DNA from: Chrysemys picta bellii
Lineage: Eukaryota
Direction of reading: 5' to 3'
NCBI RefSeq assembly: GCF_011386835.1
Contig: NC_088794.1
Location: 34,658,001-34,722,000 of the forward strand
Length of the DNA stretch: 64,000 bases
Shown: piece after piece, positions 1 to 64,000 of the stretch
Layout of the letters: each line of letters starts with the position of its first letter
Position numbering within the stretch: the stretch's first letter is position 1
Notes under the pieces: generated by a model
Told to the model about the DNA's origin: nothing
Seen by the model: only the letters and a program-made list of their open reading frames with translations
The model's database searches: none
Translations under genes and position numbers: made by a program

Positions 1-659
1 GGGGTTGGGAGGTCAGGGCCTGGAGCTCCGACACCCTCCTAGCCGACGTGATCACCACCAGAAAGCTACTTTCCATGAGAGGTGGGACCAGGATCATGTA
101 GCAAGCAGCTCAAATGGAGGTCCTATTAGCTTGGCCAGCACCAAGTTCAGGTCCCACTGAGGGACCGGGGGTCTAACATAAGGAAAGAGGTGATCCAAGC
201 CCTTAAGGAATCAACTAGTCATGGCATGGGAGAATATCATGTGGCTCTTACTGGCTGGTGAAAAGCTGATATGGCTGCCAGATGCACCTTTGCGGACGAG
301 GGGGCTAGGCCGTGGGCCCTGAGATGAAGGAAGTAGTCCAGTATGAGCTCGATCAGGGCAGCTACTGGCGAGATGCCCCGATCAGCAGCCCACCAGAAAA
401 ACCAAGAGCATTTTGCCAGGTAGGCCTGACGTGTGGCGGGCCTCCTGCTTTGCAGGAGGATGCGCTGGACTCCCTCCGAGCAAGTCCTCTCCTCCCGGCC
501 TAACCATTGAGCAGCCATGCCGTGAGGTGGAGGGTGGCTAGGTTGGGGTGGAGGAGGCGATCTTGGTCCTGGGAGAGAAGGTCCGGGCAGATTGGCAATG
601 GCCACGGTGGGGCGATTGCCAGGCTCTTGAGAGTCCCATATCAGTGCTGTCCGGGCCAC
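1..659 (-). pseudogene. DIRS tyrosine recombinase, N-terminal SAM-like region to first catalytic Arg (frameshifted)
   Basis: ORF 237..659 (SRRPATRQAYLAKCSWF...KVHLAAISAFH) followed by the ITSARRVSELQAL box in another frame. Confidence 0.85.
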
Positions 660-862
660 ACTAGGGCAATCAGAAGAATGCGAGTCCTGTCCTTCTTTAT
701 CTTTTCCAAGACCTTGCCGATCAGCGGAATCAGGGGAAAGGCATAGAAAAGCTGACCCGACCAGGACAGAAGGAATGCGTCAGAAATCGTGCCCATGCCT
801 ACCTGTCCCCTGGAGCAGAAATGGGGACACTGGCGGTTCTGTCTGGTCGTGAAGAGGTCCAC
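641..862 (-). pseudogene. DIRS Dam-like N6-adenine methyltransferase domain remnant
   Basis: DLFTTRQNRQCPHFCSR...DAFLLSW...YAFPLIPLI...ILLIALVWPGQH. Matches the DLF(A)...YAFPP...P.WP pattern of the DIRS MT domain, located between RNase H and YR. Confidence 0.8.
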
Positions 863-880
863 TTGGGGAGTGCCCCATGT

Positions 881-2335
881 TCAGAAAATCCTGTGCACCA
901 CCTCCGGGTGCAGCGACCATTTGTGCTTAGAGGAGAAGTTCCAGCTCAGCTGATCCGCCAAAGAATTTTGGACGCCCAGTAAGTGGTGGGCTTCCAAGTT
1001 GATATCGTGGGCTATACAGAAGTCCCACAGCTTGAAGGTTTCCAGGCAGAGGAGCGGGCCTCTCCTTGCCTGTTGATGTATAACATCGAGGCTGTGTTGT
1101 TTGTGAGGACCCTGACCACTCTCCCTGCTAGGCACAAGCGAAAGACCATGCAGGCTAGATGGACCACCCTGAGCTCCTTGACATTTATATGCAGGGCTAG
1201 TTCCTGCGTGGACCACAGACCTTGGGTCTGGAAGTTTCCCACATGGGCTCCCCATCTCAAGTCAGACGCATCAGACACCAACTCTACAGTTGGGGGCCAG
1301 CCCCTGAACAGGACCCCTTGTAGCATGTTCCCCCGGGTGGACCACCAGCAGAGCGAGGCTAGCACAGGTTCGGGCACAGTGAGGACTTTGTCCATCCTGT
1401 CTCTGCACTGGGAGAATACCGAGGCCAACCAGAGCTGGAGGGGCCGCATCCTGAGTCTGGCATGACAAACCACATACGTGCACGCCAACATATGACCCAG
1501 GAGTTGGAGGCACACTCTGGCGGCTGACACGGGAAACCTCATGATCACCCTGATGAGCTCCCTCAGGGTTTTGAATCTGTCTGGTGGGAGGGAGGCTCTG
1601 GCCGATGTCGCGTCCAGAATCGCGCCAATGAACTCTATGCATTTTACTGGGACCAATGTGGATTTGGTGCTGTTTACCAGCAGCCCCAGTGTGGTGCACG
1701 TGTACAGGAGGAGTGTTACGAGATCCTGTACCTGTGATCTGGAGCTGCCTTTGACCAGCCAGTCGTCGAGGTAGGGAAAGATCTGGACCCCTCGACACCT
1801 GGGCCGCTACCACAGACGTATACTTTGTAAAGACTCTGGGTGCTGTCGATAGGACAAAATGGAGGACAGTGAACTGGTAGTGTCCCTGCCCTACCATGAA
1901 GCAGAGGAAACGCCTGTGGCCCTCAAATATATGAATGTGGAAGTACGCATCCTGTAGATTGAGGGAGGCGTACCAGTCTTCCAGGGAGGGGACGATGGAG
2001 CTCAGAGAGACCATGCGAAACTTGAGCTTCACCATGTACTGGTTCAGGCCTCGCAGGTCCAGGATGAGTCTGAGCCCCCCTTTTGCCTTCGGGATAAGGA
2101 AATAACAGGAGTAGTACCCCTTGTATCTGAACTCCGCCGGCACCACCTCCACCGCTCCTAAGCAAAGGCACCACCACCTCCTCACCTCTTGCTCGAGTAA
2201 GCTCTTGTGAGAGGGGTCCCTGAAGAGGGACGGGGAGGAAGGGTGGGTGGGAGGGGTACAAAGAAACTGGAGGGTATAGCCCCAGGCGATGGTGTTGAGG
2301 ACCCATCGGTACAAGGTCAGCAATGACCACTCCAT
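881..2335 (-). pseudogene. DIRS reverse transcriptase / RNase H (split across three frames)
   Basis: YFLIPKAKGGLRLILDLRGLN, LNLQDAYFHI, YLDD, SDASDLRWGAH, HINVKELR, NSLADQLS in ORFs 1271..2335, 1012..1656 and 881..1255. Confidence 0.92.
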
Positions 2336-2417
2336 GAGGAAAGTACATAGAAGGTTGGAGAAGGGAAGGTCGGGTGGATCCCTGGTACAAACTGGTAAGT
2401 CATCCCTGGGTGTCCCA

Positions 2418-4700
2418 TCAAAACTGGTGCTTGCCCTTATAGGGCCCAGACTGGGGCGCAGGCCGGGATTGTTGTTGTGGGCACTTTTTATAGTCCCTTG
2501 ATTTTTTTATAAGGGGGGCTTGTATCTGGAATGGGTGGCCTAATTGGGAGCCTGCTGCGGTTTGAATTTGATCCTGGCCGGGGCCGGGACATAGACCAAG
2601 GATCTTTAATGTTGTGTGGGAGTCCTTAAGACCGTGTAACTTCACGTCTGTTTGTTCCACAAACAAGGCCATGCCATCGAATGGGAGATCCTGCAAGGAG
2701 TTCTTTGCCTTGCTGGACAATCCAGAAAACAGGAGCCACAACGCTCTCCTCGTGGACACCGCAGAGGCCATACATCGTGCAACTGTATCCGCAGCGTCCA
2801 AGGCTGCCTGAAGGGCCGCCCTGGCGGCCGCTGTGCCCTCCTCAACCAGAGCCTTAAACTCCTTCTTATCCCACTCCTGGAGGGAGTCCGAAAATTTGGG
2901 AATTGAGCCCCACAAGTTGAAGTCATATCTACCCAACAGGGCTTGGTGGTTCGCCATCCTCAGTTGGAAGCTCAAGGATGAATACATCTTTCTACTGAAT
3001 AAATCTAGTCTCCTCGAGTCCTTATTCTTAGGGGTAGGAGCAGGTTGACCCCGATGCTCCTTATGGTTGACTGCCTTGACCACTAGCAAGTTGGGGGCAG
3101 GGTGGGTATATAGATACTCGTGCCCCTTGGCGGGCACAAAATACTTCCATTCTGCCCTCTTAGAGATGGGGGCAAGGAAGCCAGGGTTTGCTACAGGGCA
3201 TTTAAGATCTTTGGCTGGTGGCGTAGTCGAGAGGACATCGAAGAGGGAGATCGAGGGTTCCTCCACCTCCTCAGCTTGTAGGTTGAGGCTTGATGCCACC
3301 CTTTTCAACAGCTCCTGGTGGGCTTTCGTGTCCTCCTGCGGGACGGGAGGAGGAGGAACCATGATTGCCTCATTGGGGGAGGATGAGGATGGGGGTGCTG
3401 TGTTCTGCGTCCCCACCAGTGCCACAGGTCCCACCACTTGGTCCCCTTCTAAGCGCGGGACTGGGGATGAGCTCTCTGCTGACCCTTTTCTGGGGGGCTG
3501 AGAGAGGGAGGCCGGTCTTTCTGAGGTTCCGGCTATCAAGCGAGCTACCACTGGGGGCTGCGTTGGGGCCCCTGAGGCCTATTGGTACCAAGGCGCTGGC
3601 CAAGGAGCCCGGTGCCACTGCACCTGCTGTGACACCGTCGGCATGGACTGCCCCACCTGACTCGCCTGGCCCACTGTCGAGGGATGGCGTCGCGAACGGT
3701 GCCAAGCACGAGACCGGCGTGGAGGAGTGGGAGTACCATCTATAGCGGCTGCTGATGGGCAGATCTGCGATGGCAGGGTGCCGGTGATCTATGCCTGGGG
3801 CTGCGGGAGCGGTGCCGTGGTGGGGACCTCGAGCGGTACGAACAGCGGGAGCGGTGTCGATGTCTGTAATACGAAGGGCTACGGTAGCTTCTCAGAGACA
3901 ATAACCTCCAGTGCAGTCTGTCCCTGTCCCAGCGGGGCATACTTTCATCGTGAGGTCTATGTTCCCTCGAGGCGGAGCAGTGCCTGGAACCCCTGCCTCT
4001 CAGCACCCAGCCAGACAACCCGGTGGGGGTCAACGGGAACTGGTGCGGGCTGCGTGCAGGACGGTCACTGTGCGGAGAATGGCGTCAGGAACCTTCCCTT
4101 GACCGTGAGTGGTACCGCCCAGGCAGCAACTGCAGGGGTCCGAGCAGTGGCTTGCCTCTGAACCGGGGAGCCGCTGGCACCAGTGCGACTGGTACCAATA
4201 GAGACATAACATCTCGAGCCGCCTGCAGGGCCTCCGGCGTGGAGGGCACCCAAATGTGGCCATTGGCATCCGGGGAGGCTGGCTCAGAGTGGGCCAGGCT
4301 ACTCCACTCGACTTGAGTCAGAGGCTGCGAGGCTGATGGGGATCAAGAGCTGCCCTACGTGGGTCTAGTCTCTCCCCCAGTCTTGCTCCGGTGCCTTGGC
4401 AGAGAAGACCTCTTCTTCACCTTTTTAGAGTGTCCCAAAGACGGCGAGTGGTGGACTGGTGGAGGGCACCGCTGGTTCACTGTGCACGGATGCCGTGGTG
4501 CTGACTCGCAGCGGTGTCGAGGTCAGAGCCGACTCCATCAAAATGGCTCAGAGCCGTATGTCCCACTCCTTCTTGGTCTGAGACTTAAAGGATCTGCAAA
4601 TTTTACAGCGATCGCTGGGTGGATTTCCCCCAGTGTAAAATGTCAGCGGGCGGATCACTCACGGGCATAGGCCATTTGCAAGTGTTGCACGACTTAAAAC
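2418..4700 (-). pseudogene. DIRS ORF1/gag (Cys/His N-terminus, RS/P-rich middle, LAP2alpha-like C-terminal domain)
   Basis: GFKSCNTCKWPMPVSDP near 4640-4700; RS-rich 3740..4033; 377-aa ORF 2418..3551 (QLRMANHQALLGRYDF...LQDLPFDGMALF). Confidence 0.8.
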
Positions 4701-5409
4701 CCGGGGAATGCCCCAACCCGCGCACACTTAACTATTCTAACTAAACTTTTTCTCTTTTCTTTTTCTTTCTTTCTGGTAACTACAGGTACTAACTAACTAC
4801 GAACTAAACAAAGTCCAAAGAGGGAAAACTACAGCAAAGCCGGAGTAGAGCAGTTCTGAAGCACCTTCACTGGCAGCAAGAAGGAACTGAGGGTGGGGGG
4901 AGCGTGCAGCGCCCCTTATACCACGCCATAGTGGCGCCACTCCAGGGGTCGCTAGGGGCACTCCCCTACGGGTACTGCTAAGGGAAAAACTTTCCGGCAC
5001 TGATGCATGTGGCAAGCACGCACACCTATTGTGGAATGCACATGAGCAATTGCTCAAAGAAAAACATTGTTTCCTGAATCGGCAAAATGGCTGTTTTCAG
5101 GGGACAGGGCAAATATATGAAGGAATTTCAATTTTTTTTGCTAGATCACTTTCCCTGAGAAATAAACAAAATAAGAACTTTCAGTTGCACTCTCTCAACA
5201 TTCAAGTGATCATTTTACTTTTCCCTCAAGTTTTAAGTTGAAATTAACCATCAGAGAGAGAAAAAAATAAACACATGTAAAAGCATTCCAAAATGAACCA
5301 TTTAATACTTTAAAAAAAAATCAATCTGAAGCAAATCTCCCAGGTATTTCCTACTTTATAATTAAAATGTTTTAATTAGCAGTCATGACTGTCTTTTTTT
5401 CTTCATTAA

Positions 5410-5702
5410 GGCTATGTCTACACAGCATTTTCGTTGGTAACATTTTTTGTAGGTCAGCAGAGTGAAACAAACATCCCCCTGACCAACAAGACTTACCGAC
5501 GAAAAGTGCCGATGTGGACAATGCTTTGTCAACAGAAGATGCTCTCCCACCAACAAAGCTACTGTCCCTCATTGGGGGTGGTTTTATTTTGTCGGCAGCA
5601 GAGCTCTCTCCTGCTGACAACGTGCGGCTACACTGCTTACCTTACAACAGCACTGTAGCAGCACAGCTAAGCTGCTGTAAGGTGCGCAGTGTAGACATAG
5701 CC
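5410..5702. mobile_element. PIF/Harbinger non-autonomous MITE
   Basis: Perfect 14-bp TIR GGCTATGTCTACAC / GTGTAGACATAGCC; TAA TSD at 5407-5409 and 5703-5705. Confidence 0.9.
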
Positions 5703-6622
5703 TAAGAAAAATTTGAGAAGCCTTGATTTAAAGCAGATTGCTTTTAGCACATCTATACTGTACTATATGTGAAAGTTAATTAGTAGTTGCTTAATTAAAA
5801 AGTTAATTAGTAGTTGTCTGGCAGCTCAAATTGTATGATTTTTTTCCCCATTTCCTTAAAAATTACCTTTGCCCCAATTGTTAAAAATCACTGCTATCTG
5901 ACATCAGTTAGACCACATGACTACCAAGAACACCAGCTATCAACCTATGCAGATATTACTGGTACGTTGGCACCCTTTCCTCCATTTGTTGAGTCATCTG
6001 TTTATATATTTTCTAAATCCTACATTCTAAGTTCTGTGGTGCATGGAATGTCTATTTCTTTGGAAAGTACCTAGTAATATGGAGCCCTATTGCACCACCA
6101 CAATACAGATATTATTATTAAGTTCCACTCAACATATTGCTGTCTCCTGACTCTATGTACTCTTTCCCCTTCCCCTGAAAAACCCTGGAGAATAGATAGG
6201 TCTTATAGTTCTTCCTGAAAGTCAAGAGACACTGACACTGTCAAGTGAAGACGGGAAATATTTCCCAGGTGCCTCTTGTTTAAACCAGGGGTTGTATGCT
6301 TGTAGACCTTAGCTCTAACTGCCACAATGTCACAAGAGAGGACACAAGCCCATTTAGTCAAAAGAAATTCACAAGCTATGTACACTTTTTTTCTGAAGGA
6401 CTATAGGTATCCTGGTAACCACATGCTTACTGATGGAACAAAAATATTACCCAGATAACAATGGTGCAAATCTACAAGTATTGTCATCACTAGGAGAGAG
6501 TCGAATATCCTTTCTTCCATACAAACTTCACTGACAAAAATAGTATGACCTATTGTAATTAGTAAAAAAAAAAAAAAAAAAATTAAGTCTCTTTTGTCAA
6601 GAAAGTTCCTAAACTTATTATT

Positions 6623-6846
6623 CATAGATTCATAGATTCTAGGACTGGAAGGGACCTCGAGAGGTCATCGAGTCCAGTCCCCTGCCCACACGGCAGGACC
6701 AAATACTGTCTAGACCATCCCTGATAGACATTTATCTAACCTACTCTTAAATATCTCCAGAGATGGAGATTCCACAACCTCCCTAGGCAATTTATTCCAG
6801 TGTTTAACCACCCTGACAGTTAGGAACTTTTTCCTAATGTCCAACT
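6623..6846 (-). mobile_element. CR1 LINE 3' fragment
   Basis: Reverse complement ends GATGACCTCTCGAGGTCCCTTCCAGTCCTAGAATCTATGAATCTATG, the CR1 3' hairpin plus octamer tail; homologous to 29680-29899. Confidence 0.9.
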
Positions 6847-7869
6847 TCACACAAGATGTCAATTTTTAAACAGTATTTAGACTGTTCGGATAAGGCTCTA
6901 GGTTAAGAAAGGATTGTGATCATTTTTTTAGTCTTTTCTACCTCTTTCCTTCCCTCGCTTTCCTTTCTAGAGTCTTCTCAATTCATATACCTTTTATCTG
7001 CATCCTCCCCTCCACCCATGCAGGATGACAGAACCTGGTCAGGTCATGAAATCCAGGACTTGTGTGGAAGGAGAGAAGAAAGAGTCTGGGGTCAAGCTGA
7101 CACTGTCAGGAAAGCATCATTATTTGCCCCTTTATAGGAGCTTACTTCCATTATACAGATCACTGCACCTCACCACGGCTATCCTGCAGTCAGGACCAGC
7201 TCAAACTATCAAATCCATTTCTGAATCACCACGCCAGAACACAGCTCTGTGCATCAATGCAAAGCCAGAACTTATTCCACAGGCAATCAAAGTACTCCCA
7301 GCTCCAACCAGCCAGGACAGCAATACCTCCACAAGCCTGGGGTCAGGACTGGGTCAAGACCAAGGTTTTCAACATGAAATATGTATTTCTTCTGGAGACT
7401 AGAAATAGAAGATCAAAGATTTAAATAATTGATGTCAAATAATAAATAATAAATCTTATCTTCAAAATTAAACATTCATAATGCATAAGTTACTCTTGTT
7501 ACAAATGTCGACTAAATAGAAGAAAAGAAGCAGAGTCAAAGAAATAACATCTGAAATGACTAAAATTTGCTTCCAAGTTTCTTCTGTACCAAGTCTGATT
7601 GTGTAGGAGGGAGATAATTTGAAATGCTTTGTTACTACATGCATTGATACTGCTAACTTAGCAGGTTACACTTTTACCTGAAAGTCATAGCAGCTAGTGC
7701 ATAACTGTAGCTGACTGCCCAGAACGGTCTTTCCATGCAAGACATAAAAAGAGTCCTGACAAATTGTTAAAGACGTTAGATCAACTTGCAATGGTATAAA
7801 TGTTTGTCCTTGTGTTTCAGATTCAAGGAATTACAGTACATTAGGAAGAAGACATGGTCTAGTAGACAG

Positions 7870-8065
7870 CCCCAGAAAGCTCAAGTTCCATTCCCAGAGC
7901 AGACACTGACTGTCAGTGTGGTCTCAGGAATGTCGCATCATCATTCTGCTTCAGTATCTTTATTGGTACAACGAATACAGTAATACTTATCTCACCTCAC
8001 AGGCTTGTTCTCAGAATCAACCAGTTAATGTACTAACCAGCTAGCTGGTCAAGTGCTTTGAAGGT
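7870..8065 (+). repeat. Ancient MIR/CORE-SINE-like remnant
   Basis: CTGCTTCAGT...TAATACTTATCTCACCTCACAGGCTTGTT...AAGTGCTTTG resembles the CORE-SINE consensus; highly diverged. Confidence 0.4.
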
Positions 8066-8944
8066 AAAGTGCTAGTTTAAGAGTAAAATTTGTGAACATG
8101 ATTAAATGACTTTGGACCCTAAGAACCACTTTCAAAGTAACTTAGGCACTTAGGAGTCTAAGTCTTATTGATTTCCAGTGAGACATAAGCAGTTATAAAA
8201 AGTTTAGCCTGATTATATTACGCTGGTATACTAAAAATTTACCCTAATAAAAAGTTATAATTATGAGTTAAATAAAAATTTGTTTCTCTCTAAGCCTAGA
8301 TCAGATCTTAACATACACTGTAAGCAGGTATTATATAAGGAATATCTAGGGTTAGAAACTAAACAAAATTAAGATCCGTTAAATATCTGTGGCATAAATC
8401 CCGTCATAAATAAAAAAAAGCTGGCAGAACTGTGCTATTTTCATCAAATCAGGTTAGTTTTTTGCCTTCAGATTCTTAAAAAAACAAAAATCAATATTTT
8501 TCTTCTCCCTCAAGACATGCAAAGTGGGGTTAAATTTATTAAGGTGCTATTACATCAGGCTCTTGACTTTGTCTCATTGGATTTGAACCCTCACAGGAGA
8601 GAATTTTGGAGGTCTCAATGCAGTGTATATTAGACAGTTTGTGATCACAATTACGCATTAAAAACGGGGTAGAAAAATATTCCAGACTGACCTATTTTAA
8701 AGTTCTGAATTCTTCTGAACTTCTTTTCATTTTTAAAAGCCATTGTACTACTTGTTTCCAAACCTGAGTCAAAGGGCAGTAACATCCTCTAGTGGCTATG
8801 CAGTCATCATCCTTGATAACTCTTCTAGTTACTTTCTGCATTTCAATCTCTGATCTTATGCCATTTTAAAATCTTAGCCAGTTTGCCCTTTGCTATTGTT
8901 ACCAGCTGGGTCTAATGTGATTGAAAATTAGTGCAGGAGTACCA

Positions 8945-11165
8945 GTGTATTAGATACACCTGAGCTTATGCTGACTCAGTAACTCTGCTAAGGGCCCCAC
9001 ACATATTGAACAGAATGGGTGACTGTAGCGAGGCGGTGGGATACCCCACAGCCCCGCGTAGGCACGAGCCTCCCCTAGCACCAACATAGGCGGAGCCAGT
9101 GGGTCCTGCGCCCGCCCCCCAGAGGTCACGGCGCAGGACAGGAAGTAGAAAAGCCACGCTGCAAAGCTCATTTGAAAGCCAGCCGCCGGAGAGGCCAGAT
9201 GCCTGTGGCCTAGCTCCGGGTTGGGGAATGCCGGCAGGCCGCGGCCGACCCGAGGACTGGCCAGGCCAGCCGAGCCTACTCCTCGCCAGCTACCCCGAGG
9301 AGGAGCCGCGCCTACCCCTCGCCAGCTACCCCGAGGAGCAGCCGAGCCTACCCTTCGCTGGTTACCCAGAAGAACCGATGGTGCTGAAAACCACCGAGGA
9401 CACCGGCCAAACCCAGGTACCTTACGAGGGGGAGTCCGGAAGTAGCCCGGGGGCAGCCGACCCTGGCCAGAACCAATGTCAGTGTGTTGTGGTCAGGATC
9501 CCCACTGACACAGCAGCAAGTCTTCTGCCGCTGCTAGGGCCCCGGGCTGGGACGCAGTGGAGCGGGTGGGCCTGCGTCCTCCCTGCCACCCCACTCACGG
9601 GTGGCAGTCTCCTCCTCGCACCAGATGCTCAGAAGCCTGAGCTCCAGACTGTTTGTTTGCTGCCCCGCCCTGACCTAGGGCCAGGGCTCATATTGAACTA
9701 TTGGCTCAGCCCCTGCCTAAGGGCCCGAGCTCCTGACTGTTTGTTTACTGGCCAGCCCTGAACCAGGGCTTGGACCTATAGCGAACTATTGCGAGGCGGT
9801 GGGATACCCCACAGCCCCGTGGAGGGACGAGCCTCGGCCGAGCCCTTCTACAGTGACAAAAACGGATCTCTGTGGTATCTCTCATATGATCTCTTGGGGA
9901 AAAAGACTAATTGTCCCATGGACCTCCCAGAAAAGTCTGGCAGAACTAATGAAGAGCAGCTTTGTTAACTTACAGACCACAGATGTATCAATAAACCTCA
10001 TGATCAACCGCATCAAAGGCATTCAACAGACTTAAACAAGTCAGACAACACCTTTGCCTCATCCACTGTTAAGACAGAAACCAGCACAAGCAATTTAGTT
10101 TCTCCCAAGCCGAGATCTTGGCCCTCACTGACCTGGATTTTAGGAGGCTAAGGAGTCAAAGATATGGCTAGAGTTGACATGCCACATCCCTTCTCAAGAA
10201 GAGATCTGATACAGGTTAACAGTTGACAAGACTGTCAGAGTCAAATGATGGTTTAAGCAAGTGCCACATAAAAGCTACAAAGACGGCAGACATCATGCCT
10301 TCCCACCCTGAACTTCTGAAGACATTTACCCTCTCCACCAATAATGATGTACTTTCATGATGGCTTTCATCAGTCATGTAAGGACATGGGATACAACTCA
10401 CAAAGCCTCTCTTAAGACCCACGAGAATTTCTAAGCAAGACAGTTCGAACACATGGCTAGCTTGCATGGAGAGCTGCAGGCTCTGTTCCATTTCCAGAGT
10501 TGGAGAAGTCAATCCAGATCAAAGCCATTATCTGAAAAGTAGCTTGAAAACAAATGAGAAACTCAACTAATCAACTGAAGGTAGCACTGATTTACAAAGC
10601 TGATAGCCACCTGGAACCTGCAGCTGTGCGAGATACTGTGGGGAAGGCAAAGTAATATTTCTTCTCCTCCCACATAGCCTCAGTGTAAGACTTGAAAAAT
10701 TCTGTGTGATGCAAATATATTCCCTCTGGCACTTCTGTGACCAGCACTCTTGCTATCACCACTCTTGCTTCATCCATCATGAGTCCCTCTGTAAAATATG
10801 ACCTATGGGTGCAAAGCCAGTTGAGAAGTTAGTGGAGGATAAAAGAAGTTGCTATACAATCCTGCCATGCCATCAAAGTGATCTGATTGCTGAATAATCT
10901 TTCCTCAGCACCATCTGGAATCTTAGTTTCCTTCCACCTCTTGAGGGGAGGTCGTTAAAAAAGAGCCAACTTGCCTCTGCAACTATGGTGTGCCCTGTCC
11001 TCAAATTACAGGAAGCAATGGCCCATCTACAACAAGGATGTAACTTTCACTTTCCCCACCTGCAATCTCATTCCAATTACTAGATATCAAGGGTGACCAA
11101 CTGTGTGAGTCAAGTCAAAAGCCGTCCAAGACAATAGCATGGTCAACGTGGCAACAACAAAACCC
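8945..11165 (-). mobile_element. Old L2/CR1-group LINE ORF2 remnant (APE C-terminus plus RT), interrupted by the LTR at 9024-9852
   Basis: Manual minus-strand translation gives LTQVGHP*YLV (PTHxxGHxLDLV), LLKPSFDSDSLVNC*PVS, LLNAFDAVDHEV, and GIPQRSVF|SPILFN rejoined across the LTR. Confidence 0.75.
9024..9852 (+). mobile_element. Solo-LTR-like element with internal terminal direct repeats
   Basis: TGTAG...CTACA termini; perfect 5-bp TSD GTGAC (9019-9023, 9853-9857); GC/CpG-rich. Strand is tentative. Confidence 0.8.
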
Positions 11166-13901
11166 TGAAATACTGATAGTATTTCTTGCCCCAGGGATAC
11201 TGCTGATGTTTCACTGTATCTGACCCCAACCAACTAGAGTTTTCATTTCTGCTATGCTAAATAAAAGCAAGATAGAAACATTCAATTAGTTCCACTTTGA
11301 TTAGTTCGGAAAAATATGCTTGCAAAGGAATACTGGCTTTCAACACTTCCTTATACCTGGGTGTACTTATTGGAAACACTTGACTCAGATAAGAATTTTA
11401 ATTCCCTACACTGCATGTAACAAATCAATTAATCATGTAATCATCACTAACAAAATATTCACTTGAGGAGTATGAGAAATGATACAATTACTAATATCTC
11501 AGCTGTTACATTAATGTGTTACTTTAGTCAGGTGGTAAATATCACCATTGATCTCCTAAGGCTCATGCATTTAAAAAGTATTACAGGTTAGGTTCCTGAA
11601 TGGAAGCATGTAGTGATGGAATTATAGTGGAGACCAAAAGAACCTGATCTTGCTACTAAATCTGGCGCTAGACTGCCAAACTTTCCTGATAATCCTGATT
11701 ACAACAGAGCTACCAGGCTATATATGTATGGTATGTAATAGTTAGTAGGACTCATTTGTTTGTTTACATTTGCAGTTTAAAAGAAGGAAATGTCAGTCAG
11801 ATGTAGATAGGAGAAACGTCTGTACCCTACATAGAAAGATCATCATACTTCGTAGCTCAAGCATGGATTCACAAAGCAGAATAATGTTTCAACAAAGGAT
11901 TACGAAGTAGACTATTTTTTTTTCAATCTCACCCCATAGCTTTTACCATCACAGTTAAGAAACCAAATATATATTTCAATTACCAACCTCCTCCCTCCCA
12001 CGGAAGCCTCTTAGCACTCTACACATTATTTAACTCAAAACTATTATCTTATTGATCAAACTGAAAAACCTGAGTTATAAACAAACTCCGTTGTCTCCTC
12101 CCAACTCTTATTCAGAAAAGACATCAACAGACCCTACATATCAAATGCATTCTGTAAAAAAGGGTTTTTTAAAATATCAACTAGCTTGTATGTATTTTTA
12201 ATAAGCATGCTATTTTATCATTCCCAATATAGCAAGTTGTTTACCTTTATATTAAAGAAATCACAGATTCAATCCCTGACTTGCCCTGCCTTGAGATGAT
12301 CCTAATTAAGAAAGGTAGCTATGCTAAAATGAAAACCTGTGATTGATCAGTGGGCGTCTCCCACATATTATGAGGCTGTAAAACTGTATATAATATTCCG
12401 TCTTCCAGGATTGAGTGAAATGGAAAATCAAGAGCACTTTTGCTGCTTTTTCAGTTTGTTTTTGTCACAGTGTTTGAAACTACATTTCTCGCTTCACAGT
12501 GGACCAGATTTTGACCTCAGTTAAACGGAGCTGTTCTGGATTTATACTAGAATAACTAATATCAGACTCTGGGCCTTTGGTTTTGAAAAAACAGAATGAC
12601 GACAAGTCTAGGCAAATGAATGTTAATGTCTCATAAATAATGCAATTCTCATAGGATTGGCACCTTGAAACGCAATTTAGAACAATCTGGAAGGGTTGTA
12701 ATTCCTCCTCTTTTGGCATGATTTGAATTACAGAGAGGATACAAAGTAATAAAAGGATATTAATAGCAAAATATATTTTCAGCCAATGAGAGTGGGAATG
12801 TGTGCCTTTTTAAAACTTCCCTCACTGTGGCAGAAAATGTTGCTACTTCAGAACATGGATTTTACATATCTTTACATTTAATTTTAATTAACAAATATGC
12901 ATTTGGTGGTGATTGGTTTTAAAGAAAAATTCCACAATTTTCCACAAAAAAACAGCTGTACACATTCTCTTTAACTGCTATGATACACACAAACATGTTT
13001 GTGTATTTTTTTTGTTTAAAATTTACTTCAGATGTAATTAAAGTCAAAAATATGGGCACAGGCAGGTGAACATTTGTTAACATTAAGATTCAGTTTTAAA
13101 GTAACTGACTATTTCATTCATTTGAAAGAGCTTCCAAAACAATATTTCCATTTACAGCAAAATGACAACCATCTGAAGCCCCAATTAAGGATAAATGACT
13201 GCAACATTTCTCTCTCTTTTCTGAAATCAACAGTACTTTTAAATGCCCACTTCAACACAAAATGCTATTTTTCTCCTTTCAGCTATGTATAATTATTTCA
13301 TTATCTTTACTGAAAGCAGCACTAACTGCCTTATTAACTCTAATCTGCAACTCTTGATCAAACATATGTAAAGTTACTTGTACGCAAAGAATTTTCAGTT
13401 CTCATTTAAAGTTGTTGCTTTACTTAGAAGGATAGGAGGGGACTTTTCTATTTTTAGGATATTTGGGATCTTTCTCCATCTTAAAACTTTGTTAGCCTCT
13501 GGGAAATTTGGCAGAGTATTTCCCTCTTTCCACTGTTTAATGCCAAAAGATTTTCTTGCTCCTAAAAATAGATTAATCAGGAGAGAATCTGGCTGAAAAT
13601 GTTCATATACATATTTACCCTAATTATACTGGGAATAATAAAACTATAGTACATATATGCACCTAAAGTTGTTTTGTAAGTAAATGCTTGGAGCGGCAAC
13701 ATCCCATTTACAATAGTGACTGTGGCTTTATGCCTTATACCATTCACCAAGGTGTGAAAAAAATCACCTAGAAAATTGTTTAAGACAAGGCAAAAGAAAA
13801 AAAACCTTTTTTCAAAATATTATTCTAAACTAAGAGTAATAAACATGTAATAGACATGCTTTACAGAAATCCAGTCTAAAAAGCTGAATGAAAAATACAA
13901 A

Positions 13902-13997
13902 AAAAACAGGAGTACTTATGGCACCTTAGAGACTAACAAATTTATTAGAGCATAAGCTTTCGTGGACTACAGCCCACTTCTTCGGATGCATACATTC
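13902..13997 (-). mobile_element. Penelope-like element pseudo-LTR fragment
   Basis: Near-identical to 56783-56866; flanked by 13-bp duplication TGAAAAATACAAA (13889-13901, 13998-14010). Confidence 0.85.
13950..13989 (-). ncRNA. Minimal type I hammerhead-ribozyme-like motif in PLE pLTR
   Basis: Minus strand reads GCAT-CCGAAGA-A-GTGGGCTGTAGTCCAC-GAAA-GCTT-ATGC: stem I GCAT/ATGC, stem II GTGG/CCAC, palindromic AGCT stem III. Core deviates from CUGANGA (U4C, extra A). Confidence 0.55.
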
Positions 13998-16900
13998 TGA
14001 AAAATACAAAGGCTCTCTACACAACCAGGCACTAAGATTTAAAGGACCAGAGGACTGAAATATGACACATTTTATTATGGAGTAACCAAACAATGTCCTC
14101 TTGACTTTGTATAAATACACCAGTTAGTTGCATGTCTTATTGCTTCATTATAAACCACTGTGTATGGAGACAAAACCTATACATTTGAACGTAACAAAGG
14201 TTTTCCAACTTTCAAAATAAAAACTATGTATTAAGTTTTTTGTTGTGCACTTCAGCAGTATTGGAAAGATTGCACTGTTCTACCCACATTGTACTTGTTC
14301 TGTGAATAATTTCAGTCTTCTGAGCTATTAATGTAGCACCTTTCTTGAACAGTACATTCAATAATGGAGCAAGAAGAAAATGAATTGTCCAGAGATATGA
14401 AAGATTAAATTAGAGCAGATCACTTGGGCCTTACAAACTCTAGTTCTCTCTTTCCCTTTCTTCTCACGCTCATTTCCTCCCCCCCCCACGCCTTCCTCAA
14501 ACTACCAGTTCCCATCATTAGTCCTCCACCTCTCTCTGTTGTGTTGAATATTTGCTTCTGGAAACAGCATGAGTGCCATAATAGGATTAGAAAAGCGTCT
14601 TTAAGCAGTATTAACATGCCTGTTGTAGTGAGGACACCTGGAAGGTCGTGTCAGAATCGTAGTAGCCATGGCATATACCATCCCAAACCTTACTTTCACC
14701 TGTGCAAGTTCTGATACATGATAAATTGCCCAACATTTTCTTACATTTGGTGATAGCTGAGTGCAAAAAAAAAATCATGGAGACAAGTGTGCAACGACAT
14801 CTTAAATTATCTCAAAGCATAAGACTATCTGGCCTTAGAAATTTCCAAAACGCTACTTTTTCTTTCCTAATTACGTCAACATCCCCTCAACTGGACACTA
14901 TGTTTTCATGACTCTCCTTCTGGGCCTGGGGACGGTTGAAACTCCCTCTGGAGCTCATCCAGGGAGCTCTGAGCACTAGCTTGCAAGTGCCTACTGAGAG
15001 CAACAAGACTTTCAGCCCACCAAGGGATTGAGCATAATGGCCCTGCAGTGCTCTATCCCCTACCGGCCCAGGAAGCAAGGGTCTGAGCTTGGAATTACAA
15101 TTAATCCCATGTGTGGCAACACAACATGCTTTTCACTTCTAAAATATGTTTACGCATATGAAATTAGAGTGGGTCATTTGAATTTAAGCATTGGTAGGAA
15201 TTTGGATGCTAAAAGTTGCAGGTACAGTTTTGAAAGCATCTTTCAATATTAGCCTGTATGGTCATCTGCTACATATTAGATTTCTATTCTCTTTTTCACC
15301 AGAGAACAAAGATTTTTCTCCAAGGATCAAAGAAGTTATTTTCAGATACTACTGTCTAACTGCAAAAAAAAAAAAAAAAAAAAATAAAAGGGGGGGGGGA
15401 AGGAGGGATTCCAATGAACTATGCCTGGCAAGGTACTAAACAAGTTCACCATCATATAAAATCAACTTGTGTATTAGAACAGAAGAGGGGCTAGGGGCAT
15501 GTAAAGCTTTACTTTTCATTACAAACTGCCGTTTCAAAGCCATATGGCAGGGGTACCACCTGGGAATTCTCTCTGCCCACGATGACTAATTGCCACAGCT
15601 CCTGCTACAATTATATCTACAGAGACAAGGTAAGAATGACCTTAAGTGGGGAAAGCACAGAAGAGGATGATATTGTAGCTAGATGTTGAAGAGAAACAGA
15701 TGGGGCTGTTAGCTGTAAAAATATCAGCTTCCCAACTTTAAAGGGAAGAATCTGAACAATTTAAGGAAAACACTGCTTGGTATGGCTTAAAAATTCATAT
15801 TACAATAATTAAAAGACTGACTGCCCTATCCTCCAGGGTTAGTAGCTTGTCTCCAAGGCTGTAGGTGATGTTGTTTTTTGTTTATTTTTAAATTGTAATT
15901 GTGTATATGCATAAGGAGATGGGTTATAATTTGTTCCCCTTTCATTCTCCCTAGTAGCTACTGGCTCAGCAATGTAATCCCTGGTATCACTTAAACACGG
16001 GCATTCTACCATAGTGGCATAATATTGCTACTGCTACTGGAAGCTGTAAGATTTTGATGCATTCCTGCAGCATAGCACAGCTCTAAGTAAGGGACTATCA
16101 CTGTTAGATGACAGATTCTGTACTTATCACCAAAGAGTCCTTCACATGAGTCAAATCCAAAGGTCACAAAGAGAAACAAAAAATCACGTCTTCAAAACAT
16201 TCCAGAAACTAATATTACTGGCATCACAAGGAGACTCTGGTACCTGCAGTGGGAAACTGAATTGGTTCCTCAAAGTGTGATTTCACGTCAGTAACTGCCA
16301 ACACTGGCTGCTGCGCCGGTCAGTCAGCTCTTTTCAAAGCCATTAGATTGAGAGGTAATGAGGTGAATTTTCAGGATTGCTCATTTTGACTGAGTGCTTC
16401 TGAAATTTTGATATAGAAGAAGAAACCAAGAGAATAAAGTGATGGTGGTAACATATGATCAGCAGCTAGAGACTGGAGAAACATACTAGAAGAAGCACAA
16501 CACATTTTATTAAGGTGTTTATCTAGGTAGTTGCCAATCTGAGAAAAGGGAGATGATTTCTGTCCCTGGATTACTTGGGTAAGTAACAGAAAGTGAAACA
16601 CGTTGCTACTTGGTTTGGGTTACAGGGAAAGAAGAAGGTTTTTTGATTGAAATCAGACAATCTACTTATTGGTCTTATTCATTTTCTTGACATGAAACAG
16701 ATTTCAATTACAATAGGGGCCCTAACCCTTTTTGTTTGGTCTGCTGACAGAAAAGCTGCATTGTAACAATAGTAGGAACATCGCTAATTATCTGCCTCAT
16801 TTGCGATCAAATACAATTAAGTAGCACTAATTATTTGCTGTGTAACAGCTAAAGTGTGGAAGAGGGTAACCAATCTTTATAATAACCTAATTAATAGACC

Positions 16901-17559
16901 TGATTGGCATGCACTGTACCTGCATGAATATAACTGAACCGCACATATTCATAATTGGATCTGACTGGACACCCAGTTTTTAAACTAGAGGGTAAAACCC
17001 TCATTGTCACTACTAAGTTATTCTAAGGATGTATCCAAATAAGAACACAATACGAAGGTCTCAGCTCAGGATAATCTCCCCAAAGAATTCACACTCTTCA
17101 GACCATCACACAGTATTTCACACCTCCAAAGGGTTTTACAAACATTAACTAATTTGGAGAGGGATGTGCAAGTAATAAGATTAAAATAAAATCTGGAAGA
17201 AGTTACTCACCTTGTGCAGTAATGTTGATCTTCGAGATGTCTCCCCCTATGGGTGACTCCACTGTAGTTGCACTTGTATCGCTGTGCTACTGATTGGAGA
17301 ACTTTGGTAGCAGTGTCTGTTAGACCCACACGTCCTCCTCATGCCCCGCCACGAGGCCAGCCAGTGCTTGCGGGCTAACCCTCCTCAGTTCCTTCTCTAC
17401 CACAGTCATTGGCAAGAGCTCAGAAGTAGAGAGGAGGAGAGTGGATTGTGATGCACCCATAGGGACACATATTGAAGAGCCATCGTTACTGCACAAGGTG
17501 AGCAACTTCTTCTTCTTCTTCGAGTAGTGTCCCTATGGGTGCTCCACTGTAGGTGGCTC

Positions 17560-18040
17560 CCGAGCAGTACCCACCACTGGAGGGCTGGGACTTTGGAGTT
17601 GGGTCAGTTACAGATGACAGCACTGTGGAGCCGAAGATGGTATCAGAGGAGGAGTCCCCACTGATGGCATAATGTTCTGCGAAGGTGTGGACTGTTGCCC
17701 ATGTCACCGCTCTACAGATTTCTGAGATAGGGACATTCTTGAAGAAGGCGAGGGATGAGGAGATCGACCTTGTGGAGTGTGTATGAACAGTATCTGGAGG
17801 GGTCCTATTGTGAACTTGGTAACACTGTCTCCAATGCCGTTTGAGACCTACTTGGAGAGTCTCTGGGCTGATAATGCTGAGCCCTTGGATCTTTCTGTAA
17901 GGGGGAGGAAAAGACTAACCAAATCCGAAACCTGGACCATTTTTGCAGGTATACACATCATGTCAAGGACTTTCTACTGTATAATATCTCTTGTATCTCC
18001 TTCAAAACACGAGCTTTCTAGGTTTTGGAACCAAGAAGGA
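17560..18040 (-). pseudogene. DIRS tyrosine recombinase, internally deleted
   Basis: KWSRFRIW joins almost directly (about 17915) to ERSKGSALSAQRLSK...HSTR...ICRAVTW...HY; the TSARR box is missing. Confidence 0.75.
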
Positions 18041-18319
18041 GCCATGCTTTCATGTAGAGTACGTCCGCTGTTCCGCAAGAGGAGGTATGGGGTGATTGGG
18101 AGAGGGATTGACGTCGTGAGCTGTGACAGGTAAGGGTACCAAGTGCGATCAATCAATATGATGTGCTCCATCTCTTTTATTTTCAGCAGGACTTCTGACA
18201 GTAGGGGACAGAAAGGAAAGGCATGGAGAAGATCCCCGGCCCAGGGAAGGAGTGCATCGCCCAGGGAGATTTGTTGTCCTATTCCTGCTCTGGAGAAGTA
18301 GCGTCAACATTTCCTGTTC

Positions 18320-19700
18320 AGGTGAGCGGTGAACAGGTTGTGGTCGGTATTCCACGGCACTGGAATAGATCGTTAAGTACTACTGGGTCTGGCTCCCACT
18401 CGTGGTTGTGTGGGAATCTGCGACTGAGACTGTCCGCTATGAAGTTTTGTGCGCCCAGGAGGTAGGCTACTGACAGTGTGATGTTATGGAAGATGCACCA
18501 GTTCCATAATCTCAGTCTCTGCACAGAGGAAGGGCGACCTGGCTCCTCCTTGTCGATTTATGTACTACATACATGCTATGCTGCCTGTTAGGAATCTTGT
18601 GTGCTATCCTTTCATCAGCAGAAGGTCGTGAGCGCAGGCAATCCTGATCGCCCTGAGCTCGAGGAAGTTGATGTAACTAGATATCTCTGTGGGTGACTAC
18701 TTGCTGTGTGTCATGAGGTCGTTTAGCTGTACACCCCATCCTATGAGCGATGCATCAGTGGGTAGAAGCAAGGATGGGGGAAGGGAGTTGTGAGAAGGGG
18801 ATCCCTTTGCAAACATTGGCTGGGTCTTTCCACCAGTCTAAGGAGTTCTTGATCCTTGTGGGTAGTGACAGGGCTTTGTCTAATCTGTCCCTGTTTGGCT
18901 GTAAACTGAGCTGAGTCACACCTGGAGGCATCCCATGTGATGCCTGGCACGTAGTATTACTGCTGTGCCTGCTGCCATATGCCCCAAGAGTTGGAGGCAG
19001 TACTGGCTGATATTTGCAGGCTGTTTTGAATGGTCTCTATGAGTTTGGCCAGATAAAGGAATCTGTGTTGAGGTAGACCACCTCTGGCCTGAAATGAGTT
19101 GAGGTCAGCCCCTATGAATTCCAGATGTTGCACTGGAATGAGGGTTGCTTTTTGGCCATTGACCTGTAAGCCCTGGTTTGTAAAAAAGTGCATTGCAGCT
19201 TTGGTGATTTGGTGAGCCTCTTGGACAGGTCGGGCTCTAAGGAGGCAATTGTCCAGATAAGGGAAAATCATGATCTCTTGGGAGCATAGGTGTGCGGCCA
19301 CTACTGAGAGAACCTTGGAAAATACTCTTGGGGCAAACAATAGCCCAAAGTGATGGTAATAGTCTTGTCCCAGAGTGAATCTGAAATTGTCTGTGAGTCA
19401 GTAGGATTGAAATACGAAAGTAGGCATCGTGAAGGTTGAGGGCTGAAAACCAGTCTCCCTGTTCCAGCATTGGAATGAATGCTGCTAGAGTGACCATCTT
19501 GAATTTTTGAGCTTTGACTAACTTGTTGAGAGCTCTGAGGTCTATATGGGTCTCCAACCTCCCTTCCTCTTGGGTAGTAGGAAATAGCAAGCCCTATAGA
19601 TGTTGACGTACTGGTTTTAAGGCTCCTAACTGGAGAAGAATATCTACCTCTTGTTGTAGTAAACTCTTGTGAGAAGAGGGACAGGGAAGGTTGTTGTGGA
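18320..19700 (-). pseudogene. DIRS RT/RNase H remnant
   Basis: ORFs 19237..19590, 18957..19340 and 18318..18524 carry RT and RNase H motifs in broken frames. Confidence 0.85.
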
Positions 19701-22700
19701 GGGGACAGGGAGGTCAAATGGATAGAGTATCCACTGTGAACAATCTCTTGGACCCATCAGTCCGAGGTTGTATATTCCCAGGTGCTGCAGAATGCTGCAA
19801 AAGGTAGCCAAAAGGGATGATAGCGGTGGTCAGCTGTAGCAGTTGGGGAGGAGTGGTCTATCAACCCCTCAACCAACATGTCAAAACTGGTTTTCGGAGG
19901 TAGACGCCTAGTATGAGGAAGGTTGTGGGGGCCAGATGGTTTACGCCTCCAAAATTTATTCTTTTGTCCTCTGTGGCTTGTATTAGGGTTGAGCCAGATA
20001 TTGAAAGGTGTGTGGTTTGTGCTGGGGCTACCGACTAAACTTCCTCTTTTGTCCTGGCATATAGATGCCCAGCAAATGGAGAGTGGCTCGAGAATACTTC
20101 AGGGTGTGAAGAGAGCCATCAGTCTTTTCTGCAAAGAGTTTAGTGCCTTCAAAGGGAAGATTTTTGATCGTTAACTGTACCTCCTTCTGGAAGCCCGAGA
20201 GATGGAGTCATGATGCATGTCGCATCACCACTGCCATGGAGATGGAACTAGCTGATGTACTGGCTGCATCGAGAGCAGATTGTAGCGTTGTTTTTGCTAC
20301 TGACAGTCCCTCCTAAATAATGCCCTTGAATTGGTTGCGATGTGACTCAGGCAGCTGCTCAATAAAATCATTCAGTTTTGAATAATATAGGTAGTCGTAT
20401 TTCGACATTGGGGCTTGGTAGTTGGCAACTCAAAACTGAAGTGTGGCCGAAGAGTATGCCTTCCTCCTGAAAAGTTCCAAATACTTCCACTCCCTGTCAT
20501 AGGGAGCAGACCTCATCTGGTGTTGACGGCCCTGGGAATTAACAGTGTTCACCATGGTGGAGTTGGGTGGAGGGTGGGAGAAGAGGAACTCAGTCTCTCA
20601 CGCTGGGACATAATTTTTTTTTGTCTGCCTGGTTGCAGATAGGTGCTGCCAATGCTGTGGTCTGCCAGACAGTTCTTGTCAGGCCCAGAATGGCCTCGTT
20701 AATGGGTAGGGCAATTTTTGAGGAAGAGGATGAATGGAGCATGTCTGAGGTGGTGGTAGCATAGAGGTTGGTGGTGGTGCCCATGGGTGGGCGTACCAAG
20801 ATGATGGTGGTGGGGCCAACTGAGGGTATGCTCGTGGACCCTGTTGATATTGGGCATCGTAAGGAGTCTGGGAGGAGTACTGCGATGCCAACTCCTCAAG
20901 TTTTCTATCTGAGCCCTCACTAGACAGCAGGGGAGCATGACAGGACAGCGGGAAAGACTCCTGTGCCAGTCAAAGACTCGGTGCGGAGGTTCTGGCACGG
21001 AGAAGAGGAGACTCCAGGATGTCCAATACATGGAGGTCCTTAGAGTGTCGGAATTCTGGTGGTACCGACCAACTCGATGCCGTTGGCAGTACCAGGTGAG
21101 ATGGAGATCTTGTACCTACCAGTCATTCTGATGCCAACTGAGGCCTCACGCCCCCTCCCACACCCTAACCTCGAGCCTCTACTTCCACATGTATTAGGGA
21201 ATCATCTTCTGGCAAGAGGTTTTGCAACATTAAAAGCATATTGCTATGACTTATACCTTCAGCAAATTAATGTTTTACAATTTGAACAGTCACCAAGATT
21301 ATGTTTTTTCCATAATCAAAAAAATGTTAGCCATGAACAGTTTGTGGAAAACTCAGAAGACTGCCCAGATTTGCCAGACATTGAAACACTATCCAGAAAA
21401 GAAACAAAGTTCTTTCTCTCCAAGAGCAGACAGACAATTCTTAAATTTCATACCACAGGACACAGTAGGTGTTTCATATGAGCATAACAGCAGTAAAAAC
21501 ATAACTTAAAATACATGGTAATTAAATATGGTAATTAAATATTAAATATGGTTTGTCAAGTAAAAAGCTAAATAGGAAGCTTAAGTGGTATCTTTAAGTT
21601 TTTTTTTTCAGAAGCTAGAATTAGCCCTTTAAAAAGTTCCAGCACAAGCAATTCAAAATTTATGCCAACCACTGGAACTTTTTGATGTACTGTCCTGTGT
21701 TAACTTCAACCTCAAGCAAGGCAAAAAACAAACAAACAAAACCCCACTATGATAAATGGCTCCATCTTGGCTCATTTCTTAGGTTCTCCTTTCCCCATCC
21801 CCTTAATATTAGGAGTTCTCATCAAATGAGACAATGGAACTATGATCAAAAATCATACTTGACACATTGGTTTTGAAAATCCACCCCTACTATTTTTCCA
21901 ACTCTAGAAAGTAACAAACCAATCATTTCTTCCATCCCTGAACAAATGCAGAATTGTTCTGTACAGTATTGTCTATGCTCCTTTGCCAATCTAGTTTAAA
22001 TGTCTCCAGAGATGGAACTTCTATACAATTGTCAAACTGTGGCCTGAGGTAATTTTTATTACACACCTTTTCTCTTTCTTAATTTCACCACATTACACCT
22101 AGGGAATATGGATATCACATGCTGAATTATGCCCTTCCATAATTGGCATTCAGAGCTGACAAATGTTTGTGGTTAGGATTCTACAGAACACTTAAAATAC
22201 GTACAACTTGGCTAACTGAAGAAAGCGTTTGGAAAAGGATATAACTTTTTGGTAACCTGGTGACAGAGTCCATTTTGTCTCAAAGGGGCACCAGTTTGTC
22301 AGGAAAGCAGTTACAAATACACTGTTAGAAAAATGAAAGGTGTAACAAAGCCACTCCATAGGACTAAAGAGGTTGCATGGACCCAAAACTAGCAATGGTG
22401 CATTATATGGGTAACAGGGTCTTCCCATTAATTCTAAGTTTCAGACAGGTGTCTTAGGGAATTTCTGGACAAAGTTGCCTTTTTGTCTCTGAACAAAGTA
22501 AATTTTCATTCTGTAATCAAAGCATGTTTGAATTTTTGTTTAATATTTACAAACTTTAAGCAATTCCATATATTGAAATCCATATTACTGTGTTATGTTT
22601 TATCTGGGGAAAACACCCAGAAGATGCATGAAATTTGAAATATTAACTTAAAATCTAAGAGTTATTTTTATAAGAGTACTGAGTGTTCTCACTTGAGGTT

Positions 22701-23864
22701 TTTCAAGAGAACAGGTTATAGTAGCTACTGTATGTAACAGCAAGATAATATCTGCTTCTTAGCCTGTTCCTGCACTAATCTGAAAGAAGTGGAGATGGGG
22801 AAAAAATGATCTCAGCGTTGATCACTTACAAGATGGGCAATATGCTCAGAGAAGCATGTGATTAGGAAGAGGCACGGATCCAGAGAAAAACCAGCCCAGA
22901 GACATATTCAAAACAGAGGGAACAGAAAAAGAAAAAAAGAAAAAGAAAAAAAGATGTGCCTGGAGAAGCATACTCTTATGTTCAGTACGAAAGGCAGAAC
23001 ACAGAAGGATGAGAAAATGACATACAAATAATTCTGGTTGGAAATTTTTCACAGAGCTTTAATCACCAATAATACTTCAGAGGTTCATGATTTTCACATT
23101 TGTCTATAAAAGGACGCATAACTAATGGACTTGTCTCAGAACATTACTCAGGAGGAGAAAAGGATTGTGCAGTTCTAGTTCTGGTCTGATTTTTAAAGCT
23201 ACTGTCAAAACAAGACATTAAATTAGAGACTGATGTCACTTCAAAAGTTACACCTTACGAGCAAGAGCCTGGAAGAATGTGGCACTGCTCATGCTATGAC
23301 TGACTGGCCCTCTTGATGTTGAAAAAAGTGAGTTCTCAAATATACAAGTAATCTTTCTGAATGGCCCAGCACTGAAAAATTAAGCTGCAGTATTACAACT
23401 GTTTCTGGAAGTAGTTAATATGACAGCTTCCATTAGCACAAGCAAACTCAGAATAATTTAACTCCAGCGTCTTTTGAACTTACTAATTGGTTGCTTAAGT
23501 AACATTGCCTTCAAAATATACTTTAATGTAATCACTGTAGGTGATAAGTACTAGTAACGTTCAGAACTATGTATCCCAGAGCATGATCAAGTGTAATGAA
23601 CCTTACTGCTGATTTATCACACTAGGTGACCAAGTCAGAAAAAGTCAGTCATTAAGAAATGATTTCCCACTTACTACAAAATGCAAAGGCTTCACGAGAG
23701 GAGAAAATAGCGTGAAATGCATGATCTTACTGATACTGAAACATCAGTTTATTAATTCAAGATTGTTCTATAAAATTCTGAGATTTCAGAAGTGCAAACA
23801 AATCATTTGACTAGCTATTACTCAAGCTCTGCTGTGCCAGGTGGAAGCTGATCCGTAATTATGC

Positions 23865-23990
23865 TTAGCATTTGACATTCTCAAAGCACTTCACAAGGAT
23901 TATCCAGTTAATCTTTTGAACATCCTATTTTCCAAATGGAGAAAGAGGCAGCGACATTAGGTGACTCTCAAGGTCAGCAGTATACATTCC
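23865..23990 (-). repeat. Ancient MIR/CORE-SINE-like remnant
   Basis: CAAAGCACTTCACA...CCTATTTTCCAAATGGAGAAAGAGGCAG...TAGGTGACT resembles the antisense CORE consensus. Confidence 0.4.
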
Positions 23991-24920
23991 ACTCCCCGTC
24001 AAAGTCATCCCTGAGACAGGGGTTGGGACACGTACAAAAAAGTGGTTCAAGTGTGATTGACAATCAGTTATTGTGTACTTCTAGCTTCTTCTAGTAAACA
24101 GGGTTTGTTTAAATACATTATTTTTAATACCATTACAACAATTAAAATAATTGGTGGGCAAAGGGGCCTTACATATTTGATCCATTTCCATTTGACAAAC
24201 TGGGATGCTTTCCCTGAAAAGAGCTACGAACAGTACAACTTTTGATTACTTCCCAACTCAGACACCAGTATTACAGAGAAAGTATTATCTTTGTAGATAA
24301 GACTGTAGATTTCAATTTAAAAAACAATTTGTTTCCTTCCATCAATATGAAATATGGCTTAAGTTTTACAGGTACATTCTATCAGGGAAATTTCAAACAT
24401 TTGGGGTTAATTATTTTAGGCATACAGGAGATATGAAATAGTTTTTTTAAAAGGACTGTTCACTTTTTAAAAAAGCTCCTTAACTTTTATTTGCTGTCCC
24501 TTCTCAAAAAAGCACTTAATATACCAATCTTAAAATGTATTATATTATGCTAGCCTCAGAGTAGCGCCTTTAACTGGTTTTGGTAAGTGTGCTAATTAAT
24601 TTTTGACTGCATAATCACATGTACTCCAAAATGTCGCTGTAAGTATAGGCCAGTCCCTAGCTGTCTAGTATCGTATGGAGTATACCATGAGCTCAGAGGC
24701 AAGTGTTCTATAGCCTCCCAACCTCTAGCCTATGATGGATTCCCATAAATAGTCCCAGCAAATGATTCTTTTATTAAGGCTGCTAGAAATAAAAGGTGCA
24801 AACACCTTAGACACAATTGTTTCAACAAAAAGATAGGAGTGAGATAACTCAGCCCCTAAAGGCAGCTCAGTCCAGTCCAATAGTATAAAAGATAATAAGG
24901 TCCCAGTGTAAACTCTCCAT

Positions 24921-25208
24921 GGGTACGTCTACCCGTATCGGCGGGTAGCAATCGATTTATCCGGGATCGATATATCGCGTCTCGTTAAGATGCGATATAT
25001 CGATCCCCGAACTCGCTCACCCTTGACTCCGGAACTCCACCAGAGCGAGCGTCGGTAGTGCAGTCGACGGGGGAGCCACGGCCGTCAATCCCACGCCGTG
25101 TGGACCCCAGGTAATTCGATCCAAGATACTTCGACTTCGGCTACGCTATTTGCGTAGCTGAAGTTGCGTATCTTGGATCGATCCCCTCCCCCCCGTGTAG
25201 ACCAGCCC
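24921..25208. mobile_element. PIF/Harbinger-type MITE with internal hairpin
   Basis: Termini GGGTACGTCTAC / GTAGACCAGCCC; 3-bp TSD CAT (24918-24920, 25209-25211); homologous to 48565-48876. Confidence 0.85.
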
Positions 25209-25906
25209 CATATCATACTCTTGCCTGAAGCCCTTTGTATTGTTGTTCCTCTGCCAGCAACAGGATGTGCCTTGGCCCAGCAATTAGGCCCTCCATTTGC
25301 AGCTCTGAGGGTTCCTGCTCTTCTGACTTTTTCTACAGACAGTTCACAGGCTACAGCCTTTTGCCTATTTCTTCTGTTCACACAGCCTCTGGCTCCCTCT
25401 GGAGCCTGGTCCTCTCTGACCTCAGGTTGCACTTTCCTGTAATCTGGAGTTTATGGAGCATTCTGGATGTTGAACTGGAGATTAACAGTGCCCAGTAAGA
25501 AGTCAACAACAGGTGCATTACATTAAGTCATCTGAACTTTTAACAAGCCCTCATAGTTTGTAATGTCCACAGATATACTGCACAGAGTTTGAGAAGTCTA
25601 GAGGCCAGTCCACTCGTTTCTTAATTAACTGTAGGTGGCCAACATACGTTAGAGACACCTTCAAATGACTGCTCCAAAAATTGAACTACCACCAATACAG
25701 AAACACCTGTATAACACATCTGTACAAGAGCCCCCACTCAAGATCTTCATTACAAATTGTAGTGACTGTCTCTGCCTCAACAGCAGAGGCTAACAGCGGG
25801 AGTTTGCCTGGGAGTTCGCGTGGGGAGAGCGCACCGAGGCTTTCATCTGCAGGTTTCTCTGAGTAGTTCCTGCAACAGTTGAGGAAGCTCTTAAGAGGAC
25901 GGTGAT

Positions 25907-26914
25907 ATGGAAGGTGTGCCATCAGCTGTTGTAACCTGCACAGGTTGTGCCATGTTTGTCTTTCTTCCACAGGACAGAAGCAACTTTGTCTGTACAAAGT
26001 GCAAGCTGGTCTCCATATTGGAAGAGAAGGTTCGAGGGCTGGAGAAACGAGTATCGACTCTGAGTTGCATAAGGGAAAATGAAGATTTCCTGGACAGACG
26101 TCAGGAGATGCTTCTACGGCCGCAATGTTCTGAAGATTCAGAGCAGGCGCAGCAGGGACAGAAGGATTGTGAGGAGGTTTGGCAGCATGTGACCTCCAGA
26201 AGGAGAAAGAGGAGCGTCCATGCACCAGCAATGGAAATACAGGTGAGCAATCGTTTCCAGGTTCTCTCTACAGGTACTAATGCGGAGAGTGGACTAGATG
26301 ACCCATCTGAGGGAAGGGAGCAGAAGGCGACTCCACCGATTGGAAGGCAAAAGATGCACTGTCCTAGGGATGGGGGTTCCACGACCACCACTCCCAAGAG
26401 GAGGAGGAGGGTGGTGGTGGTCGGGGACTCCCTCCTCAGGGGGACTGAGTCATCTATCTGCCGCCCCGACTGGGAAAACCGAGAGGTCTGCTGCTTGCCA
26501 GGAGCTAGGATACATGATGTGACTGAGAGACTGCCGAGACTCATCAAGCCCTCGGATCGCTACCCCTTCCTGCTTCTCCACGTGGGCACCAATGATACTG
26601 CCAAGAATGACCTTGAGCAGATCACTGCAGACTACGTGGCTCTGGGAAGAAGGATAAAGGAGTTTGAGGCGCAAGTGGTGTTCTCGTCCATCCTCCCTGT
26701 GCAAGGAAAAGGCCGGGGTAGAGACCGTCGAATCGTGGAAGTCAACGAATGGCTACGCAGGTGGTGTCGGAGAGAAGGCTTTGGATTCTTCGACCATGGG
26801 ATGGTGTTCCAAGAAGAAGGAGTGCTAGGCAGAGACGGGCTCCACCTAACTAAGAGAGGGAAGGGCATCTTCGCCAGCAGGCTGGCTAACCTAGTGAGGA
26901 GGGCTTTAAACTAG
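25907..26914 (+). CDS. CR1 ORF1p: zinc-finger (CTGC...CTKC), coiled coil, SGNH/GDSL esterase domain
   Basis: Open 335-aa frame with [20 protein letters not shown] and RDGLHL blocks. Confidence 0.92.
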
Positions 26915-26958
26915 GTTCACCGGGGGAAGGAGACCAAAGCCCTGAGGTAAGTGGGGAA

Positions 26959-29813
26959 ATGGGATCCTGGGAGGAAGCACAAGCAGGAGAGTGCAAGAGG
27001 GGAGGACTCCTGTCTCATGCTGAGAAAGAGGGGCGATCGATGAGTTATCTTAAGTGCCTATACACAAATGCAAGAAGCCTGGGAAACAAGCAGGGAGAAC
27101 TGGAAGTCCTGGCACAGTCAGGGAACTATGATGTGATTGGAGTAACAGAGACTTGGTGGGATAACTCACATGACTGGAGTACTGTCATGGATGGATATAA
27201 ACTGTTCAGGAAGGACAGGCAGGGCAGAAAAGGTGGGGGAGTTGCGTTGTATGTAAGAGAGGAGTATGACTGCTCAGAGCTCCAGTATGAAACTGCAGAA
27301 AAACCTGAGAGTGTCTGGATAAAGTTGAGAAGTGTGAGCAACAAGGGTGATGTCGTGGTTGGAGTCTGCTATAGACCACCAGACCAGGGGGATGAGGTGG
27401 ACGAGGCTTTCTTCTGGCAACTAGCAGAAGTTGCTAGATCGCAGGCCCTGGTTCTCATGGGAGACTTTAATCACCCTGATATCTGCTGGGAGAGCAATAC
27501 AGCAGTGCACAGGCAATCCAGGAAATTTTTGGATAGTGTAGGGGACAATTTCCTGGTGCAAGTGCTGGAGGAACCAACTAGGGGCAAAGCTTTTCTTGAC
27601 CTGCTACTCACAAACAGAGAAGAACTAGTAGGGGAAGCAAAAGTGGATGGGAACCTGGGAGGCAGTGACCATGAGATGGTCGAGTTCAGGATCCTGACAC
27701 AAGGAAGAAAGGAGAGCAGCAGAATACGGACCCTGGACTTCAGAAAAGCAGACTTTGACTCCCTCAGGGAACAGATGGGCAGGATCCCCTGGGAGAATAA
27801 CATGAAGGGCAAAGGGGTCCAGGAGAGCTGGCTGTATTTTAAAGAATCCTTATTGAGGTTGCAGGAACAAACCATCCCGATGTGTAGAAAGAATAGTAAA
27901 TATGGCAGGCGACCAGCCCGGCTAAACAGTGAAATCCTTGCTGATCTTAAACGCAAAAAAGAAGCTTACAAGAAGTGGAAGATTGGACAAATGACCAGGG
28001 AGGAGTATAAAAATATTGCTCAGGCGTGCAGGAGTGAAATCAGGAAGGCCAAATCACACTTGGAGTTGCAGTTAGCTGTTAGTTAGATGTTAAGAGTAAC
28101 AAGAAGGGTTTCTTCAGGTATGTTAGCAACAAGAAGAAAATCAAGGAAAGTGTGGGCCCCTTACTGAATGAGGGAGGCAACCTAGTGACCGAGGATGTGG
28201 AAAAAGCTAATGTACTCAATTATTTTTTTGCCTCTGTCTTCACGAACAAGGTCAGCTCCCAGACTGCTGCACTGGGCAGTACAGCATGGGGAGAAGGTGA
28301 CCAACCCTCTGTGGAGAAAGAAGTGGTTCGGGACTATTTAGAAAAACTGGACGTGCACAAGTCCATGGGGCCGGATGCGCTGCATCCGAGGGTGCTAAAG
28401 GAGTTGGCGGGTGAGATTGCAGAGCCATTAGCCATTATTTTTGAAAACTCATGGCGATCGGGGGAGGTCCCAGATGACTGGAAAAAGGCTAATGTAGTGC
28501 CCGTCTTTAAAAAAGGGAAGAAGGAGGATCCGGGGAACTACAGGCCAGTCAGCCTCACCTCAGTCCCTGGAAAAATCATGGAGCAGGTCCTCAAGGAATC
28601 AATTATGAAACATTTAGAGGAGAGGAAAGTGATCAGGAACAGTCAGCATGGATTCATGAAGGGGAAGTCGTGCCTGACTAACCTAATTGCCTTCTATGAT
28701 GAGATAACTGGCTCTGTGGATGAGGGGAAAGCAGTGGATGTGTTATTCCTTGACTTTAGCAAAGCTTTTGATACGGTCTCCCACAGTATTCTTGCCGCCA
28801 AGTTAAAGAAGTATGGGCTGGATGAATGGACTGTAAGGTGGATAGAAAGCTGGCTAGATCGTCGGGCTCAACGGGTAGTGATCAATGGCTCCATGTCTAG
28901 TTGGCAGCCGGTTTCAAGCGGAGTGCCCCAAGGGTCGGTCCTGGGGCCGGTTTTGTTTAATATCTTTATTAATGATCTGGAGGATGGTGTGGACTGCACT
29001 CTCAGCAAGTTTGCAGATGACACTAAACTAGGAGGCGTGGTAGATACACTAGAGGGTAGGGATCGGATACAGAGGGACCTAGACAAATTAGAAGATTGGG
29101 CCGAAAAAAACCTGATGAGGTTCAACAAGGACAAGTGCAGAGTCCTGCACTTAGGACGGAAGAATCCCATGCACTGCTACAGACTAGGGACCGAATGGCT
29201 AGGTAGCAGTTCTGCAGAAAAGGACCTAGGGGTCACAGTGGACGAGAAGCTGGATATGAGTCAACAGTGTGCTCTTGTTGCCAAGAAGGCTAACGGCATT
29301 TTGGGCTGTATAAGTAGGGGCATTGCCAGCAGATCGAGGAACGTGATCGTTCCCCTTTATTCGACATTGGTGAGGCCTCATCTGGAATACTGTGTCCAGT
29401 TTTGGGCCCCACACTACAAGAAGGATGTGGAAAAATTGGAAAGAGTCCAGCGGAGGGCAACAAAAATGATTAGGGGTCTGGAGCACATGACTTATGAGGA
29501 GAGGCTGAGGGAACTGGGATTGTTTAGTCTCCAGAAGAGAAGAATGAGGGGGGATTTGATAGCAGCCTTCAACTACCTGAAGGGGGGTTCCAAAGAGGAT
29601 GGAGCTCGGCTGTTCTCAGTGGTGGCAGACGACAGAACAAGGAGCAATGGTCTCAAGTTGCAGTGGGGGAGGTCCAGGTTGGATATCAGGAAAAACTATT
29701 TCACTAGGAGGGTGGTGAAACACTGGAATGCGTTACCTAGGGAGGTGGTGGAGTCTCCTTCCTTGGAGGTTTTTAAGGCCCGGCTTGACAAAGCCCTGGC
29801 TGGGATGATTTAG
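26959..29813 (+). pseudogene. CR1 ORF2 (APE endonuclease plus reverse transcriptase), one frameshift at about 28070-28086
   Basis: [25 protein letters not shown] (APE); [35 protein letters not shown] (RT). The 375-aa and 553-aa ORFs differ by +2 frame. Confidence 0.95.
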
Positions 29814-32589
29814 CTGGGAATTGGTCCTGCTTTGAGCAGGGGGTTGGACTAGATGACCTCTTGAGGTCCCTTCCAACTCTGATATTCTATGATTCTATGA
29901 AATCACTGCATGTCAAGTTAAAACTTCAAGAAGAAAGCTAAGGAAATTCACATACAGAAAACTAAGTTAAAAGAGAACTAAGGTTGCAAAGAAATCAGTT
30001 GCTCTGAAAAACATGCTTTTACAACACCGTAGTTATAAAAGTGTTTTTGATTGCTAGAAAATTTTAAGTTAAAAGATTTAGGAAAAAAACATTCAAGTCT
30101 GGGAGTCAGAGTTTTATTTCTTCACAAAATCTTAACCCTTCCTCCTCTCCTTTCTTTTTTAAACATATGCCCACCATACCTCTCCAACATATTTGATGTC
30201 CACATACTTCAACAACATCCGATGCTGAACATACTGATGCTGAAACTATGCTTTCATTATATAAAGAGACACTTACCTATGGTCTTAGATTACACGGTAT
30301 TAGATGTTATATGAGCGGCTACTCCCCAGATCCGCCTCTAACTCATCCCCCTTTATTAGCGGACTACACTAACAGCTTATCTTTTACACAGTGTGTCTGC
30401 ACCGTCTTTGATTTATGCTTAATGAAGAGGCCACAGGGTTTTGTTTTTTTAAACCACATACTGAACAATCCCCTAACTACTAATCCAGTATAAATCACAA
30501 TGTCAAGCCTAACCTCTCTATAATTGTTACAAGAACTACTTGAATCATCATCAAACTCCTGACGTGAACCTATACTGAATGAGCACATAAAGGAGCTCCA
30601 CCCTAAAGCCAATGATGGCCCACTGATCAGAATGTATCATTCTCCAAAACATACTGGATGGGTCAGACTTATCTGTATCACAGAGAAGTTAGAGAGAAAA
30701 ATCAGATTGTGAAAAGTAACCATAGTTGTGTGTGTAACAGACGGCATACACTGTGGTGGGGGCACAGTTTCTAGACTTTCAAGTCTTTGTTTTTTTGAAA
30801 GTTTTTTTACATACATTTATAACTGTAATGGACATTTCCCAGTAGAGTACAATAATTTTAGACTTCGTGTAGTTCAGAATCTTCGTACAGAACTCATGTG
30901 CAAGAAAAAGTGTTTACATACAAAGCCGAATAAGGAGACTTGCATTTCATTACTTATCTACAGACTCCATCCAGAAAAAAAAAATTCTGTAGCAGTAACA
31001 AGTCCTGACTTGGATCAAACGAAATCTAGGTAGGTTCTGTGTAACCTGAGACATAATAATGTGTGTTTGAACTTTTTGACTCACCCTCCCTGTAATATTC
31101 CAATAGGTTCTGAACACAATAAATGAATGACAAAGATAGCTTTTCTTCTTCAGAAGGCAAATATCAAAGAGAAAAGACTTTGTTTGTAGTGAAGGGAACA
31201 AGGGAGTGTGAATGAAAGTGGTCTTGCACCCATGAAAAGGAAATTCAGTTTCTATTGCAGCAGCCAAGGACGCAGGCAAGGGCTGTAACACACTTGGGAC
31301 CATATTCTGATATGATTGCATCTCCCAATGACTTCAGTGAGAGTTTTATCCCCTTGTTCAAGGGTATAATTTGGACTAAATGATTAAATATCAACTTCAC
31401 TATGCAAATAGACCCCGGTTCAGTAAGGGACTTGAGTACATGTTGAATGCTTAATTATTTTGTTGAATTGATGCCTTAAATGAGTATCCACAACATGAAC
31501 CCTATATAACCATCCAATCACATCCAAAAGGCAGGGGTGTATTTTGGGTCCTCCACAAAAGAATGAAGAGCACTGCACTGCACAACCACTGCAAACATCA
31601 CAGAGGCCCACTTCTGCACCTTTCCTTTTCCCACTGCTTATTTTAATCAAATTAAAGGAAGTTCTGAGTCCCACAATCCTAGTTATAATTTTATAGCACT
31701 TTGTAAAGATGTTAGCAAAGCTCTGGTGAGCAGAGGAAAATCTGCCATAAGCCAAAACAGTTGTAAGGCTTCTAGTTCTAAAAATATTTCCATGACCTAT
31801 TAAGGTCAAATAACCTTGTGCTTGAAACTCCTGATTTCTTATGTTGAATTTCACAAATTACTACTCTTACTGCATAAAAAAAAAAGTTTGGAAGAACTTT
31901 AGAAGAGCATTAGGAGATAAGCATGTACTAGGAAATACTGCACTGCTACTGTGATAGACCTAATACCTACCCAAAATAATTCTAACTCATCTTGAAGAAA
32001 TGTATACCCTAAAAAATAACAGTGCATAGATAGCATCATTATATTTTTAGTAATCCAGGAAGGATTAGTAGCCTGCAATCAAGCAGAGAAGGAGATCAGA
32101 GAGGGCGATTAGAGAAGAGGAAGGAGGAGGAGGAGAGGGATATCAGGGAAGGATAAAACAGAGATTTAAAATTATAACACTGTTACGGACATAAGCATAA
32201 ATTAAGGAAAGATGAACTGGTTAAGGATTGACAAAAAAGATTAGGAATGTTAAGAAATGGAACATAATTAAAATGCTAATGACTAATGTTATCACTAAAG
32301 TAAAAAGATTGCTAAGGAACAATTTAGGTCTCCAAATACATTTAAAAGGTATAAAAACAACACAACTTCTCTCTCTTTTGGGTAGGGTTCAAGTGACACT
32401 TTCTACTTCCTTGTCACACTGGCTGAGATTTGTGAGGACAGGAGGAGTGAAATATCTTTGTCATTATTCTTATTGTAAGAGTGGATGAACAGGTTGTGTG
32501 CTTGGGCTGGTAGAAGGTTATGATGATTTTACAAGGAATGCATGTTGAGGGCACATATCGCTAGTCAGGTAGGAGACATCATCAAGACT

Positions 32590-32730
32590 CTGAAGTTCTA
32601 TTGATGGTCACTGACTCCCTTTGTGACCTTAGACAAGTCATTTGCACTACACCTGGGTTCCCCCATTTGTAAAATGGTGATAATTCTGAGCCACATTTGT
32701 AAAGAACTTTGGGATTTATATAAAGTATTA
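32590..32730 (+). repeat. Ancient MIR/CORE-SINE-like remnant
   Basis: TGTGACCTTAGACAAGTCATTT...CCCCATTTGTAAAATGGTGATAAT...TTTGTAAAGAACTTTG. Confidence 0.5.
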
Positions 32731-35067
32731 CGCAACCTTCCTAACATAACCTTGCAAAATCTTCTTAGTTCAAACCTTTTATTCCAATTTATTTTGTGCA
32801 GAAACTGAAATTTTACCATGTAGGGAAACTATCAATGGTTTGGTAGTGATCCTTGCATGATTTAAATCAGATTTTATCCCACACTTCCAGAAGTGCAAGA
32901 CAAAATAACTTAATGCTCCTTGCAGTTTGCAAATATCATGCTTCTACTTGTTAAAAAAAATACTTTGTTACCTACAAAATATTTGCAGCTGAGAATTTTT
33001 TGAAAAGAATATTCCACAGTATTAAGTATATTCCTTAGTTCATTACTATATATGTCTTTGTATCCATAATGCCTTGGTATCTTGTCATGTTATCAGTTAC
33101 CTCCTTGAAATTCAAAAAAAATTCAAATGTAAAACAAGATGTTGGACAGCACTAAAGTCAAGACACACAGCTTAATGAATGCCAATATCGCCAGGTCTCT
33201 TCAGAAAGCATTAAAGGAACTGACAGTAAGAAGAAGAATTTGGATGACTTCTTGGACGACTTTAAGTTTTGCCTTTCTTATTAAGGATATATTAAAACAT
33301 TTCACTATTTGAAGTCAAATGTAGCCAGCTATCGAACCACAGTAATTATTTTTGTATTTTTTCAAACTTATAAAATTAAAGTTATAATAAAATGTTAACA
33401 TACAACACCAGACAGGACTTATTACTTATTCAGAATAAAGTTAATATTCAAAAAACCTAGCTAAAGGTTGTGACTTGCTGGCTGGAAAGCTGTCTCCCTC
33501 TGAGTCTGATAAAAAGGGTAACCAAATTTCTAAATACCTATTGCCCCTGTTGGCACTTCTTTTGTGTAGGTACTCGGTGTGAAAACTTTTTCATTAGAAG
33601 GCCAGTCCATATTTTACTATACCACAATTCCATAGTAGAAGTCACATTCTTCCATTAATATGCAATACAAAGTCTTGCCACTAACAATGAAAAGGATATT
33701 AATGTGTTGTTCTGTTTAAAATGTAGATCCTTTACTGGCGCCAGTGCTGCTGCCGCACCACCTTGGCTTGAAGTAGTAGTAGTAATAAACACCAAATACA
33801 TGATTTCCATCATTAGCCTCCCCCCTCCCCATAAAAATTGTTCAAGCAATCCTGACTAGAGCATTAAGTAAGCAGGTTAGGGGACTTCTAGGAAGCTGGC
33901 ATTTTATTAGAGAGATGAATATCTTTAATAATTTCCTCCCTAAACCATTTAATGCCCAGACACACCTACCACATGTACAAATATGTTCCCACTTCTCTGC
34001 AACTCTTCCAACAGTGCACCTCCCTCATAGCAAAATACAATGGATTTTAAGTGGAGTCAAATGCCATCAATACAGTAATTTATAAAAAATATTGTTATGA
34101 GCTACACAAATTTAAGATGTATGTCCCCTTTCCCATATCACAGTAATTATTTTTAGGTTTACATTTTAAATGCAGAATCTCTCAATACAATTGAAAACAA
34201 AATCAGCATAGACCTGTTGACTCTCAATTCTTCTTTGTGTACTAATCTAGGTTTGAGGCTTTCGAAGGCACTATTATATACCTGTAAAATGCCAGACAAA
34301 TTTACAAATCAATTAAGGTGTTTGGCGCACTAGTTGTGAAGTTTTCCAGTTTGTTTTTGATTAATCGTTAGAAATAAGTGGTTTGCAATGGCAAACATGG
34401 AACCTCTCAAATGAACCATTAAGAACCTTTCAGTTGCTGACCAAGTCATTCTAGTTGGAAACCTGCAATCTGGTTTAGCACCTCTTTTGGGATGCACACT
34501 GAGTTTCAACCACTTTGATTTTTTTAAACAATGAGCAATATCTATAGAGGGAAATCAAATTCCCAGCACGTGCCCCAGATGAAGCAAGATAGAACTGAAT
34601 GTCTAAAGTGAAGCTCCAGAATCTCAAAGTGGCCCAACAGATATTCATTAAAAATTAAATGTCAAACTCCATTTCAATTCATTTACAGAACACTAAATAC
34701 ACCAAAGGAAGGACTGATGAGTGACATTAATGCACTGATTGCCTCAATGAAACATGTGGGCTAACTGAATGAAGTAATTTGTGGAACACTCATTAGCTTA
34801 GCTAGGTCAAATACAAAGGAGGACCTTGTAACGGAAAAATATGTGGCCTGCTAAATCTGAGATGTCAGTTGGGATAATGGCTGAATTTAAATACGATTTC
34901 AGAGGGCGTGAGGAAATACTTGGTGAATAAATTGTTTCTAGTGACTAAATTGTGTTTAATATTTACTTCTGCTTTGTGATACTTGAGAGCATGACAGTTG
35001 ATCTATTTTAGCTATTTATACAACATAATATAAAGCATTCTTTGACATACCGATACACAATCCAGAC

Positions 35068-36143
35068 TAGTGGGGGGCTGTGTCACCCCTGCCTGCAACC
35101 TTGTGTGCCTTATGGTAGTACTCCCACCTTGGCCGCTCACAAACAGCCTTCCAGCATTCAAGCTGCACCCTGAATGTTGGTGTGTAACTGCATCCTGCCA
35201 GCTACACCCTAGCTGTCACCAGCCTCGGTTATACTTCAGAGTGACCCCAACACACTCCCAGTCCAAGATCTTCCCAAAGAAATGTATGTCCTGTACTGCC
35301 CAGCCCTCTACTGGACAGTACAAATATATTAAGTCTGTTATTCATTTAAGAGACTAATATGCCAGTTTATTATTTTAAATAGAGTACCCAGACTCTCCAA
35401 TTTAAACACACTGCATTAGATAAAACAATAAAACAAGTTTACTAACTACAAAAAGACAGATTTTAAGTGAGTACAAGTAATGAGGCATAAAAGTCAGAAA
35501 TGGTTACAAGAAAAATAAAGATAAAATGTTACTAGTGCCTAACTTAACAAAACTATATTAGTTTCAAACAAAGTTTCTCATCACAAGCTCCAGCAGACTA
35601 CTGATCAAACTCTCAGGCCAGGACCCCGCTTACAGGAGTTCAATTGCTGTTTCCTTTTGTCTTCTCAGCTGTAGAAAGTGACGTGGGCGGCGGGGGGTGG
35701 GTGGGTACCTTGGGGTATTTGTCCCTCCTTTTTATAGTTTCAGTCCCCCTCTTGAAAAACATTTCCAGTGGAGACCCAGGAGACAGAGTGTATGATGAAG
35801 GATATTCCTTATTGATTTCTTTCACCTGTTTGAACTTGATTTGTTTTCCTTCCCTGCTTGATGACTCTGCTTACTGCTTAAATGCAAATCAAGGCAAGCA
35901 CACAATCCTTTGTCTAAGACAAACCTGACTTTGGCCTGGGCAGGGTTGTGGGATTTGGAACACGTGTTGACATCATACAGGGGAATCTTATAACGTCACA
36001 TACAATGTTGTCCCACACATTTTACCAGGACAATATTGACCAGCATATTCTGAGTTTTCAAATGATACTTTAGAAGGCATACTTTGTACAAAGATTATTA
36101 CAATGCAGTTTGGGGTGGGAACAGAGGGGTATAGTCTGATTCA
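35068..36143. mobile_element. Probable diverged solo LTR / non-autonomous LTR element
   Basis: Composition shift with GGGG..TGTGTCACCCC near the start and GGGG...TCACA at the end. No TSD confirmed; boundaries approximate. Confidence 0.4.
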
Positions 36144-39100
36144 CACTCCCTTTCTACAGTGGCGTTAAGACTTAATCAAGACATGTTCCACAGGGGACTC
36201 TGAAAGCCACAAGCAACTTGTCAGAGTTCACACAAAAATATAGTACTTTGCAAACAATCCAATGAATTTAAAGTGATAAAAGATGCAACTTATCAGGGCT
36301 TATATTGTGTATAAAGCAACTCAAACAAAAAGTATTAAACTTGCACCTTTATATGGCTGGACTGTATAGTAAAGACAGTACAAATCCTATTTAAAGGTGT
36401 TTAATATGCATGACAAAGTTCAAGTACTCTTTTACATACACACCATGGCAGAACATCTCACTGCATTTTACCAGACATTTTAGCTGCCCAAGGCTACTGC
36501 TGATTCTAAGATGGCCATGTTGCATACTCGGCTTGATCTTTGTTGAAACTCCGTTCTGATTTAGCCATTATTTGGAAAACTGCACCACTTTGCGAAAAAA
36601 GGACCATAGCAATTTTTTGCAATGACAGCAACATAAAAACAAAGTGGCAAACGTGACATGGGATTTATAATAGACTGACTTGAAACCAGCATGCATGCTG
36701 TTCTGAAGTGCTAATGGCTAAAAATGCAAAGGTTTTGAAATTGAAATATTTATAGACCAAACATCAGTCTCCCACCATTTCTCCAGTTATGAGAGCTTAG
36801 GGAAGAAAAACTGTCAAGCAGAGCCAGCTCAGGGACAGAGACTCACCGGGCAGGAGCTAGCATAGAAACAGCTATAGCCACAGATCTTTGGACACAGATG
36901 ATAGCCTGCTTTCTACTTTCTTTCCCCTCTACCAATTGGCTACTTGATCCAATCCTGTCTACCCCCTCACTCGGTCTAACAAACGTCTACTAACCTCCAA
37001 GTTCTGTGTTTCTCTTCCAAGTCCTCCTCTCCCAGCAAATCCCAGCCCCCCAAAATTAAAACTAAAGCAAAAAACATGGAAATAATATTTGCAAATCACA
37101 TTGTTCCCTCTGCTTATAGGTTAAATCCACATACACACAATTTGTCCCTCTTGTCTATTTAGATTGAAAGTTCTTTGGGGGTAAGGACTGCCTATTATTC
37201 AGATATACAATGATTTGCACAATGGGCTTTAATACAAATAAATACAGTCACCCAAACTGAAAAAAATGCCTTTAAATATGATGTGAAACAGTGTTGTCTG
37301 TTGGCCATACATATCCAAACACTTCCAAACTTCTAGAGAAATAACTACTTAGACATTCCACATAAGTTCACTAGTTTTAGCTACTGCTGCACAACTTGTA
37401 GTATTTGTGGAGGTGTGTTTCCAATTGTTCGCTTGAAGAAATCTTGTTCTTTTTAAAAGTTGTGCTAGGATGTGCAGCAGGAGAATGCTTATTTGAGACA
37501 TCTCAGGAGGCAAAGATTTTCACTTTGAATGGGTCAGACAAGTGGCACAGAGGTTAGCAAGGTTCTAAAAAGAACAGCAATCTTTTAACCTGAATCTAAG
37601 AAAACCCAGGGCAAATGCCTTATGAATTCACTGTTTCACAAAGCAAAAAAATCATGGGGGCAAAAAAATTATTGAAGGCAAGTTCTAATTCCTTCACAAT
37701 GCTGTTTGAATAGCCAATGCCACTGAAGGCCATCCACGTGCATAGGACTGACTTATTCTAATTACATCTTCCTTGTCACCTGCAGCTCCTCTTTCACACT
37801 GAAGCGAGGTTGCTCTCATGAGGTTGTATTAAATTAACGTAATTAAGAACCAGTTTTTCCTAAACTATCAGCAATCACCCCTGGCTTGTGCCTTCACTTA
37901 TTTGTTTTACATGACGTGCTTAAGCACATTCCTCCCTTACAGATGTTCTAACAGAATGGGAATTCTTCTCCAGGGGTAGAATGTGAATGTTCTGCCCAGG
38001 TACAGCAAAGTAGGAGCATTCCTCAGAAGACACAGAAGTCCTCAGCACAAGGAAGAAACCTAGAATACTTTCCCCTTGTTTCAGACTTCACTGAAGAAAA
38101 TGGAGTAAGGAACCATTGTGGCCTGAAATCAGCACGAGGGAACTTCACATTAAGTTGTGGAGTGACCAAAAGAGCGATTAATCAACCCTCTACTGTAGAC
38201 TCCACAGCACTAAGTGGGCCAATGTAGAGTGATTTGAGAGACTTGCTCTGGGGCAAGAATCTGCAAAAGACTCACTAGCCAATAACTCATTTTTGGCTGT
38301 CTCTGAAGGACTTCCTAGAGTCAGTTGCAGAATCACTGGAAGCTCTCATCCCATTTTTGTCCTGTTATCTTCAAGTCAGGTTTCTTCTTTGTCCTGTTAT
38401 CTTAAGTCAGGTGACAATAAAAATAAAGTACCACAATTCATTGTCAACCTTATGTAGAACATCTTTTATTGACTGAATTAAGCTTACATCTCACACTGAA
38501 TTGTGAGTATTTAAAATTTTATATCTCCTTCATAAAAAGTTTCCCAACATTTCAATTAGTTATTTTGACATGGCTCTGATTACAAAATGCCACCTGCTCC
38601 TGGTTACGTGTCATGGGAGAGAGGGGTTGCAAGGCATCTTAATCATTAGCTCTGAAAGGCTGAGAAACTCTACTATAGAATTTAATAGAGAATTAAATCC
38701 CTTCTATAGAAAAACAGCATAGGATGGCTCAAGAGACAGACAGAAACAATAAATCCCCAGTAAATTCTGTAGGTTTTTAAAATAGTTTCTGTTTAACCCT
38801 ATTTCTTCCCTATTTAATTCTATAGAACATCTCCATAAGAATGATCCTTTGCCATGAACAAAAAGGAGAGCCTTACTTAGGAACTTTCCAAACTCAATTT
38901 CTTATTCGGGGGGTGGGGAGGGAGGGAGAAAACTCACACACCAGGGAAGAGCCCCTTGGGTCTCTTCTCTTGGGAGGAGCTGCTGTGAAAAGCTGCCCAT
39001 TTGATTCTCTTCTTCAGAAAGAAGACCAAGGGGAGGTTTGGGCTTGGGAAGAGCTGGGCTTGATGAATCTGACTCTTCTTCCTTTCACGAGGGTATGAAG

Positions 39101-39641
39101 TGAAGAGCAGTCACAGGGCAAAAAAAGGCTGCTGCTTTTTCGCCACAGGTGGAAAGAGGGACTGTGAGAAGCCCCAATTTCTCTTTAGGAGAATCTGGCC
39201 ACAGGAAGTCACTCCTATTCTAATAGTTTAGTAGGAAAATTAAGTGAAAAGGCCATCCCTCTGGTGATATGCAGGTGGAGTGATTGTGCATGGACAGAAG
39301 GACTGCCTTATGGGAGGCAGTATCTCTTAGGAGCTGATGATGTACATTCTGCAGTTTGGGTGTATTATGGAAGGAGAAGCTTACATGAGGGAGGCAGGTG
39401 TCATGCAAGGTGCATCTTCACTAGGAAAAAAAAGGTGTGTTCTTACCTTGAGTTAAAATCCTAGTGAAGACAGTCACCAACACTCCCCTCATAAGGCTGT
39501 CCTAATAAAACAAACTTCTTTGACCCCCTCCCAATGTTTGCTTTCCCTTGTGAAGGCCACTTCTCTGCCATCAAGTCTTCTGTGGTTTTCAAAAGGGGAA
39601 GCAGACACTGTGTGGAGTGGGGAAAGGGGGTTAAGGAAGTA

Positions 39642-40367
39642 CAGTAACTCCTCGCTTAACGTTGTAGTTATGTTCCTGAAAAATGCTACTTTAAGTGACA
39701 CGATGTTAAGCGAATCCAATTTCCCCATAAGAATTAATGTAAATAGGGGGGTTAAGTTCCAGGGAAAATTTTTTTCTCCAGACAAAAGATATATATAATA
39801 TATATACACACACACACATACACAGTAAGTGTACTCTAAGTACACTGCCTTTTTAAGTAGATCAGCAGGTTGACAGCAGCTGCTGCCTGCAAGTTCCCTC
39901 TGTCCTGAGCCCTGTGGCGTCCCTCTCCCCCCGCCCGCTCTATGGAGATGGGGTACAGGAGCGGGGGAGGGGGACACCCTGACATTAGCACCTCTCTTCC
40001 CCCCTCCCTACACAGCAAGCAGGACGCTTGCACACAGGAACAGCTCCAAGGCAGAGGGCAGGAGTAGCACACAGCAGTGGGGGGGAGGGACAGCTGAACT
40101 GCCCAGCAATTAATACCCTGCTGGGTGGCTGCTGCACAGGGAACTTAGGGGAGCTGTTGGGGGGCTGCCGGTCCACCCTGGTTCCAAGCCCCCACCAGCT
40201 AGCTCCAACGGGCTGCTCTTTCTGCAAGCAGCGGACAAAGCAGGCGGCTGCCAAAAAAACATTATAAGGGAGCATTATGCAACTTTAAACGAGCATGTTC
40301 TCGAATAGATCAGCAACGTAACAACGAAACAATGTTAACCGGGACTACATTAAGTGAGGAGTTTCTG
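39642..40367. mobile_element. Tc1/mariner (Tigger/pogo-like) non-autonomous element
   Basis: TIR CAGTAACTCCTCGCTTAACGTTGTAGT / ACTACATTAAGTGAGGAGTTTCTG; TA TSD at 39640-39641 and 40368-40369. Confidence 0.88.
39789..39824. repeat. (AT)n-(CA)n microsatellite inside the Tigger-like element
   Basis: ATATATATAATATATATACACACACACACATACACA. Confidence 0.85.
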
Positions 40368-41185
40368 TACAGTACATTAGGGCAGTCTTATGAGGGGAGA
40401 GATGGTGCATTTAAGGAAGGAGCATGTTTGAAAAGCATCTGAAGAGCAAACAAGTGGGAGACCACCACAAAAAATTAGCAAGAACCTTACAGGGATAGTG
40501 TGAATTCCTACTGTGATGGATGACAGTAGATAACTGGAGAGTAATGTATGCAATTGGCCTCTCCACCATGATCTCACTTTCTGGGAAACGAACCATCTTC
40601 TAGAACATAGCTCACCTTACATTGTATGTTTTTCCTTTTCCCAGTCTCTCCTTCAAACTCTATTCTAAAGCACCATTAGCACTTATTACAATTTAGCAGG
40701 GAATTTTGTTGGGAGAGTCTGAGTTGGGCTCTGACTGATAATGAAGAGACAGTATCAAGTGTGAAGGAATGGTCACTTTCTTACAGACTGGATTCCACCC
40801 CACCACGGGAATGATTCATGCTTCTTTAATTACAATGAGTGATTTCCTTAATGGTAAAATCCACAAACAATGCTATTCTTATCTATTTTGTATTTCAGAC
40901 ATTTATCCATGCAGAAGCATGTTATCTGTAAATAGACTGGGTGAAAGTCAGCAATAGATTTTTCCTTTTAGCTAAAAACTGAAAAAAATATTGAAAATAC
41001 ATAGGTTGCACTTTTTTTTAGTACTTTCCATCCAAATAGCTTAAAATGTTTTCTGAACATTAATGAGTTAAGCCTGTGGAGTAGACAGTAACAATATGCC
41101 TATATCATCCCATTCTACAGAAAAGGAAATGGAAGCACAGAGAAATTACATGACTTGAGTGAGTTCACACAGTAAACACACAAGA

Positions 41186-41366
41186 GAGGGACAGCTCAGT
41201 GGTTTGAGCATTGGCCTGCTAAACCCAGGGTTGTGAGTTCAATCCTTGAGGGGGCCATTTAGGGATTTGGGACAAAAATCAGTCAGGGACAGTACTTGGT
41301 CCTGCTGTGAAGGCAGGAGACTGGACTTGATGACCTTTCAAGGTCCCTTCCAGCTCTATGAGATAG
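41186..41366 (+). mobile_element. tRNA-derived SINE (tortoise Pol III/SINE type) with CR1-derived tail, inserted in an older CORE-SINE remnant
   Basis: A box CAGCTCAGTGG; B box GAGTTCAATCC; tail GATGACCTTTCAAGGTCCCTTCCAGCTCTATGAGATAGG. Flanks 41085-41180 and 41367-41410 look MIR-like. Confidence 0.9.
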
Positions 41367-42123
41367 GACAGAGCCAGGAATAAAACAGAAGCCTCCCAGC
41401 CTTATGCTTTAGCCATGAAATCTCTTATAAATTCATCTTAAGTTAAACACATGACATGCTGCATTTGTAAACAACTGGTGCAGTCTGTCAATCAATATAG
41501 TCAATTAAGAAATTAAGGTTATGAAGAATGTTCATCAAATATTACGAGCTTTAATCCATTACGTGTTTCCACTTCAGTTATCAATAATTAATGTGATTTT
41601 TTAAAAACTCATCACACCAAAAAAATTGTCAGTAAAGTTAGAAAATATTTGGGAACAAGCAGTTATCTATTGCAATTCCTAACAATACAAATTGAATTCT
41701 TCCAAGTTTGATGTATAAATGGCACAGCAACACGTCACCTGGATGTAGGACCCAATGCTGCAATACGCTGAGCACCTCTTCGCAGAGGCTAAATAATTAC
41801 AGGTCTTATTAACCCCCCTGATGATTTTCAGGTTCTTAACATTCCAAAACCACCACACTTCATTTCAAAGCCCACTAACATTGGTAAGCGACCATGTGAT
41901 CACCTATCACATCATTTAAAAAACCCAAGTACTTAAAAGCAAGGAAATGAACAGTTAAGGACATAATACCTCTTGTTCTGCCCACAGAATTAATACACAT
42001 TACTTTTATCAAATATAAAAAATGTATATTTATTGCTAAACCACTACAGCTCTTCTGTGGACTGGTGGGGGGTGGAGGAGGTGGGCTGGGCTTATGCATT
42101 GTGTGTCAACTCACTGTTACTAT

Positions 42124-42197
42124 ATTAGAGACTCAAATAAATTTGTTAGTCTCTAAGGTGCCACAAGTACAGTCTAACACGGCTGCTACTCTGAAAC
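42124..42197 (+). mobile_element. Penelope-like element terminal fragment (deleted, short 5' inversion)
   Basis: AATAAATTTGTTAGTCTCTAAGGTGCCACAAGTAC...CTAACACGGCTGCTACTCTGAAA matches 57496-57580; 10-bp TSD CTGTTACTAT (42114-42123, 42198-42207). Confidence 0.85.
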
Positions 42198-43599
42198 CTG
42201 TTACTATGTTGTTATAAAGGATAGTGTAAATATTGATTATGTCCTATTTATCAACTGAGTTGAATTTTGGTACTTGTTTCTTGCGAAACGTTTAGTATAT
42301 GTAATGAACAAAAGAGAGTAGAACTACTGATTAGATATTTATGAGAGCTGTATTTATGACATTAATCTGCCATTAAACATGAACATCTATAATTTGTTTC
42401 TTTCAAAATGGATGTGTGCCGTGTTTAGAATGTAAGATTACTGATAAAATAATAATTATTTTTATCACAATTATGATGATCTTTCAGCAACTGAACAGCA
42501 GGCAGAGACAAGCTACATTTCCTTATCTTTTGCTATTTCTCTATCTTCTCCCCTTTGTGTGCATTTATCTAGTCTTTAAATAGGATCAAACCAAAAGAAA
42601 TTGAGAGCTACCACCTAAAATTTCCTTCCTCCACATTAAAAAGAACATTCAATGCCATTTAGGAGAGTCAAGCAAGTGTTTCTCCCTTTAACAAACACAA
42701 AGAGAGTTTGTTAAAATTAAAATGTACTTTCAGGTTTTAAAATGTTTGGACTTTTCTCCCTTATTAAAAGAGACAAAGTAAATGTTAAAAGAACTTCCTA
42801 GTTGATAGTGTAAAACAAGAGAGAAGTCCTTGGGAACAGAACTTCAAAACACAAGTTACCATAAGGGTAACTAAATTACAACATTCTAAAAACCCTATCT
42901 ATTCCTTACAACAGCATGAACAAAGTCAGTATTATAATGGTTGAAATTGTAAACTCTAGGAAGGCAAAATATACCTTCTACCTGGGGACTATAGTAACCC
43001 CGGCCTAGTGGCTCCAAAAAAACCCACAAGCATCTACCAAAAGAGTTGCATGAAAATCTGTTCACTTGAGCTACAGAAATATGCTTATGTCCTTTCTAAG
43101 TTGTAACCTGCTAATAGAAGGCAACTTATTCTCACAGTGTCTGATCCCACTCCCACTGAAATTCATGTAAAAATCCTACCCTGACACCATTTGGAGCAGA
43201 ACTGGGACCACAGCTTTCACTGAGATCAACGGGAACAGGATTGGGTGCAAAATCTAGCCAAAACAAGTCAATGTAGCATAACTACAGCCTATCTTATTCA
43301 AAGATAGCTGCCACATGAATGTTCAAGGAGATTTAACTACATGCTAAGTGTAGGGGCACCGACAAGCCATTAATGAGCTAGAGGGAGACAGAAACAGATC
43401 AAAGTCAACCTGTCATATCAAATTTATTTTTTTGTTTTGACAAACTCTTCCTAGAAACACCCTCCTTTTGCCTTTAGGGTAAAGGTGGCAATTTTCATGT
43501 TGCATCAATTTCAATCCAAAGTTATAGGGGATGTAAAACAGGTCTTTATAACAGAAGCTGACTGGACCAACCCCCTCCCTGTTTGTTCACATAGTATAT

Positions 43600-44342
43600 T
43601 GCAGTTGTATTGTCCGTATGCGTCTGAACCAACAAGCCCCTGACTTGAATGAGAAAAGCCAGTCAAACATTGTGAATTCTTGAAGCTCAAGGACAGTGAT
43701 TTGTAACAACGGCTCTTGTTCTGTCCACAATACTTGGGCTCACAAAGTCCCTAAATGTGTACCCCAGGCTATCACTGAAGCACCAGTAACGATAGTCTTG
43801 GTCCGGTGGGATGAGTAAAAGGCACAACTTCACATACATTGCTCTGATCTATCGACCACTGTAGGAGACTCCACGACTGCAAAACAACCAGGGTCAATGT
43901 CCAGAGGAGGATTATTTGGGCACTAAACTTCAAGCACCCCTGAACCAGTGTGTGGGATCACTATTTGAGATAGCCCTCATACACAATGGACAGTGCTTAA
44001 TGCCTGGTAAGCACGTACTACTGGGTTTTGCATCAAACTAACAAAAACTAATGGATACTAACTAATTACAAAAAAAACAGAGAGAAGCTTGCTGTGATGC
44101 AGTAACCATGAGGTAAACCACACAAGGAGCACCGACTCAGGCCACAAGTAGTGAGAAGGAACTAAGGGGGTTATGGTGGTGCCACCCTTATACAGCCTCG
44201 GGGAGGGGGGAGGGGCAGGAGGCGGCACAGGGCACATGGGCCAACTCAACAGGTACTGCTACATAAAGCTCTCTGGCTCTGACACGCTGGGCATATGCAC
44301 ACCTGAGTGGAGTACATATTTGAAACCACTTGAAGAACAGTA
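43600..44342 (-). mobile_element. Old DIRS 5' remnant (left terminal region plus start of gag)
   Basis: 44030-44342 parallels 4730-5062 (GAAGGAACT.AGGG, CCCTTATAC, GGTACTGCTA, GCACACCT..GTGGA...C..GAAGAA). Inner boundary uncertain. Confidence 0.6.
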
Positions 44343-44559
44343 AGTCACTCAGGGTGTCAACATGTTAAACTCTATTGAGAGGATAAGCAGAAATGAGACA
44401 GGGTACTGTTATCCAGGAAGGCATTAAAGGGTGCCATCAACTAGTTGTTTGACCTGTAGACAATGGTAAAAGTGCTTGAAGCTGAGGCTGTTAATCAGAT
44501 GACAGGGGTTCTCATTTATCCTCCTTTTTTCCCTTTGGGTTTTCAATTTTCTATAAAAT

Positions 44560-44980
44560 CAATAGGGTTTTGTTATCACATTACATACAAAGAGAAATGC
44601 TGTTGAGCATAATGCCTCTGCAAGCTCAATCAATGGTACACCTTCATGTGGAAAACTATGGGCAGGACTGGTCACCCTACCTCTAAGAGGGTACTGTAGA
44701 GTTGGAGGGGGTTCAGAGAATGGTGACAAAATGATTAGGGGCATAGAAGTCTCGTGAGAGAGACTGAAAAGCCTAGAATTGTTTACTTTGAAAGGTGACA
44801 TGATAAAAGTATATAAATAATGAATGTTTTTTAAAGAACGTAGATAAGGAAGCGTCTGTTCTTCCTGTCTCAGAACACAAGAAAAAGGGGACATGCAATG
44901 AAACTGAAAGGTGGCAAATTAAAAAATAAGAGGGAAAAACCTCTCCATACAATGTGTAATTAGATTGGAACTGTGCCACG
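44560..44980 (+). mobile_element. Diverged CR1 ORF2 C-terminal fragment
   Basis: GGGGGTTCAGAGAATGGTGACAAAATGATTAGGGGCATAG...GAGAGACTGAAAAGCCTAGAATTGTTTAC is homologous to 29440-29530. Confidence 0.75.
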
Positions 44981-45040
44981 GAGAAAGAGAACTTTGGGTA
45001 TTTATAGGAACAAACATATCTAATCCCTCATTGAATCTTA

Positions 45041-45716
45041 GAGCTTCTCTGCATGGTGGGGTAACGCACTCTACAGGGGTGTTGTTTTCTACAACTCACT
45101 AACGTGCTGCACATTAAATGGTCTGTGCAGACCCTGTTGGTGCACACTAAAGGTTCCCTAGTATGCTTTAACATAATGTGGACATTGCTGGTGCACACTC
45201 AAGTTTCTCTAGTGTGCTTTAACATAGTGCTATTTGAAAAAAATCTGTTAAAATGCACTAGGGCAGTGCTTCTCAAAGCCGGTCCGCCGCTTGTTCAGGG
45301 AAAGCCCCTAGCGGTCCAGGTTGGTTTGTTTACCTGCCGCATCTGCAGGTTCGGCCGATCGTGGCTCCCACTGGCCGCAGTTCGCCGTTCCAGGCCAATG
45401 GGGGCTGTGGGAAGCGGCGCGGGCCAAGGGATGTGCTGGCAGCCCTTCCTGCAGCACCCATTGGCCTGGAGTGGTGAACCGCGGCCAGTGGGAGCCGCGA
45501 TTGGCCGAACCTGTGGATGTGGCAGGTAAACAAACTGGCCCAGACCGCCAGGGGCTTTCCCTGCACAAGCAGCGGCCCAACTTTGAGAAGCACTGCATAA
45601 GGGAACCTTTAGTGCAAACCTACAGGGTCTACACAGACCAATTAATGTGCAACATGGTAGCGTGCTTTAGAAATCACACCCCCATAGTGTGCGTTACCTC
45701 TCCGTATAGACTACCC
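45041..45716. mobile_element. Harbinger-type foldback MITE hosting a nested hAT MITE
   Basis: About 120-bp imperfect inverted arms (GGTAACGCAC...TAAAGGTTCCCT); TTA TSD at 45038-45040 and 45717-45719. Confidence 0.75.
45264..45595. mobile_element. hAT-type palindromic MITE
   Basis: TIR CAGTGCTTCTCAAAG / CTTTGAGAAGCACTG; degenerate 8-bp TSD CACTAGGG / CATAAGGG; nearly the whole element is self-complementary. Confidence 0.85.
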
Positions 45717-45786
45717 TTACTGAGTTCTAACTGTTAATGCAAGTGAAAATATTGGATGAATTTTGGATTTTCCTCTGAAGTATCTA

Positions 45787-45870
45787 GTTCCAACCACTGT
45801 CAGAGTCAGGATACTGGACTAGATGGACCAGAAGTCAGATCCAATAAGCCAATTTCTATGCTCTTATAAA
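45787..45870 (+). mobile_element. CR1 3' UTR remnant
   Basis: CCACTGTCAGAGTCAGGATACTGGACTAGATGGACC...TTCTATGCTCTTAT; homologous to 61382-61458. Confidence 0.65.
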
Positions 45871-46448
45871 GAAACAAATATGCATAGGATGCATGCTCTA
45901 TCATAGAGCTAACATGACCCATCTCTTTGCAGTCCACAGCTTCTTTATGACTCATTCTTAAGCACACATGCAATGGGAGCTTGCCTGAACACACTCAGTG
46001 CACTCACATTAGAGCAGGAACAACTCTATCCAGAGGCAGACCCGTCTAATATTTTCAAGAGTTAGCAATAGTAAGCAGGAGCTGTATAAGCTTCTTTAAA
46101 TATATGAGGTGCCTCAATCTTGACCTGTAATAACAATTCCTATACTAAGTCTTATCAAATTTGTGGAGTTTGTGCGATGTGGACAAAGCATCTAACTAGG
46201 GACTAGGAAGAGATCAAATTTCTTTATCTGTAATCAAAAGAGAATTTCAAGACAGATCTCCAGTGGAAAAAACTAGAGCATGAAGCCAATGTCACCTTGT
46301 AAGGTTTAATACAATCAACTACAACATGAAAATAGTGAACTGTGTAATGTGGTAAATGTCCAAGTTCATGAAAACTGTTTAATGCTTTTGATGTTCATTG
46401 CTTGACACCTAGCATGGTGTCACCATCATTGCACATCTCACTCCCTGT

Positions 46449-47139
46449 TGTGACAAAGTTCCTCCTCTACCTTGGTGGGTTCTGTGCTTATTGGCGGATT
46501 TGCTCGCTTCACAGATCCACCCTGTGGGTCAGGAAACAGTTCAGAGACCTTTCCCTCTGGTAGAAGCTATAGTCCAGGTCAATTCCTCCTGTGTTTGATC
46601 AGGAGTTGGGAGGTATGGGGGGAACCCAGGCCCGCCCTCTACTCCGGGTTCCAGCCCAGGGCCCTGTGGACTGCAGCTGTCTATAGTGCCTCCTGTAACA
46701 GCTGCATGACAGCTACAACTCCCTGGGCTACTTCCCCATGGCCTCCTCCCAACACCTTCTTTGTCCTCACCACCGGACCTTCCTCTTGATATCTGATAAC
46801 GCTTGTGCTCCTCAGTCCTCCAGCAGCACGCCTACTCACTCTAAGCTTCTTGCACACCTCTTGCTCCCAGTTCCTCACACTCACTTCCTCTCCTCTGGCT
46901 CCCCGGCTCCCCCTGGCTTGACTGGAGTGAGCCCTTTTATAGCATCAGAGGGGCCTTAATTAGAGTCAGGTGCTTAACTGCCTCACCTGACTCTTAGCAG
47001 GTTAATTGGAGTCAGGTGGTCTATTAGCCTGGAGCAGCCCCTGCTCTGGTCACTCAGGGAACAGAAAACTACTTATCCAGTGACCAGTATACCTCCCTTC
47101 TGCTACTCTGCTGTTCCCAACTGGTCTGGGTCTATCACA
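46449..47139. mobile_element. Solo-LTR-like element
   Basis: TGTGAC...ATCACA termini and GC-rich interior; flanks CTGT / CTAC give only a partial TSD. Confidence 0.6.
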
Positions 47140-47206
47140 CTACATAAGTAAAATGATTAATTTCTTCTAGTGTTTCTCCATTTACTCCGATGGTTGCTTT
47201 TGGGAC

Positions 47207-47329
47207 TAGGGTGACCAGATGTCCCGATTTTATAGGGACAGTCCCGATTTTTGGGTCTTTTTCTTATATAGGCTCCTATTACCCCCCACCCTTGTCCCGA
47301 TTTTTCACATTTGCTGTCTGGTCACCCTA
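47207..47329. mobile_element. hAT-type MITE (123 bp)
   Basis: TIR TAGGGTGACCAGA / TCTGGTCACCCTA; perfect 8-bp TSD TTTGGGAC (47199-47206, 47330-47337). Confidence 0.92.
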
Positions 47330-47539
47330 TTTGGGACATTGATAGCCGTATATTTGGTCTTTCCACTTGTTTTGCTGTGTCTGACAAAAGCTGGGTCTCT
47401 TCTTTCATTAAGAGATGGGTTTGAATTAATCAGGGTGAAGTCGTCGGCAAAAACACGAGGTCATCCAGTACTGCTTTATCATTTGTCCATAAAATTACAA
47501 GTGCAAACAATACTAGGGACATGATACACCCTTGCCTCC

Positions 47540-47880
47540 AGCGGTCACTGCAAACCACTGGCATCATGTCTGTACATTACGGAGCAGAGTCCTGGAAAAC
47601 TATAATAGAAATGGATAATAACAACTCATTCCAAAGTAAATGCTTCTGGAAGATCTTCAGAGTTCATTGGAAAGAGTTTATCAGCATCAGAAATTTTAAT
47701 TAGTGCAAACAAACCTAAAGCATCAAATATAGTAAGATGAGGATCCTGGACATATTTAGGACATGCTTTAAGAATGCCACCATGACGACTTTCACATCCA
47801 GTGATAATAAGGACACCACCTGGGAAGAGGACAAAAATGGCAACCTAAAGAAACATTATACAGAACAATAGAGAAAGAAG
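47540..47880 (+). mobile_element. Old RTE-type LINE ORF C-terminal remnant
   Basis: Broken frames read YGAESWK...FQSKCFWKIFRVHWKEFIS...YLGHALRMP...PGKR...PKET..RTIEKE. Confidence 0.65.
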
Positions 47881-47882
47881 CT

Positions 47883-48484
47883 TGTGACAGGATGGACTAG
47901 GTTTGGAGGCCTCCTGCTGGAGGCCTTGTGGCCCTGCCTCACCCTGCCCCAGAAAAAAGCAGAGAAGTCCTCCAGGTAGCTAATCAGAGGGGCTGCTGGA
48001 GTAGCCACTCAGGGGCCAAAAGGGCCACATAAAATGAAGTAGCAGAGGCAGAGCAGTCAGTTGTTGCCTGGAACTGGAAGAGGGAGGACAGAGTGCCTGG
48101 CTGGCTGGAAGAGCAGCAGAACCATGGACAGGTCAGTGTGGGCAGGCTGAGTCCAGGGGACTGAGCCCAGAACCTAGCCAGAACAGGCAAGGATACTGTG
48201 ATGGGCCCTGTTGGTCTGGTTCAAGACTGAGCCCAGGAGGGCTGCCGAAAGGACACCAACTGAGGGTACTGAAAAGGGTCTCTGTTGGGCTGTTAATGAA
48301 GGCAGTGTCTCCAGGAAGGAAGCCTTGGGACTACAGCCCCATACCAGAGCCATGAGAAAGAACTAGAGACTGTATACCCCGGAAAGGGGGATAATGTGTG
48401 AGACACTGCCAGAGGGCTAAGCCACTGAAGACCCACCAAAAGAACTAAGGGGGCGCTTGCGAGAGGCAGGTGCCACCCTGTTGT
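47883..48484 (+). mobile_element. Probable diverged solo LTR
   Basis: Starts TGTGACAGG; purine-rich LTR-like interior with a TAAAA box; ends near CCACCCTGTTG. No TSD confirmed. Confidence 0.45.
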
Positions 48485-48564
48485 AAGAACTGAAAAAAAG
48501 CAGGATCACACCAGACCAGAAAGGTGGACGCACAAGAGATGGGTGCTGCCCTGTTCAAAACTGA

Positions 48565-48876
48565 GGGTATGTCTACATTACTCGCCAGATTGGCGGGTAG
48601 TGATCGATCTATCGGGGATCGATTTGTCACGTCTAGTGTAGATCCCCAATAAACCGATCCCCGATTGCTCTGCCGTCGACTCCGGAACTGCACTACAGCG
48701 AGAGGCGGAAGTGGAGTCGACGGGGGAGTGGCGGCCGTCGATCCCGCACTGTGAGGATACGAAATAGGTGATTCTAAGTCGATCTAAAATACGTCGACTT
48801 CAGCTACGCTATTCTCATAGCTGAAGTTGCATATCTTAGATCGATCCCCTCCCCCCCCCGCTGTGTAGACCAGGCT
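48565..48876. mobile_element. PIF/Harbinger-type MITE, same family as 24921-25208
   Basis: Termini GGGTATGTCTACA / TGTAGACCAGGCT; TGA TSD (48562-48564, 48877-48879). Confidence 0.85.
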
Positions 48877-50119
48877 TGAGTGATAGCAAGCACCAGAGAA
48901 AGGGGGTGTTCACAAGAGGCGGGTGCAAATGCCGTTACAAAGCCAAATCCATCAACATGACAATCAGAACCCTGTAGAGACCAGCAAAAGACTGAAATAA
49001 AATGGTGAAAACCACTTAAATAAATGGCGAAAATGGACACAAACTTGAGGGTGCAGTAGGGCAAAGAAAGAAAAAACATCTAACATGGAAAACTAGAGGG
49101 AGATTTTCAAAGGCACAAATGGGAATTAGATGCCTAATTCCCACTGAAGGTCAGTGTGGGTTAACTGCTCTTTCTGCCATTGAAAGTCTCCATCCTCTGT
49201 TGTTGTGAGCACACATTTACTGCTTAGTAACAATGCGACTATGTGAAGTACGTTAGTATGATTACAGACATGAATGAAAGTACATTCCCATTGCTTAGGT
49301 TCCAGCATCCTGGCAACAGACTTGCATTAATAATTTTGAGTTTTTCCACAGAGTAGTACACACAATGGCTTTCATTTACTTCTGCCACATCCATGTAGTT
49401 GTAGATATTGTACTGGTTTTAGTCACATTAACATGATTATCTTTACTTTGCCTTTCCATCTTTTTGCATTTCCTCAAAAAGCAACATCACAATAGGATTC
49501 CTGTTGCTTTTTCTCATAACTTCCGCATTGGAAGGGCATGGAAAGGAAACCCCAAATCTTTTACATCTTAGTTCTTGTCATGAACTTATATTGTCAACAT
49601 TGCAGCAGTTTATCAATAGATTGTTTCCATTTTGCTTTTGTCATATGTGATGAATTCTCACTTGCATGGACAATTTTTTTTCCATTAAGTCCCCGCAAAA
49701 AGTCACAGCATTATCAGAATAAGATTCTTAGTGCCACCTAACTTAAAATCACTGTAAACTGAACTGAAGCTTCTATTTACTTCTCAAAGAGCAGCCCCTA
49801 TGAGCTACTTTGGAAAATGTGTGTATTTTCTGGTTCCACTTGATAGTAACACACTTTTAAACATGTATTTCCTCTTCATCAGGTAATAGCTTAAGTTCAC
49901 TACTTCTTAGAAAGCATGTTAGTGTAAAAGCCTAGAAATGGTTTACGTGTAGAGTGTGTAAGGACTTGTCCACATACCAAATGGAACCAAAATTTCTATC
50001 AGCTGTAAATCACACCCTTCATTATTTCAGTTTAAGTCAGTGGGTGGACACTATTTCAGAATAACTGTACCCTATTTTGATATAACTTATGTCTATTCTT
50101 TAGTAGATGCACTAACTTA

Positions 50120-50386
50120 GGGCTATTCTACACTAGGAACTTACTTCAGTGTAGCTACATCTCTCAGGAAATGTGAAAAATCCATATCTCTGAGAGACGT
50201 AGCTATACCAACCTAACTCCTGGTGTAGACAGTGATAGGTCTACAAAATAATTCTTCCATCAACCTATCTACCACCTCTTGAGTAGGTGGATTCCCTACA
50301 CTGACAGGAGAACCTTTCCTGTTGGCATAGATAGTGTCTATACTGACGAGCTACAGCATAGTAGTGTTTTAAGTGTAGACATACAC
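50120..50386. mobile_element. Diverged Harbinger-type MITE
   Basis: GGGCTATTCTACACT / AGTGTAGACATACAC; flanks TTA / TCA. Confidence 0.7.
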
Positions 50387-50881
50387 TCAGCATAAAGGCA
50401 ATTCTTATACTAAAGTAAGTAAGGGTGTGAATTAAAATCAATTAATTTATTTCAGTTTCATTAATTATGTAGACAAGCCTTAAATCTGTTTTATTAGCAG
50501 GCTTCACCTTAAGGGTTTATCTTCCCTAGATTATTATTTTTACTTTGAACTAATTGATCCTCAATTAACTTGAGGGTACTTTACTTTGTAAATACTAGTC
50601 TGGGCACTCCCCAAATGTTTGTTTCGTGCTACAAATGTTTGTAGTTTACTCTGGGGATCAGTCTAAGGTACCAGGTCTAGACTAGAAACACAGTGTCGGT
50701 TAAGGGGTATGATTTTTTGTGAAGTTTCTAATATGGCAAGAGCTGTACCAGCAAACCAGTAGGCCTCATTCTAGTTAAACTACACGTATTTGCAGCCTGG
50801 AACAAACTTTTGTCAAGTGCCCAAACTAGGCTTTAATAGAGGAGTTTGAGATCAGAAAGCTTTTAATGCTATGTAAAGACA

Positions 50882-51092
50882 CAGGGCCAGCTCCAGGCAC
50901 CAGCTTGTCAAGCAGGTGCTTGGGGCGGCCACTCCGGAGGGGGCGGCACGTCCAGCTATTCAGCAGTAATTCGGCGGAGAGTCCCTCACTCCGGCTCGGA
51001 GCGTAGGACCTCCCGCCGAATTGCCACCGCAGATCTCAACTTTTTTTTTTTTTTGGCTGCTTGGGGCGGCCAAAACCCTGGAGCAGGCCCTG
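50882..51092. mobile_element. hAT-type MITE
   Basis: TIR CAGGGCCAGCTCCAGG / CCTGGAGCAGGCCCTG; 8-bp TSD TAAAGACA / TAAAGACT (7/8). Confidence 0.85.
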
Positions 51093-52177
51093 TAAAGACT
51101 GTATCTTGTTAGTATGCTGTACTGAAGTGAGATATGGCAGATAAAAGGAAGTCAGGTTAAGAAGCAATTACATATAGAGATCTTCATCTGCAGCAGAACA
51201 TGGAATTAACATCTTTTCAGACAGAGAAAGATGATTCAACTATTGAATTTACAATTTTATATTATAGATTAAAATTTCTAAAACTCTGCAGCTTTCAACT
51301 TGTGACTGAGGGGCTGGGACTTTAAGATCGGTTTAATGCAGGTTTAATCACATGCATGCCATGAAGAGAGTGCTTTTCAAATGGATTGTTTTATCGGTTG
51401 CTGTAAATCAAATATTCTCTAACCTGCAGGAATTTATTAATATATGTGGAATAATGTCTCCCCTCTTTAAGTTTGGAAGACAATCCAGTTATTCCCTCCT
51501 TACAAACAATAATGTTGTTAGTTAGAATTAATAAGTACTGGTTATGATTCAGCCTCCTAATACCAAGATTGATCCATGGGGTATTTTACAGCTTGTTAAA
51601 GTTTATTGGCCATCACAGATAATCAGTAAAAAATGTTTAATTTACTAATTACCACAGCTGTTGCTGTTAGAGGTGTTTAAGATTATTGCAATGCTCACAG
51701 TAACATCCCTTCCTGAAAACCAGTTACCTGACATTTATTTTATAGGAGAATTTTATTGTGTTTTTTGAATTGCATGTTATACTTAGCAGCTTTTACTTTT
51801 TAACATGATTGTTGAGGAAGACTGCTTAGGCCAGGGCTTTAGCCGCCTTTCCCTGGTAACTATTTAGAAAAGGGAAAAAATAATAACAAAATGCCTTTCA
51901 ATATTGTTATGAGATGAATTAAACCTTGTTATGGGTTGAGTTAAAACCCTTTTGGAACTGATGTGTGAACACGTCCTTCATTTAAGATAACTGTAAGTCA
52001 GTTAAGGGGCCACACCTAAAACAAACTATAATGGAATCTGCCAAGAAACCAACACCATGTGGATGGAGAGTTCTACTGAGTATTGTTCTGACCAGATGGG
52101 GTGTGCGTCTGTGGGTCGAAACCTCTCGGGTGGGATGCTGGGAGGGGACAGACAAGAAACAGAGAAACTGAGGCCAT

Positions 52178-52651
52178 GGCTGTGTCTACACTGCCACTTT
52201 CAGCGCTAAAACTTTTGTCGTTCAGGGATGTGGGGAAAAAAGAAGTTTTAGCACTGAAAAGTGCCAGTATAGACAGCGCTCCCGCTGATAAAACTACCAC
52301 CATTTGTTCGGGGAGGGTTTTTTTTTTTTTTTTTAAATCGCTGGGCGAGCTCTCCTCCGGCGATAAAGCATGTCTACACTGCCCACGTCACCGCGCTATA
52401 ACATGGGTAGTGTAGACATGTGAAAAAAAACAACCACCCCCTGAACAATGCAAGTTTCGTGGGCATAAGCGCTTCTGTGCACAGCTCTATCTATGTTGGT
52501 GGGAGGGCTGCCGCCGCTCATTTAGGTGGTTTTATTACATTGACAGGAGAGTTCTCTCCCTTTGGCATAGAGCGGCTACACAAGCAATCTTAAAGCAGCA
52601 CAGATGCAATGGTACAGCTGCGCCACTGTAAATTTGCTAGTAGACATGTCC
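52178..52651. mobile_element. Composite or nested Harbinger-type MITEs
   Basis: Starts GGCTGTGTCTACACT; internal AGTGTAGACATG at about 52410-52421; ends GTAGACATGTCC. Confidence 0.6.
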
Positions 52652-53288
52652 GTCAGGGACAGCAAGAAAGCCAAGAAGGAGCCCGTAAGCACCGTGCAAC
52701 CTTGGCAGAAATCTAGAGAGCTTCTGGGTCTGGTGCTGGCTAAAGAGACTTGGGACTGTAAGCAAAGAAGCTATCCCATTTTTGGTTCCTCCTGTATTTG
52801 GAGAAGCAGAACTTTGTACATTTTTTGTAAACAAGCAAGACTGCATCAAAGAAAATACCAGACTCCATCATTGATGTCTACTCCCCACGGGTACATCCCC
52901 AGCGTCCTGAACTTTGTCTAGCCACTCAGGTTGTAAAGAGGCGGCAGCATCTTGACTCTCCCAGCACTGACCTAGCACATCTCTAGCTACAAGACCAGTG
53001 ACGTCGAATTACGGTACCACTGACTTGCTATGAAACTTCACCATTTGTTTTTTGAGTTTACACTATTTTATAGCTACGTAGCAACTTCACATGATTAAAG
53101 AAAGTATTTGCATCAGAAAATATTTAGCAAGCAAAAATTGAGCCATTAGGAAGACAAACTACTATTGTACTTCCCAACTGATATTAGCTAAAAATTTTCC
53201 TTTTTTTACATTGTTAGATTTATTTGAATGCAATTTCAGGGGATGAAATTGGCGTCAGTGACTGCAGGAACAACTTTCATTTTCTCCA

Positions 53289-53438
53289 TGTAACCCCCAA
53301 GGAGATTACCTAGATTCCTGGGGCTCTGTCTGCTGGCAGCTCAGGGAGGGGGAGCCAAGGCAAACTCAGAGTCTGCCCGGCAACCAATAGGGAGTGAGAT
53401 GCCCCCCCAGGGAGTTCAGGAAAGGGGAGAAGCCATTT
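53289..53438 (+). repeat. Left terminal inverted repeat (150 bp)
   Basis: Reverse complement of 58142-58291, with about 4 substitutions and 2 single-base indels by manual alignment. Confidence 0.95.
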
Positions 53439-53599
53439 GGGGGTCAGTTTGGAGTGAGCCAGGGCAAGGGCAGGACTGGCTGTGTGGGAAGTTAGTAAGT
53501 CCCAGGCCTGCATGCAGGGTTCCCCCGAAAACTGGCCTCTAGGTACCTGAAAACAAGATCCTTCACCTGGGTTTTTCCTTCTCCACTGGTGATTCCCAT

Positions 53600-53764
53600 T
53601 CTTTGTGGTCGTTTGGGCCAGAAGACCCCAGGCATGGTTCGCCCTCCATGGCGAGAGCCGACCCCGGGCTCATCCACGACGCATTATGACCATGATAGCT
53701 CTGTCGATGAGTCACTAGGGAAAGTTGTAAGAGTATCCAAAGCTGTTTTGTCCATACCCCCACA
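53600..53764 (+). repeat. 165-bp direct repeat, copy 1 (protease-RT linker)
   Basis: Matches 57963-58127 with 8 substitutions by manual count. Confidence 0.95.
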
Positions 53765-55620
53765 TGGTAAGATTGACTTAAGAGAAAAACTTGAGAAGCA
53801 CAGTAGCAGCCTTCCTCATACAGTGATGATGGAGTCCTCTGATGGAGATAACCTCCCTAGTGGTCTGATGGTTCGAAGAGGTTTATTGTCCTTACTACAG
53901 ATGAAGGAAGCTGGCATTATGGTAAGAGTAAGAAATGAAACCAACCATCCCATAGCTATCAGGAAAGGAATGGCATTGGCACGACTGTATAGAGTAGAGA
54001 GTGTTGTAAGCCCTGCAACTGCAGCCGGAAAGCCCTGTAGGGCATTGGATCCTGGTCTTTTTAATGTTGGTAATTCTCCTGTTTCTCCCAGTTGGAAAGA
54101 CCGGTTGAAAAAGCAGCTAAGTGAGAGACCTAATGTGTTTTCCACTGAGGAATGGGATGTGGGGTGTGCCATTAACATGGAACACACCATTCGTTTGGCA
54201 GATAACAGGCCTTTTAGGGAGAGGTCCCAAAGACTGGCACCTGCAGACATTGAGGATGTGAGAAAGCATATCCAAGAACTATTGGAAGCAGGAATAATTT
54301 CTGAATCCCGTAGCCCCTATGCATCCCCCATTGTGGTGGTGCGGAAGGAAAAATGGGACTGTGCGCATGTGTGTGGACTATCGTACACTGAATAAAAGGA
54401 CCATCCCAGATCAATACACTGTACCCAGGGTAGATGATGCCTTAGCTTACCTAGCAGGAAGCAGATGGTTCTCTGTCTTAGATTTATGAAGCGGCTACTA
54501 CCAGATCCCGATGAGCTCTGAAGACAAAGAGAAAACAGCTTTCATTTGCCCTTTGGGATTCTACCAGTTTGAGAGGATGCCCCAAGGTATCTCGGGAGCT
54601 CCTGCTACATTCCAGCATTTGATGGAGAAGACGGTGGGGGATATGAATTTGTTAGAAGTGCTGGTGTATTTCGATGACTTAATTGTTTTGGGGAAAACTC
54701 TGGAAGAGCATGAAGCTTGACTAATGAAAGTGTTAGACCGCCTGGAAGCTAGTGGATTGAAACTGTCACTTGATAAATGTCAATTTTGTCAGACCCGAGT
54801 AAAATATATAAGCCATTTTGTGTCAGCAGAAGGTGTGGCGACTGACTCCAAGAAGATTGAGGCATAAACCACCTGGCCTATACCCAAAGATCTGAAAGCT
54901 TTACCATCTTTCCTAGGCTTCTGTGGATATTACCGCCAACTTGTAAAAAAATATTCCTCCATTGTGAGACCGCTCACCAATTTGACAAGAGGATACCCCC
55001 CAACGTGGAAGAGATCACCCCAACGTAAACTTGTGAGTCCTCCTGAGAGGTATTTCAAGGTGAATGAGCCATTTGGGGATCGTTGGACTGAGGAATGCAA
55101 CAACGCTTTCCATGCCCTTATTGAGAAACTCACCACTGCACCAGTGTTAACCTTTGCAGACCCTACCAAGCCCTATCAACTGCATGTAGATGCCAGTCTT
55201 GATGGATTAAAAGCAGTTCTCTATCAAAATTATGAGAATCAATGGAAACCCATGGCCTTTGTCAGTCGAGGGCTGACTGCATCTGAAAGACACTATCCTG
55301 TGCACAAACTTGAGTTTTTAGCTCTCAAATTGGCTGCTGTGTACAAACTTCATGATTATCTATACGGAGCGAACTTTGTAGTAAAAACAGATAACCTACT
55401 TACTTATGTGCAGACCACAGCTAAACTAGATGCTACTGGTCAGCGATGGATGGCTGCCTTGGCTGCTTATGACTTTAAGCTGCAGTACCATTCGGGTCAA
55501 ACAAATGCAGATGCAGATGCATTGTCCCGTCGCCCTCATAACCCACTCGAGGAAGAGTCTGAGTGGATGGAAATATCTCCTCCTGCTATTCGTGCCACCT
55601 GCAAGACCATAATAGGAAAA
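53600..55620 (+). pseudogene. Gypsy pol fragment: linker, RT, RNase H (stops and frameshifts; no integrase)
   Basis: SRSPYASPIVVVRK, CVDYRTLN, FSVLDL*SGYYQI, KTAFICPLGFYQFERMPQG, VYFDD, LHVDASLDG, KLEFLALK, TDN, NADADALSR. Confidence 0.95.
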
Positions 55621-56490
55621 CTGCAGCCCTTACAGAAAGCTGAATTTCTTTTCAGGCATTAAACCAGTGCCTGTAGGGGAAGATGACTATGACACTTGGA
55701 GGCATCAACTAAATCAGCTGATGCAGGAATGGCAATGTAGTGAGGCTAAAAAGAAGAAACGTGTGGCAGAAAGCCTGCGAGGACCTGCAGGGAATGTAAT
55801 CTGTGCATTAAAAGCCAGCAAGCCTGTTGCCACTGTTGATGACTATCTCTCAGTGATGGCGGGTACCTTTGGGACCCTACAGACAGGGGAAGACCTCTAC
55901 TTTCAATTTCGGTCCTGTTACCAACAGCCAGGTGAAAAACTATCTTCCTGTCTTCACAGATTGGAACCATCCCTTCAACTGTGCATCCGCCGTAAAGGCA
56001 CTGAGAGGAGCAAGGAACACCGAGTACGACTAGAACAGGTCATACAAGGTGCCATTTATGACGACTTTCTAATGATGAAATTGAAACTTGTAGACCAATT
56101 GGACAGTCCTCCAGAATTCCATCAATTGCTGCGAGAAGTCTGAGAGGAGGAGGAAAAGAGAACTGTTAGAGAAAAGAATAAGATCTCAGTCAGCAGGACC
56201 GTTGCGCCTAACAAACTGAAGGATGACCCTTGTCTGTCTACCACTGAGGACCTCCATCAACAGCTTAAAACCCTGACAGCACAGCTCACTGAATTTATGA
56301 CAAGTAAGATGCCTCAGAGGTTACCTAGTGAAATTCTGCCACCAACTTTGACAGAAAGAAAGTACCCTCCTTTTCGCCCAGGGAGAGGGGACCCCAACAG
56401 AGAACCTGTAAAGAAAACCTTGGTAACCCTTCCAAGGAAAAAGAGATTCTGCTACCAATGTGGTGAGGATGGCCACAACCGGAGGAACAA
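55620..56490 (+). pseudogene. Gypsy gag C-terminal part (PNMA-like capsid, truncated CCHC knuckle)
   Basis: YRKL-x-FSGIKPVPVGEDDYDTW...ESLRGPA...FGTLQTGEDLY...YQQPGEKLS; CYQCGEDGH at 56450-56476. Confidence 0.9.
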
Positions 56491-56824
56491 AGAGAAGGTA
56501 GCACAACGAAAAAGGGAGCATACTGGGAGCCATTACAGTCAGCGCTCCACTAAGTTGTGTTATGAACAGCCTTCCTGGAGCCCATTCCCAGAGGGACTAA
56601 TAGACCCAGCAGCAGTAGTTAATGTGATGGTAGAAGGGATTCTTTGTAGGGCCCTGCTGGACAGTGGATCTCAGGTCACCATCATTACTAGAGAATTCCA
56701 TCAGCAATTCTTGCCTCAAGTGGAAAAAAAATATGGAGATATACCTATCTCATAGAACTGGAAGGGACCCTGAAAGGTGATTAGGAGTACTTGTGGCACC
56801 TTAGAGACTAACAAATTTATTAGA

Positions 56825-56864
56825 GCATAAGCTTTCGTAGACTACAGCCCACTTCTTCGGATGC
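56825..56864 (-). ncRNA. Minimal hammerhead-like motif in the sense 3' pLTR
   Basis: GCATCCGAAGAAGTGGGCTGTAGTCTACGAAAGCTTATGC; one G.U wobble in stem II relative to the other copies. Confidence 0.5.
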
Positions 56865-57452
56865 ATATAGAATGGAACATATATTGAGGAGATATATATA
56901 CACACATACAGAGAGCATAAACAGGTGGGAATTGTCTTACCAACTCAGAGGCCAATTAATTAAGAGAGAAAAAACTTTTGAAGTGATAATCAAGCTAGCC
57001 CAGTACAGACAGTTTGATAAGAAGTGTGAGAATACTTACAAGGGGAGATAGATTCAATGTTTGTAATGGCTCAGCCATTCCCAGTCCTTATTCAAACCGG
57101 AGTTGATTGTGTCTAGTTTGCATATCAATTCTAGCTCAGCAGTCTCTCGTTGGAGTCTGTTTTTGAAGTTTTTCTGTTGTAATATAGCCACCCGCAGGTC
57201 TGTCACTGAATGACCAGACAGGTTAAAGTGTTCTCCCACTGTTTTTTGAGTATTTTGATTCCTGATGTCAGATTTGTAAGTATTCTCACACTTCTTATCA
57301 AACTGTCTGTACTGGGCTAGCTTGATTATCACTTCAAAAGTTTTTTCTCTCTTAATTAATTGGCCTCTCAGAGTTGGTAAGACAACTCCCACCTGTTTAT
57401 GCTCTCTGTATGTGTGTATATATATCTCCTCAATATATGTTCCATTCTATAT

Positions 57453-57492
57453 GCATCCGAAGAAGTGGGCTGTAGTCCACGAAAGCTTATGC
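57453..57492 (+). ncRNA. Minimal hammerhead-like motif in the inverted pLTR
   Basis: GCATCCGAAGAAGTGGGCTGTAGTCCACGAAAGCTTATGC, identical to the reverse complement of 13950-13989. Confidence 0.55.
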
Positions 57493-57962
57493 TCTAATAA
57501 ATTTGTTAGTCTCTAAGGTGCCACAAGTACTCCTGTTCTTCTTTTTGCGGATACAGACTAACACAGCTGCTACTCTGAAAGGTGATTGAGTCCAGCCCCC
57601 TGCCTTCACTAGCAGGACCAAATACTGATTTTGCACCAGATCCCTAAGTGGCCCCCTAAGGGATTGAACTCACAACCCTGGGTTTAGCAGGCCAATGCTC
57701 AAACCACTGAGCTATCCCTCCCCTATTGCTTGTCCCATATCAAGTGAAGATCTATCCTCTAGAGGGATTGGCAATATGGAGCCTTAGCAATGTTAGTTAC
57801 CCGTATGAGGGATATGTACTAGTGACTAAGTTCTCCTGCAGAACTGGCTGGATGTCTCCAGGATTGTGATACTCTGGCTTTGATTTATCCTGAGACGCAA
57901 AATTCTGATGGCATTCCCATATTGATTGGAACCAACAGCAACATGTTCCAGTCTTTGGCCAC

Positions 57963-58127
57963 TCTTTGTGGGCGTTTGGGCCAGAAGACCCCAGGCATGG
58001 TTTGCCCTCCAGGGCGAGAGCCAACCCTGGGCTCTTCCATGACGCATTATGACCATGATAGCTCTGTCGATGAGTCACTAGGGAAAGTTGTAAGAGTACC
58101 CAAAGCTGTTTTGTCCATACCCCCACA
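57963..58127 (+). repeat. 165-bp direct repeat, copy 2
   Basis: Duplicate of 53600-53764; ends 14 bp before the right TIR. Confidence 0.95.
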
Positions 58128-58141
58128 AGATATGGACTCCA

Positions 58142-58291
58142 AAATGGCTTCTCCCCTTTCCTGACCCCCTGGGAGGGGCATCTCACGCCCTATTGGTTGC
58201 CGGGCAGACTCTGAGTTTGCCTTGGCTCCCCCTCCCTGAGCTGACAGCAGACAGAGCCCCAGGAATCTAGGTAATCTCTTTGGGGGTTACA
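58142..58291 (-). repeat. Right terminal inverted repeat (150 bp)
   Basis: Reverse complement of 53289-53438. Confidence 0.95.
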
Positions 58292-60559
58292 TCCACTAAC
58301 CGTTTATTGCAAATAGAATAGCTGCAATAGAAAAGAGCTTAAAAATATATATCAAGAATGTATTTTAGTTACTAAAAACCCTTATTGACCCCCTGTTGTA
58401 AGAAAAGTGAACTACTGTATCATATCTTACAGGTCTATATGAATTTATTGATTCTTCCAAAGTTCTGAGAAGCATCTTTTAAGAGCAGCCAAAAAAGTCA
58501 ATACCACATTAGAAAGGTCATACAGAGTCAAGACTTTTTTACATTATAAGCTGGCACAGAATTATGCTTGCTGAATGTCATATGTATTTCAAGGCTTCAG
58601 ACCCAGAGCTACTTTACATACATTTTGATACGTAGTTCCCAAATCAACACCATTAATGACTAGAGCCAAGTCTCTTCTAGGACAATGCCAGAATCACAGA
58701 AAGAGGGAACTGTTTTCTGTGCATTAGCTTCACCCCATATGGAAGATGTCAGAGACTAAGGCTCTGCTCATGTATGTTTGCAAGGCAAGACAACCCCACT
58801 TGTCCTTGGTGGTTCAGCCACTTGGGCAGACACCAGTAATTGATGCATAGGCAGAGGTTAGTAGGAGAGATGGTCAAACATAGCAATCCTATTCAGAGCT
58901 GATGGTTGTGCAGAAGAGGCAAGGTGAACTGGACTAATGATTGCTATGAGGGGGAAGTAGAGGGAGTTGGAGGTTTGAGTGGGACAATGAGGGCTAGGAA
59001 AGACTATCAGGAAAAACAAGGAGTGGGAAATACAAAGTAGAAAAAATCCCAACCGGCTCAGAGGGTGGAGGAACATCTGGGCTGAGTCACTGCTGATTTT
59101 TGGCAAAGTGAATGGACAAAGAAAACCTACATACATCAGCTACTGCCTCCACTCAGCATGCTGTCGCTCAATACTCTGAATTCTTCCTGAAATGTACCGT
59201 GAGTCTGGCAGTCTGAGGAGATCTAGAGAAGGTTCTACAGCACATTTCCTGCAAATCTCCGAATGAAGAACACCAGCACACCAATCCATTTTCTCCAAAT
59301 CATGCCTATACATTTCCCCCTGCCCTTACCAACATGGAAGGGGAAAGAAAGGGGAGTTACACACCTCTACAATGGAAGCAACAAGATGCAGCAACAGGTA
59401 AACCTCTCAAAATCCCCTCTGGATTTTCCATTGTGTAGTAGCTTTTTGCAAAGCAAAGGGTGTCAACAGCAGTTAGCCGGCAGAACAAAAAGGAGGTCTT
59501 ACTTATTTCTTCAGGTATATCTATAAGCCATTTTAAGATTAATATTAAAGGATATACACATTAAATAGTTGACAGAACACAAGGCATACTGATTATTTAA
59601 AGAATAAAATGTGACTATTATATATAGCACAACCTTCCTACTTGGTTTTGCAGTAATCTGATACTGATATGAAATGCAAGTATTATACAGTACTCTGAAA
59701 TCTACTGACAAATTATCTTTAGTTGTTTAATGCACACAATGTGGTTATAACAATCTTTCTCTTGTTCCCTTCCTCTTCACTGGGTTTTGTACATCACGAG
59801 TGGAATAACTATGCTTAGACAGTGATATGCTGGAAGATTGTGGCATCTGCTTGCTAATTATATACAATTTGTTGATCAATGTTGAAAATTAATTAATGGA
59901 TGATATATGCATGGCATTTATCTTAAGCTATTATAAGTCTGTATTCATGTGAATAATGAATGAAGCAACACAGGATTTTGCCTGCAGTCCTACAGGATAA
60001 TCATATTAAATCAGCATTTTAACAGTTTATTCTAGTAAGTTAAAATGTTTTCAAAACAAATGTGAGTTGTTATTAAACCAGCTCAGTTACAATACCTATT
60101 CACTATTCACAAATGTTTGTTATTGTAGATGCATCTGCTAATAAATGCAACAATGCAAGACAATTAGATTCCAGTATTTCTAATCCTTCAAAACTTTACT
60201 TTTTAAGCCTATTCATGTGGGAGGGGAGGAAGGAAGAAGAGAACAGCCCAGGAAGCTGTGGAGATCATACCTCTGACCAAAACACTGACTGTTACCTAGA
60301 AGGTGCAGTAAAACGAAAGCATTTTCAATTCTAAACCTCAACCGCAACCTCTATCACCACCAATTTATTTTTCTGCTCTGATCACTTGCAAGAAACACCA
60401 TCACTGCAGACTATTAACTTCTTAAAAATACCTATGTAAATGTTTTTATTTTATAAGTGTTCCCTGTCATTCTACTTCTCTGAGGATAAGTACTGAGGGT
60501 TTTCTGGGAGTTCCAAGACCACTTTGATACAAAAGCTGCTTTTAACTGGGGGCTTCAAC

Positions 60560-61290
60560 AGACACATGTTGGAGAACTGAGGGCTCTTCAATGCTTCCTG
60601 CCTTACCTTCTACTGTGGAGGCTCTGCCTCAGATGAAGAAGTGCTCAGCATCGCTGTCTTCAAGCACTGGACCTTAAGTAGGTCCAGAGGCCATGTCTTG
60701 GCAGAGACCTTTGCTTCAAAGGTGGCATGGCATGCTTTGATGAGGCAGGTCCACTAGCTTACACTGATTGATACAGACTGAGCCTACAGTAAGCTCCAGT
60801 GCTCAGCTGTCTTGGCTCATTCAGGTTTTTGTTTCATGAGTTTGGCATGAGACTGGCTTGGAGAAGTTTGAAGGGCAGATTTAAGGAATTTTCCATGGGG
60901 CAACTCAAGGAGGGCTTAGATGTGCTCCCCATGTTTTCTTATTGCTCAGTGTGACCGTGCAAAGCACGTTTGGCATTGCTGGGTATTGTAGCTGGCTCAG
61001 AGGCCAATTCAGTGAAGGCATTTGTCTTTCATGGTGGTGATTCCACCATGCTAAAATGCCTGCAAGCCACTAAGCAACCTTCTTCCTTAGTTGTAGACAT
61101 TTCCTTTTGAAAGGAAAGGAAAATGATTGAGGGACACCAGAGCACTATGCACACATACAGAGCACCCAAGCATGCACTGAGGAGTGAACACTGAAACTGC
61201 TGGCACTGAAACAAGTGTCAAATCAAAGTACTAGAAAAAACACTGGTGCCAACACAGGCAGTGAAACACTAAACCACAAACCCCACAAGT
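60560..61290 (-). mobile_element. Possible very old DIRS gag remnant
   Basis: Cys/His-rich ACLGALYVC segment near 61150-61180 and composition similar to other DIRS 5' regions; weak. Confidence 0.3.
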
Positions 61291-61320
61291 GATAAGTCCC
61301 AGAAGCTGGAAGTGGATGAC

Positions 61321-61458
61321 AGGGGACAGATCACTTGATGATTACCTGCTCTATTCATTCCCTCTGAAGCACCTGGCATTGGCCACTGTCAGAAGACAGG
61401 ATTCTTGGCTAGATGGACCATTGATCTGACTCAGTATGGACGTTCTTATGTACTTATG
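61321..61458 (+). mobile_element. CR1 3' UTR remnant
   Basis: CCTGGCATTGGCCACTGTCAGAAGACAGGAT...GCTAGATGGACCATTG...GTTCTTATGTACTTATG octamer tail. Confidence 0.75.
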
Positions 61459-62622
61459 CCAAGATAGGCTCTGATGTGCCAGATTACAAGTGCTGAGGTT
61501 GCAAAACCAAGAAGTATTGAAGTATCAAGGCAGGTGTTTATCTTCCTCTTCTACTTTGTTTATAAGCTCTTTGAGGAAATGACTGCCTTTTCATTGGGAC
61601 CTGTTAATGCTACTGGGATACAAACAACAAAGTTCTGAAGTCCTGGAAAAATGTAACAAAGTGCTGGATGAGGGCATTTAAGTACCCAAGGCAAAAGCCA
61701 CAAAATATTTACATTTTTGAATGGACAAGACTATATAACAGGGCTGAATCTAAAAGATACCCAAATGCTTTGCAGGGACCTGGGGATAGAAGGGAAACAG
61801 TGATTGAGGAGGTGCAACCCTGCAGAGAGCTCCTTTATCAACCATGGTCGAGAAGGATCTGACTGGAGTGTTCCAAAGGTGGTAGTTAAACTTAGGTGGT
61901 GCAGCATGTTGGCCATTAGGATCCTGACTTGTATTTCATCCCACTACTAGTGCCATCACAGGACAAAAATCTGTCAAGAGTTTGGTGAGTTCCACTAGTC
62001 TCCTGTTTGAAAACTGAAATTCATACACCGGAATCCTGGTAGATGGTAACCGGAGGGAAAACTACACAGTACAACTAGCCCTTATGGTATGTGTCATAAT
62101 CTTAGTTTTCTCAAACTTAGGTGGAGTTTGAAGTCAAATTTAAGAGCATGTTTTATTAAATATGAAACTATGCAGAGAAAATTTGTTTTTAAGTGCTATG
62201 AACCACAGCAGTCAACAAATCTCACAAAAGGCTTTGCTATTACAAAACTAATCCCATCTGTTAACACCAGATGAACATAGAAGTGCTGGGCTTACACTAC
62301 ATTAATTAGCATGTATCTCAATAGAACCTTGATAAAACTCCACAGTTTGGTTGATTGTATAGACTATCTGCAAAGCACTCATTAGGTCCAGCTGGGCTGA
62401 CTAAGAAAGCCCAGATGAAGAGATGGCCTTTTGTATCACTGCAAGCTTTAAAAGGCTTCCATTTTTCTCTGAGACAAAGATCTAACTCATTTGCAAGCCT
62501 GAAGAAATACACAGTGGTAATGAAGCAAGATCTGCAATAACATGCACACAGGCAATAAGGGACTCTTGTGATTATCTGAAAGACAGCTCTTCACTTAAAC
62601 ATTATACAAGTGTGTCATGAGG

Positions 62623-63050
62623 ACATAAGAATGGCTATAACAGGTCAAAACAATGGTCCCTCTAGCCCAGTATCCTATCTTCCAACAGTGGTCAGTGCCA
62701 GATACTTCACGGGGAATTAACAGATCAGGGCAATTATCAAGTGGCCTGTTGTCCAGTGTTAGCTTCTGGCAGTCAGAGGTTTAGGGACACCCAGTGCGTG
62801 TGGTTGTGTCCCTAACCCTCTTGGCTAATAGGTATTGATGGACCTATCCCTCCATAAACTTATCTAATTCTTTTTTGAACCAAATTATACTTTTGGCCTT
62901 CACAACACCCCCTGCCAACAACCAGTTCCACAGATTGACAGTGTGTTGTATCAAGAAATACTTCCTTATGGTTGTTTTAAACCTGCTCCTTATTAATTTC
63001 ATTGGGGGACCGCTGGTCCTTGCATTGTGTGAAGGGGTAACAAGACTTCC
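62623..63050 (-). mobile_element. CR1 3' fragment (ORF2 end plus long 3' UTR)
   Basis: Minus frame reads KLIRSRFKTTIRKYFLIQHTVNLWN...FKKELDKFME; the 3' UTR is the reverse complement of the 61321-61458 type. Confidence 0.85.
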
Positions 63051-63792
63051 CGGTTGCATACAAGACAGTTCCATGAACAATCTTTTGCCAAGAACTCAGC
63101 TCATTACAAATTTATCTGACCAGCATTGTAAGATGGGCTTTTGTTTGCCTTCATCTAAAGAAAATCAAGCTGTACATTTGTTATTGTGAGAGTCAGGCAT
63201 AATTCACTACCAAAGATGATTTGTATTTAAGCAAAAATGGCTCTGGAGGAAGTGTGTAATCTATTTCAGAAATATGTATAAACTGTTATCACACTATAAT
63301 TTTAAGGCCCTCTCCACCTCTTTTCATGTTTGCACAAACACTGCAGTAACTAGGCACATAAAAGCATTTCTGTAAAATTAAAGGCGCAGCATACTATCCA
63401 TCATCCAAGAGGAGTGTCTACTGCAGTGGAATCCTGTGCTTTAACCGAACTACTGAGATTCATTTGTTCTGTAGGAGTGCTGCAAAAGCAATCCTCAAGC
63501 TGCTGTCAATAGCTCTGATTATGAGGAGACCAATGAAGCAATGCCAAATTGCTGTGTCATCTGGTGCTGCTGAAGTGCTGCTCTGCTGCCTGCAATTCAA
63601 AACCATGCTGAAACAAGAAGTGAGGGAAGACATAAGCTCATGGTGGACTGCTCAGATCTGCTTGTTATATAGCAAGGGATTCTGATGATCTTTCCTATAA
63701 ATCAACAGAGGACTGGAAACAGCAAATGAAGATTAGGCTTGCTGTTCTTTTATACTGAACAGCATGTTTCACCTTACTTTAGAGACTAGTAT

Positions 63793-64000
63793 GTTTACAA
63801 GACAATGGACAACCCTCAGATATCCACCCCAAACACATCGCCAAACTCATCCTCACCATAACAATTTTACATTCAATCACAAACGCTTTGTCCAAACCAT
63901 GGGAAGAGCCATGGGTACTAGCCCTGGATACTGCCAACCTCTTCATGGGCCACCTTAGAGAAGAATTTCTGGACAAATGCACCACAAAGTCAATGATATA
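63793..64000 (+). mobile_element. Penelope-like RT fragment (continues beyond the window)
   Basis: HNNFTFNHKRFVQTMGRAMGT and ANLFMGHLEEEFLDK-like motifs in broken frames. Confidence 0.8.

What the first reader, a model, noticed from the sequence alone, without database searches (positions are those of the whole stretch)
53289..58291. Gypsy-derived element with INVERTED termini, 4-bp TSD and scrambled, integrase-less cargo: candidate undescribed element architecture
Seen: 150-bp TIRs at about 96% identity, beginning TGT and ending ACA; a perfect TCCA TSD; the interior is Gypsy RT-RNaseH-gag-protease with no integrase or transposase. Established: Gypsy elements have direct LTRs, whereas TGT..ACA TIRs with 4-bp TSDs characterise Ginger1 DNA transposons derived from Gypsy integrase. 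Inference, two options: (a) an aberrant cDNA carrying the same LTR end twice was inserted by a Gypsy integrase in trans, or (b) this is a non-autonomous Ginger-like TIR family packaging retroelement cargo. Either would be a snapshot of the LTR-to-TIR transition.
Basis: partly seen in the sequence, partly recalled or inferred. Interest (0 to 1): 0.85.

Follow-up and report, generated by a model that had tools for sequence, protein, structure and literature searches.

The report
Rearranged Gypsy copy with two same-end LTR termini
This is one old, dead and scrambled copy of an ordinary Ty3/Gypsy retrotransposon that was inserted with the same (5'/U3) LTR end at both tips, so it only looks like a DNA transposon with inverted repeats; it is a rare by-product of reverse transcription and integration, not a new kind of element.

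Summary
Inverted arms of 157 bp (96% identical) run TGT...ACA at 53289-53445 and 58135-58291, flanked by a perfect TCCA duplication. The interior carries RT-RNaseH, then gag-protease, and no integrase.

The Ginger-like reading does not hold. A canonical relative fetched from another assembly (L001) has direct 1243-bp LTRs, a 4-bp TSD, a PBS, a PPT and gag-PR-RT-RH-IN. Its LTR starts with the same 19 bases as the "TIR". So the arms are the 5' (U3) end of the family LTR used twice: nt 1-~325 forward on the left, nt ~158-1 reversed on the right.

The interior is a circular permutation with a ~167-bp redundancy, joined at three novel junctions. Two of them sit on short homologies. A later 1-kb repeat is nested in the protease.

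Both outer junctions occur in short-read contigs of four organisms. Words spanning the inner inverted junction occur in runs of eight organism labels, so the insertion is real and old.

The LTR part has about 100 times the contig depth of the flanks; the interior has 1-4 times.

Best reading (about 0.62): a template-switched, aberrant cDNA with two U3 ends was integrated in trans by the family integrase. It arrived dead and is a curiosity. The scan flagged this same stretch twice, and flagged similar unverified cases elsewhere in this genome.

The parts
53285..53288 (.). Left copy of the 4-bp target-site duplication, TCCA
   Evidence: Read directly. Contigs of 4 organisms bridge the flank into the element here (table 8).
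53289..53598 (+). 5' part of the family LTR (nt 1-~325 of a 1243-bp LTR), forward. Its first 157 nt (53289-53445) form the left 'TIR' arm.
   Evidence: blastn to both LTRs of L001 (5821-6145 and 13309-13633), 76% identity, first 19 nt identical. Contig depth is about 100 times the flanks.
53599..53600 (+). Junction J1: LTR nt ~325 joined to the post-protease region, inside a patch of imperfect homology (TTGTGG..GTTTG on both partners)
   Evidence: Positions 53562 and 53566 lie 37 and 33 letters from a contig end in all 4 runs, which fits high-copy LTR contigs ending at about 53599 (table 3).
53601..55632 (+). Segment S2: post-protease linker, RT, RNase H and tether (pol aa 160-838 of the relative); frame broken in several places
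   Evidence: 94% identity to L001 9026-11061; tblastn; Pfam RVT_1, RT_RNaseH.
55627..55632 (+). Junction J2: end of the RNase H tether joined to mid-gag through a shared CCCTTA (6 nt perfect, about 10 nt imperfect)
55626..56722 (+). Segment S3a: Gag from aa 173 (PNMA core), zinc knuckle, protease N-terminal part
   Evidence: 89% identity to L001 7657-8806; Pfam PNMA E=3e-41; tblastn.
56723..57739 (.). Nested later insertion of very-high-copy repeat(s), 1017 bp. It is flanked by a 7-bp TSD TCAAGTG (56716-56722 / 57740-57746), contains a large palindrome (56773-57041 / 57274-57544) and a Penelope-like ORF on the minus strand.
   Evidence: Depth is 10^5-10^6. The site is uninterrupted in L001. 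A contig of organism C spans its right edge (record 23).
57740..58127 (+). Segment S3b: protease C-terminal part and post-protease linker. 57961-58127 repeats 53601-53767 (the terminal redundancy of the permutation).
   Evidence: 90.5% identity to L001 8800-9189. The direct repeat is 95.1% identical, K2P 0.051.
58128..58136 (+). Junction J3: 2-9 nt that cannot be assigned to either partner, between the post-protease linker and the reversed LTR
   Evidence: The two sampled 31-mers from 58102-58163 are held by 12 runs of 9 studies under 8 organism labels.
58137..58291 (-). Reversed copy of LTR nt ~158-1: the right 'TIR' arm, ending ...TTACA
58292..58295 (.). Right copy of the 4-bp target-site duplication, TCCA
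   Evidence: Read directly. Contigs of 4 organisms start at 58262/58263 and run into the flank (table 8).

Best explanation
This is a single, defective integrant of a Ty3/Gypsy family with a PNMA-type Gag. The DNA that was inserted was not a normal LTR-gag-pol-LTR cDNA. It was a rearranged molecule: LTR nt 1-~325, then post-PR-RT-RH, then mid-gag-ZnK-PR-post-PR, then LTR nt ~158-1 reversed. Both tips of that molecule were therefore the natural 5' (U3) end of the LTR, the end defined by polypurine-tract priming. That end carries the TGTAAC sequence the family integrase recognises; the natural U5 tip is its near mirror, ...GCTACA. An integrase supplied in trans by an autonomous copy joined the two identical ends to a staggered cut and made the family's usual 4-bp duplication (TCCA).

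The three internal junctions most likely arose before integration. The likeliest route is template switching by reverse transcriptase between co-packaged templates. J1 and J2 sit on short homologies. The run-off at U3 nt 1 explains the exact tip. A variant is end-joining of two cDNA pieces whose U3 ends were integrated together.

Shown: the structure, the LTR origin of the arms, the TSD, the canonical architecture of a relative, and old age shared between species. Inferred: integration in trans and the template-switch origin. The copy lacks PBS, PPT, LTR nt 326-1243, Gag aa 1-172 and integrase, so it could not replicate again.
For: The arms and TSD are confirmed.

The relative L001 5821-14551 has identical direct 1243-bp LTRs (TGTAAC...GCTACA), a 4-bp TSD CTGT, a PPT directly before the 3' LTR, and a candidate PBS (read by eye, no tRNA matched) one base after the 5' LTR. 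It also has gag (PNMA_N, PNMA, zf-CCHC) and pol (PR, RVT_1, RNase H, Integrase_H2C2, rve).

This element maps to the L001 element as nt 1-325 | 3206-5241 | 1837-3369 | rc 1-~158. J2 lies on a shared CCCTTA. J1 lies in an imperfect homology patch of about 20 nt.

Arm divergence (K2P 0.039) and the divergence of the internal redundancy (0.051) are alike, as expected if both duplications date from one event.

Both outer junctions occur in contigs of organisms A, B, C and E. J3 words occur in 8 organism labels. Interior depth is 1-4 times the flank; LTR depth is about 100 times.
Against: No empty site was seen, so the single-event reading rests on a 4-bp TSD (chance 1 in 256) plus exact TGT/ACA tips. 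J1 and J2 were not shown directly in independent reads, because the listed contigs do not bridge them. No cDNA with two U3 ends has been observed for this family. I found no paper describing such an integrant, so the route is inferred. Microhomology is also compatible with DNA-level MMEJ. J3 shows no clean homology. The ~100-fold depth of the LTR part was not resolved into solo LTRs versus other arrangements.
Confidence: 0.62

Rival explanations
1. Integrase-independent capture: two or more fragments of Gypsy cDNA, each keeping its natural U3 end, were ligated into a staggered chromosomal break by end-joining. The 4-bp repeat came from fill-in of the overhang.
For: J3 carries 2-9 unassignable nt, typical of end-joining. 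The interior is a patchwork of fragments. Capture of retroelement cDNA at breaks is established in yeast (own knowledge, not checked here).
Against: Both tips are exact at LTR nt 1 with TGT/ACA. The duplication has the same length as the TSD of the canonical relative (4 bp). Captured cDNA is usually truncated at its ends and lacks a TSD.
Confidence: 0.13
2. Post-insertion rearrangement: one or two ordinary insertions of the family (for example two nearby copies in opposite orientation) were later fused and scrambled by deletions and duplications. The TCCA match is chance.
For: Junction microhomologies also fit replication-based or MMEJ rearrangement of genomic DNA. The element is old.
Against: It needs two same-family insertions within a few kb, loss of all host DNA between them, and a 1-in-256 TSD coincidence. 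Homologous inversion between LTRs cannot replace the outermost U5 tip by a U3 tip. Arm and internal-repeat divergences are equal, which points to one event.
Confidence: 0.1
3. Non-autonomous Ginger-like DNA transposon: a family bounded by LTR-derived TIRs, mobilised as DNA by an integrase-like transposase, here carrying retroelement cargo.
For: TGTAA tips fit TGTNR, the arm length lies within 40-270 bp, and the TSD is 4 bp. The LTR 5' part has about 100 times the contig depth, and the make-up of those copies was not resolved. Other unverified notes report inverted-LTR Gypsy remnants in this genome.
Against: The arms are the 5' end of a direct LTR in the canonical relative. The left homology runs to nt ~325 and the right only to ~158, which is not a symmetric TIR unit. 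TCCA is not the CCGG/CCGT target of Ginger1. No transposase is present. The interior is low copy. There is no second inverted pair in the window or in L001.
Confidence: 0.05
4. Assembly artefact: the inverted right arm or the permutation is a mis-join of repeat copies.
For: The structure consists of repeats, and J1 and J2 were not bridged by listed independent contigs.
Against: Both flank junctions occur in short-read contigs of four organisms. J3-spanning words occur in 12 runs of 9 studies. The nested insert's right edge is in another organism's contig (record 23).
Confidence: 0.03

Closest known systems
Canonical Ty3/Gypsy LTR retrotransposon with PNMA-type Gag (the same family; example L001 5821-14551, GCA_049634645.1)
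   Same: 89-94% nucleotide identity over gag core, PR, RT and RNase H. The same LTR start (first 19 nt identical). TGT...ACA tips and a 4-bp TSD.
   Different: The canonical copy has direct 1243-bp LTRs, a candidate PBS, a PPT, full Gag and integrase, in the order gag-PR-RT-RH-IN. This copy has two U3 tips in inverted orientation, a permuted interior, and none of PBS, PPT or IN.
Ginger1 DNA transposons (Bao, Kapitonov & Jurka 2010, PMC2836005)
   Same: TIRs of 40-270 bp, TGTNR tips, 4-bp TSD.
   Different: Ginger1 encodes a Gypsy-integrase-like transposase and targets CCGG/CCGT. Here there is no transposase, the TSD is TCCA, and the arms are demonstrably LTR sequence of a retrotransposon.
Autointegration ('suicide') and other aberrant cDNA forms of LTR elements: inversion and deletion circles (Lee et al. 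2020, PMC7197481, citing Garfinkel et al. 2006)
   Same: By-products of reverse transcription and integration that give inverted or circularly permuted retroelement DNA.
   Different: In autointegration products the new junctions lie at LTR tips and the product is a circle. Here the junctions lie inside the LTR and pol, and the product was a linear molecule that entered the chromosome with a TSD.
DIRS1-like retroelements
   Same: Retroelements with a Gypsy-like RT/RNase H and inverted terminal repeats (papers listed).
   Different: DIRS elements use a tyrosine recombinase, have an internal complementary region and make no TSD (own knowledge). Here there are a protease, a PNMA Gag, a 4-bp TSD and LTR-derived arms.

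Membership tests
Ty3/Gypsy LTR retrotransposon (this PNMA-Gag family) | Homologous gag, protease, RT and RNase H | tested here: met
   Pfam; 85-93% amino-acid and 89-94% nucleotide identity to L001 gag/pol.
Ty3/Gypsy LTR retrotransposon (this PNMA-Gag family) | Two direct LTRs | tested here: not met
   Only LTR nt 1-~325 forward and nt ~158-1 reversed are present. The feature is met in the relative L001. This copy is therefore a rearranged derivative, not a structurally canonical member.
Ty3/Gypsy LTR retrotransposon (this PNMA-Gag family) | PBS, PPT and integrase | tested here: not met
   None of the three regions has a match in the window. In L001 integrase and a PPT are present, with a candidate PBS read by eye.
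Ty3/Gypsy LTR retrotransposon (this PNMA-Gag family) | TG...CA tips and a TSD of the family's length | tested here: met
   TGT/ACA tips and a 4-bp TCCA; L001 has a 4-bp CTGT.
Ginger1 DNA transposon | Encodes, or is mobilised by, a Gypsy-integrase-like transposase of a TIR element | tested here: not met
   No integrase-like ORF in the element or window. The only integrase found for these termini sits in a canonical LTR element.
Ginger1 DNA transposon | TIRs of 40-270 bp starting TGTNR | tested here: met
   157-bp arms starting TGTAA. The same pattern is normal for Gypsy LTRs.
Ginger1 DNA transposon | 4-bp TSD at CCGG / CCGT targets | tested here: not met
   The length fits but the sequence is TCCA.
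Ginger1 DNA transposon | Several copies bounded by the same TIR pair | not testable with these tools
   No genome-wide search was available. Interior depth is 1-4 times the flank. The high LTR depth could not be split by arrangement.
DIRS1-like retroelement | Tyrosine recombinase, internal complementary region, no TSD | tested here: not met
   No recombinase among the ORFs or Pfam hits; a protease and a TSD are present.

The most novel reading that the evidence does not exclude
The U3/U3 unit is not a one-off. Same-end integrants (U3/U3 or U5/U5) would be a recurrent class in this genome, and some LTR-derived inverted pairs, hidden in the ~100-fold contig depth over the LTR 5' part, would be re-mobilised as DNA by the family integrase. 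That would be a living intermediate between LTR retrotransposons and Ginger-type TIR transposons.
Probability: 0.05. Interest if true: 0.85.

Novelty: new variant of a known kind. Interest (0 to 1): 0.38.

Why it matters
This is a natural, evolutionarily fixed case in which a Gypsy integrase appears to have joined two identical (U3) LTR ends to a chromosome with a normal TSD. It suggests that end identity, not the U3/U5 pairing, is what the enzyme needs in vivo.

It also warns annotators. Structure-based TIR finders will call such copies DNA transposons, and LTR finders will miss them.

It does not document an LTR-to-TIR transition. The copy is dead, apparently unique and explainable by known enzymology. 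A survey confirming the other inverted-LTR Gypsy remnants noted in this genome would make the frequency and rules of same-end integration a small but real question.

Tried and rejected
- I used an 82-aa stop-free ORF across the LTR part as a protein probe to fetch paralogous LTR copies. No candidates came back.
- I searched the 232-aa RNase H ORF, whose C-terminus spans J2, in the 90%-cluster database to find orthologous loci. The best hit was only 59-63% identical, all from other Gypsy families.
- P0001 (88% identical) at first seemed to share J2. It does not. It is a gene model that fuses the pol of a canonical copy to Mx/dynamin-like exons. Its 'SPY' is the normal RH-IN linker, which happens to contain the CCCTTA microhomology.
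- I first read the LTR end as lying at 53598 (...CCCA followed by a TGGTGA 'PBS'). That is rejected: in L001 the direct repeat runs on to 1243 bp, so J1 lies inside the LTR.
- Autointegration circles are rejected as the origin, because their junctions must lie at LTR tips.
- Back-splicing or a circular RNA as the source of the permutation (there is a splice-acceptor-like tract near 55650) is rejected: that tract is ordinary gag sequence, also present in L001.
- Rfam found nothing in 53000-58600.
- Read laying was swamped by the nested high-copy repeat, so joints and loose ends for the LTR part were not listed.
- Literature searches for naturally integrated inverted-LTR Gypsy copies found none.
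Full report
**Observation**

The repeat finder reports inverted arms at 53288-53445 and 58135-58292 (158 nt, 94% ungapped). A gapped alignment gives 150 matches in 156 aligned positions, 96.2%, K2P 0.039. The left arm begins TGTAACC at 53289 and the right arm ends GGTTACA at 58291. TCCA stands directly outside both (53285-53288 and 58292-58295). The first 36 nt of the arm occur nowhere else in the window, with 0 expected by chance.

On the + strand the ORF pieces carry these domains:
- RVT_1 in 54319-54720.
- RT_RNaseH in 54964-55662.
- A PNMA-type Gag core in 55667-56143, E=3e-41.
- A CCHC knuckle and the DSGS protease motif in 56297-56755, and the protease C-terminus in 57880-58127.

No integrase is present.

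**What the arms are**

A representative-library search with the RNase H piece gave one close relative, P0001 (88%). Its encoding locus, L001 (assembly GCA_049634645.1), holds a canonical copy of the same family at 5821-14551. That copy has:
- two direct LTRs of 1243 bp with no mismatch between them;
- tips TGTAAC...GCTACA, a 4-bp TSD CTGT, a purine tract directly before the 3' LTR, and a candidate PBS (read by eye; no tRNA was matched) one base after the 5' LTR;
- a 484-aa gag ORF (PNMA_N, PNMA, zf-CCHC) and a 1518-aa pol ORF (protease, RVT_1, RNase H, Integrase_H2C2, rve).

blastn of our element against it maps as follows:
- Window 53289-53598 matches nt 1-325 of either LTR (76% overall; the first 19 nt are identical).
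- Window 53601-55632 matches element nt 3206-5241 (94%).
- Window 55626-56722 plus 57740-58127 matches element nt 1837-3369 (89-90%).
- Window 58291-58165 matches LTR nt 1-151 in reverse. The arm alignment to the left LTR copy extends this to about nt 158.

So the "TIR" is the 5' (U3) end of the family's ordinary direct LTR, present twice: once as the start of a truncated forward LTR and once reversed. The following are missing: LTR nt 326-1243, the PBS and leader, Gag aa 1-172, pol aa 839-1518 (integrase) and the PPT.

**Interior and junctions**

The interior is a circular permutation of gag-core to RNase H, with a ~167-bp terminal redundancy (53601-53767 = 57961-58127; 95.1%, K2P 0.051). Another first-stage note on this same stretch said the same (s1-335747).

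There are three novel junctions:
- J1 (53598/53601) joins LTR nt ~325 to the post-protease linker. It lies inside a ~20-nt patch where the two partners resemble each other (TTGTGG..GTTTG).
- J2 (55626-55632) joins the RNase H tether to mid-gag through a shared CCCTTA.
- J3 (58128-58136) joins the post-protease linker to the reversed LTR, with 2-9 nt that cannot be assigned to either partner.

None of the junctions lies at a natural landmark of reverse transcription. That rules out autointegration circles, whose junctions lie at LTR tips (PMC7197481).

A 1017-bp block of very-high-copy repeat (56723-57739) interrupts the protease. It has its own 7-bp TSD, TCAAGTG, and the site is uninterrupted in L001. 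It is a later nested insertion.

**Reality and age**

Logan contigs of four runs from four organism labels (A, B, C, E) were laid on 52900-58700. In each run one contig runs from unique left flank into the arm (to 53317-53322), and one runs from 58262/58263 into the right flank. Each carries 0-8 differences. The overlap with the arm is 29-34 nt, at or just under the tool's 31-nt rule for bridging.

A 62-nt query centred on J3 had two sampled 31-mers. Both are held by 12 runs of 9 studies under 8 organism labels. This is a weak search, but every possible word in that query touches the junction.

The insertion is therefore not an end mis-join, and it predates the split of these organisms. That agrees with 4-5% divergence between the duplicated parts. 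J1 and J2 were not bridged by any listed contig.

**Copy number**

Summed contig depth is about 100-160 times the flank over 53288-53481. It falls to 1-4 times over the Gypsy interior. The tool warns that this figure is not a true copy number.

Nearly all contigs differ from this copy at 53405, 53449, 53455, 53492, 53562 and 53566. So the abundant family covers the whole 310-bp LTR part. Positions 53562 and 53566 lie 37 and 33 letters from a contig end in all four runs, which fits those contigs ending at about 53599, that is, at J1.

This fits an old LTR family with many solo LTRs plus this one odd copy. It does not fit a family of cargo-carrying TIR elements. I could not, however, split the LTR depth by arrangement.

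**Mechanism**

The following steps are inferred, not shown:
- Both tips are exactly LTR nt 1, the end created by polypurine-tract priming.
- The family's natural tips are near mirrors (TGTAAC / TGTAGC reversed), so a U3/U3 molecule offers the integrase two acceptable ends.
- The duplication has the family's length, 4 bp.
- Arm divergence and the divergence of the internal redundancy are alike, which points to one event.

The simplest account is a strand that starts at the PPT, changes template three times (twice at short homologies, as reverse transcriptase does between co-packaged templates) and runs off the 5' end of a PPT-defined U3 template. The second strand is then completed, and an integrase from an autonomous copy integrates the molecule.

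A close variant is concerted integration of the U3 ends of two cDNA molecules, followed by end-joining of their inner ends at J3.

Homologous inversion between LTRs cannot produce this structure, because it never replaces the outermost U5 tip. Two opposed insertions plus a deletion would need a 1-in-256 TSD coincidence. Integrase-independent capture at a staggered break remains possible but fits the exact tips less well.

**Comparison with known kinds**

By sequence this is a member of a known Ty3/Gypsy family with PNMA-type Gag. By structure it fails the direct-LTR, PBS, PPT and IN criteria.

It resembles Ginger1 only in features that Ginger1 shares with Gypsy LTRs (TGTNR tips, 4-bp TSD). It fails the Ginger1-specific ones: a transposase and CCGG/CCGT targets (PMC2836005). 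DIRS-type inverted repeats come with a tyrosine recombinase and no TSD, so they do not apply.

My literature searches found no description of a naturally fixed U3/U3 Gypsy integrant. That is weak evidence of absence.

Other first-stage notes on this genome mention a Gypsy with inverted LTRs, a Gypsy remnant with U5 ends outward "inserted as one unit", and an 8.7-kb PNMA-Gag Gypsy. All are unverified leads.

**Verdict**

The aberrant-cDNA reading is supported, and the Ginger-like or new-architecture reading is not. This is a rare variant product of a known element, of modest interest. A genome-wide survey showing that same-end integrants are recurrent or mobile would raise that interest.

Noticed in passing
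window 56723-57739: Nested 1017-bp insertion with a 7-bp TSD TCAAGTG. It holds a large palindrome (arms 56773-57041 / 57274-57544) carrying a minus-strand ORF (57054-57392) that I recognise as resembling the C-terminal GIY-YIG region of Penelope-like elements; Pfam and Rfam gave no hit. A very-high-copy segment follows at 57556-57739. Contig depth is 10^5-10^6.
   Followed up: partly
window 53343-53372 versus L001 5885-5914: A 30-bp stretch of the LTR is 100% identical but in opposite orientation in the two LTR subfamilies, flanked in L001 by short partial duplications. This is a small strand-switch-type inversion inside the LTR.
   Followed up: no
L001 10001-29537 (GCA_049634645.1, CM112011.1): Gene model P0001 (472 aa) fuses RT/RNase H of the canonical Gypsy copy to Dynamin_M/GED (Mx-like) exons, through a GT site just after the RNase H tether. 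It is either an annotation chimera or a real read-through transcript.
   Followed up: no
L001 5821-14551: This copy of the family has LTRs with no mismatch over 1243 bp and uninterrupted gag and pol reading frames, which indicates very recent insertion in that genome.
   Followed up: partly
L001 15809-16500: A cluster of nested inverted and direct repeats (arms of 97-168 nt, 96-98%) lies downstream of the Gypsy copy. It resembles the fold-back repeat nested in our element.
   Followed up: no
window 1-4000 and 26001-30000: GC-rich stretches (0.48-0.57) with strong positive GC skew, up to 0.25, stand out from the roughly 0.40 GC background. I did not examine them.
   Followed up: no
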